A stretch of DNA of 63,357 nt, filler included, from Candidatus Zapsychrus exili (GTDB lineage Bacteria; Omnitrophota; Gorgyraeia; Zapsychrales; Zapsychraceae), in the NCBI GenBank assembly GCA_030765585.1. It is 5 parts of 5 records of this genome, joined end to end, with 100 filler letters (N's around TTAATTAATTAA, not from the genome) between each part and the next. Parts side by side here need not be neighbours in the genome. Positions count along the whole stretch, not along the records: positions 1 to 27,590 come from JAVCCJ010000027.1; 4 more parts are not named here. One strand, 5' to 3'. Below the pieces are notes generated by a model. The model did not search any database and was not told the origin of the DNA. It worked only from the letters and a program-made list of their open reading frames with translations. This document shows, piece after piece, positions 1 through 63,357 of the stretch. Numbering within the stretch: the first letter of the stretch is position 1; the number at the start of each line of letters is the position of its first letter. Position numbers and translations under genes: made by a program.

Positions 1-1185
1 ACTTTAGATGAATTTTACAAATCAATGTTTAAGACTAAAGATGCTCGAATAGAAATAGTAAATTTCTATTTAAATTATCAGCCAATATCTGCTGAACTTA
101 GGAATATCTTGACTGGCGCTCTTGACGTTCTAGAAAATATCCCTAAAGAAGGCGATCAATACATACTAAAGCTAGATGACACAAAGAATATTAGTCTCGA
201 CTTATCATACGAAATAAACGAACTTAAAAAAGACCTGTTCTTTCTAGATAACTCCGCAGAAAGCTTCTATGCGCACTTATCCGAATTGCACAATAATTTT
301 AATGCACAAGTAAACGAAACAACAGAAAAGCTAAGAGGCATTGCATTTAAAAACTTTATCACTGATAGGGATGGCACTGTTAATAATTATTGCGGCAGAT
401 ATGTATCCTCTATACAATCTATATACAATGCAGTATTTTTAACTCGCTTTGCAAATAAAGACACAATAAATTCAATAATTCTCACCTCTGCCCCTCTTGA
501 TAATATAGGTCTAGCTGATATAAGTGTTACACAAAAGAATATGTTTATTTATGCTGGCTCTAAAGGGCGTGAGTACTTTGACAAACAAGGTGCTCGCCAT
601 TGTTTTCCTATAGAAGAAAAGAAGCAAAGAAAACTAACAGAATTAAACTCAAAATTATCTGACTTAGTAAAAACTCCGGAATACAAGATGTTTTCGCTAA
701 TAGGTTCTGGCTTGCAATTTAAATTTGGACAAACAACAATAGCTCGTCAAGACATTACAAACTCAATACTTGCGAAAGATTCTAACAATTTCCTTGAACT
801 AATTGAACGTTTAGTAGATAAACTTGATCCTCAAAAAGAACTCTTTAAAATTGAAGATACAGGCAAGGACATTGAGATAATTCTTACCATTGATAGCAAT
901 GATAAAAACGAACAAGCAAAAGACTTTGATAAGGGTGATGGAATCAATTTTCTAAATGACAGCCTTAATCTTAAACTAAAAGATGGTCCAAATCTTATTT
1001 GTGGAGACACTTCATCAGATGTTCCAATGGTAGAAGCTTCCATGGCAAAAACAAATAACACTAACTCAGTATTTGTTACAACAAACGATGAATTAAAAGC
1101 AAAGGTTAGCGCTGCTTGTCCAAATGCCATGTTTGTCGATACTCCTGATGTTCTTATCGCCGCATTAAATAATCTTGGAAAATAA
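1..1185 (+). CDS. HAD-family trehalose-6-phosphate phosphatase-like protein (T6PP N/C type), probably 5'-partial
   Basis: HAD motif I (FITDRDGT), LTSAPL, and GDTSSDVPM motif IV; frame is open from base 1 (TLDEFYKSM...), so the start is probably upstream of the window. Confidence 0.7.
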   Translation, partial: TLDEFYKSMFKTKDARIEIVNFYLNYQPISAELRNILTGALDVLENIPKEGDQYILKLDDTKNISLDLSYEINELKKDLFFLDNSAESFYAHLSELHNNFNAQVNETTEKLRGIAFKNFITDRDGTVNNYCGRYVSSIQSIYNAVFLTRFANKDTINSIILTSAPLDNIGLADISVTQKNMFIYAGSKGREYFDKQGARHCFPIEEKKQRKLTELNSKLSDLVKTPEYKMFSLIGSGLQFKFGQTTIARQDITNSILAKDSNNFLELIERLVDKLDPQKELFKIEDTGKDIEIILTIDSNDKNEQAKDFDKGDGINFLNDSLNLKLKDGPNLICGDTSSDVPMVEASMAKTNNTNSVFVTTNDELKAKVSAACPNAMFVDTPDVLIAALNNLGK

Positions 1186-1186
1186 T

Positions 1187-1229
1187 AAAAAAATAGCGAC
1201 TCGCCCATAGGACAAGCCGCTACCTTTTT
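1187..1229. terminator. Probable bidirectional intrinsic terminator between convergent genes
   Basis: TAGCGAC...GCCGCTA imperfect stem flanked by A-run and T-run. Confidence 0.5.
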
Positions 1230-1249
1230 AAAAATTTCTATTTTCTTTA

Positions 1250-4200
1250 TTAGTCTACCACTACCACTTCACCTTCTAATTGATCACGATATTTTTGCAG
1301 TTCCTCTTCATCGTACATAAGACCTTCTTTAAAATTACCGTAATTAAGCATTTTTATTTCATACTTAAGATCATCTATTTGCTTATCTTTTTCTGCAATT
1401 GTTTTCTTCATCTTACTTACATCTTGTTTTAACCCTTCTACTTCCAACTTAAACATATTTTCTTTTTCTTTAGAAGATGATATAAGAGCATCTTTTTTAT
1501 TAATTGCTCTTTTAAGCTTCTCTATTTCCGAATCTTTTGCGTTTAATTGTTTCTTTAAGAGAGCTAGCTCAGAATTTAATTTTCTTATAGTGCCTAAAGC
1601 CTCCACAAGTTGTTTTTCTAAAGAAGCTATTTTGTCGTTTAACTCTTTTATTCGAGTTTCATATTTAGCTTTACTATTGAGCATCTCTTGCTCTTTTGCA
1701 AAAACTTTATTTTCTAATTGCTTTATCTTGCTGTTTTTGCCTCTCACTTCAGCCTCAAGACTCAATACTTGTCTTCCTAAAGCATCCTTTTCTTCTTTGC
1801 AAACCCTATCTACATCAGATAATTGAGACTTCAAGTCAGCAACAGTTTTCTGGCTATTGGCCAGTTGATCCCTCAAAGAATCTATTTGACCATTTAAACC
1901 TTCAATTTGACCATTAAGAACACCTCTTACACTCTCAATTTCCCCTATCTTTGCAGCCAAGTCCTTCTTAAGACCACTTATCGCGTTGTCTTTATCTTGA
2001 ATCGTTTTCTCTAAATCAGCGATTCGTTCTTTGCAAACACCTTGCTCTTCTTTACAAGCCGTATTCGCATCTGACAATTTAGCCTTAAGGCCAGCAATAA
2101 TTTCTTGACTATCAGCTAATTGTTTTTTTAATGAGTCTATTTGATTATTAAACGCGCCGTTTGTACCGTCTAATTCTCTTACTTTTGCGACTATGTCTTT
2201 TTCAAGCCTATTTGCTTCGCTATTCTTTCCTGCAATAACTTTTTCTAGTTCAGAAATCTGCTTTCTTAGAGCATCTTTCTCATCGCTATATGCCTTACTT
2301 TTATTCGATAAATCATCCTTAAGGCCAGCAATAATTTCTTGACTATCGGCTAATTGTTTTTTTAATGAGTCTATTTGATCATTAAACGAGCCCTTTGCGC
2401 CGTCTAATTCTCTTGTTTTTACGATTATATCTTTTTCAAGTTTATTTGCTTCGCTATTCTTTCCTGCAATAACTTTTTCTAGTTCAGAAATCTGCTTTCT
2501 TAGAGCATCTTTCTCATCGCTATATGCCTTACTTTTATTCGATAAATCATCCTTAAGGCCATCTATTCTATTGTTTAGACTGTTTTCTTTTCTTTGGAAA
2601 CTTTCTTTTAAATCAGCTAATTTACGCTCCAAACTTTCAACTAAAGCTGTTGCAGAAGAAGCATTGTTCTTTTCTTTATTAAGTTCCGCTGTTAAACCTT
2701 TTGTTTTTTCCTTACATTCTCTTTTAGCTCTTGCTAGCTCAGCTTCAAGCTCTTTTATCCTTTTAGAACTCGGAACTTGTTTGCTTTTCTCTTTTGCTAA
2801 TTGAGTCTTTAAGTCTTCTATTTCGCTTTTTAAACTAGCGATAGCATTATCTTTTGATACTAAACTTGAACTAAGATCGTTTATCTTAACATTAAGAGAG
2901 TAAACATCGCTCTTAAGAGAAGCTATCACTCCATCTGCATCTTCACGCATTTTGGTTTTTTCTTCAAGTAACAATTTAAGAGAAGTTATCTCAACGCTTA
3001 GCTTATCTTTTTCTTCTTTTAATTCTTGATTTTCATTTGCTAATGTTTGACTCTTTAATAAAAGATCTTGCTCTTTTTTTGCAAAATCTAAAGAAGCCTC
3101 ATCTATTTCCTTATTCTTCTCTTTTAACTGTTTTGCAAGGTCATCTATTTTCATCTCTAAGGTCTTAACAACGTCCTCATCGCCAAGTATTTCTTGATTC
3201 TTTTGAGCTATCTGCCCTTCCAGCCCTAATATATTATCTGAATATGCTGCAAGCTCATTTTCTAATACACTTATCTTAATCTCATAATCTATTTTTTGTT
3301 TTTCTAAAGAAGCGATAGCGTCTTTCATTTGATCGTTCAGCAACGCTATATCATTTTCTGAATCTTTTAAAGCAACATCTTTTTCATCAAGGCTTTGTTT
3401 TAAATCAACTATTTGCGCATCAAGTATAGCTGCTTTATCTTTAAAAACCTTTAATTGCGCATCACTGCTTATATTTTGTTTTTCTAGAAAAGCTATTTTT
3501 TCTTTAAGCAGCTTAAGTTCTTGTTCAAACTTCTGTTTTGCAATAGCAAATCTTTTGCCAAATATATCTTCAGCGCTAACACTTGTATCATCTAATTGCT
3601 TTTCAAGCAAAGATACATTACTTAAAGCACTTTTAAGACTTGTCTGGCTTATAGCGTATTCCTGTTTTAAATTAAAATACTCACTTTGACTTTTTAATGC
3701 GCCTTCTGTTAAACTCACTATTTGCGTATCTTTTTGCTTATTTTGTCCTTCAAGCAAAGCTACCTTTTGATTTAGCCAATCAATTTCGCCTTGTATTTTT
3801 ATTGCTTTTAAAGTATATTCTTTGTCCAAATGCATTAATTCTGCCGAAAGAAGCGCATTTTCTTTTTCTTTCGCATCTATTTTTCCTTCCAACAAAGCAA
3901 CCATATCTCTATACTTATCTAAATCGTCATTTAAAACTAATGAGCTTTCATCATATTTACTAAGCGATATATTAGCTCCTTTAAGATCAAATTTAGCGTT
4001 AGATAACTTTTTTTCTAGTGCTGCTAAAATATCTTCATAACCTAATGCATCATCTTCATTGCTATCAAATTTGGCACGAAGTTTAGCTAATTCAGAGGAC
4101 AGGTTGTCATTTCTACTTTCTGCGGAATTTAAATCTTTTAATGCTTGTTCAAGCGCATCTTCCTTGATCTTTAAGTTAACCAAAGAATCTTTTAACTCTT

Positions 4201-5341
4201 TGCTTAGATCATTTAAGCCTTCTTCAGATGCTAAAATATCATTGTTCAGCTTTAATATTTCTTCATCTTTACCTGTAAGTTTACCCGCAAACATAGACGC
4301 CTTAGAAAGTTCTCCATCTTTTAAAAGAAGTGATTGTTCTTTTTCTGATAATTTTTGCCTTAAATCAGCCACCTTGTCTTCTGCTCTCGCAAGTCTTTTC
4401 TTTAAATCATCAATTTCATATATCCTATCTTTTGCATCAGCATTCGTATCTCTTAATTGCGATTTTATTTCCCTTAGAACGTTTTCCATTTCTTCTATAC
4501 GATTATTTGCATCTTCTAAATCTTTATTTTTTGACATCAAACTTGTTCTAGCGCCTATAAGGTCGCCTTTAAGGCCATCTATATCTTCTTGATTTGCTAA
4601 AAGCGCATCTTTTTCTTTTATTGCTTTATTTAAAGCGAGTAACTTTTCAACAAGAGAATCAACCTTGCCCTCTAGTCCATCTATACTATCTTGCTTAGTT
4701 TTATTACCTTCTTTTTCTTTTATCAGTAAATTCCTTAAATAACCTATCTCATCTGCCATTTTCTTCTTTAAAAGTCGTGCTGCATTATTGGACTCATCTT
4801 CCATTTTACGTATTATTTCATTCTTCTGCCTTAAAAGCTCTTCAAAGTGAAATTCTGAATTAGATGCTTTTTCATCAAGACTAGCTATTTTATTCTTATT
4901 TGACTTTAACTCTCTTGTTTTTTGTTCTAACTCTATTCTAAGACTTGTAAAATCTTCCTTCAGAATAAGTATCTTTTTGTCTCTATCAACAAGACTGGCT
5001 TCAATTCTTGCAAGTATTGACTTAAGCTCATTAAAGTTTACATTTGAACCCTTTTTAAGCAGTTCGCGTCCAAGTTCATCAATAAAATATTCCAATTGGC
5101 TAATGACCCTAAAAAGAGCTTTATTATGCCTTGTGAAATCTACCATTTTCTCTTGATAGTCTTCAATTTCAGATATTATTACAGCAGAACACGAGCTTGT
5201 TGTCTCTATGCTTCTAGTATTAGTGGTTAAAGCATGTGCGGGAATGCACAAAAATAAAAGTGCAAAAGAAGTTAAACAAAATATTAAACACAGTTTACTC
5301 AAGTTTTTCAAAGAAAGTTCTTTCATTGGTAGGTTCTCCAT
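1250..5341 (-). CDS. Large secreted/membrane-anchored coiled-coil protein (1363 aa)
   Basis: N-terminal hydrophobic signal ending AHA; continuous heptad-rich K/E/L sequence; no Walker motifs, so not SMC. Confidence 0.75.
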   Translation of the reverse strand: MENLPMKELSLKNLSKLCLIFCLTSFALLFLCIPAHALTTNTRSIETTSSCSAVIISEIEDYQEKMVDFTRHNKALFRVISQLEYFIDELGRELLKKGSNVNFNELKSILARIEASLVDRDKKILILKEDFTSLRIELEQKTRELKSNKNKIASLDEKASNSEFHFEELLRQKNEIIRKMEDESNNAARLLKKKMADEIGYLRNLLIKEKEGNKTKQDSIDGLEGKVDSLVEKLLALNKAIKEKDALLANQEDIDGLKGDLIGARTSLMSKNKDLEDANNRIEEMENVLREIKSQLRDTNADAKDRIYEIDDLKKRLARAEDKVADLRQKLSEKEQSLLLKDGELSKASMFAGKLTGKDEEILKLNNDILASEEGLNDLSKELKDSLVNLKIKEDALEQALKDLNSAESRNDNLSSELAKLRAKFDSNEDDALGYEDILAALEKKLSNAKFDLKGANISLSKYDESSLVLNDDLDKYRDMVALLEGKIDAKEKENALLSAELMHLDKEYTLKAIKIQGEIDWLNQKVALLEGQNKQKDTQIVSLTEGALKSQSEYFNLKQEYAISQTSLKSALSNVSLLEKQLDDTSVSAEDIFGKRFAIAKQKFEQELKLLKEKIAFLEKQNISSDAQLKVFKDKAAILDAQIVDLKQSLDEKDVALKDSENDIALLNDQMKDAIASLEKQKIDYEIKISVLENELAAYSDNILGLEGQIAQKNQEILGDEDVVKTLEMKIDDLAKQLKEKNKEIDEASLDFAKKEQDLLLKSQTLANENQELKEEKDKLSVEITSLKLLLEEKTKMREDADGVIASLKSDVYSLNVKINDLSSSLVSKDNAIASLKSEIEDLKTQLAKEKSKQVPSSKRIKELEAELARAKRECKEKTKGLTAELNKEKNNASSATALVESLERKLADLKESFQRKENSLNNRIDGLKDDLSNKSKAYSDEKDALRKQISELEKVIAGKNSEANKLEKDIIVKTRELDGAKGSFNDQIDSLKKQLADSQEIIAGLKDDLSNKSKAYSDEKDALRKQISELEKVIAGKNSEANRLEKDIVAKVRELDGTNGAFNNQIDSLKKQLADSQEIIAGLKAKLSDANTACKEEQGVCKERIADLEKTIQDKDNAISGLKKDLAAKIGEIESVRGVLNGQIEGLNGQIDSLRDQLANSQKTVADLKSQLSDVDRVCKEEKDALGRQVLSLEAEVRGKNSKIKQLENKVFAKEQEMLNSKAKYETRIKELNDKIASLEKQLVEALGTIRKLNSELALLKKQLNAKDSEIEKLKRAINKKDALISSSKEKENMFKLEVEGLKQDVSKMKKTIAEKDKQIDDLKYEIKMLNYGNFKEGLMYDEEELQKYRDQLEGEVVVVD
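2083..2560. repeat. Intragenic tandem duplication, 234-bp (78-aa) unit
   Basis: CCTTAAGGCC recurs at 2083, 2317 and 2551; two near-identical GLKDDLSNKSKAYSDEK...SQEIIA units. Confidence 0.9.
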
Positions 5342-5507
5342 AGTTATGTAAAATATACAGGTTATTGTAAATCGTGGCTGGATTTATAATGCAGTAATAT
5401 AAATATTCTTTATTACACTGTTCAATGAGTATACCGTTTTTTAAAATAGTGTCAAGAAATATATATCTAGGGGATATGGGCGTAAAAACACATCAAATAA
5501 GCACTTT

Positions 5508-5729
5508 TTATTGCGCGGATAAAATATCTTTTATTTTATAAATATCATTAAAAATGCATATCAGCCTATTATGAACCTCTTTTGAATCTATCTCGCTTAG
5601 TCCAGCACTACAATTGTCACACTTCTCTAATAGCGTTTCAGAAAAGTCTTTATGTAACTCTACTCTTAACGTCTCCATAGCCTCAACTAGGATCTGATTT
5701 TTAAGTATACAACATGTTCTTTTTCCCAT
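5508..5729 (-). CDS. Small hypothetical protein
   Basis: 73-aa ORF with GGAGG RBS upstream; CxxC. Confidence 0.55.
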   Translation of the reverse strand: MGKRTCCILKNQILVEAMETLRVELHKDFSETLLEKCDNCSAGLSEIDSKEVHNRLICIFNDIYKIKDILSAQ

Positions 5730-5829
5730 TCTTTTTCCTCCAAATTATGACATATAAAAAATCTACTACTAGCATAACACAAACAAGCAGCACTGCTAAT
5801 ATTTTATAATCTTTAATATATGTTCTGTC

Positions 5830-6699
5830 CTACAAGCCTCTAAAAATTTCATCCCGAAGTTTAACATTGCCATCAATAGCTAGTTTAAGCATATTGAGTA
5901 GCTTTTCCTTATCTTTTGGAAATCTTCCCTCTAAAGACAAGTAGTTTGAAGCATGATTTGAGCGAAATATAGTTTTGTTTAACTCAAGCCCTTTTATGAT
6001 ATCATAAGCTTCACGCACAAGCTCTGTAGAATTTAATTCTTTAAATTTACCTGTTTCCGCTTGTTTATACAGCGGTGTATCCTTAATTAACATAAGTGAT
6101 AGAAAAGACAAATATCTTGGTTGCATTTTATTAAGCGCTTCTATTGTATCTCTTACGTGAACATCAGAACATTGCACTCCGCCTAAACCTAAAAGCACAA
6201 TAACAGACGATTTTATATTTGCATCATCTGCCATTCTAACCGCTTCTATCATCTCCTCTACGCTTGAGCGCTTCTTACAGGCATCTAAAACCTTTTGACT
6301 ACCACTTTCAAGCCCCATATAGATTAAGTTTAAATTATGATTTCTTAATTCTCTTAATTCGTCGCTCGTTCTTTTTGTAATATTATAACCATTTGCATAA
6401 CTTGCAATACGACTAAGTTTGAGGAAGCTTTTATTTATAAGTTTTAAAATAGGAACAAGTCTCTTGTTGTTTAGTGCTAAGGCATCTCCGTCGAGTAGGA
6501 ATATTTTCCTAACATCAGGATAAAGATCTGCAGCCTCTTTTATATCATATTCTATATCAGACTCCTCCATCACACCAAACGGCTTATTAGCATACGCACC
6601 ACAAAAAGTGCAAGTATTTGAAGAGCATCCTACAGTTATTTGTAAAAGCAAACTATTTGCTTCAGATGGGGGTCTAATTATTGGCTGGATAAGCAGCAT
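5830..6699 (-). CDS. Radical SAM protein
   Basis: GCSSNTCTFC cysteine triad, GLESG and RSNHASNYL motifs. Confidence 0.9.
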   Translation of the reverse strand: MLLIQPIIRPPSEANSLLLQITVGCSSNTCTFCGAYANKPFGVMEESDIEYDIKEAADLYPDVRKIFLLDGDALALNNKRLVPILKLINKSFLKLSRIASYANGYNITKRTSDELRELRNHNLNLIYMGLESGSQKVLDACKKRSSVEEMIEAVRMADDANIKSSVIVLLGLGGVQCSDVHVRDTIEALNKMQPRYLSFLSLMLIKDTPLYKQAETGKFKELNSTELVREAYDIIKGLELNKTIFRSNHASNYLSLEGRFPKDKEKLLNMLKLAIDGNVKLRDEIFRGL

Positions 6700-6778
6700 A
6701 AAACAACTCTATCATATATGCAAAATATATCAAATAAAGAAAGGTAGTACCTTCCTTATAACTTAATTACCACACCTG

Positions 6779-8674
6779 TTACTTCTTTTGTGTAAACAAA
6801 GACACAATAACAATCGTTGCAAAACTTAATGGCATTGATATTATTCCTGGATTGCTAAAAGGTATTAATGCTGTCGCTGGATCAAGTCCGTAACGAACAT
6901 ACATACTTGGCGACATAAGAATTATTCCCAAAGCTGAAACAATACCTACAGCAATTGACCAAACAATACCCGCCGCTGTTGTCTTTTTCCAAAATAATAC
7001 CATCATAATAGCCGGCAAATTAGCAGATGCTGCAACAGCAAATGCCCAACCAACTAAAAATGATACATTCATGCCCTTAAAAAGTATGCCAAGCACAATT
7101 GCAATCATCCCTACAACAACTGCTGCAATCTTACCTGCGACAACCTTTTGTTTATCTGTTTTTATAATACCAGCAAAATGAGTTAAAAGGTCATGCGCTA
7201 CCGCACCTGATGCGGCAACAATAAGACCACTCACAGTCCCCAATACAGTCGCAAAAGCAATTGCTGATATCATAGAGAACAAAAATACTCCAAATGATTT
7301 CGCAAGCAATGGCGCTGACATATTACTTGTTGTTACATTTAAAACTCCATTTGCCATTGCACCTAACCCCATAAAAAGGGTGAGTATATAAAAGAATCCT
7401 ATTGCTGCAATTGCAACAATGGTAGACTTTCTAGCATCAGCAGGAGTTTTAACTGTGTAATAACGAATAAGAATATGCGGTAAAGCCGCGGTACCAAAGA
7501 ACAATGCGAGCATTAGAGAAACAAAATCAAGCTTCTCTAAAGGCGTGCCCTCAACTTTAAACTTCAAGCCTGGACGCATTATCTTATTTCCTGGCGTTTC
7601 AACAGAATAATAGACATTAACCTTATCTTCGCCATCGGCGAATGTTGCTTTTTTCCATCTTTTAACTACCGTATCTTTATCAGCAAAGTTAGACAAAAAC
7701 GCAAATGGACTTAACTTGCCTGTTTTAGCTTCCTCACCTGTCTTGCCTTTTATCTTTGTAAGATTTCCAACCTGACGAAGCTGATTATCTTTTGATGCAA
7801 GCTTACCATTGATAATAAGCGTTTCATCTACGGATAAAACCTCCGACTGAGTTTCTTCTAAAGTAATACTGCCATCTTCTTCTGTTGCTTCAAGCCACCA
7901 AGTTTCAATACCATCTTTTGAAAGCTCTACAAATGTCTTACCCTTAAGTTCCGCCTGACCAACATTTTCATAAGATGAATCCTGAGGAACAATTGTGTCA
8001 TTCTTTAATGTAGACTCAAGGCTTACATATTTATAAAACGGAACTCTCCCCCCCTGATCAGGCTCAGTATTTAAACCTCGCATAAAAAGAGAGATACAAA
8101 GAATGGTTGAAAAAACTATTAAAAGTGATCCTTTTAAAAACTGAACATAAGTAGTAGATGCCATGCCAGCTGTTGCAACAATAGTAATAACTATTGCACC
8201 TACCATAATAACTCCTACAAAATGAGGAAGCCCTAAGAGAGGCGTAACTAAAACACCTGCGCCTACCATTTGAGGTATAAGATAAAAAATAGATACAACA
8301 AGCGTACTTATTGCTGCAGCCAACCTTACACCTTTTGAATTAAATTTTGAGTCAAGTGCGTCGGCAAAAGTATACTTTCCCATACGCTTTAATGGCTCTG
8401 CTACAACAAAAAGAGCAACTATCCAACCTGCCAAATATCCTATTGAATAAAGAAAGCCATCATAACCAACAACTGCTATCATTCCGCAGATACCTAAAAA
8501 AGACGCGGCTGACAAATAGTCACCGGCAAATGCAATGCCATTTACCGCCCAATGTATCTTTCCGCCTGCAGCAAAGTATCCCTTCGAGCCTGTTGTCTGT
8601 TTAGAAAAATAAAATGAAAAAAAAAGAACAACACCTACAAAAAATATGAATAGAAGAATAGGCAATATAGACAC
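6779..8674 (-). CDS. actP: Cation/acetate symporter (SSS family, ActP-like) with large extracytoplasmic insertion
   Basis: GDYLSAASFLG, GTAALPHILIRYYTV motifs; adjacent DUF485 gene. Confidence 0.85.
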   Translation of the reverse strand: MSILPILLFIFFVGVVLFFSFYFSKQTTGSKGYFAAGGKIHWAVNGIAFAGDYLSAASFLGICGMIAVVGYDGFLYSIGYLAGWIVALFVVAEPLKRMGKYTFADALDSKFNSKGVRLAAAISTLVVSIFYLIPQMVGAGVLVTPLLGLPHFVGVIMVGAIVITIVATAGMASTTYVQFLKGSLLIVFSTILCISLFMRGLNTEPDQGGRVPFYKYVSLESTLKNDTIVPQDSSYENVGQAELKGKTFVELSKDGIETWWLEATEEDGSITLEETQSEVLSVDETLIINGKLASKDNQLRQVGNLTKIKGKTGEEAKTGKLSPFAFLSNFADKDTVVKRWKKATFADGEDKVNVYYSVETPGNKIMRPGLKFKVEGTPLEKLDFVSLMLALFFGTAALPHILIRYYTVKTPADARKSTIVAIAAIGFFYILTLFMGLGAMANGVLNVTTSNMSAPLLAKSFGVFLFSMISAIAFATVLGTVSGLIVAASGAVAHDLLTHFAGIIKTDKQKVVAGKIAAVVVGMIAIVLGILFKGMNVSFLVGWAFAVAASANLPAIMMVLFWKKTTAAGIVWSIAVGIVSALGIILMSPSMYVRYGLDPATALIPFSNPGIISMPLSFATIVIVSLFTQKK

Positions 8675-8685
8675 TATTCGCCTCC

Positions 8686-8973
8686 TTATTCTTTAGGATT
8701 TAATTCATCCTCTTTCTTTGAACACATAGTTGTATAAATTAAAGCAAGGACAAGGGCAAATATGATCAGTCCAAATCCATAAACAACCGCTAAATTAAGT
8801 CCTAAAAAAATTGTTTTTTCCATTAAAATAGGATTGGTAAGGTTAATAACAACAAATCCGGCATAAATAAGAGCATACAAAATAAACATAAATACTCCCA
8901 AACGCATTTTGTAGTCTTCTGCATTATCCGGACCTGAAACTTCTGCAGGTTCATGTAACATTTTGTTCTCCAA
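8686..8973 (-). CDS. DUF485 small membrane partner of ActP
   Basis: Two TM helices, directly upstream of actP. Confidence 0.8.
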   Translation of the reverse strand: MENKMLHEPAEVSGPDNAEDYKMRLGVFMFILYALIYAGFVVINLTNPILMEKTIFLGLNLAVVYGFGLIIFALVLALIYTTMCSKKEDELNPKE

Positions 8974-9074
8974 TGTTATGATTAATAATATTTTACTTAG
9001 TTATTATTATATAACACTTCTAAGAATAAGAAATTAGATAATGAATTATATTGGTTGAAATTTTAGGAAGAAAA

Positions 9075-12000
9075 TTAATCTTTTTTTATCGCTAGTGACA
9101 ACTGCAAATTATCATCACTATTGTCGCTATTATTATCATCGCTTTGGTCTACAAGCCCTAATAATGGCAAGACGCTATCAATTGGGGTTATATTAATAAT
9201 TACTGGAACAAATCCTTTAATATCCATATCAAGCAGAGGTTCAAAAGCCTTTGAGTCAAAGATAATATCATCGCCACTTCCTTGAACGTCGAACTCGATG
9301 CTATTTAAGTCGATACCGCCAATATCAGAAACCATTGCTTTGTCCGTAAACTCAAAACCATGTTCTTTTGTTAATTTTTGTAGCGGAACAAGAAAAAATT
9401 TATAACAATCATGTAAAATAGAATGTCCTGTTTTCTTGAAAGAAATTTCCATAATACTGTCGTTTGATAAATCAATTATATCATCTATTAACTGATTATA
9501 TCTCTCAGAGAATTCTATGATATCAAGAATTCTTTCCTCAGTTCGCACACTAATCTCTTTTATTGCTCCTTCATAATTCCCGTTTATAGACTCCTGTAAA
9601 TTATCTTTCATATTTATAAAAGTAGGAAATGCCAACCCGGGTCCCTCCATAAAAGAATAATAAAAATCGCTCACACCATGAGCATTTATTGCTTTTTTCA
9701 AATCACCATTTAAGTCAAAGACAACAAGTCTCTGTTGGTCATAATTATTCTTATTATCAACCTTAATTATTTCCATTTTTCTATATATTAAATCAAACTT
9801 TTCCTCTATATTGTTACAAATAACAAAAAACTCCTTCAACATTTCTTCACGTCCTTCATATGTCCCTTCTTCTGAAAAATTCTTTATTGCATCTTTATTG
9901 CTTAAATACCATTCTTTTAAAGCCTCAACATCATCACTAAGACTTTTATTGTTAATTTTTTCGTTATTTATTTCACGCATTCGTTCAGCAGCAACTTGAT
10001 AAAACTTTAAAGTGTATACAATATCCCCCTGTCTTTTTTTAACATTAATAAGCTGCTTATCGCTAAAATTCGGCATATTAAGCGTATTGTCCCCTGCTAG
10101 CATGGCATTATCTTTGCCCATGCTACCAAACAAGTCATCAGCTATAAAATTTTGTTCTCCTGAAACCTGAAACCTTGAACCTGACACCTGTTTTTCAGCC
10201 ACCATCGCTTTATCAATACTTTCTCCATCTAAAATAGGAGCGTCCACATCCGTCTTCTTCGAATCTTCAATAACTTTTTTTGTTAATTGTAAATATTTAT
10301 TATTACCAGACTCAACAAAAACCAATTTAATAATATCAGAATCTTTCATATCTTCTTTAATCTCAGAAATAAGCCAAAGTGTCCTTCCTTTTAATATCTT
10401 TATAGCTACCTTAAAAGAACCTTTTCTTTTTAACATTATCTTATGCAATCCATCAGTATCGTAAATCGTACGTTCCCCTAAAATATGACTAAAAGCTTGC
10501 TCTACTAAAATAACATTATCACTTGAATCCTCCAAAACCCTAAGAACGCCAAATTGCTCACTATAAGCAAATTGACCTTTTTTAAGAGACGTAAATGCAC
10601 CATCAAGATAATATTTTCCTGGTTCCATAGAAGTGGTCATCATGGAGTTATCTTCACCCGTACTACTAAACAAGTCGTCAACTATAAGCTTTTGTTCTCT
10701 TGAAACCTGAAACCTTGAACCTAACACCTGTTTTTCTGTCACCATCGCTTTATCAGAAGATGCATATTCCAAAGTCATTTCTTCCAGAGGAACAATAATT
10801 GCATCTAACGCGTCATGGTCTACTATCGCGGCTGCCAATGTTTCTCCACCATTATCTGAATCCTTATATAAAGGTGAAGATAGAGATATAGGCTTAAATA
10901 TAACCCCGAAAGACTCTCTTCTTTTTTTCTTTAAAACATCAGGTAACTTTGATTTTAAGAATGTTTCAAGGCCAATTCCCTTGGCTGCATGCCCATTAGA
11001 TGAATATAATTTTATAAGATCATACAATTCCAAAAATCCATCATGAACCAGCTCATCAAAATCGTTAGTATCTATATCTGCAAAAGCTGTTTTAAAATTT
11101 CTCTTATACATTATCAACGATACTTCTTCTTTGACTAACCATATATATTGCTCAACTAAGACGGCCAGCTTATTATCATCTCCGCCTCTAACAGCATCTA
11201 TTACATCTTTTTCTTCACCTTTAGACAAGACCTCTTGATCGTTATAATAATCTCTTATTGCCAAATGATTACGTCTATATGCTTTAGATATCCCCTCTAG
11301 ACTTCCAATCCTTTCAAGCGCTTTATATGCAGTTAAAATACTAACCCCAAAATATTTTGCTATTCTATGTAAATCAGCCTTAGGATGTTGTTTTCTGTAT
11401 AATTTTAAACTAACTGAATCGATCTTATAATTGCGTCCCCCACCCTTTCTTGTGTAAGCAACATTATGATATTTAATAGCGTCTATTATTGTCTCTACGC
11501 AAGTCTCAAAATGATCTGCTATTTGCTGCTGTATATCTTTAGGATTTGCATCTATATATTCTTGTAACTCTTTCTTTCCTATAATACGCTCACCCTCACG
11601 AGTTTTAAGAATATAGGGAATATTATGCTTCCTTATTGATTTTGAAATAGCTGAATCTACCACCCCAAAATGCTGCGCTATTTTATTTAAATTTGCCTCA
11701 GGATATCTTTTTATATAATTGCTAAGCTTTTTTAAATCTACTTTATATTGACCATGCACCTTCGGTGTATAATCAACTCCATAAAAACTAATAGCATCTC
11801 TTATTGTTTCTTTATGAACTCCGAAACTATCCGCTATTTGCTGTTGAGTAAAATCAGGATGTTTAAGAATAAAACCTTTTAACTTACCTTGATTTACAAT
11901 CCTTTCTCCATCGTAACTTTTAATTGTGTAAGAAATGCTATGTTTTTTTATCCTACGCGATATTGTGGCTCTACTAACTCCAAAATAAAAAGCTATCTCA

Positions 12001-14627
12001 TCTATGTTCTTTTTTGGATTTCTTTTTATATATCTAATTAACTTGTCTATATCTAATATGTCCGAGGCTACACCTTTATAATCAATTCCACTTCTTTCAA
12101 TAGCTCGCTTTATGGTTTCTCTTCCAACTTTAAATTGTTTAGCAAGCTTCGTTAGAGATATCTTTGGGTTAACTAAAATGACAACTCTTAATTTATCAAT
12201 ATCAATATCAGCAACTGTTCTATCTTTAAAGTCAATATCATAAACAACTACTGACTTCCCAACCGCTTCAATCGTATATCCAAAATAATTTCCTATTGTT
12301 CTTAACAAAGCATCCTCGTGCGTTTCTATATATTCTCTTAAAAGCTCTTCTGACACTAAAGTCTCAAGGCGATGTTTGGGCGCATACTCTATTCCGTAAA
12401 GCTTAAAGGCTCGTCTTAAAGTATCCCTACTAACACCAAAATGATCATCTATGTTTTGCTTACTTATATAAGGATTCGCTTTTATATAACTTTTAAGTTC
12501 TATCTCATCGACAATTGATAAAAGAGCATTATTGTTAGTGGCTCCTTTAGATGTTGCCACCATTGCATGATCACCTTTAATATTTTTCAAATGACGTTTC
12601 TTAGTAGTAAGCACCATACGCTTTGAAGCGCTACGCCTCTCATTAGAAATCTTTTCTATGTCATAACGTATATAAGCCCCATATTCATCCGCCTCTGCAC
12701 TAAGATCAATTGATCTAACGTCATAGTTGTCATAAGTTAAGAAAAACTTCCCATCTTCTTTCATGAGAGGATGAATAATATAAAACAAATAACCAAATAA
12801 ATTTTGTGCAGGGGTGATGTAGTCCATTCCATTTGTACTAATTAAGAAATCAATAGAATTCTTTTCAAAAAATTCTCCAAAATCAAAGGCTTCTGCAAAA
12901 ATCAGGCGATCAATAGTGGTACCATTATTTATCCAACCTTGAAAAATAATATCACCAAATCCATGGTATTTAACATTTTTAATATCTGGATAATATTTCT
13001 TCATTGTATCCTTAAAATCTTGAAGCATATTAAGCTCTTCTTCTAATTCTCCAATTCCCCAATCAACAACATTAATAATCTGATCTGGATTTTTCATTGC
13101 CTTAGCAGCTATTTTGTGTACAAAGACTGGCGCACCGCCCCTCTTTTCCTTAGGGAAAAAGATAAGATCAGCATAAGGCGCATTTATTCCTAAGGATGAA
13201 TATCCTTGCGGGACAGCATTTCGAAGAAACTTTATCTTATTTTTTTCATCTTTTGTAATCGTGTATGCATTACTCTTGCTCTCTGAAAGAGCAGTTACAA
13301 TTTCTTCTAACTTATCTTGAGACGCAACAGACTCGATAATAGTGCCAGTTGAAACTTGAACTCTTGAAAGAACAATATCTGAGGCTCTTGTCACCATCGC
13401 CTTGTCGTTATCCGAAAACTCTAACCTAACCTCCATTGTAGATTCGGCCCCAACTTCTGAATTCTTTACCGTCATTGCATTATCAGTTCTTTTGACAGTC
13501 AGCGCCTGATCTTTAAAACCACCTGAGAAATATTTCTTAGGAATTATTTGCTTTGCGACAGGGTCGTATTCTTGCTTGATGTAATTGTAGACACCTTTTT
13601 TGTAAGCATCCATGTATTGATTGTAGATATCTTCTGGTTTCGTCATTGCGAGCGCATTTTGCGAAGCAATCTCATAATGAGAGATTGCCACGTCGGCTTG
13701 ATTTTCTGACTGCCTCCTCGCAATGACATCAGAAGATTTGATGCCTTCTACTTTATTTTTATCAATATAAATTTGCGACAAGATACTATTCTTAACCTTT
13801 TGCTTATACCATTTAGCAAGAATAAGTGAATGATATATCTGGCGAAGCGATGCAAAATGTTCACCTTCATTTACTTCGCGCTCTATAGCAGGGATTATTA
13901 TTTCTTTAATAATGGAAGATGAATTGTTTTGTTTTTTTCTATCTTCTATCTTCAACCCTCTATCCTCTTGCAAATAATCTTGTTCCAGCATTACTTTCAT
14001 CTTTGACTCAACTACATAAACCGTTGCGCCATTTTCATAAATTGTCGCACTCTCTGGAAGTATCCATACTTTATTAAACGTATCAGTAGGAATACTCGAA
14101 ACTCCATACTTATCTTTGGCTTGCTTATATATTTTTTCCCAAAATTTCTTACCCAGCTCTCCTTCTGGATGCATCAAAGATGCTGTTAATTGTTTTAGAA
14201 TATAATCTTGAGCTAAAAGATCCATTCCAAGCTCTGTCTTGCCTAAAGCATCTGGAACGATTCGGTCGCGTTCTGTTGGGGATAAATTAACCCACAAATC
14301 TCCTTTAGGCACTGTCATTGAAGCTAGAAAGTAGTTTACTAGTCTTTTAGATTCTTTTTTAAGATCTTCTCCTTTTAGGCTAGAATGACCATTATCAATA
14401 ATAAAATCAAACTTAAACGGGTCTTCTGGATGGACTGTCATACCTCTTAGCAAGGTTGGGACATGTGCAGAGCTTTGGGTAAGCATCGCGCCTGACACAG
14501 GCATATTTACCACATTCTGGGCAAAAGACAGCGAAGGCGCAATTGAGCTAAAGATTAGCAAGAAAACAAGTAAAAAACAAATAGCAGAATGTACAGGTTT
14601 TTGCTTGTTTTTGTTAAATAAGGTCAT
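9075..14627 (-). CDS. Giant modular secreted protein (1850 aa): conserved N-domain, DxAM-separated cargo modules (MTase-like, 8xHTH, sigma70-like, two unknown), GGIDLN C-domain
   Basis: Signal peptide (..SLSFAQ); N-domain aligns with 54304-57537; 8 DxAM/DNSM motifs; recognizable cargo motifs. Confidence 0.8.
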   Translation of the reverse strand: MTLFNKNKQKPVHSAICFLLVFLLIFSSIAPSLSFAQNVVNMPVSGAMLTQSSAHVPTLLRGMTVHPEDPFKFDFIIDNGHSSLKGEDLKKESKRLVNYFLASMTVPKGDLWVNLSPTERDRIVPDALGKTELGMDLLAQDYILKQLTASLMHPEGELGKKFWEKIYKQAKDKYGVSSIPTDTFNKVWILPESATIYENGATVYVVESKMKVMLEQDYLQEDRGLKIEDRKKQNNSSSIIKEIIIPAIEREVNEGEHFASLRQIYHSLILAKWYKQKVKNSILSQIYIDKNKVEGIKSSDVIARRQSENQADVAISHYEIASQNALAMTKPEDIYNQYMDAYKKGVYNYIKQEYDPVAKQIIPKKYFSGGFKDQALTVKRTDNAMTVKNSEVGAESTMEVRLEFSDNDKAMVTRASDIVLSRVQVSTGTIIESVASQDKLEEIVTALSESKSNAYTITKDEKNKIKFLRNAVPQGYSSLGINAPYADLIFFPKEKRGGAPVFVHKIAAKAMKNPDQIINVVDWGIGELEEELNMLQDFKDTMKKYYPDIKNVKYHGFGDIIFQGWINNGTTIDRLIFAEAFDFGEFFEKNSIDFLISTNGMDYITPAQNLFGYLFYIIHPLMKEDGKFFLTYDNYDVRSIDLSAEADEYGAYIRYDIEKISNERRSASKRMVLTTKKRHLKNIKGDHAMVATSKGATNNNALLSIVDEIELKSYIKANPYISKQNIDDHFGVSRDTLRRAFKLYGIEYAPKHRLETLVSEELLREYIETHEDALLRTIGNYFGYTIEAVGKSVVVYDIDFKDRTVADIDIDKLRVVILVNPKISLTKLAKQFKVGRETIKRAIERSGIDYKGVASDILDIDKLIRYIKRNPKKNIDEIAFYFGVSRATISRRIKKHSISYTIKSYDGERIVNQGKLKGFILKHPDFTQQQIADSFGVHKETIRDAISFYGVDYTPKVHGQYKVDLKKLSNYIKRYPEANLNKIAQHFGVVDSAISKSIRKHNIPYILKTREGERIIGKKELQEYIDANPKDIQQQIADHFETCVETIIDAIKYHNVAYTRKGGGRNYKIDSVSLKLYRKQHPKADLHRIAKYFGVSILTAYKALERIGSLEGISKAYRRNHLAIRDYYNDQEVLSKGEEKDVIDAVRGGDDNKLAVLVEQYIWLVKEEVSLIMYKRNFKTAFADIDTNDFDELVHDGFLELYDLIKLYSSNGHAAKGIGLETFLKSKLPDVLKKKRRESFGVIFKPISLSSPLYKDSDNGGETLAAAIVDHDALDAIIVPLEEMTLEYASSDKAMVTEKQVLGSRFQVSREQKLIVDDLFSSTGEDNSMMTTSMEPGKYYLDGAFTSLKKGQFAYSEQFGVLRVLEDSSDNVILVEQAFSHILGERTIYDTDGLHKIMLKRKGSFKVAIKILKGRTLWLISEIKEDMKDSDIIKLVFVESGNNKYLQLTKKVIEDSKKTDVDAPILDGESIDKAMVAEKQVSGSRFQVSGEQNFIADDLFGSMGKDNAMLAGDNTLNMPNFSDKQLINVKKRQGDIVYTLKFYQVAAERMREINNEKINNKSLSDDVEALKEWYLSNKDAIKNFSEEGTYEGREEMLKEFFVICNNIEEKFDLIYRKMEIIKVDNKNNYDQQRLVVFDLNGDLKKAINAHGVSDFYYSFMEGPGLAFPTFINMKDNLQESINGNYEGAIKEISVRTEERILDIIEFSERYNQLIDDIIDLSNDSIMEISFKKTGHSILHDCYKFFLVPLQKLTKEHGFEFTDKAMVSDIGGIDLNSIEFDVQGSGDDIIFDSKAFEPLLDMDIKGFVPVIINITPIDSVLPLLGLVDQSDDNNSDNSDDNLQLSLAIKKD
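10108..10754. repeat. Duplicated ~107-bp inter-module linker (10108-10214 and 10648-10754)
   Basis: Offset 540 bp; both encode DKAMVxEKQVxGSRFQVSxEQxxIxDDLFxSxGxDNxM; contain TGAAACC-type heptamers. Confidence 0.9.
13642..13727. repeat. In-frame palindromic element (RPE/REP-like) copy A
   Basis: GTCATTGCGAG...GAAGCAATCTC...GAGATTGCCAC...CTCGCAATGAC; encodes VIARRQSENQADVAISHYEIASQNALAMT. Confidence 0.85.
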
Positions 14628-14880
14628 TTTTTAGTCTCTTTTTATTTATTTTTACCCCGTAGTGCTTGCTTTTCTCATATTTACGAGGTTAATTCGCCCA
14701 TCAAGCTTAATGTTCGCTTTCGCTCCGTAAGCTTGGGGCTCATTAAAAAGCCACTTCCACACACAGCAAGACTGCTATCTGTAAAAATGGCTGGATATTA
14801 TTAATATTATTTATCTTTAAATATTACTAAAAATATAACATATTATTATAGAAAAGCAAATTTTTCTAAAGACTTTGCAG

Positions 14881-14946
14881 CAAAAAAAATGGGGACAGAC
14901 AGGAGATATGGGTATTTACCTGTTTCCATATCTCCCGCCTGTCCCC
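14881..14946 (-). terminator. Long-stem intrinsic terminator after 14973-15359
   Basis: TGGGGACAGACAGGAGATATGG / CCATATCTCCCGCCTGTCCCCA stem followed on the minus strand by a T-run. Confidence 0.75.
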
Positions 14947-14972
14947 ACTCTATATTTTTTACCCGCCTACTT

Positions 14973-15359
14973 TTATCCTATATATCCAAAAATACTAAGA
15001 CCAACACCTACAATAATAACTAATATCAAGTGCAATTTAAGCAAGTTTGCATTCTTTAGATAATTCTCTGAAAACTTACATATACTTTTAGGAAAAGCAA
15101 TAAGCCATATACCCTTGATGATACCACCCCAACCAAAGATAGTTATGGCAACCGCCCAACTGACTGTCCATACATTATGAGTAAGAACAATGAGTAATCC
15201 AATGATGAGCGCGAGTATTCCTCCTAAATAAATTAAAGCAGAATTCTTTAAAAAATCTTCCATAATTGTCTGATAGGTCTTAAGATTTAATAAAACTCCT
15301 AGCCCAACAATTATGCAGTACGGTCCGATAAGCTTTGCAAGAAATACTGAGTTTTCCAT
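14973..15359 (-). CDS. Hypothetical 4-TM membrane protein
   Basis: Hydrophobic; LAKLIGP...HNVW...W...IT..GW...KG pattern of a common uncharacterized family; GGAG RBS. Confidence 0.8.
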   Translation of the reverse strand: MENSVFLAKLIGPYCIIVGLGVLLNLKTYQTIMEDFLKNSALIYLGGILALIIGLLIVLTHNVWTVSWAVAITIFGWGGIIKGIWLIAFPKSICKFSENYLKNANLLKLHLILVIIVGVGLSIFGYIG

Positions 15360-15514
15360 AATTTTTCTCCAATCTCTAATATCTAGTATTTAATGACTCT
15401 TAAATTATATTACTTTCTTTTAAGTTTTCAAGATTAATAGTTTATTATCATCTGGCGGGAAAATGAGGATTAAACAAAAGGTATTAAAAGCACAACTAAC
15501 ATCTCTACATGAAT

Positions 15515-15793
15515 CTAATTGTTTTTCAGAAATCGCTTAATATCGTCATGATTTCCGGCAAGTACAAATTCCACTAGATCGCCTTGCCATCTGAACAAAA
15601 TTCTAGCCTTAATACCCTAGCGCGCCTCCCAAAAATCTTTTCTTAATCGTTTTAAACCAACACCCTTATGAATATCTCTATCCTGAGATAGCATATCTAT
15701 TAATTGCATGGACGCTTCTTTTATTTCTTCCTTTTCTTTTGCAGAAAAAGAATTTATAGATTTATTAAATGAAGGTTTAAATTCAATTCTCAT
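15515..15793 (-). pseudogene. RelE/ParE-like toxin interrupted by in-frame TAG at 15617-15619
   Basis: Manual translation MRIEFKPSFNKS...GLKRLRKDFWEAR*GIKARILFRW...LAGNHDDIKRFLKNN; start overlaps the antitoxin stop (ATGA). Confidence 0.75.
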
Positions 15794-16053
15794 AAATTCT
15801 TAAGATACTTCTTAGCAGCAACAACATCTGTAAAACTTTTACCTTTTTCAGTAGCTAGTTTTTCTATTTTGGTCCACTCTTTTTCTGTATATGGAGATTT
15901 AGCTATAACCTCACAAGGAACCAGAACTACTCCATCTTTTGTTATTCCAAATCCAACTGACGAACCTTCTTTTAGATGCAAAAGCTTTCTAATACGATTA
16001 GGTATTGTAATCTGTCCCTTTGTAGTTATTTTTGCTATTTCTGTTATTGTCAT
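15790..16053 (-). CDS. AbrB/MazE-family antitoxin
   Basis: AKITTKGQITIPNRIRKLL swapped-hairpin motif; TTGACA-N17-TATCCT promoter upstream (16125-16130). Confidence 0.85.
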   Translation of the reverse strand: MTITEIAKITTKGQITIPNRIRKLLHLKEGSSVGFGITKDGVVLVPCEVIAKSPYTEKEWTKIEKLATEKGKSFTDVVAAKKYLKNL

Positions 16054-16146
16054 GAGAGTCTCCTTTTTTTCTTTTTATTATTTCCTTACATCCTTACTTA
16101 AAGGATACCCTACAAATCTTTAAATGTCAATAGCCTGCTTAACACT

Positions 16147-16180
16147 AAAAAAATCCCCCAAACCAACTGATCTGGGGGAT
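16147..16180 (-). terminator. Intrinsic terminator downstream of lexA
   Basis: ATCCCCCA/TGGGGGAT stem then T-run on the minus strand. Confidence 0.65.
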
Positions 16181-16282
16181 AAGTTTTATATTTTTACTAT
16201 CTATCCGCCAATTCATCTATGATGAATGGTGAGACCTCGACAATCCGCCACACTTTTTGGCGGATGGCGGGCTATCTATTTT

Positions 16283-16885
16283 TTATTTATAACTTCTTAA
16301 AACTTTTATAACCTTACCAGCTATTGAAACCTCTGTAGTGACCGGTATTGGCTGATACGCATCATTGGCTGGATCAAGAAAATAACCACCATCGCGCTTT
16401 CTTAGCATCTTAACAGTGGCGTCCTCTTGGCCAATTAAAGCCACAACAATATCACCATGTTCAGCAGACTCCTGTTTTTTAATAAGAATAAAATCACCTG
16501 AGAAAATACCAGCGTCTTTCATACTGTCACCCTTAACGCGCAAGGCAAATATATCCTTATCAGGAAATATCATATCATCCATATCAAGATAGCCTTCCAA
16601 ATCTTCAACTGCATATGCAGGCATACCTGCTCTTACACGCCCTAATACCGGAACCTTAAAAAGCTGCTCGCGAACTAATCTGATACCGCGGGATGTGTTT
16701 TTAGATATAGAAATAAAGCCCTTTTTAACAAGCGCCTTTAGGTGATCCTGCACCGCCCCAACTGATAAGCTAAAGTTGTCAGCAAGTTCTCTTATTGTAG
16801 GTGGAAAATTATCATCACGAATAGATTTGTAGATATGCTTTAAAACTTGAAACTGTTTCTCTGTAAGATTGGCTGTTTCGTTCAT
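16283..16885 (-). CDS. lexA: SOS repressor LexA
   Basis: PPTIRELA wHTH, VRAG cleavage region (Ala-Gly), GDSM serine, ATVK lysine. Confidence 0.95.
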   Translation of the reverse strand: MNETANLTEKQFQVLKHIYKSIRDDNFPPTIRELADNFSLSVGAVQDHLKALVKKGFISISKNTSRGIRLVREQLFKVPVLGRVRAGMPAYAVEDLEGYLDMDDMIFPDKDIFALRVKGDSMKDAGIFSGDFILIKKQESAEHGDIVVALIGQEDATVKMLRKRDGGYFLDPANDAYQPIPVTTEVSIAGKVIKVLRSYK

Positions 16886-17022
16886 TTTAATCTTTCCTTC
16901 TTTTCAGGTGATTTAAGATAATTATCGCTTGTAATAACTTTTTGCCTTGTTCTTTTCTCAAGATCTTTTCTTGCATTCTTAGCAACCGTCCCTCCATCGC
17001 GCGAAACTTTCTTGTGAACCAA
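16882..17022 (-). pseudogene. C-terminal remnant of a Bro-N/antirepressor-like protein
   Basis: Reads VHKKVSRDGGTVAKNARKDLEKRTRQKVITSDNYL, like the GG.VA.NAR..LE...G..V.S..NYL tail of Bro-N proteins (recalled); its stop overlaps the lexA ATG. Confidence 0.5.
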
Positions 17023-17205
17023 ATTTTTTATTAGCCGCCATATGAGTAAGCGACCCCTCTGCTCCCAAATATGCTATTTGCAATTGTTTTTCTAAAGACA
17101 AAGATCCTGCAGTCTGTATCAAGAGGAGGTGGCAATTTGCCCCCACCCTTTGGACAGTTCAAGACTCTTTAAAATTTCAATATCATGTACTATCACTTTA
17201 AATTC

Positions 17206-17235
17206 TTTATACCATACATATGTATGGGCTGTCAA
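17206..17235 (-). promoter_or_regulatory. Sigma70 promoter toward lexA with a perfect 16-bp palindrome (candidate LexA box)
   Basis: TTGACA-N18-TATAAA with extended -10 TG; CCATACATATGTATGG at 17212-17227. Confidence 0.65.
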
Positions 17236-17251
17236 GAATTTTCCATATATA

Positions 17252-17279
17252 ATGAAAGGGGCGCGGAAACCGCGCCCCT
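17252..17279 (-). terminator. Intrinsic terminator after 17310-18170
   Basis: AGGGGCGCGG-AAA-CCGCGCCCCT perfect stem. Confidence 0.8.
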
Positions 17280-17309
17280 ACTTGATTCTAAAACCTAGCA
17301 CCTACTTTT

Positions 17310-18170
17310 CTAATCTCTATTACGACCTCTCTGGCCACCACGGCTATCTTCTTTACTCTTGCCACCTCTTCTTTCTTGGCCACGGTCTCCTTTTTTTCCT
17401 TTTTTGCCTCCTCGATTATCATGATGCTGACCTTTTTCTCCTTTGCCTCTTCTATCACCTCTGTCATCTTTTCTATCACGATAATTTTCTTTTCGATCAC
17501 GCCTGTCATCGCGTCTATCATAGCGATCTTCTCTATTACCTCTATCGCCTCTATGATCACGATAATTTTCTTTTCGATCACGTCTATCATCACGTCTATC
17601 ATAACGATCTTCTTTTCTGTCGCGTTTACCTTCTTTTCTGTCTCTTACATCTTCACGCCTGTCCTGCCTGTCTTCTTTTCTGTCTCTATATTTCTTACGT
17701 TCACCTCTGTCAACTTCTCCGTCATTGTTTCTATCTTTTTTACCTCTATTAAACTTTTGCCTTTCATCCTTTGACACTGACCCATCACCATCTTTATCCA
17801 TTTCTTTAATACGTGAAGCCTTGCGTTCTTCTCTTTTAGCTTCCCTATTCTCACTACGTTCTTCTCTTTTAGTTTTCTTAAACTCACTACGTTCTGCTTT
17901 CTCACCTTGTCTATACTCTTTTCTTTGAACATCAAACTCCTTCATTTTTTCTTGTATCTCTTTGTGAGATAAACCGTCTTGCCTATACTGCTCAATAGCC
18001 GCCTTGCGACTTGCATGATATTCTTCTTTCCATGCTTGATGTTCTGCTTTTTGCTCTTGATTAAACTCTTGGGCTTGTTCTTTTAAACTTGTTCCTTCTT
18101 CTTGCGCTTGCGCCATTGAACCGACACAAAACATTCCAACAAGAATTAGTAGTAGGGCTTTTACTCTCAT
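17310..18170 (-). CDS. Secreted low-complexity D/R/E/K-rich protein with two EF-hand-like loops
   Basis: Signal peptide ..AQA; DKDGDGSVSKDE and DRNNDGEVDRGE; 81-bp internal repeat; AGGAGG RBS. Confidence 0.8.
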   Translation of the reverse strand: MRVKALLLILVGMFCVGSMAQAQEEGTSLKEQAQEFNQEQKAEHQAWKEEYHASRKAAIEQYRQDGLSHKEIQEKMKEFDVQRKEYRQGEKAERSEFKKTKREERSENREAKREERKASRIKEMDKDGDGSVSKDERQKFNRGKKDRNNDGEVDRGERKKYRDRKEDRQDRREDVRDRKEGKRDRKEDRYDRRDDRRDRKENYRDHRGDRGNREDRYDRRDDRRDRKENYRDRKDDRGDRRGKGEKGQHHDNRGGKKGKKGDRGQERRGGKSKEDSRGGQRGRNRD

Positions 18171-18300
18171 TTTGATTCCTCCTTAACAAAAAAAATATAT
18201 TTTATTAAATTTAGTCCGTTTTTGCTCAAAAACACCTGATTGTTTCTCCTTTCTCCAAAAAAATACCTTATTTCGCTAGGAATAAAGTCTTTCTTTAGTT

Positions 18301-18425
18301 GGCAGCTGGCTATCCTTAAAATTTAAGGACCCTGCCCCGACCTTCAATCGGGGTCCCGATTTCCTTCTAATGTTTTTAGAAAACATCGGGATAGCTTTGT
18401 GTCCCATCCTTGCAAATGGTTTACC
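18301..18425 (-). ncRNA. c-di-GMP-I (GEMM) riboswitch with a ~57-nt insertion
   Basis: Minus strand GGTAAACCATTTGCAAGGATGGGACACAAAGCTAT...AGGGTCCTTAAATTTTAAGGATAGCCAGCTGCC matches the GEMM-I pattern (GYAAACC, GNRA loop, GGGACRCAAAGC, AGC..RYYRCC); located in the leader of 17310-18170. Confidence 0.8.
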
Positions 18426-18466
18426 TTTTTAAAAGTTATTCACATGTCAATGAACCGTTTTTCTCC

Positions 18467-18505
18467 CCTACTAGTTTAAACCCCGTTAATTTAGAAAAGT
18501 TTCGC
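18467..18505 (-). promoter_or_regulatory. Putative ECF sigma promoter upstream of the riboswitch
   Basis: GCGAAACTTTTCTAAATTAACGGGGTTTAAACTAGTAGG; aligns without gaps to 19921-19959. Confidence 0.6.
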
Positions 18506-18518
18506 TAAAATTTAAAAT

Positions 18519-19199
18519 TTATTTTCTCACGCCTTTTTTCTTATGACCACCGCGACTGCGACCACTGCGACTATCACGTTTTGTGCCGCGAGAATCTTTC
18601 TTTTTTCGAATATTATTAGCAGCACTAGGACCTCTTTCAGAACCACGCCTACCCTTTATATCGCTAGCATGCTTACGCTCATTCTTCTTTCGAATATCTT
18701 TTTTTGTCTCATCAAGGCGCCTTTGTCTTTCTACATCGCCGCCTCCTCTTTCTTTACCCTCGCCTCGTTTGCCTTTATCTTTTTCTCTAAACTTACGACG
18801 AAACTCTCCTCTTCTTTCTTTAGGCAAATCATGAAAACGCCTTACCTTATTACGTAAGTCTTTTCTATGACCTTCAGGTAAATCACGAAATCTTTTATAA
18901 TTATTACGCATTCTACCTTTATCTTCGATAGAGCGTGTTCTAAACTCTTTAGCATTCCTACGTATAGCTTTTCTTTCATCAGTATTTAAACCACGCACCT
19001 TTTGACGAATTGCCTGACGCTCTTCTTCTGATAAGCTCTTCCATCGCTTTAAATTTTCTTCATACGAAGACTCATCAGCCGCAGCCACGCCAACGTTTTC
19101 ATCGTTCGCAAATACTTTTGGCACAACGCACAATTGAAACAAAATAAATAAACCAATAATATATCGTATTTTATTTTTCATATTATAATATTTCCTCAT
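18519..19199 (-). CDS. Secreted DUF3106-like protein of the ECF locus
   Basis: Signal peptide; repeated W/F-xxLxxE-R helical units; basic low-complexity tail; start may be 19181. Confidence 0.65.
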   Translation of the reverse strand: MRKYYNMKNKIRYIIGLFILFQLCVVPKVFANDENVGVAAADESSYEENLKRWKSLSEEERQAIRQKVRGLNTDERKAIRRNAKEFRTRSIEDKGRMRNNYKRFRDLPEGHRKDLRNKVRRFHDLPKERRGEFRRKFREKDKGKRGEGKERGGGDVERQRRLDETKKDIRKKNERKHASDIKGRRGSERGPSAANNIRKKKDSRGTKRDSRSGRSRGGHKKKGVRK

Positions 19200-19908
19200 C
19201 TATGTCTTCGACAACATCTAAGTCTTCTAATAAAGCATAATTTTGATAAAATTCCATATTCTCATAAACATCTAAATAGGCTACAATCTCCTCATCAATC
19301 TCTTCATCAATAAGCTCAACCTCTTGAGGCGCTACCTTAGCAATGCTTGTTACCTCTGCTTGTTCAACTACCTGTTCAACTACCTCTGCTATCTCTTCTT
19401 CCTGAGGCACGCTTGCTACTTCTACGACACCCACTATCTCTTTTTCCTCAATAACACTCGCAACACTTTCAACTACATCTTCTTTAACTAGTTCAGCCTT
19501 TGCTATCATTTGTATATCTGGTTTTATTTGAATTTTCTTTGCAAGTTGTGCGGTATCATTTTTAAGATTACTACTAACGAGCGCGTAAACCACAATAAAT
19601 ACTGATATTGTCGCCATTGCAGGAACAAACTGAGGAAATTCAAAATTGATGCTTGGTAAGGTAAAATCAAACTTAAATTTCTTCTCTTTTTGCTGATCAA
19701 TTCGATCCATAACTCTAGCTGTAAAATTACTGCTGACTTTTGGTGCCTCATACTCATCAAGCATAAGCCAGGTTTCTTTAAGGACCTCTTTCTCTTTTTG
19801 ACACTCTTGACACGTATCTAAATGAGCCGAAACAAGAACATTATCTTTATCAGACAAATCTGACTCTAAAAAAGAAACAAGTAAGTTTTTAACATCTTTA
19901 CATTTCAC
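19183..19908 (-). CDS. Zinc-finger (ZAS/zf-HC2) transmembrane anti-sigma factor
   Basis: C...HLDTCQEC motif, one TM helix, downstream of ECF sigma. Confidence 0.88.
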   Translation of the reverse strand: MKCKDVKNLLVSFLESDLSDKDNVLVSAHLDTCQECQKEKEVLKETWLMLDEYEAPKVSSNFTARVMDRIDQQKEKKFKFDFTLPSINFEFPQFVPAMATISVFIVVYALVSSNLKNDTAQLAKKIQIKPDIQMIAKAELVKEDVVESVASVIEEKEIVGVVEVASVPQEEEIAEVVEQVVEQAEVTSIAKVAPQEVELIDEEIDEEIVAYLDVYENMEFYQNYALLEDLDVVEDIDEEIL

Positions 19909-19920
19909 TTTGGTATTCCT

Positions 19921-19959
19921 CCTACTTTATTAAATCCATATATACTAAAAAAGTTTCGC
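19921..19959 (-). promoter_or_regulatory. Putative ECF sigma promoter upstream of the anti-sigma gene
   Basis: GCGAAACTTTTTTAGTATATATGGATTTAATAAAGTAGG; GAAAC -35 element. Confidence 0.55.
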
Positions 19960-20544
19960 CTATTTATTAAAATAGTCCGCCAATTTTTCCTTTAAAGTTA
20001 CACGCGCCCTATGAAGCAGCGATTTGACCGCCTTTGTTGAGACTCCCATAACTTTTGCAATGTCCTCATACGAAAGCTGATCGTATTTATATAATATTAA
20101 AACCATCTTCTGATTTTCGACAAGTGCATCAATAGCCTCTTTAACCAGCTTGTCTGTTTCATTAGATATGGCATCATCTACGGGTGTTGACTCTTTATCA
20201 TCAGCAACCTGCAACGGAACAGAGCCTTCAGACAATTCTTTTGACTGATTTAGTGATATTGTTTTAAGTTTTTCACGACGGAATGTTTTTAGACAAGTAT
20301 TTTTGCAAACTGTATACAGCCATGTAGTAAATTGAGCATCAGAAGGCTTGTAAGACTTTTTTAAATTATAGATATTAATAAAAACCTGCTGTGCCGCATC
20401 TTCGGCATCATGAACATTGCCTAAATATCTAAAGGCAATATTAAAAACACGCTGTTTGTGACGCTCAACAAGCTGCTCAAAACAGCGATCATCGCCATCT
20501 TGAAATTGAACCATCAAATCAATATCTGTAAAATCATTTTCCAT
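19960..20544 (-). CDS. ECF RNA polymerase sigma factor
   Basis: DAEDAAQQVF, FTTWLY, SYEDIAKVMG...VKSLLHRAR; likely start MENDF at 20544 (possibly leaderless). Confidence 0.92.
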   Translation of the reverse strand: MENDFTDIDLMVQFQDGDDRCFEQLVERHKQRVFNIAFRYLGNVHDAEDAAQQVFINIYNLKKSYKPSDAQFTTWLYTVCKNTCLKTFRREKLKTISLNQSKELSEGSVPLQVADDKESTPVDDAISNETDKLVKEAIDALVENQKMVLILYKYDQLSYEDIAKVMGVSTKAVKSLLHRARVTLKEKLADYFNK

Positions 20545-20585
20545 TGGGAATATATTAGCAGAGAATTCTGCTACAAGGCAAGGCA
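20535..20585. repeat. 51-bp direct repeat copy 1 (promoter and start of the ECF gene)
   Basis: Matches 24655-24705 at 50/51 positions; contains TAGCAGA-GAAT-TCTGCTA inverted repeat. Confidence 0.9.
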
Positions 20586-20738
20586 TTTCCCCTTAAAGAG
20601 AGGACACCTCTATAACTTAATTCTTCACTGACCACTGATCTGTCCCTTTCTAAATTTTGCCATATTAAAACCACTAGCCTTCCTTTATTTTACTTTTTTA
20701 TTTACTTTCAATACTATTAACCTTACTATTAATAGTAT

Positions 20739-22745
20739 ATGAAATTTAAATTTTTAAATAATATGAACATACAGAAAAAACTTATGTTCATCATCTTACT
20801 AACAGCTGTCACTTCCCTTTTGTTAGCATCTATCTGTTTTGCTGTTTACGAACTTTTCTCATTCAAAATTACCCTTGGAAGCAAACTACACGAAATCAAT
20901 AAAATAATCTCAAATAAATTAGAAGAGCCTCTTAAAGAAAAAGACATAAAAGCCCTTTCTTCTATTGTAAATTCATTAGAAACTATTGATTACATCACTC
21001 TCTCAAAAGTTGTTGATAGCACTGGCAAAACTTTAGCACAATACAAAACAGCTAATGCCAAAACCGCTGGAACTGTTTTGCCTACTGGTATTTATAGCTA
21101 TGGAAATCGCATACATTCCTATTATACTATTAAGAATGATACCAATCGTTTAGGATCCCTATACATACAATCAGATCTTTCGCAACTCACCAAAAGACTT
21201 AGCTTTTACTTAAGAATAATACTTGTCATCATTCTTTTCATTTTTCTTGTTGCAAAAGAAATATCTTCTCGCCTACAACGTATAATATCTGACCCAATAC
21301 TCAACCTACTAGACACATCAAAGCAAGTTTCAATTAATAAAAACTACTCACTTCGCACGCCCAAAACAACATCAGACGAAATTGGCGATCTTACCGATGC
21401 GTTTAACTCTATGTTAAGCGAAACAGACAAGGCAAACAAAAAGCTGCTTCATGCTGCCCTTTATGACAATTTAACAAATTTGCCAAATAGAACTTTATTT
21501 ATAGAGCGGCTAGAAAGAACTATACAGCATAAAAAAAGAAAGCCTGACTTCATTTTTGCTGTTATTTTTATTGATCTCAATCGATTTAAAATAATAAATG
21601 ATACTCTTGGGCATATTAAGGGCGACAAGATCCTTATGAAAACTGCAAAACGCCTTAAAAAGAGCATTAGAGAAAATGATACAATTGCACGCTTTGGTGG
21701 AGATGAATTTATTGTGCTTTTAAACGACTTAGCCATGATAGGCGATGTTAAGGTAGTTCTTGACAGACTTGTCGAAATCTTTAAAAAGCCCATAAAAATA
21801 AATAAGCAAGATATCTATGTTAGTGTGTCTATGGGGGTTGTATTAAGTGATAAAAAATACAGTAATGTAAGAGAATACCTACAAATGTCAGACAATGCTA
21901 TGTATCATGCAAAATCAACAGATAGATGCAACTACAAAGTTTTTGATGGATTTACAAAGGATGATCGGTCAAACATAATAAACATCGAAAGCGATTTAAG
22001 AAAAGCTATTGAAAATAATGAGTTTGAAGTCTACTACCAGCCTATCGTCTCTTGCAAAACTAAAGAAATAGTGCAACTAGAAGCTCTTATACGCTGGAAT
22101 CATCCTAAGCATGGAATAGTGAGTCCTGATACATTCATTCCATTATCAGAGGAGATCGGATTGATTGATCCTATCGGAAGATGGGTATTTAAAAGTGTTT
22201 GTAAGCAAATTTCTACCTGGAAACAAAACAAAATCAACAAATGCCGAACGTCTATTAACGTTTCTGCAAAGCAGCTTGAGCACAATGATCTAATAAAATT
22301 CTTCAAAGAAACCATAGATGAGCATAACGTTGATGCTTCATGCGTAGAAATTGAATTAACTGAGAGCTTTTTTGTGCACAATATTGATGCTGGTATCGAA
22401 TTCTTAAATAACCTTAGGGATATTGGCATAACAAGCGCCATGGATGATTTCGGCACAGGATACTCATCATTAAATAGCTTAATGCTTTTCCCTTTTGACA
22501 ATTTAAAAATAGATAAATGTTTTATACAAATGATGCACGAAAAATCTTCTAATTGCCACATTGTTGAAGCAATTATAAATATGGGGCATAATTTAGATTT
22601 TAAGATTATTGCCGAAGGTGTGGAAAACGAATATCAAGCAAATATACTAAAGCAATACAAGTGCGATTATTTGCAAGGATTCTTATTTCACAAACCCCTC
22701 CCTGCTTCTAAAATTACAAAACTACTTAAAAGTCAAAAAAATTAA
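20739..22745 (+). CDS. Membrane HAMP-GGDEF-EAL diguanylate cyclase/phosphodiesterase
   Basis: Two TMs, HAMP, intact GGDEF, EAL and DDFGTGYSSL motifs. Confidence 0.93.
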   Translation: MKFKFLNNMNIQKKLMFIILLTAVTSLLLASICFAVYELFSFKITLGSKLHEINKIISNKLEEPLKEKDIKALSSIVNSLETIDYITLSKVVDSTGKTLAQYKTANAKTAGTVLPTGIYSYGNRIHSYYTIKNDTNRLGSLYIQSDLSQLTKRLSFYLRIILVIILFIFLVAKEISSRLQRIISDPILNLLDTSKQVSINKNYSLRTPKTTSDEIGDLTDAFNSMLSETDKANKKLLHAALYDNLTNLPNRTLFIERLERTIQHKKRKPDFIFAVIFIDLNRFKIINDTLGHIKGDKILMKTAKRLKKSIRENDTIARFGGDEFIVLLNDLAMIGDVKVVLDRLVEIFKKPIKINKQDIYVSVSMGVVLSDKKYSNVREYLQMSDNAMYHAKSTDRCNYKVFDGFTKDDRSNIINIESDLRKAIENNEFEVYYQPIVSCKTKEIVQLEALIRWNHPKHGIVSPDTFIPLSEEIGLIDPIGRWVFKSVCKQISTWKQNKINKCRTSINVSAKQLEHNDLIKFFKETIDEHNVDASCVEIELTESFFVHNIDAGIEFLNNLRDIGITSAMDDFGTGYSSLNSLMLFPFDNLKIDKCFIQMMHEKSSNCHIVEAIINMGHNLDFKIIAEGVENEYQANILKQYKCDYLQGFLFHKPLPASKITKLLKSQKN

Positions 22746-22802
22746 AAATAAATTAATAGAATTAAGAACTTATTTAGACCATTTCTGCTTACTCAACCTG
22801 TT

Positions 22803-22856
22803 CACCTAGCCCCTGTTTTTCTATCACCTAGACCCTAGCACCTATTTTTCTAGCTC
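22803..22856. repeat. Degenerate heptamer array (CTAGCCC/CTAGCAC/CTATTTT) R1
   Basis: 7-bp periodic CTA/CTG triplets. Confidence 0.8.
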
Positions 22857-22890
22857 TTACTTAAACTTCTTTATAAAATCAAGAAAATAC

Positions 22891-23301
22891 CTATTGCGAA
22901 AGGAGCTTACTCTTGACAAAACTCAAAAATCTCTCACAATCCTTAAATATCTTCTCCGCTTCACTTTTATAAACAAGGCGTTCCTCATATTCTGCCATAT
23001 TTTTCATTCTTAAAATTCTAACAATACGATTGGCATTCGTATTAAAGTCATCGGCCTTTTTAATTCTCTTAAAAAGAACCGCTGCCTCATTATGATTTTC
23101 ACCCGAATGACGCTTCCCTAAAAAATATACGCACATAGCGTCACATGCCGATATCGTAGAATGTATTGCATTAATTGCTGTTGCATTCCACTCTTCGCTC
23201 TTTAAAGATTTCTTGGCAGCATTAAAGCATTCCTCCGATTTTTGCATAAAATTAACATACGCGTGTCTTTTAATATCCCTTGTTTTTGATTTTGCTATCA
23301 T
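22891..23301 (-). CDS. HEPN-domain toxin
   Basis: Helical HEPN pattern, AIHSTISACDA, KNMAEY; paired with MNT gene. Confidence 0.8.
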   Translation of the reverse strand: MIAKSKTRDIKRHAYVNFMQKSEECFNAAKKSLKSEEWNATAINAIHSTISACDAMCVYFLGKRHSGENHNEAAVLFKRIKKADDFNTNANRIVRILRMKNMAEYEERLVYKSEAEKIFKDCERFLSFVKSKLLSQ

Positions 23302-23304
23302 CTC

Positions 23305-23907
23305 TTAACCCTTCAAGCCAGGGAATAATTGAATCCCTTGGCTTATTTCTTTAATAACCTTTAGATCTTTTTTTTGTTTGAATTTTTTCTCAGTCAAAAC
23401 ATAAACAGACAATCTATTTCCAAACTTTTCCAGGCATTTAGCAGATAATTTGTCAATCGCCTGCTCTAAAACCCTGGCATCATCTTCATTTTTTACTAGA
23501 ATAAAAAGATCAATATCGCTATCTACTTTTTCTGTAGCCTCAGCAATAGATCCGAACAAAATAACCTTAAGCAAGAGCTTTTTAGGCAAACATAAAAGAA
23601 TGTCCTCTTTCAGCTCTTTGATCGGTTCAGGTATAGATTCAATTTTCTTCTGGATCGCGTTTAATACATCATAAATATAACTTTTACGATTGATTTTCCA
23701 TATGTGCGCGCGTCCCACTCGTTGGTAATAAACAAGATTCCACTCCTCTAGATCACGTAAAATTCTATTAACGGTCATATGCGAAATACCTGCCAAAGAC
23801 GCAATTTCGCGTTCGCTCATTGGAGCATCATGCTTAAGCAAAAACTTAACAATTTTTTGCTTTGCTTCTGTATCAATTAATTTTAAAAATAGGTCATGGA
23901 ATTTCAT
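23305..23907 (-). CDS. HTH + minimal nucleotidyltransferase (MNT) antitoxin
   Basis: SEREIASLAGISH HTH; FGSIA...SDIDL motif; start MKFHDL behind AAGGAG. Confidence 0.88.
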   Translation of the reverse strand: MKFHDLFLKLIDTEAKQKIVKFLLKHDAPMSEREIASLAGISHMTVNRILRDLEEWNLVYYQRVGRAHIWKINRKSYIYDVLNAIQKKIESIPEPIKELKEDILLCLPKKLLLKVILFGSIAEATEKVDSDIDLFILVKNEDDARVLEQAIDKLSAKCLEKFGNRLSVYVLTEKKFKQKKDLKVIKEISQGIQLFPGLKG

Positions 23908-23917
23908 GTCTTCTCCT

Positions 23918-23955
23918 TGTAATATATTTGTTACAAGTGTAACATATATATTACA
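23918..23955. promoter_or_regulatory. Double palindromic operator upstream of MNT/HEPN
   Basis: TGTAATATATTTGTTACA-AG-TGTAACATATATATTACA; two TGTAA-N8-TTACA sites. Confidence 0.65.
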
Positions 23956-23980
23956 TAGGGGCAACCTTTTTTCCTGTGCC

Positions 23981-24043
23981 ACACTAGCCCCTACTTTTCT
24001 AGTCCCTGCTTTTCTAGCACCTAATCCCTAGGCCCTAACCTAT
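23981..24043. repeat. Degenerate heptamer array R2
   Basis: CTAGCCC CTACTTTT CTAGTCC CTGCTTTT CTAGCAC CTAATCC CTAGGCC. Confidence 0.8.
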
Positions 24044-24603
24044 TTCTCCCACTTATTGCCATCACTATATTTATATATCGTCCTAATGCCATTGGAAATT
24101 GGGTCATTACCGTAATCTCTATTCTCAACAATTATTTCTTTAATGCCATCGCTATCAACATCCTTTAGTTCAAATGATGGTCTATCCGAAAAAAATGTTG
24201 CCGCTTTAATTAATCTCTTTAAACCATTCTCAGATACACTGTACTCAATCAAATCTAAATTGCCTGAATGTGCTCCTGAGGAATGAAATACGCCAATATA
24301 GGCTGAGATTGTTGGATAAACATCAATTACATTTAGATGACACGATGAAACATGGTCGACTTCAATGTCCATGGCTCCCTTTTCTTCGCCATCTTTTACC
24401 GTCACGAAACATTTACGTGTTTCATCACTAAAAAGAAATATTTCAGCCTGTATTATTTCTTTTTGTCCATCTCTATCCAAATCGTATTCTAGATATCGTA
24501 CATCCTCTTCTTGATAATTAGGCACTAAATTCTTACCTTGAGCTAGTGCAACTGAAAGGAAAATTAGACATAACAAAAAACTTAATATAAATACTTTTCT
24601 CAT
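24040..24603 (-). CDS. Secreted hypothetical protein with DxDxDG (FG-GAP/VCBS-like) loops
   Basis: Signal peptide ..ALA; DLDRDGQKEI and DVDSDGIKEI. Confidence 0.75.
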   Translation of the reverse strand: MRKVFILSFLLCLIFLSVALAQGKNLVPNYQEEDVRYLEYDLDRDGQKEIIQAEIFLFSDETRKCFVTVKDGEEKGAMDIEVDHVSSCHLNVIDVYPTISAYIGVFHSSGAHSGNLDLIEYSVSENGLKRLIKAATFFSDRPSFELKDVDSDGIKEIIVENRDYGNDPISNGIRTIYKYSDGNKWEK

Positions 24604-24654
24604 TTATGCCCCTTTTTTACTTATTCGATTAAATTGCCTCATTTTCCGATGCCA

Positions 24655-24705
24655 CATTTTCTATTGGGAATATATTAGCAGAGAATTCTGCTACAAGGCA
24701 AGGCA
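24655..24705. repeat. 51-bp direct repeat copy 2
   Basis: Copy of 20535-20585 with the ECF ATG changed to ATA. Confidence 0.9.
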
Positions 24706-24734
24706 AAACATGAAAATGAAGCGCGCCTAATGAC

Positions 24735-24834
24735 ACCTAGGCCCTAGCACCTAATCCCTAGCCCCTGCTTTCCTAGCACCTAGCCCCTATTTTTCTAGCC
24801 CCTGTTTTTCTATCACCTAGGCCCTAGCCCCTAC
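24735..24834. repeat. Degenerate heptamer array R3
   Basis: About 13 units of CTAGGCC/CTAGCAC/CTAATCC/CTAGCCC/CTGTTTTT. Confidence 0.85.
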
Positions 24835-24839
24835 ATTTT

Positions 24840-24924
24840 GTCATTCCTGCGAAGGCAGGAATCTCTTAATAATTTGAGAAGCGTTAATCTTAAAAGCGGA
24901 GATCCCTGCCTTCGCAGGGATGAC
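24840..24924. repeat. REP/dRS3-like palindromic element
   Basis: GTCATTCCTGCGAAGGCAGGAATCTC ... GAGATCCCTGCCTTCGCAGGGATGAC inverted pair. Confidence 0.85.
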
Positions 24925-25038
24925 ACTGGTAGAAGAGGGATGACAGACTTTTTTAAAGCTTTGATATTTTTACTAACTATTTCTTATTAAAGCGTTGCAT
25001 TAGAACCTTGAACCCACCCTCTATCCCCAACATCCAAT

Positions 25039-25088
25039 CCCTAACACCTATTTCCCTAAGCCCTACTTTTCTAGCACCTGCTTTTCTA
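25039..25088. repeat. Degenerate heptamer array R4
   Basis: CTAACAC CTATTTCC CTAAGCC CTACTTTT CTAGCAC CTGCTTTT CTA, abutting the upstream gene's stop. Confidence 0.75.
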
Positions 25089-27134
25089 TTTCCTCCACCT
25101 TCTTGTAATATCCTTTATCTCCTCCCAAATAGACTTTTTCCTCTTAAGTATTATCATCTGATTTATCTTTTTCGGAAGCTCATCATAGAATTTATTTATC
25201 CTTTGGTATTCTTCTTTAGGTATCTCAACTCTTCTAAATGTTACTTCTTCGGTATAAACTATTTTTTCTCCCTTAACATCAAATATTCTTTTAAGACTAA
25301 AAAAGCCATTATCCAAATTAACATTAGGCGGCAAATATTCAATACGAAAACCAGCAGGAATATGATAAGCAATAACTTCTTTATCAAAAGAATTCATAGG
25401 ATAAAATATAGGATATTTTCTTTCCTTCTCAATAAAAACGCTTACTCTATCTGCACCATCAAAATTGATAAATATCATATCGCTTATCACAGGATATCTA
25501 GTTTCTTGTTTTATCCTGCTTTTAATTTTTATAATGCCGTATTTTTCATCCAAGTTTTCTATTTTGTGCTCTAAAATCTCACCATTAGGAGCTATTGTTG
25601 AATATATATATTCCATAAGCTCCTTTTTTTTCTGTTCGCTACAATCTTTATATTCTCTCCTAAAACGTATTGAATCATTAAGATCCCAAACATTCCTGCT
25701 TTCACGAATATCAAAACCATCCCCATCAATGTTTACATAAATATCACGATCGCTATGCTCATAATCTCTTTTTATATCAAACAGAGGGAAGCGCCCAAAT
25801 ACGCCCGCATCTTCTTTAACAATAAATGTATATGCCATTTGATAAGACATAGGATACTCTCCTATATCGTAATCATCTAAAAGTGGATCAATATAAAAAT
25901 CCTCACCTTTTGGGTTATTTACAAGAAGCACCACGTGATTAAATAATATCGGATACGGCAAGTCATAGACAGGATCGCTAATAGAGTCCTCATCCCGAAA
26001 AAGCGCCATATCAGCATTAATACCGCCAATTGATAAAATGGTCTTTGTTAAAAGCGACAGGTCTTTGCAGTCTCCATATTTATTTGCAAAAACCTCATCG
26101 GTTGCATGTGGTTTAAAATTGTTCTCACCCAAAGACATTGAAACATATCTAAAATTCTCCTGAACATATTCAAGCGCTGCGCGCACCTTATCCTTTAAAG
26201 TTTCTTTTCCTTCAAATATCTTCTCTGCCACTTGTCTTATCTCAGGAGTTATGACAATACCCTCTTGCGACACCCTATAAAACCAAGCAGCTACATCATC
26301 CCACGAATTAAAAGAAGAAAACGCTATACAATTCTTAATATCTTCAAATCTTGGCGTTGGCATTAAATCTTCGTTTTTCCCTTCGTAATATGCCTCTTCA
26401 ATATGCCAGCTGTACGTTATTGTATCTTCATCCTCAGTGATAACAGGCATTCTATCGTCATCGAGTTTAAAACTTTTATAATTAATATTGAGACTTTTAG
26501 AAAATGTATAGCTTACGTTCGACTCTTTTGTAGGATACCCATATTCAAGATAAGTCTCGCTCCAAAAAGATTCAGGTATTGTTTTACCCTTTGACTTTAT
26601 TATCTTCTTTATCTCAATAGTAGACCCTACATTGACCTCCGGCATGCTTAACACTTTTACCCTAAGATCAGAATACATTGCATAACTAGGATAGGCCTTA
26701 AAATCCTGAATTTTAGAATGTTTAATAACCTTACCCTTAGGCGTTATCGTGTGTGCGCCAAGCGCGAGTATTTTATCGCGACCATCAGTATAATAGACTG
26801 ATATCTCGCCCATACTCTTAGCGCTTTCTTTAAGTATTTTTATCTTCTTATAAGAACTACGGATATACGACCAATCCTCATTAAGCACAACAGAATAGTT
26901 ATCTACAAGAACTATTTTGTCCTCATCAGAGTGCTCTTCTTCAAAAGAAAGCGGCTCTTGTACTTTTTCTATTTCTTGCTGTGTTTCTACATAGGTATCA
27001 TCCTTGCCAGTAACACTGGCATCTTCGACTTTTAAAACCGCGCCAGGTTTAAGCGGATTGCCTTCAAAATAAACAACAAAAGCAAAACAGAGCAACAAAA
27101 CAACCAATAATATTACTTTAAAAACATTTTTCAT
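25086..27134 (-). CDS. DUF3857 + transglutaminase-like domain protein
   Basis: YGDCKD catalytic Cys, FNHVV, YIDP triad; start MKNVF behind GGAGGT. Confidence 0.88.
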   Translation of the reverse strand: MKNVFKVILLVVLLLCFAFVVYFEGNPLKPGAVLKVEDASVTGKDDTYVETQQEIEKVQEPLSFEEEHSDEDKIVLVDNYSVVLNEDWSYIRSSYKKIKILKESAKSMGEISVYYTDGRDKILALGAHTITPKGKVIKHSKIQDFKAYPSYAMYSDLRVKVLSMPEVNVGSTIEIKKIIKSKGKTIPESFWSETYLEYGYPTKESNVSYTFSKSLNINYKSFKLDDDRMPVITEDEDTITYSWHIEEAYYEGKNEDLMPTPRFEDIKNCIAFSSFNSWDDVAAWFYRVSQEGIVITPEIRQVAEKIFEGKETLKDKVRAALEYVQENFRYVSMSLGENNFKPHATDEVFANKYGDCKDLSLLTKTILSIGGINADMALFRDEDSISDPVYDLPYPILFNHVVLLVNNPKGEDFYIDPLLDDYDIGEYPMSYQMAYTFIVKEDAGVFGRFPLFDIKRDYEHSDRDIYVNIDGDGFDIRESRNVWDLNDSIRFRREYKDCSEQKKKELMEYIYSTIAPNGEILEHKIENLDEKYGIIKIKSRIKQETRYPVISDMIFINFDGADRVSVFIEKERKYPIFYPMNSFDKEVIAYHIPAGFRIEYLPPNVNLDNGFFSLKRIFDVKGEKIVYTEEVTFRRVEIPKEEYQRINKFYDELPKKINQMIILKRKKSIWEEIKDITRRWRK

Positions 27135-27306
27135 TGAAACCTCCACTTTTATCTGTGCAACCCATAAAAAAATCCCCCGCCGGCATACTTTCGCCAACGA
27201 AGGTTTTACTTTTTTAAAGTCCAGGTTCCCCCAGCAAACACAGGACGTTCTAAATTATTATTTTATTATACTCCTGCAATATCCAAAAATCAAGAACTAC
27301 AGTTTT

Positions 27307-27352
27307 GTTTTACCTTTTACCTTTTGCCTTTTGCCTTTTGCCTTTTTCCTTA
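27307..27352. repeat. TTTTGCC/TTTTACC short tandem repeat
   Basis: gttttaccttttaccttttgccttttgccttttgcctttttcc. Confidence 0.7.
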
Positions 27353-27467
27353 CTTTTTCATACACCCACTGTCAAGTGGTGAACACTCAGCTTCGCTGGA
27401 ACGCTTTGAACAATTTGAACAGCGTTACTCAACATCCTCTTTAATGCCAACAACTTATTTAGACCGT

Positions 27468-27590
27468 TGTAGATTCTAGTTTCTAGTGCAACAGTTTAAA
27501 GAATACCTCATTAGGTGTATAAAAATCATGTACTTTTCGAGGCCTGTCGTTTAATAGTTCTTGGACCTCTTTTAATTTCTTTTCTGATAC
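27468..27590 (-). mobile_element. IS30-family element right end (transposase C-terminus 27483-27590 plus 26-bp IR 27468-27493)
   Basis: LNDRPRKVHDFYTPNEVF motif; TGTAGATTCTAGTTTCTAGTGCAACA resembles the IS30 IR; at contig end. Confidence 0.88.
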
Positions 27591-27690
27591 NNNNNNNNNN
27601 NNNNNNNNNNNNNNNNNNNNNNNNNNNNNNNNNNTTAATTAATTAANNNNNNNNNNNNNNNNNNNNNNNNNNNNNNNNNNNNNNNNNNNN
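27591..27690. other. Artificial contig spacer
   Basis: N-run with TTAATTAATTAA core. Confidence 0.99.
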
Positions 27691-27787
27691 CTTCAAAATG
27701 TGGTATTCTTTGACCTCTAAGGGTCGTTTAGGAGTCTTTTCAGGCATGCAACCATTATAACTTAGTATTAAATGGTTATCAACCTTT

Positions 27788-27815
27788 AGTTGCTATAATG
27801 TATATTATAGCAACT
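27788..27815. promoter_or_regulatory. dif/Xer-like recombination site 1
   Basis: AGTTGCTATAA-TGTATA-TTATAGCAACT, 11-6-11 architecture, E. coli dif central hexamer. Confidence 0.55.
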
Positions 27816-27821
27816 AAGGAA

Positions 27822-28160
27822 TTAAGCTTTGCTGAGGTATGTCTCCAGAGCATTCACAACAACCTGGTTTAAATTAAGATCATGCTCGTTAGCATATACA
27901 TACGCTTCTCGGTGTAATATTTCACCAGCTCGTACATTAAATGAACCTTTTAATGGTTTTTCTGAAACAATATTCTTCTTAGCACAAAGCTCCAAATAAT
28001 CATCTACAGATTCCTCAAAAGCTTTTTTCAAACTTTTAACATCATTGCCTTCATATGTGACTAAAGCTTTAATAAACTCTAATTTTCCATAGAAAACTTG
28101 ATCTTCATCACTATAATGCACAGATCCTAAGTATTCTTTATATGATATTATATCTTTCAT
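27822..28160 (-). CDS. hicB: HicB antitoxin
   Basis: YKEYLGSVHYS...FEESVDDYL...KGSFNVR...H...SLN-type pattern. Confidence 0.92.
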   Translation of the reverse strand: MKDIISYKEYLGSVHYSDEDQVFYGKLEFIKALVTYEGNDVKSLKKAFEESVDDYLELCAKKNIVSEKPLKGSFNVRAGEILHREAYVYANEHDLNLNQVVVNALETYLSKA

Positions 28161-28411
28161 AATAATTTCTCCTGTTTTAATCTTTCTAAAATCAATTCTA
28201 TTTGATACTTTTTAAGAATTTTACCAGGATGCGGTTTATGCAAAACAATCGGTGTCAACTCATCATGAACAAATCTTCTTCGCGATCCTCCTGTTTTGCC
28301 TGTTTTATATTCAGAGAACCCAAAATTGCTTAATATGGTACATAATTCATCCCACGTAAAATCTTTTGGCTTCTTCTTAAAACGTTCAAATAGTTTTTCT
28401 TTCTTTGTCAT
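28157..28411 (-). CDS. hicA: HicA toxin
   Basis: PKDFTWDEL...GKTGGSRRRF...LHKPHP; coupled to hicB. Confidence 0.92.
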   Translation of the reverse strand: MTKKEKLFERFKKKPKDFTWDELCTILSNFGFSEYKTGKTGGSRRRFVHDELTPIVLHKPHPGKILKKYQIELILERLKQEKLL

Positions 28412-28416
28412 AAATT

Positions 28417-28461
28417 AGTATACCATAAAAAAATAAGTATTGCAACTAAATCTAGTTACAA
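28417..28461 (-). promoter_or_regulatory. hicAB promoter with palindromic operator
   Basis: -35 TTGCAA and -10 TATACT ending 5 nt before the ATG; TTGCAACTA-AATC-TAGTTACAA overlaps -35. Confidence 0.55.
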
Positions 28462-28523
28462 TACTTAAGAATTAAAAAATTATCTAAATATATCTATTTC
28501 ATAAACTCCGTCGACATTTCTCT

Positions 28524-28551
28524 ACTTATCATAATATCAATTATGATAAGT
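28524..28551. promoter_or_regulatory. dif/Xer-like recombination site 2
   Basis: ACTTATCATAA-TATCAA-TTATGATAAGT; right arm resembles the XerD arm TTATGTTAAAT. Confidence 0.6.
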
Positions 28552-28850
28552 AGAAAGTAAAATAAAAAAATGGTTACTTAAACATACGCTATAACAACCA
28601 TCAAAGAATACCAAATAATGGGCTTCCCGGGAGCGTACAGGTCTTAACTGTATCTCTCAATTATACAATCCGTATTGTATAACGGTACACTCTGCTATTA
28701 GCCAATTCAGAGATAAAGTTAGTTTAATTATGTCCTATTTGTCCAACTTTCAAATATCTATTTTACGCAAACTATTGATATATAATCAATTACAAATGTC
28801 CATCTACAATAGCCGGACATCTATTTTCTTACTAATAAAATGTTTACTAT

Positions 28851-30209
28851 TTACTTCCACTGAACAATATATCGTGCAGTCTTTGGCTTAATATTAAAAA
28901 CAATATGATTCTTATGCGCTCCAACCCCTAAAACATCTTTATTGTCAGCTTCACTAACAATTACGCCCTTCGGCTCTTTACCAGAATTTACAACAATTGT
29001 TAAAGGATGATCAAACTCCTTAGGGTCAAAATTAATCTTCACATCTATTAAAACTTTATTCTCAGAAATCTTTTTATGTGAAACATCTGTATTCTTGCTC
29101 TCAAATAAATAATCATATATATTAGAAAAAGTATCTACCCAGACTTTACCACTATTCCTCTTTAAATAACCAAGAGTATCCCTCAAAACACTTTCAGCCA
29201 AAGGGCGATAAGTGTATGCTATTTTATCATGTGGCATTGCGTGACATTCAGCTATCATCCAAAGCTGATTATCCGCAGAAAAATCAATAAATTTCTTTGC
29301 CATATGCGATGTAAATTTATGCCCTCCAATAATCGGAATAAAAATCTTTTTGTATATTGAATACAAATAGTTATACTCACGTAGACCTTTATGCCTTTCT
29401 AAAACTTTGTCTATTAAATCGCTATTATACGCATCAAAAGGAAATACAAATGTTCTTGGGAGAATACCAATTTCTCGTTTTATAAGGTCAAAGCCCCCGT
29501 TTATCTCATCTTCAATCTTATCAGCTGATATTTGCGTCAAATTCTGATGGTTTTTAGTATGATTAGCAATCTCGTGTCCTTGGCGTGATGCCTCTCTCCA
29601 ATATTCCCAAGATCCATTTTGCAAATTTAAAGCATCCCCCAATAAAAGTCCTGTATTAATAGGAATTGTCATCTTAAAATTAAATTCATTAAATATAGGA
29701 ATAGCTTTTTCATAAACACTAACTTGCCCATCATCGAAACAGAAACTCATACCCATTTTCTTGTTCTGCCAAAATGGAGCAATAAAAACATCCTCTTCTA
29801 CAGTCTCATTATCAAATATTTTATCTCTATGTTGGTCAATAATAGCATTTGTAGCAATATAATCTGGCGCTTTTGTAGATAAGGATAGTACTTCGAAAAA
29901 CTTCTTTTGATCAGATGCTGCTAAAGCTGACTTAGCTAAATGACGATAAGGGGCTTCAGAAAGTGGTGAAATCTTTTGAAGTTCGTGCAGACGTATAAGA
30001 ACTTCATCATTCTTACCTTCTTTAACTTTTTGTTCCAGAAGGTCAATCTCCTTATCAATTTGCTTTGAATAGAAGGATACTATTCTTTGCACATCTTCTG
30101 CACTAGAATAAACAATTTCTCCAGCAAAAGCATTCGCTGAAGTAATAAAAATGAGCACAGCACAAGAAATAAAGGCTTTGAAAGAATTTCTAAACTCTCC
30201 AATAAACAT
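28851..30209 (-). CDS. Secreted polysaccharide deacetylase (CE4/NodB)
   Basis: FCFDDG, HEIANHTKNH, TFVFPF motifs; signal peptide. Confidence 0.85.
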   Translation of the reverse strand: MFIGEFRNSFKAFISCAVLIFITSANAFAGEIVYSSAEDVQRIVSFYSKQIDKEIDLLEQKVKEGKNDEVLIRLHELQKISPLSEAPYRHLAKSALAASDQKKFFEVLSLSTKAPDYIATNAIIDQHRDKIFDNETVEEDVFIAPFWQNKKMGMSFCFDDGQVSVYEKAIPIFNEFNFKMTIPINTGLLLGDALNLQNGSWEYWREASRQGHEIANHTKNHQNLTQISADKIEDEINGGFDLIKREIGILPRTFVFPFDAYNSDLIDKVLERHKGLREYNYLYSIYKKIFIPIIGGHKFTSHMAKKFIDFSADNQLWMIAECHAMPHDKIAYTYRPLAESVLRDTLGYLKRNSGKVWVDTFSNIYDYLFESKNTDVSHKKISENKVLIDVKINFDPKEFDHPLTIVVNSGKEPKGVIVSEADNKDVLGVGAHKNHIVFNIKPKTARYIVQWK

Positions 30210-30305
30210 AATATATCCAATTTCTATTTAACATTTTAAGAACGCTTATCAACATTTCTTCTTAACAAAGCATTTAATTGTTTCTTCTTGCGCAATACTC
30301 CTAAA

Positions 30306-31364
30306 TTATATCCAGTTCTTTTTTTTAAAATATGCCAACATTCCAAAACCTACAAAAGATACGATTCCTAAAAATATAAAATATCCATACTTCCATTTTA
30401 ATTCTGGCATAAACTCAAAATTCATACCGTAAATACCTGCCATAAAAGTTAGAGGAATAAAAATGGCGGCAAAAATCGTCAGCACCTTCATAATCTCATT
30501 CATTTTATTACTAATACCTGAAAGATAGCTATCATGCAGACCTGAAAGCATCTCTCTAAAAGATTCTACAGTGTCCATAACTTGAATAGTATGGTCATAA
30601 AGATCACGTAGAAATATGCCTGTTTGTTTTTTAATGAGCTCTGACTCACTTCTTTGTAGCCCACTAATAACTTCTCGCAAAGGCCAAATTTGTTTTCTTA
30701 AATAAATCATATCTCTTTTAAGCCTATGAATCTTTCTGGCAATCTCGTTACTCGGATTCACCATAATCTCTTCTTCTAGCTCTTCTATGTTTTCTCCTCT
30801 TTTTTCAAGAATAACGTAATAATTGTCAATAATAGCATCCAGCAATGAATACGCTAAGTAATCTGCTCCCATTTTTCTAATGCGTCCCTTGTTGTCACGG
30901 ATTCTTTGACGAATAGGATCAAATACATCACCTTCTTTTTCTTGTATTGAAATAACAAAATTAGAACCCACTATTAAACTAATTTGCTCATCAATGATTT
31001 CATGACTTTTCTCATTAAAATAGATCATTTTAAGAACAATAAAAATATAATCGCCATAATCTTCCATTTTTGGTCTTTGACCCAAATTAACAATATCTTC
31101 TGACACCAACGAATGAACGCCATAATGTTCATCAATTTCTTTAATTATCTCAGGAACAACACCTACGACATTTATCCACGAAACCGTAGACGAGTCTTTA
31201 AAAGGAAAACATTCCTCTATTTTATCTACTTTGAATTCTTGAACATTCTTTGCATCATAATCAAATACCGCAATGTCTGCTTCTTTTACTGTTTTTATAT
31301 TTTCTACAAGTGTTCCTGGCGGCAACCCTATGGTCGCTGAAACTTTTTTAAATAATCTTGGCAT
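30306..31364 (-). CDS. corA: Magnesium/cobalt transporter CorA
   Basis: YGMNF signature, MPEL loop, GLPPGT N-terminus. Confidence 0.96.
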   Translation of the reverse strand: MPRLFKKVSATIGLPPGTLVENIKTVKEADIAVFDYDAKNVQEFKVDKIEECFPFKDSSTVSWINVVGVVPEIIKEIDEHYGVHSLVSEDIVNLGQRPKMEDYGDYIFIVLKMIYFNEKSHEIIDEQISLIVGSNFVISIQEKEGDVFDPIRQRIRDNKGRIRKMGADYLAYSLLDAIIDNYYVILEKRGENIEELEEEIMVNPSNEIARKIHRLKRDMIYLRKQIWPLREVISGLQRSESELIKKQTGIFLRDLYDHTIQVMDTVESFREMLSGLHDSYLSGISNKMNEIMKVLTIFAAIFIPLTFMAGIYGMNFEFMPELKWKYGYFIFLGIVSFVGFGMLAYFKKKNWI

Positions 31365-31365
31365 A

Positions 31366-32013
31366 TCATTCTCCTATCTGTTTAATCTCTGGTATTGTAA
31401 CAGGTTCATCAAATTTTATAATTAATTCAGTCCCAGAAGGAATGCTAATCTCTTTCATGTCGGATATCATAATAGAGCCTAAGCCTACTATTGTTCCGAT
31501 TGCTAATCCTTTTGCTGATCCTTTTTCACCAAAAGCATTCTTGCCTACTAATGCTCCAACAACGGCACTACCACCTACTATACTTGCATTCTTTATTGTT
31601 TTACCTTCTATTTTCATCACCCTAAGACCTTGATCAGTATCAAGACTTGCTATAATTGGAATAATAAAATCTTTGGAGATAACTAACTGATCAAATAATA
31701 AAACTAAATTTGCCCTATCGCCAATTTTTTCAAACTTTGTTGCACGCTTAATAAGGCCACGAATTTCAGTCTCCTTAGGTAAAACCACCTCTTCTCCGTA
31801 CAGTAATGGATTTCTTAGCTTTACAACCAGCTGATCACCCCTTTTATTCTCGTTAGAATTCAATGCTGTCATCAAAGTAACATTGATTTCTGTTGATTTG
31901 TTTACTTGATACCCTTCTGCAATTTTCTTAACCTGTTCATTTGATATATCACAACCAATAAAAACATATGCACAAATCAAGACTACTAAAACTTTCCCAT
32001 ATAAATTATTCAT
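31366..32013 (-). CDS. Hypothetical lipoprotein (TrbI-like beta domain with glycine zipper)
   Basis: FIGC lipobox; GGSAVVGALVG glycine zipper; IPSGTELII. Confidence 0.65.
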   Translation of the reverse strand: MNNLYGKVLVVLICAYVFIGCDISNEQVKKIAEGYQVNKSTEINVTLMTALNSNENKRGDQLVVKLRNPLLYGEEVVLPKETEIRGLIKRATKFEKIGDRANLVLLFDQLVISKDFIIPIIASLDTDQGLRVMKIEGKTIKNASIVGGSAVVGALVGKNAFGEKGSAKGLAIGTIVGLGSIMISDMKEISIPSGTELIIKFDEPVTIPEIKQIGE

Positions 32014-32106
32014 AATTCTCCCATATTATCGCCTAATACTTGATCCATCAATTAACCTCTATTTTGTAATTTCAAAATACAAACAATAAGTCCTACTATT
32101 ATAGAA

Positions 32107-34704
32107 TTACTTGTTCTTATTGTCTTTTGCAGTAAACAAGAACTCTTTATTATTTACATCAACGCTAATACAATCTTTTTCCTTAAACTCACCTTTAAGA
32201 ATCTTTAAAGCTACTGGATCTTGGATATATTTTTGAATAATTCTTTTTAATGGTCGAGCGCCATAAACCATGTCATATCCTAGCTCGCCTAGAAGATCCT
32301 TGGCTTTATCTGACAACTGAAGATCGAAGTTCTTTTCTTGTAACCTAGATTTTAATGTTTCCAATTGTATATCAACAATCAAACGTATATTTTCTATACT
32401 TAATTTATTAAAAACAATAATCTCATCTATACGATTTAAGAATTCGGGACGAAAATGTTTTTTCATAATATTATTAATTTTGACATCAATATCTTTTTTA
32501 TCTTCTGATTCTAAAATTAATTCTGTTCCAATATTTGAAGTCATGATAATAATAGTATTCTTAAAATTAACTACTCTTCCTTGCCCATCTGTTAATCTTC
32601 CATCATCAAGAATTTGCAATAAAGCATTAAAAACATCCTGATGGGCTTTTTCAATCTCATCAAATAATATAACTGAATAAGGACGTCTACGAACAGACTC
32701 TGTAAGCTGTCCTCCTTCTTCATACCCTACATACCCTGGAGGAGCTCCAATTAACTTAGACACACTATGTTGCTCCATATACTCACTCATATCTATACGT
32801 ATCATGGCATTTTCATCATCAAACAAAAACCATGCCAATGATTTCGCTAATTCCGTTTTGCCTACTCCAGTTGGGCCAACAAAAACAAAGGATCCAACAG
32901 GACGACTAGGATCGCTAAGTCCAATTCTTGAACGTCGTATTGCATTTGCAATTAAATCAATCGCCTGATCTTGTCCAACAATTTTAGCCTTTAAGCTTTC
33001 TTCGATATTAACTAGTTTCTCTGTTTCACCCTCCATCAACTTTGAAAGTGGTATTTTAGTCCACTTAGCAACAACTTCTGCTATGTCTTGATCGTCAACT
33101 TCTTCCTTAAGCATAGAACCTTGTTTTTGCAATGTTACAAACTTTTCATTTTGAAGCTCTAAATCTTTATTTAAATTAACTAAAATACCATACTTAATTT
33201 CTGCAGCCCTATTTAAATCACCCTCTTTTTCAGCCTTATTTTCTTCCAGCTTCTTTTGTTCAATTTCCGACTTAATCTTACGCATTTCGTCAATAAGCTC
33301 TTTTTCACTCTGCCATTGCAAACGAAGCTTTTTATTGTCTTCCTTTAAAGATTCCAACTCTTTATCTAATTTCTTTAGTCTTTCCTTTGAAGCCTCATCT
33401 TTTTCTTTTTTCAAAGCTTGTTTCTCAATCTCTAACTGACGAATCCTGCGCTCATTGGCATCAAGCTCTTGAGGCATACTATCAATTTCAATTCTAAGCT
33501 TTGAAGCCGCTTCGTCTATAAGATCTATCGCCTTATCAGGTAAAAATCTTTCTGTAATATATCTATCTGAAAGTGTAGCCGCAGCAATAATAGCTGCGTC
33601 TTGAATACGAACTCCATGATGTACTTCATACTTCTCCTTTAATCCACGTAATATAGCAATAGTATCTTCAACCGAAGGTTGACTAACAATAACCTGTTGG
33701 AACCTTCTCTCTAAAGCAGCATCTTTCTCAACATATTTTCTATACTCATCTAAAGTTGTTGCTCCTATGCAGCGAAGTGTTCCACGAGCCAGTGCAGGCT
33801 TAAGCATATTTCCAGCATCCATTGATCCTTCAGTCTTGCCAGCACCAACAATTGTATGCATTTCATCAATAAAAAGTATCACCTGTCCTTGTTTAGATTC
33901 TACTTCTTTTAAAACCGCTTTTAATCTATCTTCAAACTCACCTCTAAACTTTGCTCCTGCAATTAAAGCCCCCATATCTAAAGAAATTACTTTCTTACCC
34001 TTTAAACCCTCAGGAATATCACCTTCATAAATTCTTTGAGCTAAGCCTTCAACAATAGCCGTCTTGCCTACTCCAGGCTCACCAATTAATACAGGATTAT
34101 TCTTTCTTCTTCTAGATAAAACCTGAATAATACGCCTTACCTCCTCATCACGACCAATAACAGGATCTATTTTTCCTTCTTTTGCTAATTGTGTTAAATC
34201 TCTTCCATATTTTTCTAATGCTTGATATTTATCCTCTGAATTAATATCCATTGCCTTCTGTCCCCCTCGTATCTTTTTAAGAATGTTTAAAATATCATCC
34301 TTAGTAATTCCATTACTTTTCAATTCTTTGCTTATAACAGTATCTTCGTTCTCAAAAAATGATAAGGATATATGCTCAAGAGCAACGAACTCATCTTTCA
34401 TATCCGACGAAATCTTTAGTGCTTCGTTTAATATATTATTCAAAGAAACAGACAAAAATGGTTGTTGATCTCCCTGCACCACAGATTTCTTTTCAAGTTC
34501 AAGTTCCAACTTGTCTAAAACTGTATCAACAGGTATGTTCAAATTGTTAAGAAAAGAAACTATTAAACTATCATCTGATTTTAAAAGAGAATAGCTTAAG
34601 TGCTCAGGCTCAATTTGCTGATGTCCAAGCTGCATTGCAAGTTCAACTGACTTTTGAATGGATTCCTGAGTTTTTTGTGTAAATTTTTCAAAATTAATAG
34701 CCAT
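32107..34704 (-). CDS. clpB: ATP-dependent chaperone ClpB
   Basis: Two AAA+ modules ([16 protein letters not shown]) with long middle coiled-coil. Confidence 0.97.
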
Positions 34705-34752
34705 CGCAGTCTCCTTGCTTAAAAGAACTTAATTAACCACAACCAAAAAATG

Positions 34753-34947
34753 TTATTTACTAAAACAATTCTTAGCTACAAACAATCCAGTTACAAAACC
34801 AACAATCATAATAAGTGGTAAAAGAATTATCCCAGGCATGCTTAGCTTCCAAAATAGAAAACGTAAAGAAACCACTTGTGTATTTTGAAGCAAAACAATA
34901 GCTAAAATTACTCCTCCCACCAATAATGCAATCTTTTTATTTTTCAC
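34753..34947 (-). CDS. LapA/DUF1049-like small membrane protein
   Basis: LQNTQVVSLRFLFW motif; AAGGAG RBS with GTG start. Confidence 0.75.
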   Translation of the reverse strand: MKNKKIALLVGGVILAIVLLQNTQVVSLRFLFWKLSMPGIILLPLIMIVGFVTGLFVAKNCFSK

Positions 34948-34969
34948 GTAATCTCCTTTATAAAACTTA

Positions 34970-36001
34970 TTATATTTTCTTATTAATACTGCCTCTTTTT
35001 ACAATTCCCCTCAAAAGTCTCCCTAAAATATCTGCTCCAGTTATTATACGTTTCTCTTCATTCCAGTATAAAATCAAGTCTTGATCTATTACATCATCTT
35101 CTGCATGCTCAGGAAAAACTTTAAATTTGTGAATAACCTGCTCAAGGGTTATACCTTTTTCTTTAACAATAATTGGCCTATGGCAATATTTCTTAATCTT
35201 TGCTTCTTCTTTCTCGTACATAACATCTCTTAAGAATTGATCAGCATCTAATACTAACTTTGGTTGACCACTAAGATCTGTAATGATTACCCATTTCTCA
35301 TCAGATTCATGCATTTTTTGCAAAAGCTCATCATCTGGATTCCTTGTGAATTTAGGAAATATTGGAAATCCAGTCTTATATGTTGGAAAAGAAATGATAC
35401 TTTTAGGGTTAATCGTTTCACCCTCTTCTTCAATCTTTATATCATCCAAATCTAGGAAATTTATAGCCCCTTTAACCTCCATATGACCAACATCTGCGTC
35501 ACTAGAATGAGCATGACGTTGGAGCATCTCAGTTATTTCTTTCTCGTTAAAATACCCTATTTTCTCTTTTCCTAACCACTTATCTAACAAAATTGCTGTT
35601 GGCTTTGCAATTGGATAAAGAATAAGTTGATAAACATGTATGGCGGGAACCAATAAAACACTTGCCTTTAACACATTGCGAGATAAATAAGCCTGGGGCA
35701 AGACTTCCCCTAATAACGTAATTCCTAATGTAGAAAAAATGAAAGCACCTATGCCACTAAAAACCGACTCTGCAATTAGCGCAAGCATAACATTACTAGC
35801 TACATTCCCCCATAACAATGTTGCTAATAAAAGATGGGCATCTTTTCTTAAATTCAATATTCGATTTGCATCAAGGTTACCTGTATTTGCCTGCACTTCT
35901 AATTTAAGACGACTTAATCCAAAGAATCCTAAATTAAGACCTGAAAACATTGCTGAATGGAGAAAGCAAATAAGAATTCCAATCCATTTTATTGTTAACA
36001 A
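34970..36001 (-). CDS. CNNM/DUF21 domain membrane protein
   Basis: SAMFSGLNLG, LLATLLWGNV, GEVLPQA. Confidence 0.88.
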   Translation of the reverse strand: MLTIKWIGILICFLHSAMFSGLNLGFFGLSRLKLEVQANTGNLDANRILNLRKDAHLLLATLLWGNVASNVMLALIAESVFSGIGAFIFSTLGITLLGEVLPQAYLSRNVLKASVLLVPAIHVYQLILYPIAKPTAILLDKWLGKEKIGYFNEKEITEMLQRHAHSSDADVGHMEVKGAINFLDLDDIKIEEEGETINPKSIISFPTYKTGFPIFPKFTRNPDDELLQKMHESDEKWVIITDLSGQPKLVLDADQFLRDVMYEKEEAKIKKYCHRPIIVKEKGITLEQVIHKFKVFPEHAEDDVIDQDLILYWNEEKRIITGADILGRLLRGIVKRGSINKKI

Positions 36002-36003
36002 TT

Positions 36004-36885
36004 TTATTTCTCCTTTTTCTTAGAAAGCGCTTCAATTGCTGGTGTCATTTGGACATGAAGATCTAACTGCGGAAATGAAATGCGAATTCCGTTTTCTCTA
36101 AATGCTTTATCAATCATAAAATTAATTTCACTACGTAAAACCTTTTGATTATCTGGTCTAGCTGTCCAAATTAATAAATCAAAATTTAAGGACGAATCTC
36201 CAAACTCTAAAAATCGTACTTCTGCAGAAGGCTCATTTAAAACCTCGCTGTGTTCATTTGCAATATTTAGAAGAACTTGATTTACCAAATCAACGTTCGA
36301 CCCATATGCAACACCAATAGGACAGTGAAGCCTAATCCTAGGGTCATCCATAGACCAATTTATAACATCATTCTCAATAAACTTTGTATTAGGCACAACT
36401 ATCGTTACATTATCAAATGTTCTGATAATAGTTGAGCGCATATTAATGCTCAAGACCTCAGCAATACTATCTCCGTGCTTAATCAAATCTCCAACGCCTA
36501 TAGGTCTTTCAAAAAGCAATATTATTCCAGATATAAAGTTTGATGTAATATTTTGTAAACCAAAACCTATACCTACACCTAAAAAACCAAATGTAACGGC
36601 TAGGGTGCTAAAATTAAGACCAATACATTGAGCAGCCAAGAAAACACCCAACACTAAAAAGCTATAATGAATAATTCTACTAAGCGAATATACAGCAGCG
36701 CTCGTTAGTTTTAATTGCTTGTATAGTCTTTTACGTAATAGTCTCTGAGAAACAGCTGATACAATCAAAGCTCCTAGAAATATACAAATAGCTAGTCCAA
36801 CCTTCCCGAGAGTAACCGCAGCATCTCCTATGTGTAAAATAGGGAAGTTAATCCAATTAATAATTCCTTTAAATCCAGTTTCCAT
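36004..36885 (-). CDS. Small-conductance mechanosensitive channel (MscS family)
   Basis: GVGIGFGLQNITSNFISG, VGDLI, FGDSSLNF, ISFPQ. Confidence 0.93.
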   Translation of the reverse strand: METGFKGIINWINFPILHIGDAAVTLGKVGLAICIFLGALIVSAVSQRLLRKRLYKQLKLTSAAVYSLSRIIHYSFLVLGVFLAAQCIGLNFSTLAVTFGFLGVGIGFGLQNITSNFISGIILLFERPIGVGDLIKHGDSIAEVLSINMRSTIIRTFDNVTIVVPNTKFIENDVINWSMDDPRIRLHCPIGVAYGSNVDLVNQVLLNIANEHSEVLNEPSAEVRFLEFGDSSLNFDLLIWTARPDNQKVLRSEINFMIDKAFRENGIRISFPQLDLHVQMTPAIEALSKKKEK

Positions 36886-36942
36886 ATAATCTCCTCTTAC
36901 TTTAATAAAACTATAAATATACCAACATGTTTTAGCTTCATT

Positions 36943-38651
36943 TTACTTATTTGTATAAAATCTATTCTTACCTGTCTTTTTTGCTTGATATAAAGCTGAA
37001 TCAGCTTTCTGCATAAAATCATATCTATTAGTATCTTTATTTAAAGACAATTGTGCAATACCAACGCTTATCTTCATAACTTGCTTTAATTTTAGTTCAC
37101 TAACTTTACCTATTATTTTATTAGCCACTATTTCTGCATCAGACACTTTCGTGTCAGGCAATATGATAACAAATTCATCGCCTGCATATCTACATGCTAT
37201 ATCAATGTCTCTAATGTTTTCTTTAAAAGCTTTCGATAATTCCTTTAACAAGATATCTCCCTCTAAATGACCATATGTATCATTGTAGGATTTAAAATCA
37301 TCTACATCTATCATGAGCATGCATAAAGGTATTCCATGTCGTTTGGCTCTACTTATTTCACGATCAAGCGTTTTTGTAAAATGTCTAAAATTATATATGC
37401 CGGTTAAAGGATCAGTTATCGTTAAAAATTCTAAATTCTTGTACAGTTTAGAAGCTTCTATAGACACTCCTACCTGGCGGACAATCATACACAATGTCTT
37501 TAGATCTAGTTCATTAAATATAGGGTCTTCTTTATTCTTTTTGTCCGAAACACTTAAAACTCCAAGAATCTGATCTTCTAATTTGATAGGTGCGCATATA
37601 AAAGATTTACCTTTATACGAAGGTCTACTCTTTCTTAAAAATCTATTATCTTTTTCGATGTCTGAAACAAGCATAGGCTGTCCTTCTAGGGCAACTAAAC
37701 CAGCTATAGGATCTCCCATCTTTAATTTTGTTTTTAAAGCAACTTCATCGCTTAACCCAACATAACCCCTCAAACATAATTCTTGTGATTTTTCATCTAC
37801 TAACATAAGAGAACACTTAGATGCCTCTAAAATCTTTGTTGTTTTATCTACAACAAAATCAACCAATTTATTTAAATCTAACACTTTATGTAATCCCTCT
37901 TCCAAATTAAGTACTTGTTCCAACTTATTTCTTTCTAAATCTAACCTCATTCTCAATTCTTTTTCTTTTCTCTCTGCATCTATTCTTTCTGTAATGTCTC
38001 GAGCAATAACAGAGGCTCCAATAATTTTATTTAAGGCATCTCTTATAGGTGACACAGACAAAGAAACATTGATTAAAGATCCATCTTTCTTCAATCTAAC
38101 TGTTTCATAGTGTTTAAGTTTTTCACATTAGAAATTTTTGTTAATATATCTGATAATGCACTATGCTCTTCTTGTGGAATTAATACAGATGTCGATTTAC
38201 CAATAAGCTCTTCCTTAGAATAATCAAACATTGCTTTACAACTTTCATTCCAGTCAGATATATGCCCATCTAGCGTTATAGACCATATCGCATCTTCTGA
38301 TGAATTAACAACAGAAGCAAACCTAGAATTAAGCTTGCTCACAGCTTTATAATATAAGAACCAAGAATGTATTGACCAAATAATAATTAGAATGAGTAAA
38401 TGATTTAACAAAACTCTTAGAACTTGGCCTGTAGGGGGAACAACTATAAGAGATGTTATAAGCAATACTGAAGATAAAATAGCAACAATATAAGAATGTT
38501 TTTTATTGGAAGATTGCAAAGAAAGCAATACTACAACAATATAAAAAAGTCCTCCAATTGCCCAACGTATAGATAAATCCATATAAAATGCAAAAATACT
38601 TAATACAATGCACAATATAAACATATACGAATCTTTAATATTCAATTTCAT
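36943..38651 (-). pseudogene. TM-PAS-GAF-GGDEF diguanylate cyclase split by a 1-bp deletion near 38125
   Basis: ORFs 38091-38651 and 36943-38094 each carry half of one PAS domain; adding one G restores ISNGEKLKHYETVRLKKDG; AGDEF active site. Confidence 0.8.
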
Positions 38652-38664
38652 ATTTCTCTTTCAA

Positions 38665-39954
38665 CTAAAAACTTTTATTATATTTTAAATACACCTTTTC
38701 ATCAGTCTTAGCTTTATTTGTATCATCTGCGAAATCTTCAGACCCATTCTTCTCTTCTATGCTTTTTTCCACACCAACAGATACACTAGAATTAACCTTA
38801 TACTCGCCTTGCACTTTTTGTGTAACAGTCGACTGTTCTTTTTGATCAATTGTATTGCCAACACCATATCCAATATCCATCTTATCCGTTAAATCCTTCT
38901 TTGCAAAAATGCCTGTTTTGTTTTTATCTACATCGAAGGATAGCTCACTCAATCCAAAGAACTCAGCGAATGAATTATCTGTATTGCTAAATAAGAAATA
39001 ACCAATAAAATCCTTAGCTAAACCAGGAGAGAGCGTTCCAGAATCCATAGACTGTTCTACTCCTTTTAATCTTTTTCCCGATACTAGCATAAACATAATT
39101 TTCTCTTTAGATAAACTAGGATCAGATGACAAATTAGTAACAGGTTTTTTGACAGTTCCCCTTATTGCTAATTTAATTTTCACCTTATCTATATCTGAAT
39201 TTCCCCTAATATTAAGAGATGGATTTTGAGGTATGCCAAGAAAGCTAACAGAGCTATCTTCTAATTCAACGGTGGTATTTCTTGATTGAACTGATCCTGT
39301 TTTTAAAGAAATGTTACCAAAAACTTTCAAACTTCTCTCTATATCTCGAAGGTTAATAACAACTTCAATATCAGACTTTTGTAATGACACCTGTTTATAC
39401 GATATTTTATCTGTTATTATTCTTCCCTTTATTTCTGGTGATGAAACCTTGCCGTTTATATACAAATCAACTTCGCTCAAATACCCAGATAACGCAAATC
39501 TTGCTTTATTAACTTTAGGGAAATAGCTTAAAATGTCTTCTATAGCTACTTCTTTAGAATATATATTAAAATTTACTTTTTTATTTCTAAACGATCCAGA
39601 AATGACAATTGGCTCAGAATATGGCAAGAAGACCCTAGCATTATCAACCTGGATAATCGGACGTATAATATCAAAATAATTTAATTTAATAAATAGCTGC
39701 TGTATCTTAACAATAGTTCCTTCAGATGCGCTCTTAATATTGTGCATTTCAGCGCCATAGAAAGTAACCCCTACTAACAAATTGCCATCTAATTTCTCAA
39801 AGGCTATATCTTCTTTTAAAACATATTTATACAATACACTACTAATAACAAATTTAGCACCACCTTTTGTAAGCAAAATATAGGAAAATATTAACCCAAT
39901 GATAACAAATAACATTAAAAAAACCTTAATAGTTGTAATTTTAATTTTAAACAT
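38665..39954 (-). CDS. TamB/AsmA-like protein
   Basis: N-terminal TM, G.P.NP.LNI...LSSDPSLS..I..LV.G TamB-C pattern. Confidence 0.75.
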   Translation of the reverse strand: MFKIKITTIKVFLMLFVIIGLIFSYILLTKGGAKFVISSVLYKYVLKEDIAFEKLDGNLLVGVTFYGAEMHNIKSASEGTIVKIQQLFIKLNYFDIIRPIIQVDNARVFLPYSEPIVISGSFRNKKVNFNIYSKEVAIEDILSYFPKVNKARFALSGYLSEVDLYINGKVSSPEIKGRIITDKISYKQVSLQKSDIEVVINLRDIERSLKVFGNISLKTGSVQSRNTTVELEDSSVSFLGIPQNPSLNIRGNSDIDKVKIKLAIRGTVKKPVTNLSSDPSLSKEKIMFMLVSGKRLKGVEQSMDSGTLSPGLAKDFIGYFLFSNTDNSFAEFFGLSELSFDVDKNKTGIFAKKDLTDKMDIGYGVGNTIDQKEQSTVTQKVQGEYKVNSSVSVGVEKSIEEKNGSEDFADDTNKAKTDEKVYLKYNKSF

Positions 39955-39966
39955 AACTATAAAGAA

Positions 39967-40281
39967 TTAGCGATTCATAAGTTTTATCTGGTCACTATTA
40001 TTACGGGATATCTTTCTTAAATTTTTAGCTACTTTGGTACCCTTTAAAGCGTTAATCATAACTTCATTACCTATCACAGCATTAGCCCAACCTCTTTCTA
40101 TAACAAAAATTCTTTCAACACGTGAGTTATAATCAACAATTGTAATTTCTTTTGTCTCTTCATTTACAGCTATAACCTCTCCTACAAAGAAGTCTCTATC
40201 TTTTCTAAGCATAGAATGTGCAGGTGATGCAACAATACAAGAAAACACTATTACTATTAATAAAATTACTATTTTTTTCAT
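39967..40281 (-). CDS. Small secreted OB-fold-like hypothetical protein
   Basis: Signal peptide; GEVIAVN..ITIVDY...F....G.EV.I. Confidence 0.65.
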   Translation of the reverse strand: MKKIVILLIVIVFSCIVASPAHSMLRKDRDFFVGEVIAVNEETKEITIVDYNSRVERIFVIERGWANAVIGNEVMINALKGTKVAKNLRKISRNNSDQIKLMNR

Positions 40282-40669
40282 TTATATCTCCTTTTGTTAC
40301 AATACGTTAGTGAACAATAAATCACTATTCACACTATAAACTATTCTATTGTTAAATTTCATAAATCATTATAGCATTGTTTACTTGAAACCATACAAAG
40401 ACTTCATAGCCGCGGTCTCTAGATAATAGAGATCACTCCGCCAGCTCTATTGCTTAAAATATATACCAACGGAGTGATTTAAAAAGCTTAAACATGAAAT
40501 ACAAAGAAATTATTACATCTCTATTTCTGGCTTAGGCTTTGGCTTCCTTTTTATAGTTTTTCCCATTTTTAGCCCCCTTTATATCGTTAGACTATATAAA
40601 ATAATTTATTAAATTAATCGTAAGTTATCCAAACTAATATTATATTAGTGCCACTTGCTTTAGTGATAC

Positions 40670-41005
40670 TTAGTCAACCAAACTTACATCCTTAGCCACA
40701 TTTGAACCTCTATTAAATGTTATCTTAACTTCATCCCATTTATCAAGAGATAATAACAAGTCCTTATCATTAACCATGAATGTTACATCTTCTTCTGATT
40801 CAAGATTTCTTACAACAATCTGATCATCCTTAATATTGATAAGAATAATGCTACCTTGCATTTCATCAATTACAATCACTGGCTTTGGAGCTTTCCTATC
40901 TTGTATTTCTTTTCTTCTCTTATGATCAATCATTCCAGCAAAACTTGGCGTAATTGTTAAAACCATTAAGTTCACTAGCAATATGATACTTATAACTTTT
41001 TTCAT
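40670..41005 (-). CDS. Small secreted OB-fold-like hypothetical protein
   Basis: Signal peptide; GSIILIN...IVV...TF.V...L...DEVKITF...VAKDV. Confidence 0.65.
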   Translation of the reverse strand: MKKVISIILLVNLMVLTITPSFAGMIDHKRRKEIQDRKAPKPVIVIDEMQGSIILINIKDDQIVVRNLESEEDVTFMVNDKDLLLSLDKWDEVKITFNRGSNVAKDVSLVD

Positions 41006-41082
41006 GCTTTATCTCCTTCTAATTCTATTTGCTAAATATTGATTTCATTTTTCCAAACCTGCTAAACTCTTACAAGTTTATT

Positions 41083-41490
41083 CTATTCTTCCTCTTCTAC
41101 GATTATCTCGTCAGATTCATAAATATCCTCTGAATCAACACCCCCCAATTCTTCAAACAAACTTTCAGTATTCTCCTTATAAATACTAGTAATGGACTTA
41201 GAATATGATGTCTGTTTATATTCTATTGAGACCTCAGCTCCTTTTTTTAAGTCGTCTAAAGAAGCAATATTCTCCAACTGAATATTCTCATCTATATCAT
41301 AGTTCACTAAAATATCGTCTTCTGCAGTTAAATTATATTCCTCTAAAATAATTCCCTGTTCAGAAGCTTCAACGATAATACCGAATGCATACTCCTTTTT
41401 TTCTACAGTCTCTACAGTCTCCTGTGCTATTGCTGGAAACGCACAAACAACAACAAAAAATAAACTTAAAAATACTCTTTTAATAACCAT
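41083..41490 (-). CDS. Secreted OB-fold-like hypothetical protein with acidic tail
   Basis: Signal peptide; FGIIV...LKKGAEVSIEY. Confidence 0.65.
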   Translation of the reverse strand: MVIKRVFLSLFFVVVCAFPAIAQETVETVEKKEYAFGIIVEASEQGIILEEYNLTAEDDILVNYDIDENIQLENIASLDDLKKGAEVSIEYKQTSYSKSITSIYKENTESLFEELGGVDSEDIYESDEIIVEEEE

Positions 41491-41504
41491 TGTTTTTCCT
41501 TTCT

Positions 41505-41864
41505 TTATTTCACTTTTAATATATTATTTACTTTTTCTAACAACACATCAGTTCCTTCTGACTTATCAAAGTAATCATAAGCCATATCTATCAATTCTTC
41601 TTGCTCATCAACATTTAACACGCTCGAAACTAAAACTTTTAAACTAGGATCATATTCCTGTATTACACCAAACATAATGTCGCCATTAATATCGGGCATA
41701 TTTATATCTAAAATTATCAAATCTATTGAATGCTGACGTATTAGTATATTCGTTGCTTCAACTGCGTCACTTGCCTCAAGCACTTGATAACCCTCTGATA
41801 CTAATAAGTTGCTATACAGGTCTCGTATTTTCGGCTCATCCTCTACAATCAATATTTGTTTCAA
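41505..41864 (-). CDS. Single-domain response regulator
   Basis: ILIVEDE, IILDINMPDING. Confidence 0.9.
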   Translation of the reverse strand: MKQILIVEDEPKIRDLYSNLLVSEGYQVLEASDAVEATNILIRQHSIDLIILDINMPDINGDIMFGVIQEYDPSLKVLVSSVLNVDEQEELIDMAYDYFDKSEGTDVLLEKVNNILKVK

Positions 41865-42018
41865 AGTCTACCCCCTTTCTGTTATGCAAATTTATTTTAA
41901 CTAATCAAATAATGCATTAATCAATGCAGAGAATATAGCAAACATGACATTAAAATAAGATTAAATTAAGATTAAAAATTTCTCATTTAGGAAATAAAGA
42001 AATGGTGGGTTAAAGAGA

Positions 42019-43524
42019 CTAACTTGTGGCGGGAAGTGTAATAGTAAAAATTGAACCTTTACCTTCTGTACTAGAAACCTTGATATCACCTTTATGTATT
42101 TTAGCTATTGATAGAGCAATGTTGAGCCCTAAACCATTACTTGGACTAGAAGGATCATAAAATTCATTCTTATGAAAGAATCTATTGAAAATCTTTGGCA
42201 TATTTTCTTCAGGTATACCTACTCCATTGTCAGTAATGCTAGTATGAACGCAGTCTTTCTGAACAACTATATCTATCGCAATCTTTCCTTTGACGGGCGT
42301 AAATTTAATGGCGTTATGAATTATGTTAAAAAACAACCTTCTTAAATGAACATTATCAGCTTCTAAATTAAACTTACATTTAGGAAAACTTATTTCTAAT
42401 CGGAGTTCTTTCTCAGATGCAAGAATTTTAGTTTGCTCACATATTTCTTTAAGAAATTTATTTCCAGAGATAGGCTCTAGCTTAAATATTTCAGGCCTAT
42501 AATCAAATTTAGATAACAATAACAAGTCCTCAACGGTCTTTAGCAATCTTCTCGACTCCTCAAGACTTGTCTTAATTACTCTCTTGTATTCCTCGGGACT
42601 TCTTACCTTTCTTAGAGCAAGCTCACATTCTCCTCTAATAATGGCTATCGGAGTTTTTAATTCATGAGCAACTTCCGAACTAAACTGAGTTATATGACTA
42701 AAAGAATTCTGCAATCTTGCAATCATTTCATTAAAAGCCTCAACTAGATTTTTCATCTCTTCATCAATATATTTATACTGCAATCTTTTACTTAAATTTT
42801 CGTGCGTTATGTTTCTAGCTGTATCTATAATTTCGTCCACTGGACCTAAAATTCTACGAACAATAAAATGTCCAAGGAATCCGTATAATATTAAAATTAG
42901 AGGTATACTTAAAATTGTCACGTACAATCTATTTTGTAATAGATAAACAATAGGCTTTTGAGACACAGCTATCTGGACTAAATATTGTTGACCACCAATA
43001 ACAAACTTGGATTGTCTTAATCGTAGATTCTTTTTCTTAAATTTAATTACTTTGTAATCTGTGGCTTCCTTTTTAATCGCCATGTTTCTTTGAAAAACTT
43101 TCCACAAATCACCAAATAAATTCTCAGACTTAACAATTGTATTTCCCTTGCTATCTGACAAATGAATAAAATATTCACTCAAATTTAACTTCTCATATTT
43201 CTTGTTCCATTTATCCTCAAACTTAACAATTTCCTTTTTATAGTAATCTGTAATATTACCTTTCTGCCCCTTATGCTCCCCCTTCAAAGTGATGACTCTT
43301 CGCATAACAAAAACTAAAGAATACCTGTCTTGCGGCAAAATATCTGCATAATTATAGATAGACTCAAGAACAGATTCTACCCTAACATTTAACTCACTAT
43401 CAAGCTCATCATAAAGAGTCCTGTATAAGCTAAAATATAAGAAAGCACTATATAGAACCAAAATGAAACCTAGAATTAAGGTCGTAAAAATACTAATTTT
43501 AAATTTAAGTGTGTTAAACTTCAC
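42019..43524 (-). CDS. HAMP sensor histidine kinase (CusS/CzcS-like)
   Basis: HELKTP H-box, NAIKFT, DNGVGI, GLGL. Confidence 0.93.
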   Translation of the reverse strand: MKFNTLKFKISIFTTLILGFILVLYSAFLYFSLYRTLYDELDSELNVRVESVLESIYNYADILPQDRYSLVFVMRRVITLKGEHKGQKGNITDYYKKEIVKFEDKWNKKYEKLNLSEYFIHLSDSKGNTIVKSENLFGDLWKVFQRNMAIKKEATDYKVIKFKKKNLRLRQSKFVIGGQQYLVQIAVSQKPIVYLLQNRLYVTILSIPLILILYGFLGHFIVRRILGPVDEIIDTARNITHENLSKRLQYKYIDEEMKNLVEAFNEMIARLQNSFSHITQFSSEVAHELKTPIAIIRGECELALRKVRSPEEYKRVIKTSLEESRRLLKTVEDLLLLSKFDYRPEIFKLEPISGNKFLKEICEQTKILASEKELRLEISFPKCKFNLEADNVHLRRLFFNIIHNAIKFTPVKGKIAIDIVVQKDCVHTSITDNGVGIPEENMPKIFNRFFHKNEFYDPSSPSNGLGLNIALSIAKIHKGDIKVSSTEGKGSIFTITLPATS

Positions 43525-44198
43525 CGGTGAGACTCGCTTAGAATATAACCTGTTCCGCGAATAGTATGGATAAGTTGCTTTTCAAAACCTTTATCAATCT
43601 TGCTTCTAAGGTATCTTACGTATACATCTATAATATTAGTAAAGCTGTCAAAACTTTCATCCCAAACATGCTCAGAAATCATTGTCCTTGTGATAACTTG
43701 ATTTGCATTTATCAAGAAATACTCTAACAAAGCATATTCTTTGCTAGTCAGAGAAATATCTTTTCCTCCCCTAGTAGCTTTATGAGTTATTTGGTTTAAC
43801 TCTAAGTCGGAAATCTTAAGAACAGTATTTTTCTCCTTACCATCTCTTCTTAGCAAAGCTCTCACTCTTGCCAAGAATTCCTCAAATGCAAAAGGCTTAG
43901 TCAAATAATCATCAGCCCCAGCATCTAGACCCTGTACTTTGTCTTCTGTGGCATCTCTTGCGGTTAACATAAGTATTGGAGTATTTATTTTATTCTTTCT
44001 TATTTGACGACACACATAAATTCCGTCTTTGCCTGGTAACATAATATCTAAGACAATTAAATCATACTCATTAATATCCACCAAATAAAGAGCATCATCT
44101 CCGTTACAAGACACATCTACCGCAAACTTCTCTTCCTTCAATCCTCTTTGGATAAAGTTTGCAATCTTTTTTTCATCTTCAACTAATAATATTCTCAT
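43521..44198 (-). CDS. OmpR-family response regulator (CusR/CzcR-like)
   Basis: REC plus wHTH; GADDYLTKPF, IHTIRGTGY. Confidence 0.95.
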   Translation of the reverse strand: MRILLVEDEKKIANFIQRGLKEEKFAVDVSCNGDDALYLVDINEYDLIVLDIMLPGKDGIYVCRQIRKNKINTPILMLTARDATEDKVQGLDAGADDYLTKPFAFEEFLARVRALLRRDGKEKNTVLKISDLELNQITHKATRGGKDISLTSKEYALLEYFLINANQVITRTMISEHVWDESFDSFTNIIDVYVRYLRSKIDKGFEKQLIHTIRGTGYILSESHR

Positions 44199-44208
44199 AA
44201 TTTTATCA

Positions 44209-44700
44209 TTATTTTAATGTATCACTAATTGTAGCAGCCATAGAAGCAGGAAACGCTACAAGAATAATTCTTTTTATTGCAAGCAAGTTATCAACTCCCC
44301 ATGGACATTTAAGAATAACTGAAAGAAACAAGCCTACTGCAAGCAACGACAAACCATAGGTAACAACAACTCTCTTTACATAATTAAAAATATGCCCCTT
44401 AAAATTAAATCTATAAAAATTATAATAAACAAAGCTAGAGATAAAGAAAACTGACATAAAAGCTATATAAAGAATGTTTCTAAAAGGAAGTTCTTTTGAT
44501 AATACCCAAACTTCCTCCGTAAAAGCAACTGGCACACATAATAGATACGCTCCAACTATAATTTGCAATACATCTCTTGGTCTAAGCTCAACTTGAAAAG
44601 GAGTAACAATGCTATGTATAACCTTTCCAGTTTCATCGATTATAGGCGTGACCTTATGGAGATATCCACCTATTCTTTCAACTTTAGCTTTCTTAGACAT
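44209..44700 (-). CDS. DUF2391-like membrane protein
   Basis: QIIVGA...VPVAFTEEVW; FPASMAA. Confidence 0.75.
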   Translation of the reverse strand: MSKKAKVERIGGYLHKVTPIIDETGKVIHSIVTPFQVELRPRDVLQIIVGAYLLCVPVAFTEEVWVLSKELPFRNILYIAFMSVFFISSFVYYNFYRFNFKGHIFNYVKRVVVTYGLSLLAVGLFLSVILKCPWGVDNLLAIKRIILVAFPASMAATISDTLK

Positions 44701-44763
44701 TTTATTTACCCTCCTAGTTGCAACATATCATAAAAAATTAAATTTATTTCAATAAAGAAGCTA

Positions 44764-47700
44764 TTAATTACCAATAATACTATTAATTCCTTTAATCGGA
44801 ACTGAAACCCAACCTGGACGATTATTAAGCTCATAATTTAACTCATAAATTGCTTTCTCAAGAAGGAAAGTTTTAAGCAGCATATCAAACTCATCCTTAT
44901 TAGACGGAACCAAGGAACTTTTTCCTAATGTATCTAAGTATTCATTTAAGAACACTCCTGCTGCATGCTGATACCATACATCTGCCCAAGATTCTAAAAC
45001 AGCTATATTTTCTGGCCTTAAAGTAGGTCTTAATAAAATTGAACCATGAGCAGCATAGTGAAACGAACGAATCATGCCTGCAACATCTCTTAAAGCAGAA
45101 CGCTTTAATCTTCTTTCACTTAATGCTCTTGCCGGCTCTCCTTCAAAATCTATAATCTGAAAATCTTTTCCCGTATAAAGCACCTGACCTAAATGATAAT
45201 CTCCATGAATTCTTATTTTCATAGCTGATATTTTTTTATTTAATATTTTCTTAAATACGCCAAATATTTTGGTTTCTAAAGACAATGTATTCTCAGCCTC
45301 AGACTTTAGATCACTCTTTATATCTTTTAAATTATTATTTAACAGCTTAAAAGTTTTCTTTGTTAAGCCTCTCATAGATTGATAAACAGATCTCTGGTAC
45401 AATAGAGAAAAAGCAACAGGAGTAAACTCTCCTGAAGGCTTACCAGAAGACAGCTCCAAGTGCATCTGAGCTGTTCGTGCACCTAGCAATTTAGCCAACT
45501 CAAAATAATAGCTTCCAGCATAATCCAAAACAACCTCTGGAATTTTATCTATATCGACATCTAGCAAAGAATTTGTCAAAACAGGAATCTCTTCTTCTGA
45601 TCTTTCTTTGTTAGATAATACCATCTCAAAATACTGGCCTAAATGATCTTTTGTATAAGTCCAAGCATCTCCTTGATTCGCAATATAATTCTCCAGCATA
45701 CATAGGACAGTTGATCCTTTTTTCTTTGAATGATATTCAATAGTTCCAGCGAAAGAAGGAGCAAATGAAGCATTTTTCTTTTCTGATAAGAACTTTACAA
45801 CTTCACAATCAGGATTTATGCCCTCTTCTATTTTTCTAAAGAACTTCAAGAAGAAAACATCTTCATAGATTATTGCACTATTGCTTTGCTCTACCTTAAG
45901 AACATTAGACGTTAAATTGTCTCTAAAAGTTTTATTAAAGTTTTTACCTTTTAAGCACACAACGTCGCCCTTGATTCCATTCATTTTCTTTTTCTTTGCT
46001 ATCATAGAAAGAAGAGCTTGGTGAAGCTTTTCATTGTAAATACCATCATACAAAATACCATCCTCATCACCAACGTTCAATTGAGCAACAATTCCCTGCA
46101 AATAATCTTTTGTAACAAGGTGTGCAGCTCCACCCTTAATATAAGCAAATGGCATCAAATATGTACTAGAAGATCCTTCGGCAAAAGATACTTCTAATAT
46201 AGCAAGTCTTGCAACAATAGAGTCAGTAGATATGGGAAAGTTCTCAAGAATCTTAACATGAGACACATTGCTTCCTTTTTCGCCAAACCATCGACACTTT
46301 TTTAAATAACTAGGCAAAACTTCTTTTTCTAGCAAATTCAAATTATCGCCTTTAAATACCTCTTGCCATGACAACTCGGCATTTAAAATAGGAACCTTTT
46401 TTTGTTTCTTAGAAGATTTTTGTGCCTTTACTTCCTCAAGCTTAAGCCAATAATGATTATGTGGCCCTAAAGTTATGTTATATGGCTCTTCTTTTATTTG
46501 CGGAAACTTATTTTGACTAAATACTTCTTCTGGCACGAATCCTTTGTATTGAGACAAATCAAGCTCAACAGATTGAGCAAAACGAGACAAATTAATAACG
46601 ACCAAGACTATTTCATCATCTTTTCTACGTATAAAAGTCAGAACTTTTGCATTTTCTGGAAATAAAAACTCAAGACTTCCATGACCAAACGACTTAAGTT
46701 TCTTTCTCATATCAATAACACGCCTCATCCACCAAAGTGTTGAGGAAAGGTTTAAATCCTGGTTCTCAACATTTATAGTTTCATAATGATATTCTGGATC
46801 AATAATAGTGGGTAAATATAACTGCTGTGGATTGACATTAGAAAACCCGGCGTTTCTATCTGGGCTCCACTGCATTGGAGTGCGCACGCCATCTCTGTCT
46901 CCAAGATAATGATTGTCTCCCATACCGATCTCATCTCCATAATAAATGATAGGTGTTCCAATAAGAGAAAATAACAATATATTCATAAGCTCTATTTTCT
47001 TTCTATCATTTCCTAAAAGAGGTACCAATCTGCGACGAATTCCTAGATTTATTTTTGACTGAGAGTCTTTTGCATAAACCCTATACATATAATCTCTCTC
47101 TTCATCCGTTACCATCTCTAGCGTCAACTCGTCATGATTTCTTAAAAATATTGCCCACTGACAGTTGTTAGGGATATCTGGCGTCTGCTCTAATATATCA
47201 ACTATAGGAAAACGATCTTCCATTTGAAGCGCCATATACATACGAGGCATAAGAGGAAAATGAAAAGCCATCTGACATTCTTTTCCTTTTCCAAAGTAAT
47301 TAATGGCATCTTCTGGCCATTGATTTGCCTCAGCTAAAAGCATTTTATCTTTAAACTTTTTATCTACATGTGTACGTAATTTCTGCAAGAATTGATGTGT
47401 CTTAGGAAGGTTTTCACAATTTGTACCGTCTTGTTCATAAAGATATGGAACTGCATCAAGCCTTAAGCCATCGACTCCAAGGCCAAGCCAAAAATCAGTT
47501 ACCTTAAATATTTCTTTTTGAACATCCGGATTGTCAAAATTTAAATCAGGCTGGTGAGAATAAAAACGATGCCAATAATAAGCATCTGCTTGTGCATCCC
47601 AAGACCAATTAGATGTCTCGAAATCTTTAAATATTATCCGAGCATCCTTATATTTATCTGCGTCTTTACTCCAAACATAGTAGTCTCTCCATTTAGATTT

Positions 47701-48084
47701 CTTTGGAGCTATGCGAGATTTCTGAAACCAAGGATGTTGATCTGAGGTGTGATTGATAACAAGCTCTGTTATAACTCTTAAGCCTCTTAAATGAGCTTGT
47801 TTTAAGAATTCTTTAAAATCTTTTAAGGTTCCAAATTGGGGATTCACTTGATAATAGTCAGAGATGTCATATCCATCATCCCTCATTGGAGAAGGATAAA
47901 AAGGCAATAACCAAATTGCTGTTATACCAAGACTCTTTAGATAATCTAGCTTTTCTGTTAACCCTTTAAAATCTCCGATACCATCATCGTTACCGTCAAA
48001 GAAAGTTTTTACATGTAACTGATAAACTACAGCATCTTTATACCATAACGGATTACTTTTAATACTATTACGTGAAGCACTCAT
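44764..48084 (-). CDS. treS: Trehalose synthase TreS fused to maltokinase
   Basis: WYKDAVVYQ, GLRLDAVPYL, FLRNHDELTLE; C-terminal EQSN, RIHGDYHLGQ, IDFEGEP. Confidence 0.96.
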   Translation of the reverse strand: MSASRNSIKSNPLWYKDAVVYQLHVKTFFDGNDDGIGDFKGLTEKLDYLKSLGITAIWLLPFYPSPMRDDGYDISDYYQVNPQFGTLKDFKEFLKQAHLRGLRVITELVINHTSDQHPWFQKSRIAPKKSKWRDYYVWSKDADKYKDARIIFKDFETSNWSWDAQADAYYWHRFYSHQPDLNFDNPDVQKEIFKVTDFWLGLGVDGLRLDAVPYLYEQDGTNCENLPKTHQFLQKLRTHVDKKFKDKMLLAEANQWPEDAINYFGKGKECQMAFHFPLMPRMYMALQMEDRFPIVDILEQTPDIPNNCQWAIFLRNHDELTLEMVTDEERDYMYRVYAKDSQSKINLGIRRRLVPLLGNDRKKIELMNILLFSLIGTPIIYYGDEIGMGDNHYLGDRDGVRTPMQWSPDRNAGFSNVNPQQLYLPTIIDPEYHYETINVENQDLNLSSTLWWMRRVIDMRKKLKSFGHGSLEFLFPENAKVLTFIRRKDDEIVLVVINLSRFAQSVELDLSQYKGFVPEEVFSQNKFPQIKEEPYNITLGPHNHYWLKLEEVKAQKSSKKQKKVPILNAELSWQEVFKGDNLNLLEKEVLPSYLKKCRWFGEKGSNVSHVKILENFPISTDSIVARLAILEVSFAEGSSSTYLMPFAYIKGGAAHLVTKDYLQGIVAQLNVGDEDGILYDGIYNEKLHQALLSMIAKKKKMNGIKGDVVCLKGKNFNKTFRDNLTSNVLKVEQSNSAIIYEDVFFLKFFRKIEEGINPDCEVVKFLSEKKNASFAPSFAGTIEYHSKKKGSTVLCMLENYIANQGDAWTYTKDHLGQYFEMVLSNKERSEEEIPVLTNSLLDVDIDKIPEVVLDYAGSYYFELAKLLGARTAQMHLELSSGKPSGEFTPVAFSLLYQRSVYQSMRGLTKKTFKLLNNNLKDIKSDLKSEAENTLSLETKIFGVFKKILNKKISAMKIRIHGDYHLGQVLYTGKDFQIIDFEGEPARALSERRLKRSALRDVAGMIRSFHYAAHGSILLRPTLRPENIAVLESWADVWYQHAAGVFLNEYLDTLGKSSLVPSNKDEFDMLLKTFLLEKAIYELNYELNNRPGWVSVPIKGINSIIGN

Positions 48085-48232
48085 ATTTTAGCCTTCCTTG
48101 ATAAGAAAAAATGATAAAAAACTGAAATAAAATAAACCCTAATTTTCAAGAATTCTTCCTTAAAAACCTTAAAACTTTTAAACCACCTTACTGAATCTTA
48201 CACAAAGCAATATAAAAATATGAAATTCTTTA

Positions 48233-48700
48233 TTATTTTATATCTTCTACAACCGAAACGCCTTCGGAGCTGATAAGATCTATTCTATTAATTTTAATTT
48301 TATATATTTCTATCGGCTTTAAAAAGGTTAACTTAAGACTCCTTATATTCTTTTTTCCACTAACATTATCAGAAATAGATCTAGCAGTCATTTGAGTTTG
48401 CTTTTTATGCCAGTCGCCTAAAAGTTTTTCAAATTCTTTACCAACTTTCAACACACTCGCTATTCCGTAAATGTGAAAACCTTTTACTTCTTTCATATCA
48501 AATGTGGAAATAGAAACCTTCCTATTTTCTTTTATATTCTTGTAGGAGCTATCTATAATATGGTCAACCAGATACAAATATTTATCTTTAAATTTTAAGA
48601 ATATTTTAGGAGAAACATGTGGGCATCCTTCATAATTTGCAGTGCCTAAAGTAACAAAATGTTGTTTTCGTAAGAAATATCCAAGTTTTTTCTCTAACAT
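48233..48700 (-). CDS. Pyridoxamine 5'-phosphate oxidase-like FMN-binding protein
   Basis: LGTAN..G.PHVSPK...KNIKENRKVSI. Confidence 0.75.
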   Translation of the reverse strand: MLEKKLGYFLRKQHFVTLGTANYEGCPHVSPKIFLKFKDKYLYLVDHIIDSSYKNIKENRKVSISTFDMKEVKGFHIYGIASVLKVGKEFEKLLGDWHKKQTQMTARSISDNVSGKKNIRSLKLTFLKPIEIYKIKINRIDLISSEGVSVVEDIK

Positions 48701-48784
48701 AACATAAAATCTCCTTATTGTTTATTTTGACTTAAAACATGCAAAAATCAAACTTAAAATAAGACATTAATAAATTCCAAGTAA

Positions 48785-49474
48785 TTATTTAATGATTCTT
48801 TCGCCTTTAAGCACTGCAGGAATTGAGGACACATCTATTCGTATTCCCCCGTCATGCTCTATTTTTAAAGTATAAATATTCCCCGGAACAAACATGGTAC
48901 CAGGTGCTTCTATCTGAGCATTTTTAATTCCAACAGAATCTGCCTTATCCTTATCTAGCGCATATTCCCAGAATCTTTCCCATACTTTTTGTTCAAAATC
49001 AGCTATATCATCATCTATTTTATACCCAGCAGGAATTTCATTAGCCTTCGTTATTTCATATACCTGTGTATCTTTTTCATCTAACATAAAAACCTTCCAA
49101 AAAAGAACAACGCTTTTACCTTTTAACTTATCCTTAGATTCTACAAACTTATCATAAAATCTAACTACAAGAGACTGAAACTGAATTATATTACCTGAAA
49201 ATGTAAAATATTTAGGCTCAAGTGGTACGCCACGAGAATCGTATTCTAAAAACTTAATAGTTGTAAGCATCTTTTTAGACTTTTCATCTAAGTTAACGCC
49301 TGTTACAAGAACTTCAGCTATTCTCGAATCTGAATTTAATCTTGATATAATTTCCTTTAATACGCTTTTCTCCATAATAAACTTTTGAGCGAAACTATAA
49401 AAATTAAAACATAAAAAACAAAAGACTAGTAGCAGAATTGTCCTTTTTATATATTTAGGTTTTATTTTCTTCAT
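48785..49474 (-). CDS. Hypothetical membrane-anchored protein
   Basis: N-terminal TM; 229-aa ORF. Confidence 0.75.
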   Translation of the reverse strand: MKKIKPKYIKRTILLLVFCFLCFNFYSFAQKFIMEKSVLKEIISRLNSDSRIAEVLVTGVNLDEKSKKMLTTIKFLEYDSRGVPLEPKYFTFSGNIIQFQSLVVRFYDKFVESKDKLKGKSVVLFWKVFMLDEKDTQVYEITKANEIPAGYKIDDDIADFEQKVWERFWEYALDKDKADSVGIKNAQIEAPGTMFVPGNIYTLKIEHDGGIRIDVSSIPAVLKGERIIK

Positions 49475-49792
49475 TCTTTTGTCCTTAATACTTTATTCTT
49501 ATTTTCTAAAACCACGGCCTTCCACCAGTACAAGGTTCTTCCAGAGGCGTTATTAAAGAACCATTCAGAAGCATGTAATACCCCAACTAAAGACTCCGCT
49601 TCCATTTTTACGCAAACTTTCTATATCTTTGTCGCAACCACTTAGACGTATCAATCTCCGTTAAATAAGATAATATTCTATCAAGAATTCGATATATTTC
49701 AAGATACGAATTAAACCTAGGAATAAGCTAAAAAAAGTAAAATCCTACCAAAATTAAAAGATAACTGCAATCTTGTAGAAAATCACCTGCAC

Positions 49793-50008
49793 TTAATTAT
49801 TCTTTTCTATCAATATATTTTCTTCTCTTTGAATTTCAACTAAATCGTTCTTTACAAGGCACTCTATTCCTTTTAAAACCAAATCTTCTGGCTCTTTTAA
49901 AACTTCAGATACCATTTGTTTAGCAAAAAGTCCCTTGTTATGTTCTAATAATTCTAGAATTCTACCTGCAACAATATTAACCTCTATTCTTTTAACCATA
50001 AAATACAA
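49793..50008 (-). CDS. Small winged-helix protein
   Basis: AGRILELL...VLKGIECLVK pattern; GGGAGG RBS. Confidence 0.6.
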   Translation of the reverse strand: MYFMVKRIEVNIVAGRILELLEHNKGLFAKQMVSEVLKEPEDLVLKGIECLVKNDLVEIQREENILIEKNN

Positions 50009-50044
50009 TCCTCCCTGACAACAAAAACCTATAATACATTTAAA

Positions 50045-50437
50045 TTAAAATGAAAAATTAACTATAGGAAAAAAATCTCTTTCGCCATTCTTGTGAACAT
50101 TAATAAGACCTATTTGCACTCCGTTTAACCAATCAGCTTCATTTATAATCCCAATTTGAAGTCCATTAAAATCATAACTAGAGTTATAAAATCCAACCTG
50201 CAAACCTTTCTGAACCCCTTTTGTCCTGTTTATCAGTCCTAAGTCTATTCCCGAAACATCAGCGTTTATACCATGTATAAAATTTACCCTTAAACCCTTA
50301 ACATCCTCAAATTCATTTACAATCTGTATAGGGTTTATAAAAGATACCTGCAATGGAGCGTCTGCATAAGAATTCTTAGGGCAAAATGCCATAAGGGTTG
50401 CCAATAATACAACAATTACTAAAATTGAGTTTTTCAT
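50045..50437 (-). CDS. Secreted G-x-Q-x-G-x-x-N surface-repeat protein (LA_2272-like), paralog 1
   Basis: GLQVGFYN, GLQIGIIN, GVQIGLIN; C-terminal PIVNFSF. Confidence 0.8.
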   Translation of the reverse strand: MKNSILVIVVLLATLMAFCPKNSYADAPLQVSFINPIQIVNEFEDVKGLRVNFIHGINADVSGIDLGLINRTKGVQKGLQVGFYNSSYDFNGLQIGIINEADWLNGVQIGLINVHKNGERDFFPIVNFSF

Positions 50438-50499
50438 AAAACTTCCTTTCTTTTAATTAAATATAATCTAAATTTCTCATCAAACTTCTTGTATGCTTT

Positions 50500-50660
50500 C
50501 TATATCACTTTTAAAAGCCACCTTTCTTTGAAAACTAAAATCTGGATTATTGGGTTTTAATATATATCTTGGCTCATCGAGATATGTAGAATTGTTACTA
50601 TATAGTTTTTATAGTATATTTTTTATTGCTAGACAAACAAATATCTTTGTTAATAAATGA
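50500..50660 (-). pseudogene. Degraded CarD-like gene fragment
   Basis: Reads ..KYTIKTI* and, shifted, DEPRYILKPNNPDFSFQ versus CTIKTIF..DGPTYVLKPVNAAFKFQ of 52482-53042. Confidence 0.45.
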
Positions 50661-50783
50661 CCCTGATTTTTTCTAAGTAAAACTTTAATGACCTTTGGGT
50701 ATCTAGCCTGGTAGTTCCTTCCACTAATACAAAAAATTAGAGCGAAAGTATTCTTTTATTAGAAGATTACAAATACCTTGATG

Positions 50784-51017
50784 TTATTTATGCTTCAGTA
50801 GTTCCCCGCCATTTCTTGAGTTATTTACAAATTTTAATATTTTATCATGCTGTTTAGACGGAAATATTATATCCCATCCGTTAATTCTGCCTTTAAGGTA
50901 ATAATAACAATGCAGTCTACAACCGTCCCATGTAGCTATCTCATCCTTTGCATATTGATCATCCAGAAATACCTTCCAATCATCTTGACCATATTTCCAT
51001 ATTTTATAGTTCATCAT
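50784..51017 (-). CDS. Small hypothetical protein
   Basis: 77-aa ORF with protein-like composition. Confidence 0.45.
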   Translation of the reverse strand: MMNYKIWKYGQDDWKVFLDDQYAKDEIATWDGCRLHCYYYLKGRINGWDIIFPSKQHDKILKFVNNSRNGGELLKHK

Positions 51018-51059
51018 AAGCTTCTTGAAATCTCAATAAACATTATTAGCCACTCTTAC

Positions 51060-51296
51060 TTAACATTTGTAAGATGCATACTGATTCCTTAAATTTTCCT
51101 CATTTTTTCTCTGTTGATAAATTAATATGCTTTTCTTATTATTTTCAATTACCTTTTCTTTATTTCCTAAACGATGATAGCAATGAGCTAAAAACAAATA
51201 AATTTCAGGATTCTGATTATCCACCTTTGAACCTATCTCAAGAACAGCTTTGGCATCATTTAACTTATTGGATTTTATATAAATACTACCCAACAA
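51060..51296 (-). CDS. TPR-repeat fragment (possibly a pseudogene)
   Basis: LGSIY...AKAVLE...NPEIYLFLAHCY...G TPR pattern; no clear start. Confidence 0.5.
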   Translation of the reverse strand: MLGSIYIKSNKLNDAKAVLEIGSKVDNQNPEIYLFLAHCYHRLGNKEKVIENNKKSILIYQQRKNEENLRNQYASYKC

Positions 51297-51372
51297 GGGA
51301 TAGTTTCTTATGTCATTAGGGTTCTTCCTTTTTAAACTATAATCAAATTCTAAGTATTATTACTATTGTTAA

Positions 51373-51762
51373 TTAAAATGCAAAATTGATTATAGGGAAA
51401 AAGTTCCTTTCACCTTCAGCATGAATATTAATAAGACCGATCTGTATTCCGTCAAGCCAGTCTGTTCGATTAATCAGTCCTAATTGCAAACCCGAAAAAT
51501 CAAGAGTAGAATTATATATCCCTAATTGAATGCCCTTTTGATAGCCTTTAGACTTATTAATCAATCCTATGTCGATACCAGAAACATCATCATTGACCCC
51601 ATAAATTACATTAAAACGAACACCTTTAACATCTTCACCTTCATGGACAATTTGAATTGGATTAACAAGAGATAATTGAATAGGCGCATCAGCATTTGCC
51701 TTCCCTGTTAATAAAATTCCAATAATTGACAAAATAAACAATACAGATAAAATTTTTCTCAT
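51373..51762 (-). CDS. Secreted G-x-Q-x-G-x-x-N surface-repeat protein, paralog 2
   Basis: Highly similar to 50045-50437; start MRKIL behind GAAAGGA. Confidence 0.8.
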   Translation of the reverse strand: MRKILSVLFILSIIGILLTGKANADAPIQLSLVNPIQIVHEGEDVKGVRFNVIYGVNDDVSGIDIGLINKSKGYQKGIQLGIYNSTLDFSGLQLGLINRTDWLDGIQIGLINIHAEGERNFFPIINFAF

Positions 51763-51819
51763 TTTCGTTTTCCTTTCGTTAATACATAAGTTGGCCATGA
51801 TTAATCATTATAAGCATCA

Positions 51820-52233
51820 TCAATTTATACTAAGAACTTCAACATCAAATTCTAAATTTTTGCCTGCTAATGGATGATTAAAATTAATAATACATTTTTC
51901 CTCTTTAATTTCAGTTATGGTACCTGAAATTAATTTCCCCGATTTGTCATCCTTGACCTGAACGCGTCTACCTGTTTCAAGTTTTTTTTCGTTTTTTAAA
52001 GATTCCTTTGATATTTCTTGAACTCGGCTCTCATCATATGGGATCTGGCCCTCTTTTGATGATACTTTGATTATTTTCTTATCTCCAATATTCAACCCAT
52101 CAAAGCCATCTTCTAATTTAGAAATTATTTTTCTTTCTCCATGAGTATATTCAACCTCTTGTTTACTTATTTTTGTGCCTTCTTCAACCTTAATTGTGTA
52201 GGAAAATCTTACTTTCTTTCCAATATCAATCAT
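51820..52233 (-). CDS. FKBP-type peptidylprolyl isomerase (SlyD-like)
   Basis: NFNHPLAGKNLEFDVEV motif. Confidence 0.88.
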   Translation of the reverse strand: MIDIGKKVRFSYTIKVEEGTKISKQEVEYTHGERKIISKLEDGFDGLNIGDKKIIKVSSKEGQIPYDESRVQEISKESLKNEKKLETGRRVQVKDDKSGKLISGTITEIKEEKCIINFNHPLAGKNLEFDVEVLSIN

Positions 52234-52481
52234 TCTTGTACCCTTCGTTATTACTGATTATCTTTTAATTTATCTCTTTCATGTCTTTTTTAGAAAAATC
52301 TACCCAGAAACCTAATTTGGACTGCGCGGTAACATATTCTTAATAATGTCCTATTGCTTTTTTGCAATCCTATCATTCGTAAACCCGGTTACCAATACTA
52401 TAATCATCATCTATTTAACAACTTCCCGTTGCACATACAGATAACAATACAGAAACACATAAACGAATATCTACTTTTTGT

Positions 52482-53042
52482 TTAATTTAGCGCATTTTCC
52501 CTTTCCTTCTTTGCTATCAATAGAGTTCTATAAATTGAATCCTCCGCTTCTTTTGGGCTGATATTATTTACACCGGACACTTCATCAATAAGAATTCTTT
52601 TAGCTGTTCGTAGTAAACGTACTCTTAAAAACAATGAGACAATATCGCTTAGAGCTTCCATATCTCGCATTACTTCAGCTATCTTAAGAAGATCACCAGA
52701 ATCTAATTTTTCTTTTACTTCAATATATCCCCTTATTTTACTATATGAATAACTTTCAGGACGTTCTCTTAAAGTTTCAAATAGTTTCGGCATATCTTCT
52801 TTATTGATAAGATAATGCACACCAATTTTTCTTGCTTTCTTATCAGTTAAAACCAACCTCTGAAACTTAAACGCAGCATTAACTGGTTTGAGAACATAAG
52901 TTGGACCATCACCTGTTGCATTTTTCTTATCAAAAATAGTCTTTATGGTACAAATTCCATGTCCTGGATAATGAACTGTGTCTCCGATATTAAACATAAT
53001 TGACCTAAATGAAGAATTTATATTTGTTAATAAAATCTTCAT
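52482..53042 (-). CDS. CarD family transcriptional regulator
   Basis: FNIGDTVHYPGHGIC; SGDLLKIAEVMRD; AKRILIDEV. Confidence 0.85.
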   Translation of the reverse strand: MKILLTNINSSFRSIMFNIGDTVHYPGHGICTIKTIFDKKNATGDGPTYVLKPVNAAFKFQRLVLTDKKARKIGVHYLINKEDMPKLFETLRERPESYSYSKIRGYIEVKEKLDSGDLLKIAEVMRDMEALSDIVSLFLRVRLLRTAKRILIDEVSGVNNISPKEAEDSIYRTLLIAKKERENALN

Positions 53043-53434
53043 TTCCTTTTCATATTTTTCTTGAGATTATCTTCAATTGCTGAAATCACTTCTAATGGTT
53101 TTAACGGTTTTTTAAGACATGTTTTGACTTTGCATTCTTCGCGCAAAACCTTATAATCTCTTTCTTCATAAAATGCTGTTATAGCAATAATCTTGAGATC
53201 TTTTGTTTTTTCATTGGATCTTAATTCTTTAGCAACATCAATGCCGCTCTCATCCCCCAAACAAATATCAAGCAATAAAATATCCGGTTTAATCTTAGCG
53301 ATTTGTTTAATGGCTGTTTTTGGACGCGAAAAAACGCAAGGTTCATAACCGCACAATTTCAATGTTTCAGAAAACTGTTTTAAGAACTCCCGATTATCAT
53401 CAATAATCATTACTTTTTTTTGCTTCATAGTCAT
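53039..53434 (-). CDS. Single-domain response regulator
   Basis: VMIIDDN, LLLDI, IIAITA, KKP. Confidence 0.9.
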   Translation of the reverse strand: MTMKQKKVMIIDDNREFLKQFSETLKLCGYEPCVFSRPKTAIKQIAKIKPDILLLDICLGDESGIDVAKELRSNEKTKDLKIIAITAFYEERDYKVLREECKVKTCLKKPLKPLEVISAIEDNLKKNMKRK

Positions 53435-53555
53435 TTAACTCCTTCTGTTCCCTATTGTTTACATTATAGAACATTTAAGAAATTAGTTAATAGCCGCATT
53501 CCTCAAAACATCATCTTCATTCCACTTGTTTTATTAAAATGATTTAATACCAAAT

Positions 53556-53584
53556 AAAAAAAAGGAAGCGATTAGCTTCCTTTT
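53556..53584. terminator. Intrinsic terminator
   Basis: AAAAGGAAGC-GATTA-GCTTCCTTTT with A/T runs. Confidence 0.75.
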
Positions 53585-53617
53585 AGAATATTGTACATGT
53601 AATGAATGAACGTATTT

Positions 53618-54203
53618 TTACTTTTTAGACTTAATTGGCAATTTTACTGTTACTGTAGCTCCTTTTCCTTGTTGACTATCGATTTGAATTTCCCCTCTAT
53701 GAAGTTCAATTAATTGCTTACAAACAGCTAATCCAAGTCCTGTCCCACCTGATTTTCTGGTGAAGAACGGATCAAAAACTTTATTTAGAAACTGACTTGG
53801 TATGCCCGAACCATTATCTTTTATTTTAACTTCTATTGTTTGCCCTTTAATAAGGCTGCCCTCTACAGAAATTGTACCCTTCTTCCCTTTAAGAGATTGA
53901 TAAGAATTGCATAACAAGTTAGTAAATATTTGTTTTATTTGCAATTGATCAACTTCGGCCAAAACATTTTTTAAGCTGGAATAATATCTTGATATTATGT
54001 CCTTTCTCTTGCGGAATCTTTTCTCTGTCGTTTCAACGCAATCATTTAGAATTTCATAAATTCTTTCTTTTTCAAAAGCAGGCGCTTTAATGCGGGCATA
54101 TTTTAACAGGCTATCAATAATTGCTTCACTATCAAGAAGTTTACGCTCGATACTTTTTATATTATCTTTTAATGTGGGATCATTACTTTTCTTTTTTATA
54201 TTC
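53618..54203 (-). CDS. Sensor histidine kinase, C-terminal part (truncated by contig edge)
   Basis: Frame open to the gap; DNGSGI, FFTRKSGGTGLGL HATPase motifs. Confidence 0.88.
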
Positions 54204-54303
54204 NNNNNNNNNNNNNNNNNNNNNNNNNNNNNNNNNNNNNNNNNNNNTTAATTAATTAANNNNNNNNNNNNNNNNNNNNNNNNNNNNNNNNNNNNNNNNN
54301 NNN
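54204..54303. other. Artificial contig spacer
   Basis: N-run with TTAATTAATTAA core. Confidence 0.99.
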
Positions 54304-57300
54304 AATATTAGGGTCACTTTCGGATATTTTATTAATATCCACCTGATGATAATAAATTGTTTTAGGTTGTTTAAAATTATCAAGAAATGAGATTTTATAC
54401 ATTTTGTAAGGAAAATTTTTAACCAACACAACATCAACTTCTGTATATCCACGATATTCCAAATTTATTTTAATAAAAGGCTCCATACCTATTTGCGGTT
54501 TTACGAAAGAATACAGTATATTACTCTGCAAAACACTTGGAATAAATCTAGCATGCTCAATATATCCTATATAAAGTTTCTTCATAATATCAAAAGCCTC
54601 TTGGCCAGATATATTGCCAAAATTACGCTCATCAAGAGTCATCCATTTTAAATCTTTAATTTCAAACGGCACGCGAAATGGCATTAAATTAATAAAATGG
54701 ACTTCTTCTAAATTTGGAAACATATCGAATATCTTTAAGTCAAGTCCACCAGGATAAATTGCTTTCCTTGATTGAAACTGAAAATTCTCATAATAATTAG
54801 CGCGCGACAAAAGAAAACTTTTTGCCTCAGACAACCTACCGCTTGCATATAATTTCTCAAAAGTTCTCTTATCCCGCTCCGAAGAAAAAAGCCTCAATAA
54901 ATTCTTAATTCCTAAAGGAAATTCTTTAGTTCTAAAATTATTCTGAACATAACCTTGCTCTTCTGTTATCATTGCATTATCAAAACCGTAAGCTTTGTCC
55001 TTATTGTAAACAGATACGAGAATCGATTTATAATCTCCGCTAAAGGCAACATCATGTGCTGAATCATCAAGTTTCAAAGGAACACTTACATCTCTACCAT
55101 CTATTCTCTTAAACTTTAAATAACTAAAAATATCCATATAATAGAGAAAGAAGTGTTTGATATTCTTATCAAACTGCTGCTCCAGTGTAGCTGTTCCAGA
55201 AAAAGATTCTTTTACAATATCAGACATCTCAGCCATACCTCTGCTATTAGTACTACCAGAATTTATACTAGTATAACAAAGACAAAAGGCATAAATACCA
55301 TCGATAGAAACAAACTCATTATATATGTCTGCTATTATCTTTACTTTGTCTTTAATGTAAGGAAAGATATTGTCTCCGAACAAAACTAAATCAAACTTTT
55401 TACCAGAAAGTTTCTCTGATCTTTGTTGCTCATTCTCAATATCTAAAATAACAACCTTGATTCTTTTTTCTGCCTCTGCAATTTCTCCCGAAGAATACCC
55501 TTTCTTTTTCAAATTCGTATAAATCTCAGATCTATAATTCCACAGCTCGTTTTCTTTATTAACAGCCTGTATCTCTAGATTAGGATACTTAATTGCCATC
55601 TCAACAGTAGCTACCCCAAAGCCTACACCTACAAAAAGTACTTTTTGTTTAGAGTCTTTTCTTTCTTCTAAATCTTTTGTTATATTGTAAATTTCATCAA
55701 GATTTGAATAATCCCTATTAAACCAATTTGGATGTTTCTCGTAGACTGAATTAAAATTAAGTGCTATTCTAAAAACATCTCCTTCAATTTCTGGATATCC
55801 TTTATTTTTTATCGCTATATCATAATTTTTCTTAACTAATAAAGCTTGTTTTTCTGGAGTTAAACCAATAGTTTTAAATCCATATCTACTAAAACGCTCT
55901 ATAAACACCTGATTATTAGTATCGCCAACAATGCCTGTATAGCCAGCATTTTTTATAGCGTCAATAGTCTCAGCAGAAAAAAACTGGCCTAAGAGATACA
56001 AGATATTTCTTGGCTTAATTCCGTCAATATGCATATCAAGAACTTTATCTCCAGCCTCAAATAGGCCTTCGTACTCTTTAACATCATATATAAATTTTTC
56101 CTCAACTATAAGCTTCGCACCTCCCCTTTCTAAATAAAAATCCTCAATAATCTCCTCACCTTCATAATGAAATAAATTCATTTTAAAACCAAGCCTCATG
56201 AATGCTTCATAATTCTTATCTCCAGAAATCATTCTTCCAGGAAAGGTTCTATCGTCATATTTTTCTTTAAAAGCTTTCTTGTTTTTAACATTTGTGTTAC
56301 TAAAAATACCTTTTATATTCAGTAAAGAATCTGGCTTGATAGATATCATTGCGTAATCATTTGTAATCTCAAGCGGAACATTTAAAGTAAGTCCACCGGA
56401 GAAATATTTGCGTGGCACAATTTCTTGAGCCTTAGGATCATATTCTTCTTTTATTTGATTAAAGGCGCCCTCCTTAAAAGCCTGTAAGTATTTTTCGTAT
56501 ATCTTGTCTGGGGTCATCATTGCGAGCGTATTTTGCGAAGCAATCTCATCGCTAGAGATTGCCACGTCGCTTGCGCTCCTCGCAATGACAGGATCAGAAA
56601 GCCCTTCTATCTTTTTTCTATTAGAATAATTTTTATTTAAAATACTACTTTTAAGCTTTTTCTTATACCAAGTCGCAAGTATCAAAGAATTATATATCTG
56701 ACGAAGTGGCGCAAAATGCGCACCCTCATTTACTTCACGTTCTAGTTCGGGAATAATCACAGACTTGATTATATTTGTTGCGTCATTGCGAGGAGTCGAA
56801 GACGACGAAGCAATCTCATCTTCTTCTGAGATTGCCGCGCTCTGCTTTGCAGAGCTCGCAATGACATCCTCTAGATATTCTTCTTCTAGCAGTACTTTTA
56901 ATTTGGCTTCAACCACAAACGCTCGATCACCGTTTTCATACACAACAGCCTTTTCTGGCACAATCCAAACACGACTAAGCGCATCCGTTGGTATATCTGT
57001 TGTTCCATATTGCTCTTTCGCTTGAGCGTATATCTTATCCCAAAACTTCTTACCCGCCTCTGTCTCTGGGTGCATTAAAGATGAGGTTATTTGTTTTAAG
57101 ATATAATCTTGTAACAAAAGGTCTTTCCCCATTTGAGTAGACCCGAACTCATCAGAAACTATTCTATTAGGCTGTTTAGGATTTAGATTGACCCACAAAT
57201 CACTTTCAGGCATTGTCAAAGACGCCAGAAAATATCTAATAAGTTTATCTGCTTCAGCCTTTAAATCATCGCCTTGAAATGAAGAATCACCCTTATCTAA

Positions 57301-57537
57301 TAAAAAATCAAATTCAAAAGGCTTTTGAGGATTAACAATAATTCCTTTTAACATAGCTGGTTGTATAAGCATTTCGCTAGGCTGCGCTAAACTAGTGGCT
57401 GTTAAAGAAAGGCTAATATTTTGAGCATAAGAATTACTAGGAAAGACAAACTGGGACGAGGCAAAAGCTATTATTAATATAGATACAATAGCTTTATAAA
57501 ATAACTTAACTTTTTTATTTTTAATATATAACAACAT
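54304..57537 (-). CDS. Giant modular secreted protein, paralog of 9075-14627, 3'-truncated
   Basis: Signal ..SYAQ; shared N-domain (PFEFDFLLD, DLWVNL, QDYILKQ, VWIVPE, EVNEG.HFA.LRQIY, KYFSGG); DYAM and DNAM; MTase module VLFVGVGFG. Confidence 0.85.
56516..56589. repeat. In-frame palindromic element copy B
   Basis: ATCATTGCGAG...GAAGCAATCTC...GAGATTGCCAC...CTCGCAATGAC; encodes VIARSASDVAISSDEIASQNTLAMM. Confidence 0.85.
56782..56865. repeat. In-frame palindromic element copy C
   Basis: GTCATTGCGAG...GAAGCAATCTC...GAGATTGCCGC...CTCGCAATGAC; encodes VIASSAKQSAAISEEDEIASSSSTPRND. Confidence 0.85.
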
Positions 57538-57755
57538 ATTTTTTGTTATTAATATTTATATTAATATTATTAAAACTAATTAAAGTATGCCATATTTGGA
57601 AGGATTTTGCAAAAATAACGGGGACAGACGAGGGCCTGTTGTACTAGCTCACTAATTCGGTAACTCTTTTTAGTTTATCAAAAGGGGTCTCATAGTTCAA
57701 GCACCCATGTCTACGAAGATGATTATATTCAAAAATATAATTACCTAAGTTAAGC

Positions 57756-57855
57756 NNNNNNNNNNNNNNNNNNNNNNNNNNNNNNNNNNNNNNNNNNNNT
57801 TAATTAATTAANNNNNNNNNNNNNNNNNNNNNNNNNNNNNNNNNNNNNNNNNNNN
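57756..57855. other. Artificial contig spacer
   Basis: N-run with TTAATTAATTAA core. Confidence 0.99.
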
Positions 57856-57857
57856 CG

Positions 57858-57983
57858 GATAAACCATTGTTTAAGATGAACCAAGAAGAAATAACCAAGC
57901 TGGGAGAATGCTTTCTTGAATCCATGTTGGAGAAGGATTTTGATTCGACGGAAAAAGTTAGTGAAGCGGACCTCCCGTTCTAA
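57858..57983 (+). CDS. C-terminal fragment of a phage-like protein with an acidic DLPF tail (SSB-like)
   Basis: Manual translation ...MLEKDFDSTEKVSEADLPF*. Confidence 0.45.
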   Translation, partial: DKPLFKMNQEEITKLGECFLESMLEKDFDSTEKVSEADLPF

Positions 57984-58248
57984 GGTATGTAATTTTTGTG
58001 GGACTCCATACGTATTAACAGAAACGAGAGATAGGTCACTTTATGATTTCTATGTGAAGAAATCAAAGATATGGAAAGCTATTAGGGAATGGGCATTAGA
58101 AAGGGCAGGAAATCGTTGTCAAGAATGTGGAAAATTTGGGTTGCTGGAAGTCCATCACTGCAATTATAATAGATTAGGCCATGAATGGCCTATTGATCTT
58201 ATCGTGTTATGTAGTGGCTGTCATTCAAAAAAACACTTAGATAAATGA
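57961..58248 (+). CDS. HNH endonuclease
   Basis: W..IR...LERAGNRCQECG...LEVHH..Y...LCSGCH; start uncertain. Confidence 0.8.
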   Translation: MKRTSRSKVCNFCGTPYVLTETRDRSLYDFYVKKSKIWKAIREWALERAGNRCQECGKFGLLEVHHCNYNRLGHEWPIDLIVLCSGCHSKKHLDK

Positions 58249-58356
58249 GAAATGGTTGACATGGCGCATTTAAAGGTGGTATTATTGACGAAACCGGAAA
58301 GCTTTGGGGGCAATCCGGTTTCTAATCACAACCACATACGTAAAGGATATGCTGTC

Positions 58357-59109
58357 ATGACCGATTCTATTATTACCAAAACCTGCTCAAAATGTAAAGT
58401 TGAAAAGTCCGTTTCTGAGTTCTACAAAAGAAAATCATCGCTAGATGGGCGGCGGTCAAATTGTAAATCTTGTGTCAAAGAATATCAAGAAAAGAATAAA
58501 GATAAGATTTTTCTAATAAAGAAACAATATCGTGAAGCACATAAAGATGATATATCTGATTATCAAAAAGAATATCGTAAAAACCATGATTTCTCCAGAT
58601 ATAAAAAAGAATACTATTTCAGCAACAGAGAAAAAATATTGAATCAAAAAAAAGTTTATCGTCAAAACAACGATAGGCTAACCTATGATAAAAAATATTA
58701 TGCTGAAAATAGAGAAAAAATAATAGCAATAAAAAAGATTTATCATCATGAAAACAAAGATATAATTTCAAAAAAATCAAAACAATATCGTAAGACCAAG
58801 TCTTATAAAAATGCAGCAACAAGGGCAAGGCATAAACGAAGAGCGTTAATGGTTAATGTTACAATAGAAGATTTTGACCCCATTTCAATATTTGAAAGAG
58901 ATAATTATATTTGCCAATTATGCGGTCGTAAAACTAGGCCAAATTATAAAAACCCCCATCATTGTTTGTATCCCAACTTAGATCATATTTTGCCCTTGTC
59001 CAAGGGCGGCGAACATTCCAAACGTAATACCCAATGCCTTTGTCATAAATGCAATATGGAAAAAAATAATAAGACTGATTTCGGCGACCAGTTACGTCTT
59101 TTTGGTTAA
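58357..59109 (+). CDS. HNH homing endonuclease with N-terminal Zn finger and helical repeats
   Basis: KTCSKC...CKSC; RDNYICQLCG, LDHILPLSKGGEH, CLCHKCN; start MTDS behind AAGGA. Confidence 0.88.
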   Translation: MTDSIITKTCSKCKVEKSVSEFYKRKSSLDGRRSNCKSCVKEYQEKNKDKIFLIKKQYREAHKDDISDYQKEYRKNHDFSRYKKEYYFSNREKILNQKKVYRQNNDRLTYDKKYYAENREKIIAIKKIYHHENKDIISKKSKQYRKTKSYKNAATRARHKRRALMVNVTIEDFDPISIFERDNYICQLCGRKTRPNYKNPHHCLYPNLDHILPLSKGGEHSKRNTQCLCHKCNMEKNNKTDFGDQLRLFG

Positions 59110-59142
59110 ATAACATTAAAAAGAACATAATAGAAATGATTA

Positions 59143-59835
59143 ATGAGGCATAATAAAATGGGGAAAAGACAATCAATCACAGTCAATGGTGTAAAGTTTG
59201 ATACCAAGTCAGCACTACGAAAATATATAAGATGTATTCTTTATAAGTATCCTGATAGGGGTATCTTGGACGATAATGATTTTTGTTTTATGCTATCGAT
59301 CCTTGATCGCCATGAAGACCCCTCCAGTAAAATCGGTTGTGGGGTACAATCCATGGAAGTCAGGGTAAACCCTGTCTTCAAAAACATGGGGTTTTGGCTT
59401 ATAAGAGTGGATGAGTCGGAAACTGATTTTAGCTTTGAAATATGCTTAAAACATCAGACAAAACTACATAAATTCAAGGGTGCATGCAGGTCGGCTATAG
59501 CGGATGATATAATTTCTTTCAAGAATGACTTCTTTTTTAATAATAACAGCCCCGTGTGCCAGCTTACGGGTGGGGCTATAAATAAATCAAATTCTCACGT
59601 TGACCATTCTCCCCCCAACACCTTTAATGATATTTTTAATAACTTTATAACTGAATATGGAATTGACCCTGATAGAGTTGAATTGTTAACTTCTGAAGAC
59701 GGTAGGGTAAGGAACGAGATAGCAGATTTGAGCATGAGACTAAAATTTGTCAAATTCCATAATAATATGGCTAATCTAAGGTGCATAAGCGCATTCGCTA
59801 ATTTAAGTATTGTTAAACGTATAAGACGGTGTTGA
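59143..59835 (+). CDS. DCL/DUF3223-like protein with C-terminal HNH-like region
   Basis: RH..KIGCGV...FWLIRVD.SETDFSF..C; C.LTG...HVDH. Confidence 0.7.
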   Translation: MRHNKMGKRQSITVNGVKFDTKSALRKYIRCILYKYPDRGILDDNDFCFMLSILDRHEDPSSKIGCGVQSMEVRVNPVFKNMGFWLIRVDESETDFSFEICLKHQTKLHKFKGACRSAIADDIISFKNDFFFNNNSPVCQLTGGAINKSNSHVDHSPPNTFNDIFNNFITEYGIDPDRVELLTSEDGRVRNEIADLSMRLKFVKFHNNMANLRCISAFANLSIVKRIRRC

Positions 59836-59839
59836 GATA

Positions 59840-60412
59840 ATGGTTTATTTTATACAAAACGTTGTGAATAAGAAAATAAAGATAGGATTTTCAAGCGATC
59901 CTACGAAAAGGATTAAATCATTACAAACGGCATCTTCAGATAAGTTAAAAATGATCGGTAAGTTAGATGGCGATAGGAAGTTTGAAACAGAGTTGCATAA
60001 TCAGTTTAGTCATCTTAGATGTGGCGGTGAATGGTTCACAAATGGTGAAGATTTAATAACCTTCATAAAACATTCTAAAGAACATAAGAAAAAACTTAAT
60101 CCAGATATAGAAGACCTAGGATATTTAAATTCAAAAGATACTATGGTTTGCTGGGATGCTGGGGGTGGGATTGAGCTTTTCGGGTGGCCTGATAAATACA
60201 GGTTAAGTAGAAAATATAGATATTCAGATTTAGCATGTTATTCCCATGTCCAAAACATTGAAACATCAATAAAAATGCAAAATTATATTTCTGATATGGC
60301 GTTGGTAATCGTTATCCATTATAAAGTTTCGCCAAAAAACATACATAAAGAACTATGTAAATTAATTGGTTATAATGGTTGTTATGCTTCTACAATATTG
60401 TGTGGTTCATAA
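59840..60412 (+). CDS. T5orf172/GIY-YIG-like nuclease
   Basis: VYFIQ...IKIGFS.DP.KRI..LQT...E..LH..F..LR..GEWF. Confidence 0.85.
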   Translation: MVYFIQNVVNKKIKIGFSSDPTKRIKSLQTASSDKLKMIGKLDGDRKFETELHNQFSHLRCGGEWFTNGEDLITFIKHSKEHKKKLNPDIEDLGYLNSKDTMVCWDAGGGIELFGWPDKYRLSRKYRYSDLACYSHVQNIETSIKMQNYISDMALVIVIHYKVSPKNIHKELCKLIGYNGCYASTILCGS

Positions 60413-60428
60413 GGAGGGCAATAATAGA

Positions 60429-60669
60429 ATGATCGACCTAAACAGCAAAAGTAAGGAAAGCGTGTCAGATGATATCAACGGGCATATCGATGACGCGCTT
60501 ATGGCGAAAAAGCGGTCAAAGAGAACGTATCTCGGGGCGTCCATGCTCGGGAAAGAATGTATCCGCCAGGTACAATATGATTTTCATCATACCCCAGTTG
60601 ACGATGGGAAAGGATTCTCTGCGAAAACATACCGCATATTTGAGCTCGGGCATATCCTTGAAGAGTCCA
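60429..60669 (+). CDS. Phage PD-(D/E)XK/Cas4-like exonuclease, N-terminal part (truncated)
   Basis: RTYLGASMLGKECIRQVQY...RIFELGH..E; AAGGAGG RBS. Confidence 0.75.
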
Positions 60670-60769
60670 NNNNNNNNNNNNNNNNNNNNNNNNNNNNNNN
60701 NNNNNNNNNNNNNTTAATTAATTAANNNNNNNNNNNNNNNNNNNNNNNNNNNNNNNNNNNNNNNNNNNN
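60670..60769. other. Artificial contig spacer
   Basis: N-run with TTAATTAATTAA core. Confidence 0.99.
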
Positions 60770-60790
60770 ATTTCATAATTAAGTACATGA

Positions 60791-60822
60791 AACCCCTGGC
60801 AATAATGCTAGGGGTCTTTTTT
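60791..60822 (+). terminator. Terminator-like hairpin immediately before the 60827 start
   Basis: ACCCCTGGCA-ATAA-TGCTAGGGGT then TTTTTT. Confidence 0.6.
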
Positions 60823-60826
60823 ATTT

Positions 60827-62812
60827 ATGGATAAAATGAGAAGAATATTAACAATTATAATAGTGGTTGCTTTTGCTGTTAACAGCGCAGGGCAGGGGTA
60901 TGCCTTAAGGCCTATGGCATCTGCAAGTTCTGTTTGGGAGAAATTATATGGGAAGAGAAGCTATTCAGATGCAAATGGAAAATGGGGTGTAAGAGCTTTA
61001 ATAAAACATCTTGTGGAATCCAGATTATCAAAGAAGCGCAAACCGATATTAATTTTAGATATTGGAGGTCATAAAGGTGAAGCTAGTACAGATTTAGGCA
61101 TAAAAGGCCACCGTGTTAAGGTTTTAGGTATAGATATTGGACTGCCTAGAGAGCTTAACAAGGAAGGAGATTTAGTTTTACTGAAGGGTGATGTTGCAAA
61201 GCTTAAGCGCTTAAAACTACCAAATAATTTCAATCAATTTTTTGATCTAACAACACCGCATCAAAATAGCGATTTACTATCCGAAAGATTTATGGGGGTT
61301 TTTGATATTGTTGTGATCTCAGATGTTTTGAATTATGTTGATTTTAAAAGAGTACTGTCCTCTGCTATCCCGTTACTGTCAAGATCAGGTTATTTGGTTA
61401 TACTAAATACACCAGGTCAAGATGATGAAAGCAAGATTTTCAGTAAATTATTTTCGCCAAAAGGAATAACGCAAAAAGGCCAAATAAAACGCTATCTTAC
61501 ACGATACCACAAAGCAACATTAGAACAAATTAATGTTGATAATGAATTTGATTTAGCTGGCTCTGCAAGTGCTATAAAGTACTTGTTTTTAATGTGTAAT
61601 GCTCCGCAGGCCGAATTATTACTATTTAAAAAGCAGATTGATGTTAGTAATCCTAAAACTTCCTCAGCAGGGAACAGAGAAGAAGGGTTAGAGGTAGCTT
61701 TAGGGAGTCAATATCCAGTTTCTTTGACCAGCATAGGAGATAATGATTGGATAGCAAAAAGCGGACAGGTTTCAAGCGCGGAATTTGTAGTTAAGGAGTT
61801 TACAAGTTCTGCTGATAATGTTCAAAAACCAGAAGTTAGTCTATTTAGAATCTTGCATACAGAGGCAGGACGTGAATTAGTCACACATTGGATTTGTAAA
61901 TATCCAAATAGTAATGGTGATAAAAATCCTATTAAAGTCAAGAGGGTTGTAGAGTATTTAAGTGATGCTGATCACAGAACAGCTAATTTTATGACAGAGC
62001 TTAGTGGATTATTCCCTATTCTGAATACAATGCGCCAATCTTATGATAATTATTATTCAAACTTAGCAAAGAGTCCGTTAACAGCAATAAAAAAGACTTT
62101 ATACATAAAAGAATATATTGAAGGCCCTATTGTTGCGGACATGGGATGCGGATGGAATATTTTAGGTAGAGAAATATTGCAAAATAACCCCAAAGTCTCT
62201 CGTGTAATAGGTGTAGATATTGAGAAGCAGGCAAAGGCTCGTTTACCAGAACAGGTTGAATTTCGACAGATGTCGGAACCTTCAGTTATACCTATAGCTG
62301 AAGGGGCCGTTAATACTGCAATATTATCGTTTACCTTACATCACTTAAGTGTTAATACATTAAACTTCTTAAAGGAGGTCCGACGAATATTGCCTGTAAA
62401 TGGAAAGGTTATAGTGCTTGAGGATGGTTTTAGTAACACCATCCAACCTGAATCAACAGATGTTTTATCTGATATGTTCTTTCGATTGCCAAGTGATGAA
62501 GATCGATTCTCTTTTTTATGGTTTGTAGATTGGTTCATACATAACTTTGTAAACAGATCAAGAGAGCCATTGGTGCCTGGTAATTATAAGACATTGGAAA
62601 GTTGGAAAAAAGACTTTAAAATGGCAGGTTTTAGAGTTATTGAAGACAGGCATTTGGGCTTTGAAAGAATAGGATCAAGAAACCCTGTAAATAGACTTCT
62701 CCTTGTATTGGAGGCCATTGAAGATCAAAACACGCAAAACATACAGTCAGCAAAGCCGCGCCATACAAAACAAGAGCACGGCTTATCAAGCCTGATTAAT
62801 TCAGCCGCTTAA
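60827..62812 (+). CDS. Signal-peptide protein with two class I SAM-methyltransferase domains
   Basis: MRRILTIIIVVAF...GYALRPMA; ILDIGG...FDIVV..DVLNY; VADMGCG...FTLHH...EVRRIL; ends LINSAA. Confidence 0.8.
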   Translation: MDKMRRILTIIIVVAFAVNSAGQGYALRPMASASSVWEKLYGKRSYSDANGKWGVRALIKHLVESRLSKKRKPILILDIGGHKGEASTDLGIKGHRVKVLGIDIGLPRELNKEGDLVLLKGDVAKLKRLKLPNNFNQFFDLTTPHQNSDLLSERFMGVFDIVVISDVLNYVDFKRVLSSAIPLLSRSGYLVILNTPGQDDESKIFSKLFSPKGITQKGQIKRYLTRYHKATLEQINVDNEFDLAGSASAIKYLFLMCNAPQAELLLFKKQIDVSNPKTSSAGNREEGLEVALGSQYPVSLTSIGDNDWIAKSGQVSSAEFVVKEFTSSADNVQKPEVSLFRILHTEAGRELVTHWICKYPNSNGDKNPIKVKRVVEYLSDADHRTANFMTELSGLFPILNTMRQSYDNYYSNLAKSPLTAIKKTLYIKEYIEGPIVADMGCGWNILGREILQNNPKVSRVIGVDIEKQAKARLPEQVEFRQMSEPSVIPIAEGAVNTAILSFTLHHLSVNTLNFLKEVRRILPVNGKVIVLEDGFSNTIQPESTDVLSDMFFRLPSDEDRFSFLWFVDWFIHNFVNRSREPLVPGNYKTLESWKKDFKMAGFRVIEDRHLGFERIGSRNPVNRLLLVLEAIEDQNTQNIQSAKPRHTKQEHGLSSLINSAA

Positions 62813-63097
62813 TTCCCTTGAAAATCTCCCAAATTCACGTTAAAATATCCTAAATACCACTATACCTATAATATATATAACTACTAAGGCTAAAAGCCTC
62901 TCAACACTCCTTAATGAGCCTAAAGACCTTCAAAAGATAGAGACTGTTATTGATATGTTAAAGGTATGAGTGTTTAAGTAGATGGTTGTTTTGGTTTTAC
63001 CGCAAGGGGAATGTAGACCTTGAGGCGTAGCTGAAGGAGAGAAGAACGGGTTGTTTATGGGGGAGGGTAATCAGTCTAAACATTTTTATGTTTTTTA

Positions 63098-63143
63098 GTT
63101 GACATATCGTATCGGATAGTGTATATTTTAGGTGTATCCGATA
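63098..63143 (+). promoter_or_regulatory. Sigma70 promoter with inverted repeat upstream of the Fic gene
   Basis: TTGACA-N17-TATATT; TATCGGATA ... TATCCGATA. Confidence 0.6.
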
Positions 63144-63159
63144 GTCTTTAGGAGGTTAT

Positions 63160-63357
63160 ATGTTTATAGATAAAGATTTATATACCAGAATACTAGAGAA
63201 GAAAATGGAGCTTAGTAAATTAAGGCCTTTTTCTAAATCTGCTCTAAAAAAACTAAGAGAACGCATAATTGTTGAATGGACTTACAATTCAGATGCAATT
63301 GAGGGAAATTCACTTAGCCTAAAAGAGACAAAACTAGTTTTAGAAGACGGTCTTACA
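63160..63357 (+). CDS. Fic-family protein, N-terminal part (runs off the window)
   Basis: Manual translation ...LRPFS...VEWTYNSDAIEGNSLSLKETKLVLEDGLT; AGGAGG RBS. Confidence 0.85.
   Translation, partial: MFIDKDLYTRILEKKMELSKLRPFSKSALKKLRERIIVEWTYNSDAIEGNSLSLKETKLVLEDGLT

Follow-up and report, generated by a model that had tools for sequence, protein, structure and literature searches.

The gene at positions 9075 to 14627 belongs to a large, previously undescribed gene family of the uncultured phylum Omnitrophota, in which a conserved head and a conserved tail enclose cargo modules bordered by a short junction motif, D-x-A-M (DxAM). It lies in a stretch of 63,357 nucleotides (the window), which consists of several contigs of one assembly with runs of N between them (GCA_030765585.1, Candidatus Zapsychrus exili, Omnitrophota; 2.04 Mb, 96%-complete). 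Our leading explanation, taken as a whole, is one that we hold with about even confidence: the product would be a modular carrier protein, purged of cysteine and exported by Sec. Its cleavable signal peptide would bring the chain across the cytoplasmic membrane, while the constant head (aa 38-370) and the constant tail (86 aa) would be handling parts that target or anchor the protein or pass it on to further secretion. Self-contained proteins of cytoplasmic type would lie between the two; in this gene these are roughly eight DNA-binding HTH units in an array, plus three orphan modules. The seven-residue junction would be the recognition site of a putative lineage-specific endopeptidase that parts the modules after export.

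Architecture of the gene and its family

The layout of the gene and of a truncated paralog in the window is given in Table 1. The first-pass annotation had placed eight motifs in the target, and all of them were found within 2-5 nt of its positions, as were the DYAM and DNAM of the paralog.

Table 1. Features of the target gene and of its paralog, in window coordinates
Feature	Position	Strand	Details
Whole gene	9075..14627	(-)	1850 aa + stop, ATG start; signal peptide, head, four cargo modules, three short spacers, tail
Signal peptide	14517..14627	(-)	aa 1-37; K-rich start, 19-aa hydrophobic core, S-F-A/Q; read from sequence
Head domain	13518..14516	(-)	aa 38-370 (~333 aa), C-terminal KYFSGG; conserved among paralogs
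Palindromic repeat element	13642..13727	(-)	in-frame, within head-domain loop; arms GTCATTGCGAG / CTCGCAATGAC
Junction 1	13473..13484	(-)	DNAM, aa 382-385
26-aa spacer	13398..13475	(-)	junction at each end
Junction 2	13395..13406	(-)	DKAM, aa 408-411
Cargo module A	12564..13397	(-)	278 aa, no family match
Junction 3	12561..12572	(-)	DHAM, aa 686-689
Cargo module B	10746..12563	(-)	606 aa; about eight tandem HTH units, then ~190 aa without match
Junction 4	10743..10754	(-)	DKAM, aa 1292-1295
First 34-aa spacer	10644..10745	(-)	71% identity to spacer 10104-10205
Junction 5	10641..10652	(-)	DNSM (Ser variant), aa 1326-1329
Cargo module C	10206..10643	(-)	146 aa, no match
Junction 6	10203..10214	(-)	DKAM, aa 1472-1475
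Second 34-aa spacer	10104..10205	(-)	
Junction 7	10101..10112	(-)	DNAM, aa 1506-1509
Cargo module D	9336..10103	(-)	256 aa, no match
Junction 8	9333..9344	(-)	DKAM, aa 1762-1765; immediately N-terminal to tail
Conserved tail	9078..9335	(-)	last 86 aa; GGIDLN, GF-PVIINITP-LLGL hydrophobic stretch (Kyte-Doolittle 1.69), acidic end
Paralog, N-terminal 1078 aa	54304..57537	(-)	truncated by contig end; head 56392-57537
Paralog junction DYAM	56347-56358	(-)	
Paralog junction DNAM	54970-54981	(-)	
Paralog palindromic elements	56782-56865, 56517-56588	(-)	two in-frame copies of the target's element

The signal peptide and N-domain had been described as common to both proteins up to KYFSGG, with no relation thereafter. 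BLASTP agrees on both counts: 202 of 415 residues are identical (49%, E 2e-120), the alignment stops at KYFSGG, and no further significant match follows it. Judging by an exact 18-nt end overlap, the paralog probably continues on contig C80 (locus L018), which would add four DxAM motifs and a GGINLN tail. The GGIDLN...GFVPVIINITP domain, said to close the target protein, does so, and this tail recurs in 15 ORFs of the assembly (phmmer, 2.04 Mb), whereas the head is found in 17. The head E values range from 1.2e-250 (self) to 8e-97 in 16 ORFs of at least 599 aa, and a 91-aa fragment gives 1.1e-17. Together, the 24 family ORFs encode 32,364 aa, and the family amounts to 4.7% of the genome.

A profile search with the head retrieved 8,300 representatives of clusters. 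The best 150 listed have the head at residues 1 to about 360, and the GGIDLN...PVIINITP...LLGL tail is present in 103 of these 150. Among 201 sampled genomes, 26 carry the head. Family members have sizes of 0.4-5 kaa and a single signal peptide. It should be noted that some family genes are interrupted, by single in-frame stops (contigs C39, C67 and C83) or by overlapping frames (C119 and C73), as would be expected of assembly or annotation artefacts or of decaying pseudogene fusions; such an origin is barely credible, given the target frame open across 1850 codons, the 8,300 representatives with an N-terminal head and the conserved catalytic motifs. Recoding as the source of the in-frame stops was rejected because they differ in codon (TAA, TAG and TGA).

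Neither head nor tail matches any family in Pfam and NCBIfam. The head fold was modelled by AlphaFold2 from 24 sequences, with a mean pLDDT of 60 (core, 70-85); Foldseek found no PDB match at E <=0.001, the best VIA-align score against 48,161 chains was Z 3.5, and the sequence profile had 0 matches in the PDB. In the ESM Atlas, the head matched Omnitrophota hypothetical clusters only, with scores of 0.87-0.88. The tail predicted alone has no confident fold (pLDDT 56, pTM 0.18), and its hydrophobic stretch may form a membrane segment, giving the protein a different topology. The first-pass annotation knew of no functional description of this system, and we found none of the family in the searchable literature. 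GGIDLN, KYFSGG and D-x-A-M occur nowhere in that literature, where the listed matches to 'dxam' concern unrelated subjects, and Omnitrophota and polyprotein together gave no match.

The junction motif and the case for cleavage

The target contains seven D.AM motifs versus 0.19 expected; none of 20,000 shuffles reached this number (maximum, 3). The paralog has two versus 0.09 expected, and at least two were seen in 76 of 20,000 shuffles. The excess extends over the 24 family ORFs (81 versus 2.7 expected), compared to 57 versus 43.7 expected in the other 3,590 ORFs of the genome. A local cluster of DxAM is also present in a giant ORF of this genome. The consensus of the junction comprises seven residues, D-x-A-M-[VILM]-[AST]-[DE]; over 85 sites, the counts are V31 I18 L18 M9 T7 at +1, A29 T22 S16 at +2 and E23 D21 at +3, and the residues upstream of the motif are variable. 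At 81 sites, Asp is encoded by GAT (61) and GAC (20), and Ala by GCA (41), GCG (28), GCT (9) and GCC (3); this synonymous codon variation indicates that DxAM is kept by selection on the protein.

The same codons bear on the possibility that the ATGs of DxAM are internal translation starts, the gene being an operon without stops from which separate cytoplasmic proteins are made as well. A Met does begin every module, and a purine precedes the ATG in 69 of 81 sites, versus 53% GCR among the Ala codons of the genome (13,877/26,294). We nevertheless consider such starts very improbable: a Shine-Dalgarno-like core lies upstream of only 11 of the 81 sites, D and A are kept while their codons vary synonymously, the residues after Met are conserved as well, and Met is lacking from the alternative junction SSP[VIL]. 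In addition, D.AL and D.AV show no visible enrichment in raw counts (82 and 71, respectively, versus 273 for D.AM), with Leu and Val commoner than Met.

The positions of the junctions relative to folds are consistent with module borders. No junction motif falls inside a Pfam stretch (0/83 versus 9.2 expected, counted in the 14 proteins with domains from a full-length scan of 18), in line with the original placement of the motifs at domain boundaries. The motif sits a few residues past the preceding fold; in enolase, the last helix extends into ...AANDKA/M. Downstream, Pfam profiles begin 3-17 residues past the junction Met (PGK 13 to profile position 1, enolase 17 to 6, guanylate kinase 7 to 4; further offsets are PFK 18 to 1 and PGI 55 to 1). 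The native N-termini of the fused enzymes align 3-14 residues C-terminal to the junction Met, and Met is therefore part of the seven-residue junction. Of the original proposal, the paralog family with conserved ends and unrelated cargo of cytoplasmic type is supported, and the Sec-type signal and the cysteine depletion point to export, whereas the idea that Met is the retained start of each released module does not stand.

Among the best 150 of the 8,300 representatives, DxAM is 13-fold enriched, and an unbiased k-mer analysis of 141 cargo regions placed D.AM (167 versus 14.2) and SSPV (46 versus 1.2) at the top. In other lineages, [AGS]SSP[VIL] takes the place of DxAM, and both motifs are found immediately N-terminal to GGIDLN. 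The two motifs largely exclude each other: the 150 homologs comprise 65 with DxAM only, 36 with SSPh only, 14 with both and 35 with neither. DxAM is a selected motif at module borders, but not a universal one: it is absent from 63 of 150 homologs, and six long same-order members (2,861-5,424 aa) have 0-1 copies. The motif is dispensable, given the many members without DxAM or without either motif, and this counts against the carrier explanation. Cleavage at the junction, judged from sequence, falls a little short of an even chance.

The main competing view is that the protein is exported and remains uncut: head and tail would fix it to the envelope or cell surface as a beads-on-a-string chain of enzymes, with DxAM (or SSPh) serving as a structural element between modules, such as a hinge or helix cap, or as a dock for a chaperone or secretion factor. 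The members that do without either motif favour this view, as does the very short upstream linker, with the four residues SDKA between LPGIVAL, which we take to be the C-terminus of PGK, and the D of the motif. The outcome of the search for a protease is a further point for it. A search for a co-occurring protease had been proposed, and none recurs among 72 neighbour ORFs; none was found among the cargo modules of this genome, and the head contains no invariant Ser, His or Cys (26 sequences, 21 genomes). One HExxH, in a cargo module on contig C39, has no family support and was rejected as a candidate. The only Peptidase_C39 match in the genome is in a 9,937-aa giant ORF on contig C24; that it cleaves behind the conserved GG of both KYFSGG and GGIDLN is a conjecture. 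A weak predicted contact between head and tail (ipSAE 0.37 versus 0.00 for the best of three controls) is also consistent with an uncut chain; at least 62% of contacts agree in the runs, and the partner pLDDT is at least 46. Of 157 solved complexes, 116 reach the mark used, as do 2 of 215 mismatches; at ipSAE <=0.60, however, the counts are only 18 of the 157 and both of the mismatches that pass.

Against the uncut protein, a hinge alone needs no invariant D, A and M, and the use of two unrelated motifs at equivalent positions by different lineages is better explained by a reader that co-evolves with them. Spacers of 20-36 aa with a motif at each end, which occur in the family, resemble processing spacers. 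On balance, we regard the uncut protein as somewhat unlikely. It should be noted that two GAPDH domains share one module, with no junction between them.

Export and cargo

The N-terminus, MTLFNKNKQKPVHSAICFLLVFLLIFSSIAPSLSFA followed by QN, is laid out like a type I signal peptide (n, h and c regions), with a positively charged KNKQK, a 19-aa core (Kyte-Doolittle 2.48) and S-F-A/Q. A signal peptide is present in all 16 aligned heads, [SAP]-[FY]-A-Q is kept in 16/16, and A36 and Q37 are nearly invariant in these paralogs. The cysteine content of the family is 0.14%, compared to 1.17% in 994 other ORFs of at least 250 aa (8-fold lower); by a crude rule, 123 other ORFs with a signal-peptide-like start have a median of 0.24%. 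The signal and the depletion both point to export, which is probable.

Alternatively, the N-terminal helix may be an uncleaved anchor or unused, and the protein a membrane-tethered cytoplasmic multi-enzyme scaffold. The cargo requires cytoplasmic cofactors, and two head-bearing paralogs have a second hydrophobic segment directly after the head (C25 aa 412, C73 aa 390), so that the cargo of both would return to the cytoplasm; cytoplasm-facing topologies are discussed for many long Omnitrophota proteins (bioRxiv 10.64898/2026.06.07.730766). However, this second segment is absent from most paralogs, the [SAP]-[FY]-A-Q site is conserved, the 8-fold depletion resembles that of the genome's other signal-peptide proteins, and the cytoplasm is already served by housekeeping copies. 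A non-exported scaffold is thus quite improbable.

The cargo was described at the outset as acting in the cytoplasm, and its type fits: sister paralogs carry extra GAPDH, PGK, enolase, PFK and PGI, cysteine-purged and with intact catalytic motifs, as well as whole nucleotide-handling enzymes. Stand-alone PGK, enolase, PGI, GAPDH and PFK are also encoded, 25-39% identical to the cargo copies. In every cargo GAPDH, the sole Cys is the catalytic one (SNASCTTN), versus six in the housekeeping GAPDH. In the target, module B contains about eight HTH units of ~52 aa each (aa 705-1106; six via BLAST, two by eye). The orphan modules have no significant match in Pfam (E up to 1) or the PDB, where the hits of module A to spermidine synthase (E 0.17) and a methyltransferase (E 0.97) are not significant. 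Among 5.8 billion proteins, the target cargo has no relatives beyond itself and the tail of one paralog, and no orthologs of it, sought to measure selection on the junctions, are in the collection. Cargo shuffling, a corollary of the first-pass annotation, is borne out by two paralogs (L004 and L006) with heads 89% identical (about 95-100% at the nucleotide level up to KYFSGG) and unrelated cargo; exchange among paralogs is well supported by such sequences.

The carrier explanation leaves the site of cargo action unexplained because glycolytic enzymes outside the cytoplasm lack ADP and NAD+. A bolder proposal, which we think unlikely, is a 'portable cytoplasm': the family would be the delivery vehicle of an ultra-small, probably predatory or epibiotic cell, with cargo acting in prey, host or lysate. 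This cargo would comprise cysteine-free glycolytic enzymes, nucleotide kinases, protein kinases, phosphatases, methyltransferases and DNA-binding arrays, separated by a dedicated putative protease at DxAM (or SSPh) junctions. The victim would supply ADP, NAD+ and DNA, and its contents would be converted to products that the predator takes up; the target gene would deliver an eight-HTH DNA binder.

Relation to known systems

The closest analogues of the proposed logic are the plastid-targeted polyproteins of Euglena and dinoflagellates (LHCP, RuBisCO small subunit), in which one targeting signal takes many complete proteins across membranes and conserved decapeptide linkers mark the sites at which a dedicated protease parts them. 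They differ in being eukaryotic repeats of one protein, not of different enzymes, with experimentally shown cleavage, whereas cleavage in the present family is a proposal. MARTX toxins likewise have conserved N- and C-terminal regions around an interchangeable effector array, freed by linker cutting; however, they use type I secretion, with glycine-rich repeats, a built-in Peptidase_C80 and no Sec signal. The target has a Sec-type signal and no repeat family of the RTX type (Pfam), and the family cargo consists of housekeeping-type enzymes, not toxins. Cargo of T9SS, a Bacteroidota system, resembles the family in its Sec signal, its conserved C-terminal module (~80-90 aa) and its great diversity, and some is processed into pieces, e.g., gingipain polyproteins; Por_Secre_tail has no match in the whole target protein (Pfam, NCBIfam, E up to 0.1). 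The P97/P102 adhesin paralogs of Mycoplasma hyopneumoniae are also exported and share a short motif at their processing sites (S/T-X-F-X-D/E, cut after F), but they are adhesins rather than enzyme carriers, with another motif and no constant head or tail.

Three further assignments were rejected: a polymorphic toxin of the Rhs or CdiA type (the C-terminus is conserved, with no toxin family and no recurrent small neighbour), a sortase or exosortase substrate (no sorting enzyme found in the 96%-complete assembly) and a cellulosome enzyme (no dockerin match in the target, Pfam). Sortase and Exosortase_EpsH had no match in the assembly, with control searches positive in 3 and 1 genomes; Peptidase_C80 and the ATP/ADP translocase (TLC) had none, and their control searches matched in no genome either.

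Nearest by lineage are the Omnitrophota giants, of 30,000 aa or more (the type being taken to start at 20-30 kaa), with many TM helices, SecA-like and C39 domains, and glycolytic-type domains (TPI, PGI, FBPase, PGM, aldolase, PPDK) predicted to be extracytoplasmic (10.1101/2023.11.21.568195; 10.64898/2026.06.07.730766). Like the family, these archaeovorin-type or 'multi-enzyme' giants have a signal peptide or membrane association; the head, tail and junction motif go unmentioned in the accessible parts of their descriptions. The target, with 1850 aa and hydrophobic stretches only at the N-terminus and in the tail, is not of the archaeovorin type. Missing 'information about cleavage points' is named as the obstacle to the analysis of the giants (West-Roberts et al. 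2023, 10.1101/2023.11.21.568195), and a defined junction motif (DxAM; SSPh in other lineages) is a candidate for it. Exported second copies of GAPDH, PGK, enolase, PFK and PGI on one signal peptide, in a family of thousands of members, would contradict the cytoplasm-only rule for these enzymes, which are here stripped of all non-catalytic Cys. If processing and delivery hold true, they would be a new way for bacteria to prey on or parasitise other cells; protein engineering could also make use of the junction and of the enzymes free of cysteine.

The target stretch, whole or in part, is contained in three DNA runs, with no RNA run listed, and a tandem DNA repeat scan of the gene gave three trivial rows only. 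Downstream of the target lie DUF485 and SSF symporter genes; the neighbours in the window also include a coiled-coil protein, a radical SAM protein, a MazE-like protein and LexA.

The target and the carrier family of this genome

The window joins several contigs of one assembly (2.04 Mb, 129 contigs, 96% complete), and gene models were taken as stop-to-stop frames. The first-pass annotation had assigned to the target a signal peptide and an N-terminal domain (head) common with a second ORF of the window (the paralog) up to KYFSGG, with unrelated sequence beyond; BLASTP bears this out, as the match (49% identity, 415 columns, E 2e-120) ends at KYFSGG and no significant similarity follows. The signal, assessed by eye and by hydropathy, is of typical Sec type, with a K-rich start, a 19-residue hydrophobic core and S-F-A|Q, and both this layout and the A-Q pair are common to 16/16 aligned paralogs. 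All eight D-x-[AS]-M motifs (DxAM, hereafter junctions) of the target and the two of the paralog were recovered within a few bases of the positions claimed, and the claimed closing domain corresponds to the last 86 residues of the target (the tail, GGIDLN...GFVPVIINITP...LLGL). The pattern D.AM occurs seven times in the target versus 0.19 expected by composition, and 0/20,000 shuffles attained this number.

The paralog ends at the end of its contig, C43. The start of C43 overlaps with the end of contig C80 by 18 identical nt, and the frame runs on across this overlap (...ESDPNI); therefore, the full paralog probably has about 1,890 aa, six junctions and a tail.

Using phmmer, we detected the head in 17 ORFs of this genome (16 of at least 599 aa; the other is a 91-aa fragment at the end of its contig) and the tail in 15. 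Tail-bearing ORFs that lack a head either lie at the end of a contig or follow a frameshift or a lone in-frame stop. The 24 ORFs of this family of head-cargo-tail proteins (the carrier family), of which we found no description in the literature searched, total 32,364 aa (97 kb), equal to 4.7% of the assembly. They contain 81 D.AM versus 2.7 expected; for the remaining 3,590 ORFs (at least 80 aa each), the count is 57 and the expectation 43.7. Interruptions affect five family genes: in three of them it is a single in-frame stop and in two a frame overlap, with DxAM-bearing ORFs on both sides; these could represent decay, population variants or adjacent genes. Recoding as the source of the in-frame stops is argued against by the mixture of stop codons.

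Features of the target, its paralogs and other loci, with coordinates where available
Feature	Location	Content
Target gene	9075-14627 (-)	ATG start, 1,850 open codons
Paralog	54304-57537 (-)	head, two junctions; on C43
Continuation of paralog frame (L018)	C80:25323-27791	four more DxAM, then GGINLN tail
Locus L004	C80:14983-23955	head, GAPDH x2, 105 aa, PGK, enolase, 103 aa, class-II-aldolase-like, tail
Locus L006	C83:3439-9519	head, UDPGP-like, PFK, PGI
Loci L001 + L002, cargo		UDPGP, PPDK/PEP-utiliser parts, guanylate kinase
Other paralogs, cargo		methyltransferases, GNAT, GHKL ATPases, NUDIX
Palindromic element in head-domain loops	13642-13727 (target); 56782-56865, 56517-56588 (paralog)	in frame
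In-frame stops	C39:1810-1812, C67:1614-1616, C83:3436-3438	TAA, TAG, TGA among the three
Frame overlaps	C119 about 6046-6083; C73 about 10692-10774	

The model of the head was of middling confidence and had no match to any solved fold. The polar residues that do not vary among 26 heads (21 genomes) are N114, T131, D141, K145, N253, R262, Q263 and K275, and none is Ser, His or Cys, so the head is not a recognisable protease. The tail modelled alone gave no confident fold. Predicted as a complex, head and tail reached an ipSAE of 0.37 (best of three controls, 0.00), with runs agreeing in at least 62% of contacts and a partner pLDDT of at least 46; this mark is attained by 116/157 solved complexes and 2/215 mismatches, although passing marks of 0.60 or below comprise only 18/157 solved complexes, yet both passing mismatches. 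The predictions give weak support to a contact between head and tail, which may serve as a lead. The palindromic element consists of terminal arms GTCATTGCGAG / CTCGCAATGAC and an inner hairpin GCAATCTC / GAGATTGC; each copy adds about 30 residues (...VIARRQSENQADVAISHYEIASQNALAMT...), which fall in the region of the head model with the lowest confidence.

The junction motif and its position

The consensus from 85 aligned D-x-[AS]-M sites is D-[KNQE]-A-M-[VILM(T)]-[ATS]-[ED], with no residue preference at the ten positions upstream. The codons of the motif vary synonymously (Asp: GAT 61, GAC 20; Ala: GCA 41, GCG 28, GCT 9, GCC 3); therefore, selection acts on the protein. A Shine-Dalgarno-like core precedes only 11/81 sites.

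The expected enrichment of DxAM at domain borders was confirmed: 0/83 junction motifs, from the 14 proteins with Pfam domains among 18 homologs scanned whole, lie inside Pfam stretches, versus 9.2 expected. The junction Met is not the former start codon of the fused enzymes; Pfam profiles start 3-17 residues past it (residue after Met to profile position: PGK 13 to 1, enolase 17 to 6, guanylate kinase 7 to 4, PFK 18 to 1, PGI 55 to 1). Alignment with the housekeeping (stand-alone) enolase places the native start ~9 residues past the junction Met, and the next junction directly behind the last helix. Thus, the junction is found a few residues past one fold and 3-14 before the next. The motif is not present at every border, as seen from two GAPDH domains within one module. 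Several paralogs have peptides of 20-36 aa with the motif on both sides; the target has three such spacers, two of them 71% identical and each preceding a cargo module.

A profile of 16 heads retrieved 8,300 cluster representatives at E <=0.001 (6,672 at <=1e-30). The homolog counts are based on the 150 representatives with the best scores and on 20 loci picked for length. In the best 150 (420-4,969 aa), the head always begins within the first 55 residues, 103 end in a GGIDL-type tail, and D.AM occurs 273 times versus 21 expected, at least once in 87 proteins. In an unbiased count over 141 cargo regions, D.AM (167 vs 14.2) and SSPV (46 vs 1.2) came out on top among patterns of 3 and 4 residues. 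The [AGS]SSP[VILAM] motif occupies the same places as DxAM, including directly before GGIDLN, and the two are mostly exclusive (65 of the 150 homologs with DxAM only, 36 with the SSP motif only, 14 with both and 35 with neither). Six long members from genomes of the same order (2,861-5,424 aa) speak against DxAM as a general delimiter of the family, having 0-1 DxAM and no other recurrent motif. The head was found in 26/201 sampled genomes of the phylum, i.e., in 8/9 other genomes of the same order and in four further families of the class, with up to 62 first-look candidates in some genomes.

Cargo and its exchange

Cargo was split at the Met, the 63 modules of at least 100 aa were scanned, and many modules of this genome's paralogs had no match. 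In the target, the cargo comprises three orphan modules and a tandem array of about eight HTH units spanning aa 705-1106 (BLAST detected six, and two more were seen by eye); it has no relative among 5.8 billion proteins. Stand-alone PGK, enolase, PGI, GAPDH and PFK are also encoded in the genome, with 25-39% identity to the carried enzymes, which are therefore extra copies. The housekeeping GAPDH gene (C25:20832-21836) is located between two carrier-family genes (C25:17243-26965). The carried enzymes look active, judging from SNASCTTN in both GAPDH copies and from SHRSGET, GDDL, KVNQ and the DE.GF site in enolase. In addition, the PFK module in the cargo has a match to the C-terminal domain of RNA polymerase alpha (E 2.7e-6).

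The cargo shuffling across paralogs that had been predicted is seen in L004 and L006. Their heads share 89% identity (about 95-100% at the nucleotide level as far as KYFSGG), the similarity fades in the linker and stops at the first junction, and behind it L004 carries lower glycolysis and L006 upper glycolysis. Cargo rarely recurs: among modules of at least 60 aa drawn from the 520 pieces of the best 150 homologs, the tail alone forms a large cluster (79 members), and the next clusters have 6, 3, 3 and 3. In the 18 homologs scanned whole, cargo comprises protein kinase, PP2C, GNAT, PGK, PGM, uridine kinase, cytidylate kinase, UPRTase, transaldolase, receiver domain, HTH_3, CYTH, and HEAT and TPR repeats; by these matches it is of cytoplasm type, as in this genome.

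Probable export and a possible mechanism

Cysteine makes up 0.14% of the carrier family (46/32,364), versus 1.17% in 994 other ORFs of at least 250 aa. Each carried GAPDH domain retains only the catalytic Cys, compared to six in the housekeeping GAPDH, and Cys is absent from the carried PGK, enolase, PGI and guanylate kinase. The median in the mature part of 123 other ORFs, selected by our crude rule of a signal-peptide-like start without a later hydrophobic segment, is 0.24%; thus, the family matches the exported proteins of this organism in composition. A second hydrophobic segment past the head is present in only two head-bearing paralogs. Taken with the signal peptides, this makes export of the carrier proteins likely. 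Four adjacent signal-peptide ORFs (C13:5727-13283; 474-627 aa) contrast with the otherwise cysteine-poor exported proteins in having 7.7-9.8% Cys (35-59 each). Another ORF with a signal-peptide-like start, of 1,377 aa (window 1253-5383, minus strand), matches Pfam only in families of coiled-coil type (crescentin rod, intermediate filament), in each case below the cut-off.

In the most likely mechanism, the chain would leave by Sec, the head and tail would be handling parts, and a lineage-specific factor, in the simplest case an endopeptidase, would recognise the junction; this reading would explain the invariant residues, the motif switch between lineages and the double-bounded spacers. Cleavage at the junction itself is suggested tentatively, at slightly less than an even chance. 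Glycolysis, nucleotide kinases and DNA binders depend on the cofactors of a cytoplasm; such cargo would fit action in a prey cell or prey lysate.

A predatory lifestyle has been proposed for relatives (PMC10066038, Seymour et al. 2023), and intron RNA of a predator was seen in dead archaeal cells (PMC13153191); both are background to the prey idea, and neither constitutes evidence for the carrier family. West-Roberts et al. 2023 described giant Omnitrophota proteins with domains of glycolytic type, predicted to be extracellular; they suspected cleavage and stated the cleavage points as unknown. For long proteins, signal-peptide and TM topologies are given in a 2026 preprint. The accessible portions of these two and of Seymour et al. 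2023 do not mention the head, the tail or the motif.

Outside the window, a giant membrane protein (contig C24, ORF of 9,937 aa) has a cluster of junction-like sites (DEAMVAK, DAAMLSE, DAAMTSG and DDAMLAA, aa 5768-6263), and the only Peptidase_C39 match of the genome is near its N-terminus (C24:38231-38473), which hints at a link to the carrier family.

Follow-up and report, generated by a model that had tools for sequence, protein, structure and literature searches.

T4 gp55 is a sigma factor consisting of domain 2 only, which docks onto the clamp helices by an acidic helix and depends on a DNA tether supplied from outside; it is made by a parasite for the use of the host polymerase, as we presume for the module described below (PMC7892883, available part of the text). 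Unlike the module, gp55 is synthesized within the host on the basis of phage DNA, and it is tethered by separate proteins, gp33 and gp45 (same part of PMC7892883), whereas the presumed tether of the module is fused and the protein bears an export signal. In dCas12f-sigma-E, a separate DNA-binding device supplants -35 recognition. According to the accessible part of that report, the system is RNA-guided, comprises two proteins, is cytoplasmic in its producer and lacks an HTH array (bioRxiv 10.1101/2025.06.10.658880). Sigma factors of the B. subtilis SigH/SigE/SigK type and of the ECF type have, like the module, no sigma-3 HTH domain; compared to these, the module is devoid of region 4, carries eight N-terminal HTH repeats and resides inside a signal-peptide carrier. 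The repeat unit of about 52 aa is shared by proteins of PBS1/AR9-like jumbo phages (AR9 gp027, PBS1 gp212 and two LPJP1 proteins). These tandem-HTH proteins are stand-alone, without a sigma part; their DNA-binding function is given by annotation only, and our search for a published functional test of them found none.

As in the carrier of the module, unrelated cytoplasm-type activities are combined in one chain in the Omnitrophota giant multi-enzyme proteins and in polyvalent proteins of phages and plasmids (PMC5512222, in part). Many of these possess signal peptides, and their cleavage has been proposed (West-Roberts 2023; 10.64898/2026.06.07.730766; PMC5512222; available sections). With 1850 aa and no membrane helices, the carrier falls under the size limits of West-Roberts 2023 and of Nielsen and Lui 2026. 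A count of the word "sigma" gave 0 for each available main text (West-Roberts 2023; Nielsen and Lui 2026; PMC5512222); the supplementary domain catalogues of the first two might list sigma domains. Our literature search yielded neither a description of the DxAM carrier family or of Omnitrophota sigma cassettes nor an example of sigma-factor export from one bacterium to another.

The carrier ORF

The window, a stretch of 63,357 nucleotides from Candidatus Zapsychrus exili, consists of five joined contigs, one of which (C34) harbors the carrier ORF with the following features:

9075..14627, minus strand: carrier ORF, 1850 aa, with signal peptide, conserved head, four cargo modules between DxAM junctions and GGID tail
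14520..14627, minus strand: predicted Sec signal peptide, aa 1-36, cleavage A36/Q37 (hydropathy scans, pattern only)
13398..14519, minus strand: conserved head domain, aa 37-410, common to 17 ORFs of the genome
12561..12572, minus strand: DHAM junction, aa 686-689 (D686-H-A-M), N-terminal border of the module
10743..10754, minus strand: DKAM junction, aa 1292-1295 (D1292-K-A-M), C-terminal border of the module
10663..10755, minus strand: 93-nt direct repeat, copy 1, coding for a double-junction spacer (copy 2 at 10123-10215, 90% identity)
9078..9344, minus strand: GGID tail at the C-terminus, aa 1762-1850, conserved, with matches in 15 of the genome's ORFs

This ORF shows the sequence features of the DxAM carrier family: signal peptide, head, DxAM-bounded cargo, GGID tail and few cysteines. 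The module comprises aa 690-1291 between the two junctions, and the DxAM borders reported by a first-pass annotation were recovered. DxAM occurs 81 times in the 32,364 aa of 24 family ORFs (2.5 per 1000 aa) versus 57 times in 783,671 aa outside the family ORFs of the same genome (0.07 per 1000 aa). The two copies of the 93-nt repeat flank the cargo module next to the sigma/HTH module. For the head domain no Pfam match was obtained, and the ESM Atlas gave unnamed clusters only (scores <=0.86).

An assembly chimera is unlikely because the metagenome contig L043 (99.97% identical), which covers 8347-12226, runs through repeats 3-8, the sigma part and the tail and differs by a single base. L043 possibly stems from the same population as the carrier genome. 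Run X1, possibly the source sample, covers 30/30 bins in short contigs, none of which extends across the whole gene.

The sigma part is a divergent sigma-70 core

The sigma part of the module comprises region 1.2, domain 2 and a 3.2 finger:

10905..11270, minus strand: sigma-70 region 1.2 and domain 2, aa 1120-1241 (profile and fold matches)
11022..11066, minus strand: helix of region 2.2, aa 1188-1202, predicted to touch the beta-prime clamp helices (acidic E1192 and D1196, invariant G1197)
10812..10892, minus strand: region 3.2 finger-like acidic linker, aa 1246-1272 (SLSSPL...ETLAAAIVD), with no sigma-3 HTH before and no region 4 after it

On its own, this part matched only SigH, and weakly (TIGR02859, E 0.0037, below every curated cut-off), contiguously over profile positions 5-125 of 198. 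It was without a match in Pfam (E<=1), among PDB sequences (E<=10) and in PHROGs (E<=0.01); with gp55 it shares the domain-2 fold only, and sequence signs of descent from gp55 or of gp33/gp45 partners were not found. Word-indexed searches of a 5.8-billion set retrieved the protein itself only, which is weak as a negative result because only about 7,500-8,000 candidates were scored per search. The profile built from 12 family rows matched sigma-70-family PDB chains, and region 1.2-2 alone was matched in a sigma-F stretch (i-E 2e-5) and in E. coli RpoD 349-431 (E 5e-6). Pfam Sigma70_r2 did not match this copy alone, while it matched five of the 12 rows.

The fold search corroborated the assignment. 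The best match was RpoH (8hkc_E; Z 12.2, rmsd 2.9 A over 107 residues), and 27 of the best 28 rows were sigma factors or their complexes. Pro-sigma-K (8vjl_B, Z 12.0) agreed with the module in region 1.2 and the domain-2 fold; gp55 (7d7d_F) and dCas12f-sigma-E (9n9q_C) were matched with Z 8.6 and 7.4, respectively. The region 1.2 helices are present, since the structural alignment begins at model residue 5 (RpoH 14, RpoS 97), and region 1.2 was also aligned by profile to the genome's own group-2 sigma. Foldseek returned nothing at E<=0.001 for either model. The top rows of the sigma model were still sigma factors; the search with the whole-module model (pTM 0.32) was uninformative.

The first-pass annotation had described a segment resembling sigma-70 regions 1.2, 2 and 3 without region 4. 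Region 1.2, domain 2 and the finger were verified, but the globular sigma-3 HTH is absent: region 2.4 leads directly into the finger, with about 10-15 residues between the 2.4 helix and SLSSPL. Full sigmas align only as two separate stretches. Region 4 is indeed missing: the junction lies about 20 residues past the finger, and the region-4 profile of the family found no match there. Residues that are invariant in the family and the core-binding face are kept despite an overall identity of 19-30%. At the position which we take as equivalent to Y430 in E. coli numbering, an aromatic residue occurs in 11 of the 12 rows, and the finger is kept too. The surface for melting at -10 is much altered: on the same presumed numbering, the tryptophan pair is replaced by S1226/K1227 and N-L-R reads Y-I-W. 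The single base difference in L043 causes F1223S at the Y430-equivalent aromatic, being either an error or a true variant.

The HTH repeat array

Upstream of region 1.2, the module contains an array of HTH repeats:

11283..12515, minus strand: array of eight three-helix HTH repeats of about 52 aa, aa 705-1115 (repeat alignment, Pfam, AlphaFold)
12363-12515, minus strand: repeat 1
12207-12359, minus strand: repeat 2 (degenerate)
12057-12209, minus strand: repeat 3
11907-12059, minus strand: repeat 4
11748-11900, minus strand: repeat 5
11592-11744, minus strand: repeat 6
11433-11585, minus strand: repeat 7
11283-11426, minus strand: repeat 8

The eight repeats previously noticed within 10815-12520 (aa 703-1272) were confirmed, as was the observation of their linkage to a sigma-like segment. 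Their period is 50-53 aa and their mean pairwise identity 31%, compared to 7.0 +/- 0.7% (maximum 9.4%) in 2000 shuffles; at the nucleotide level they are 39-61% identical. Seven of the eight were modelled by AlphaFold as three-helix units, repeat 2 lying within a stretch of pLDDT<50. Both structural matches that had been set beforehand as a test, to sigma domain 2 and to HTH, were obtained. The array is net basic (75 K+R vs 53 D+E) and its eight recognition helices are all different.

The original designation of the repeats as IS630-type was only in part appropriate. Among the Pfam HTH families matching the array, PF01710 (IS630) scored 59.3 bits (cut-off 21.3; E 5e-16), but the phage tandem-HTH family phrog_14131 matched far better (E 3.9e-63). 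Furthermore, no DDE family was detected in the carrier ORF or in neighbouring genes, and we rejected an IS630 transposon remnant. Full-length unit matches were found in AR9 gp027 (five, best 2e-14), PBS1 gp212 (four) and the LPJP1 proteins (three and two), with tblastn identities of 23-29% between repeats and jumbo-phage proteins. Weak Sigma70_r4 matches fell in the N-terminal repeats, amid many generic HTH families. That the last repeat is a permuted sigma-4 was dismissed too, the family region-4 profile not matching the repeats.

The combination of a signal peptide with basic repeats akin to DNA-binding proteins of phages might also suit an extracellular or periplasmic role in DNA capture or as a pilot, with a sigma part that is vestigial or active only after co-transfer of DNA; polyvalent proteins accompany DNA when it is injected (PMC5512222, in part). 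We consider this very improbable, as it leaves the conserved core-binding helix unexplained and no transfer or mobile-element genes flank the carrier ORF.

Predicted contact with RNA polymerase

The co-fold proposed with the first-pass annotation placed region 2.2 on the beta-prime clamp helices in the canonical interface (0.84 vs 0.45 for the best control); the mark for a pass was reached by 116 of 157 solved pairs and two of 215 mismatched pairs. The runs agreed in at least 61% of contacts, with a partner pLDDT of at least 68. Since similar sigma-core complexes have already been solved, the score may reflect memory and shows likeness only; because the partner was the producer's own RpoC, it makes no distinction of host from self. 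Acidic residues occupy the E1192 position in 11 and the D1196 position in 10 of 12 rows, and G1197 is found in all 12. In gp55, three acidic residues of the equivalent helix contact the clamp helices (PMC7892883, available part). Judging by the model, the module would keep the sigma grip on core RNA polymerase at the clamp helices.

A conserved core-binding helix next to drifting melting residues could also point to a delivered jammer or decoy, the unit taking the clamp helices, excluding host sigmas and NusG, while its basic array pins the polymerase unproductively. The eight different recognition helices of this net basic array and F1223S in L043 would fit, and by holoenzyme geometry an N-terminal array would presumably emerge from the polymerase close to the region 1.1/downstream-DNA side. 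Binding alone, though, requires neither the finger nor the Y430-equivalent aromatic, which are kept family-wide, and most relatives retain region 4. No immunity or anti-sigma gene adjoins the carrier ORF, though export alone could protect the producer. All in all, we regard a jammer as unlikely.

Relatives of the sigma part

The sigma family was found only in long or signal-peptide Omnitrophota proteins. A genome scan with one relative disclosed two loci, and the metagenome scan five among 132 candidates; one of these five (L044) was an ordinary FliA-like sigma. Of nine phmmer matches, P0002 and P0008 were dropped as chance (repeat-rich proteins, short matches), and two long-ORF sigma-2 matches in 15 genomes of the same family turned out to be sigma factors of different types, in different carriers. 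SigK/SigE models are matched by relatives over their full length. Region 4 is kept in 10 of 17 family rows and two relatives exceed the sigma70-ECF superfamily cut-off; thus, the family derives from whole sigma factors. In 14 of the 16 other rows the sigma part is preceded by a beta-rich domain, for which PDB, Pfam, PHROG and Atlas gave no match and which might be AbrB/MraZ-like.

The array itself was present in G000 only (1/401 genomes, and 1/301 in another scan). A second array-bearing member without region 4, G310 (L017/L064), bears, C-terminal to the sigma part, seven HTH repeats of the Fis type; this is, to judge from its sequence, a different HTH family recruited onto the same sigma core. 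L065/L042 possess neither region 4 nor any HTH array, and their chain stops at almost the same 3.2/4 boundary as the module. Region 4 may have been lost just once, as far as the tree allows a judgement (p-AU 0.15, no rejection).

Alternatively, the module may be a decaying passenger, in which DxAM cassette shuffling removed region 4 and attached an array of phage origin to what was left of the sigma, the fusion having no selected function. Its occurrence in one genome, its right border formed by one copy of the recent 93-nt repeat, its long branch in the family tree, the degenerate repeat 2 and the F1223S variant are compatible with such a history. On the other hand, the reading frame is open across 1850 codons, the invariant residues and the core-binding face persist, L065/L042 share the boundary, G310 provides another fusion of sigma and array, and the eight repeats are old by their nucleotide identity, yet seven still fold. 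A passenger therefore appears improbable to us.

Indications of export

The carrier N-terminus shows, judged by pattern, a basic n-region, a hydrophobic stretch (aa 11-30) and an SFA-Q site. This segment was the only strongly hydrophobic one at a cut-off of 1.9 in the hydropathy scan, and no hydrophobic helix follows. The signal-peptide pattern is common to all 17 paralogous heads of the genome, each ending with (A/G)Q, and the classification as a signal-peptide protein held at this level. Cysteine makes up 0.14% of 24 family ORFs vs 1.14% of 796 other ORFs. The mature carrier contains three (20.7 expected) and the module one (6.9 expected); the latter value is weak evidence because related phage HTH proteins also lack cysteine. 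The paralogues of the carrier bear enzymes of a cytoplasmic kind. Seven cargo segments were tested, six of them enzymes (PGK, enolase, GAPDH, PGI, PFK and guanylate kinase) with 0-1 cysteine each and 25-38% identity to separate housekeeping copies. As far as sequences can tell, the carrier context supports an action outside the producer's cytoplasm.

In a periplasm, a sigma factor would find no substrate; it acts solely on bacterial core polymerase. Therefore, the cargo points to a bacterial cytoplasm, which sharpens the question of where the long Omnitrophota proteins work. It might be that of the producer, if the carrier is cut there or its N-terminal helix serves as an anchor, the unit then acting on the producer's own polymerase. 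The co-fold score was reached with the producer's RpoC, the wider sigma family is often carried by giant membrane proteins, and Nielsen and Lui list anchored enzymes that face the cytoplasm among the hypotheses still standing (10.64898/2026.06.07.730766, available part). For a cytoplasmic cargo, however, the family-wide loss of cysteine and the duplicate enzymes are hard to explain. The conserved cleavage-site pattern, the stand-alone relatives G037/L066 and P0005, which start with signal-peptide-like sequences and are devoid of junction motifs, and three ordinary sigma factors in the genome besides the module likewise argue against a regulator on the producer side, to which we assign a low probability.

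Proposed mode of action

The earlier interpretation, that the module reprograms or jams the polymerase of a target cell, was partly supported. We tentatively favor, as one possibility among several, an exported transcription effector acting as a minimal alternative sigma in the cytoplasm of another bacterium. By its signal peptide, the 1850-aa carrier would cross the inner membrane of the producer, and a cut at or near the DxAM junctions may free a unit of about 600 aa. The unit would then enter the cytoplasm of the bacterial host of a presumed epibiont; V. archaeovorus is an epibiont on bacteria and archaea (PMC10066038, in part). There, region 1.2 and domain 2, assigned by homology and fold, would bind the beta-prime clamp helices of the host core polymerase as modelled. 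The eight repeats may tether the holoenzyme to DNA in place of region 4, and domain 2 and the 3.2 finger could open the -10 region, the array setting the start sites. As the array is joined to region 1.2 and not to the sigma-4 end, it cannot simply occupy the sigma-4 place. The whole scheme would parallel gp55 and dCas12f-guided sigma-E, a DNA tether replacing the reading of -35, here within the chain. The generalization that Omnitrophota epibionts export sigma effectors into bacterial hosts and retarget them by exchanging region 4 and the N-terminal domains for HTH arrays, of the phage type in the module and of the Fis type in G310, is more doubtful.

If delivered, the module would let the producer redirect the transcription of another cell; the exported-sigma reading, if true, would add a modular initiation factor passed from bacterium to bacterium and rewiring host expression, beside delivered glycolytic and signalling enzymes. 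If active, sigma-2 and an HTH array in one chain would be a natural design for promoter-independent, retargetable initiation; if inactive, the module is still a record of how domains of a transcription factor are shuffled within these carriers. Unlike the giant membrane proteins, it is small and soluble enough for studies in E. coli or in vitro.

A canonical ECF sigma/anti-sigma pair is located in the neighbourhood, at 19183-20586.

The sigma core and its HTH array

The module under study lies at aa 690-1291 of a large carrier ORF, between two DxAM junctions. The following features belong to the carrier.

9075-14627 (-): carrier ORF, 1850 aa, containing the whole module
12561-13397, 10215-10637, 9345-10097 (-): the three cargo modules besides the sigma module
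10663-10755 and 10123-10215: two copies (90% identity) of a 93-nt direct repeat that encodes double DxAM spacers on either side of the third cargo module
13638-13742: in-frame hairpin DNA element in the head domain, -36.7 kcal/mol as RNA

Used as a single query, the sigma part (region 1.2, domain 2 and the 3.2 finger) matched neither Pfam nor the PDB. An exhaustive phmmer search yielded nine matches at E<=0.001: the sigma part itself, six true relatives (26-31% identity) and two repeat proteins, which were dropped from the sigma relatives. Matches were found in 8/401 genomes of the phylum, all within open frames of 1,851-57,099 aa. A 12-row profile of the family regained these eight genomes, plus G310 (E 5e-23) and G037 (E 1.5e-12), below which it reached other sigma factors, mostly ordinary short genes. 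Against the PDB it gave 108 sequences at E<=1, the best 60 of which were all sigma-family chains; some PDB sigma chains were matched through region 1.2-2 alone. The predicted structure (pLDDT 70.5) was similar to RpoH (Z 12.2, rmsd 2.9 A over 107 residues) and pro-sigma-K (Z 12.0), values in a range (Z <13) that, as the search tool cautions, helical bundles can reach by chance. Sigma chains made up 27 of the 28 top rows of this model-based search, and the first unrelated natural protein followed at Z 6.3. Sequence and fold evidence nonetheless agree on the sigma identity. Region 2.4 passes straight into the SLxxPL...TLxD finger without a sigma-3 HTH, like in the SigH/SigK models. The module is a sigma-70 homologue that lacks domain 3, and it is not a complete member of the family because no domain 4 was found.

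Eight units of 50-53 aa make up the array, with a mean identity of 31% versus 7% in shuffles. Their nucleotide identity is just 39-61%, so the duplications are old. AlphaFold of the module (mean pLDDT 65, pTM 0.32) predicted seven repeats as HTH beads of three helices each, whose mutual arrangement is not fixed, while repeat 2 received no confident fold. The array matched the IS630 family PF01710 (E 5e-16) and, much more strongly, phrog_14131 (E 3.9e-63). By tblastn it was found in 9/50,697 phage records, all of them Bacillus or Listeria jumbo phages, and tandem arrays of the same unit exist in AR9 gp027, PBS1 gp212 and two LPJP1 proteins; reversed-sequence controls for this comparison gave one weak match. 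The array was not found in the 400 or in the 300 other phylum genomes scanned. The module described in the first-pass annotation, HTH repeats with a sigma-like core in a signal-peptide protein, is real. The array may tether the module to DNA; a DNA-binding role in the periplasm or outside the cell is very improbable.

The carrier family

The genome comprises 2.04 Mb (96% complete). Five of its contigs make up the window, and the carrier resides on contig C34 (bases 1-27590 of the window). Its basic, hydrophobic N-terminus with an SFA-Q segment has the pattern of a signal peptide; beyond it, a hydropathy scan revealed no second strongly hydrophobic helix. The head (aa 37-410) was matched in 17 ORFs of the genome and the GGID tail in 15, and the N-terminal segment ends in (A/G)Q in all 17 heads. 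In the 24 head- or tail-bearing ORFs DxAM is 34-fold denser than elsewhere (81/32,364 aa vs 57/783,671 aa), and cysteine has been lost (0.14% vs 1.14% in the remaining ORFs).

A Pfam scan (E<=1e-4) of 23 ORFs, i.e. 22 paralogues and one adjacent DxAM-bearing ORF, gave matches in 12. Among the matched domains are GAPDH, PGK, enolase, PGI, PFK, UDP-glucose pyrophosphorylase and guanylate kinase, along with methyltransferases, GNATs, HATPase, NUDIX and an RNA polymerase alpha-CTD-like domain. Six cargo enzymes compared showed 25-38% identity to distinct housekeeping copies and contain 0-1 cysteine each. The cytoplasm-type cargo, the low-cysteine duplicates and the signal peptides together indicate that the family places cytoplasm-type activities behind export signals. 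The carriers on contigs C80 and C83 (L058, L059) jointly hold most of glycolysis as cysteine-poor extra copies (PGI, PFK, aldolase-like, two GAPDH, PGK, enolase). In L059 (3439-9519, -) the alpha-CTD-like domain (aa 1309-1362, PF03118, E 1.7e-5) follows phosphofructokinase and is a second transcription-related DxAM-carrier cargo of the genome. A further paralogue, truncated by the contig end, is located at 54304-57555 (-) of the window (contig C43).

The other three cargo modules of the carrier had no Pfam or PHROG match and no paralogue within the genome; the one at 12561-13397 appears methyltransferase-like by eye (VVDWGIG). The 93-nt repeats suggest that the third module was inserted as a cassette through recombination. 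Ten other partial copies of the hairpin element exist in the genome.

Secretin matches were obtained for seven ORFs of the genome. The carrier would be exported by its signal peptide, cleaved and enter a bacterial host; a sigma-70 core acts only in such a host. The phylum's observed epibiont, V. archaeovorus, attaches to bacteria and archaea (PMC10066038). Action of the module within the producer cell seems unlikely.

Predicted contacts with RNA polymerase

The region 2.2 helix is acidic at E1192 in 11/12 rows of the profile and at D1196 in 10/12, and G1197 is invariant. T4 gp55 uses the same pattern on the clamp helices (PMC7892883). Aa 1116-1281 were co-folded with the N-terminal 335 residues of the genome's own RpoC. 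The score of 0.84 (runs 0.84, 0.79, 0.84) compared with 0.45 for the best control indicates likeness to sigma-core complexes rather than binding, because such complexes are solved; the mark applied was reached by 116/157 solved and 2/215 mismatched pairs. The runs shared at least 61% of contacts with a partner pLDDT of at least 68, and the lowest-error contacts were predicted between aa 1191-1202 and RpoC 269-293, the clamp helices. Binding of core RNA polymerase by the sigma part is thus modelled.

The melting surface is changed, with S/K at the tryptophan-pair positions and YIW at the NLR motif; the position equivalent to Y430 (E. coli numbering) is aromatic in 11/12 rows. We tentatively prefer that the module redirects the host polymerase; that it jams this enzyme is a less probable, rather unlikely reading. 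The sole other contig with the carrier gene differs in 1/3,880 bases, which results in F1223S at the Y430-equivalent aromatic. That the module is a decaying passenger is also doubtful, slightly more so than jamming.

For a redirecting module, T4 gp55 is the closest working likeness together with dCas12f-guided sigma-E: in both, an external tether replaces -35 reading. Francisella MtvS1/2 are proposed as a split sigma (PMC13627669).

Loss of region 4 and exchange of partners

L040:4300-5400 (+) and relatives: beta-rich domain, ~360 aa, three L-x-x-D/R-G-x-L motifs
L017:1498-3261 = G310:C2 (+): sigma and array module of G310, inside a 20,196-aa frame
L066:3828-7412 = G037:C17 (-): stand-alone sigma protein of G037, 1,195 aa, signal-peptide-like start

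Judged with a family profile built from the rows that have it, region 4 is kept in 10/17 rows; Pfam found it independently in 6/12. It is clearly absent in four rows, the carrier's sigma, L065, L042 and L064; L065 and L042 are near-copies in which a junction comes after the finger. In the other three rows the loss is uncertain, with P0005 stopping after ten more residues and P0009 and L066 running on into unassigned helices. On the tree the four region-4-less rows require two changes, although a single loss is not rejected (p-AU 0.15).

An unnamed beta-rich domain, without match in PDB, Pfam, PHROG or Atlas, precedes sigma in 14/16 other rows, and TPR-like helices usually do so too. The carrier module possesses neither and has the HTH array in their place. 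In G310 the sigma core, likewise devoid of region 4, is followed by seven Fis/bEBP C-terminal HTH-type repeats (best E 9e-25) and an SSS junction. The carrier's array and that of G310 come from different HTH families and sit at opposite ends of the core; they were therefore recruited separately, also in the case of a single loss of region 4. The G037 protein combines the beta-rich domain with TPR-like helices and sigma, and its gene stands in a row of four paralogues that share the signal-peptide-like start; P0005 also opens with a signal-peptide-like sequence. The junction motifs of the other carriers (A/S-S-S-S/P) differ from DxAM, indicating that the sigma family moves between carrier types.

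The word 'sigma' does not occur in the main texts of West-Roberts 2023, Nielsen and Lui 2026 (10.64898/2026.06.07.730766) and Iyer 2017 (PMC5512222). In a literature thinly covered for subscription journals and supplements, no descriptions of Omnitrophota polyproteins or secreted sigma effectors were found, none of the papers listed for Omnitrophota sigma factors deals with such cargo, and none of the matches listed for region-4-less or HTH-array sigmas describes such a fusion in its title or abstract start. To judge from these searches, the fusion of a region-4-less sigma core to a phage-type HTH array, with its parallel in G310, is new, as are the signal-peptide-only carrier and the stand-alone relatives with predicted export.

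Another repeat-array and sigma cargo occurs in L122 (G354:C145, -, 3,290-aa open frame), where a PATMP-bounded module holds a region-4-like HTH, a full RpoD-like sigma and about eight basic ~75-aa repeats. Additional complete sigma factors (ECF-like, RpoD/SigB-like) were seen in long ORFs of L121 (G340:C95), L019 (G069:C3) and P0007 (aa ~3770-4020).

Other features of the window

1250-5341 (-): coiled-coil protein, 1,363 aa, signal-peptide-like start, internal 245-nt repeat (95% identity)
15520-16053 (-): 87-aa AbrB-like antitoxin; overlaps with a RelE-like gene that is broken by an in-frame TAG; both names presumed from the sequence
17310-20586 (-): single run of ECF sigma, zf-HC2 anti-sigma, DUF3106 protein and highly charged repeat protein with signal peptide
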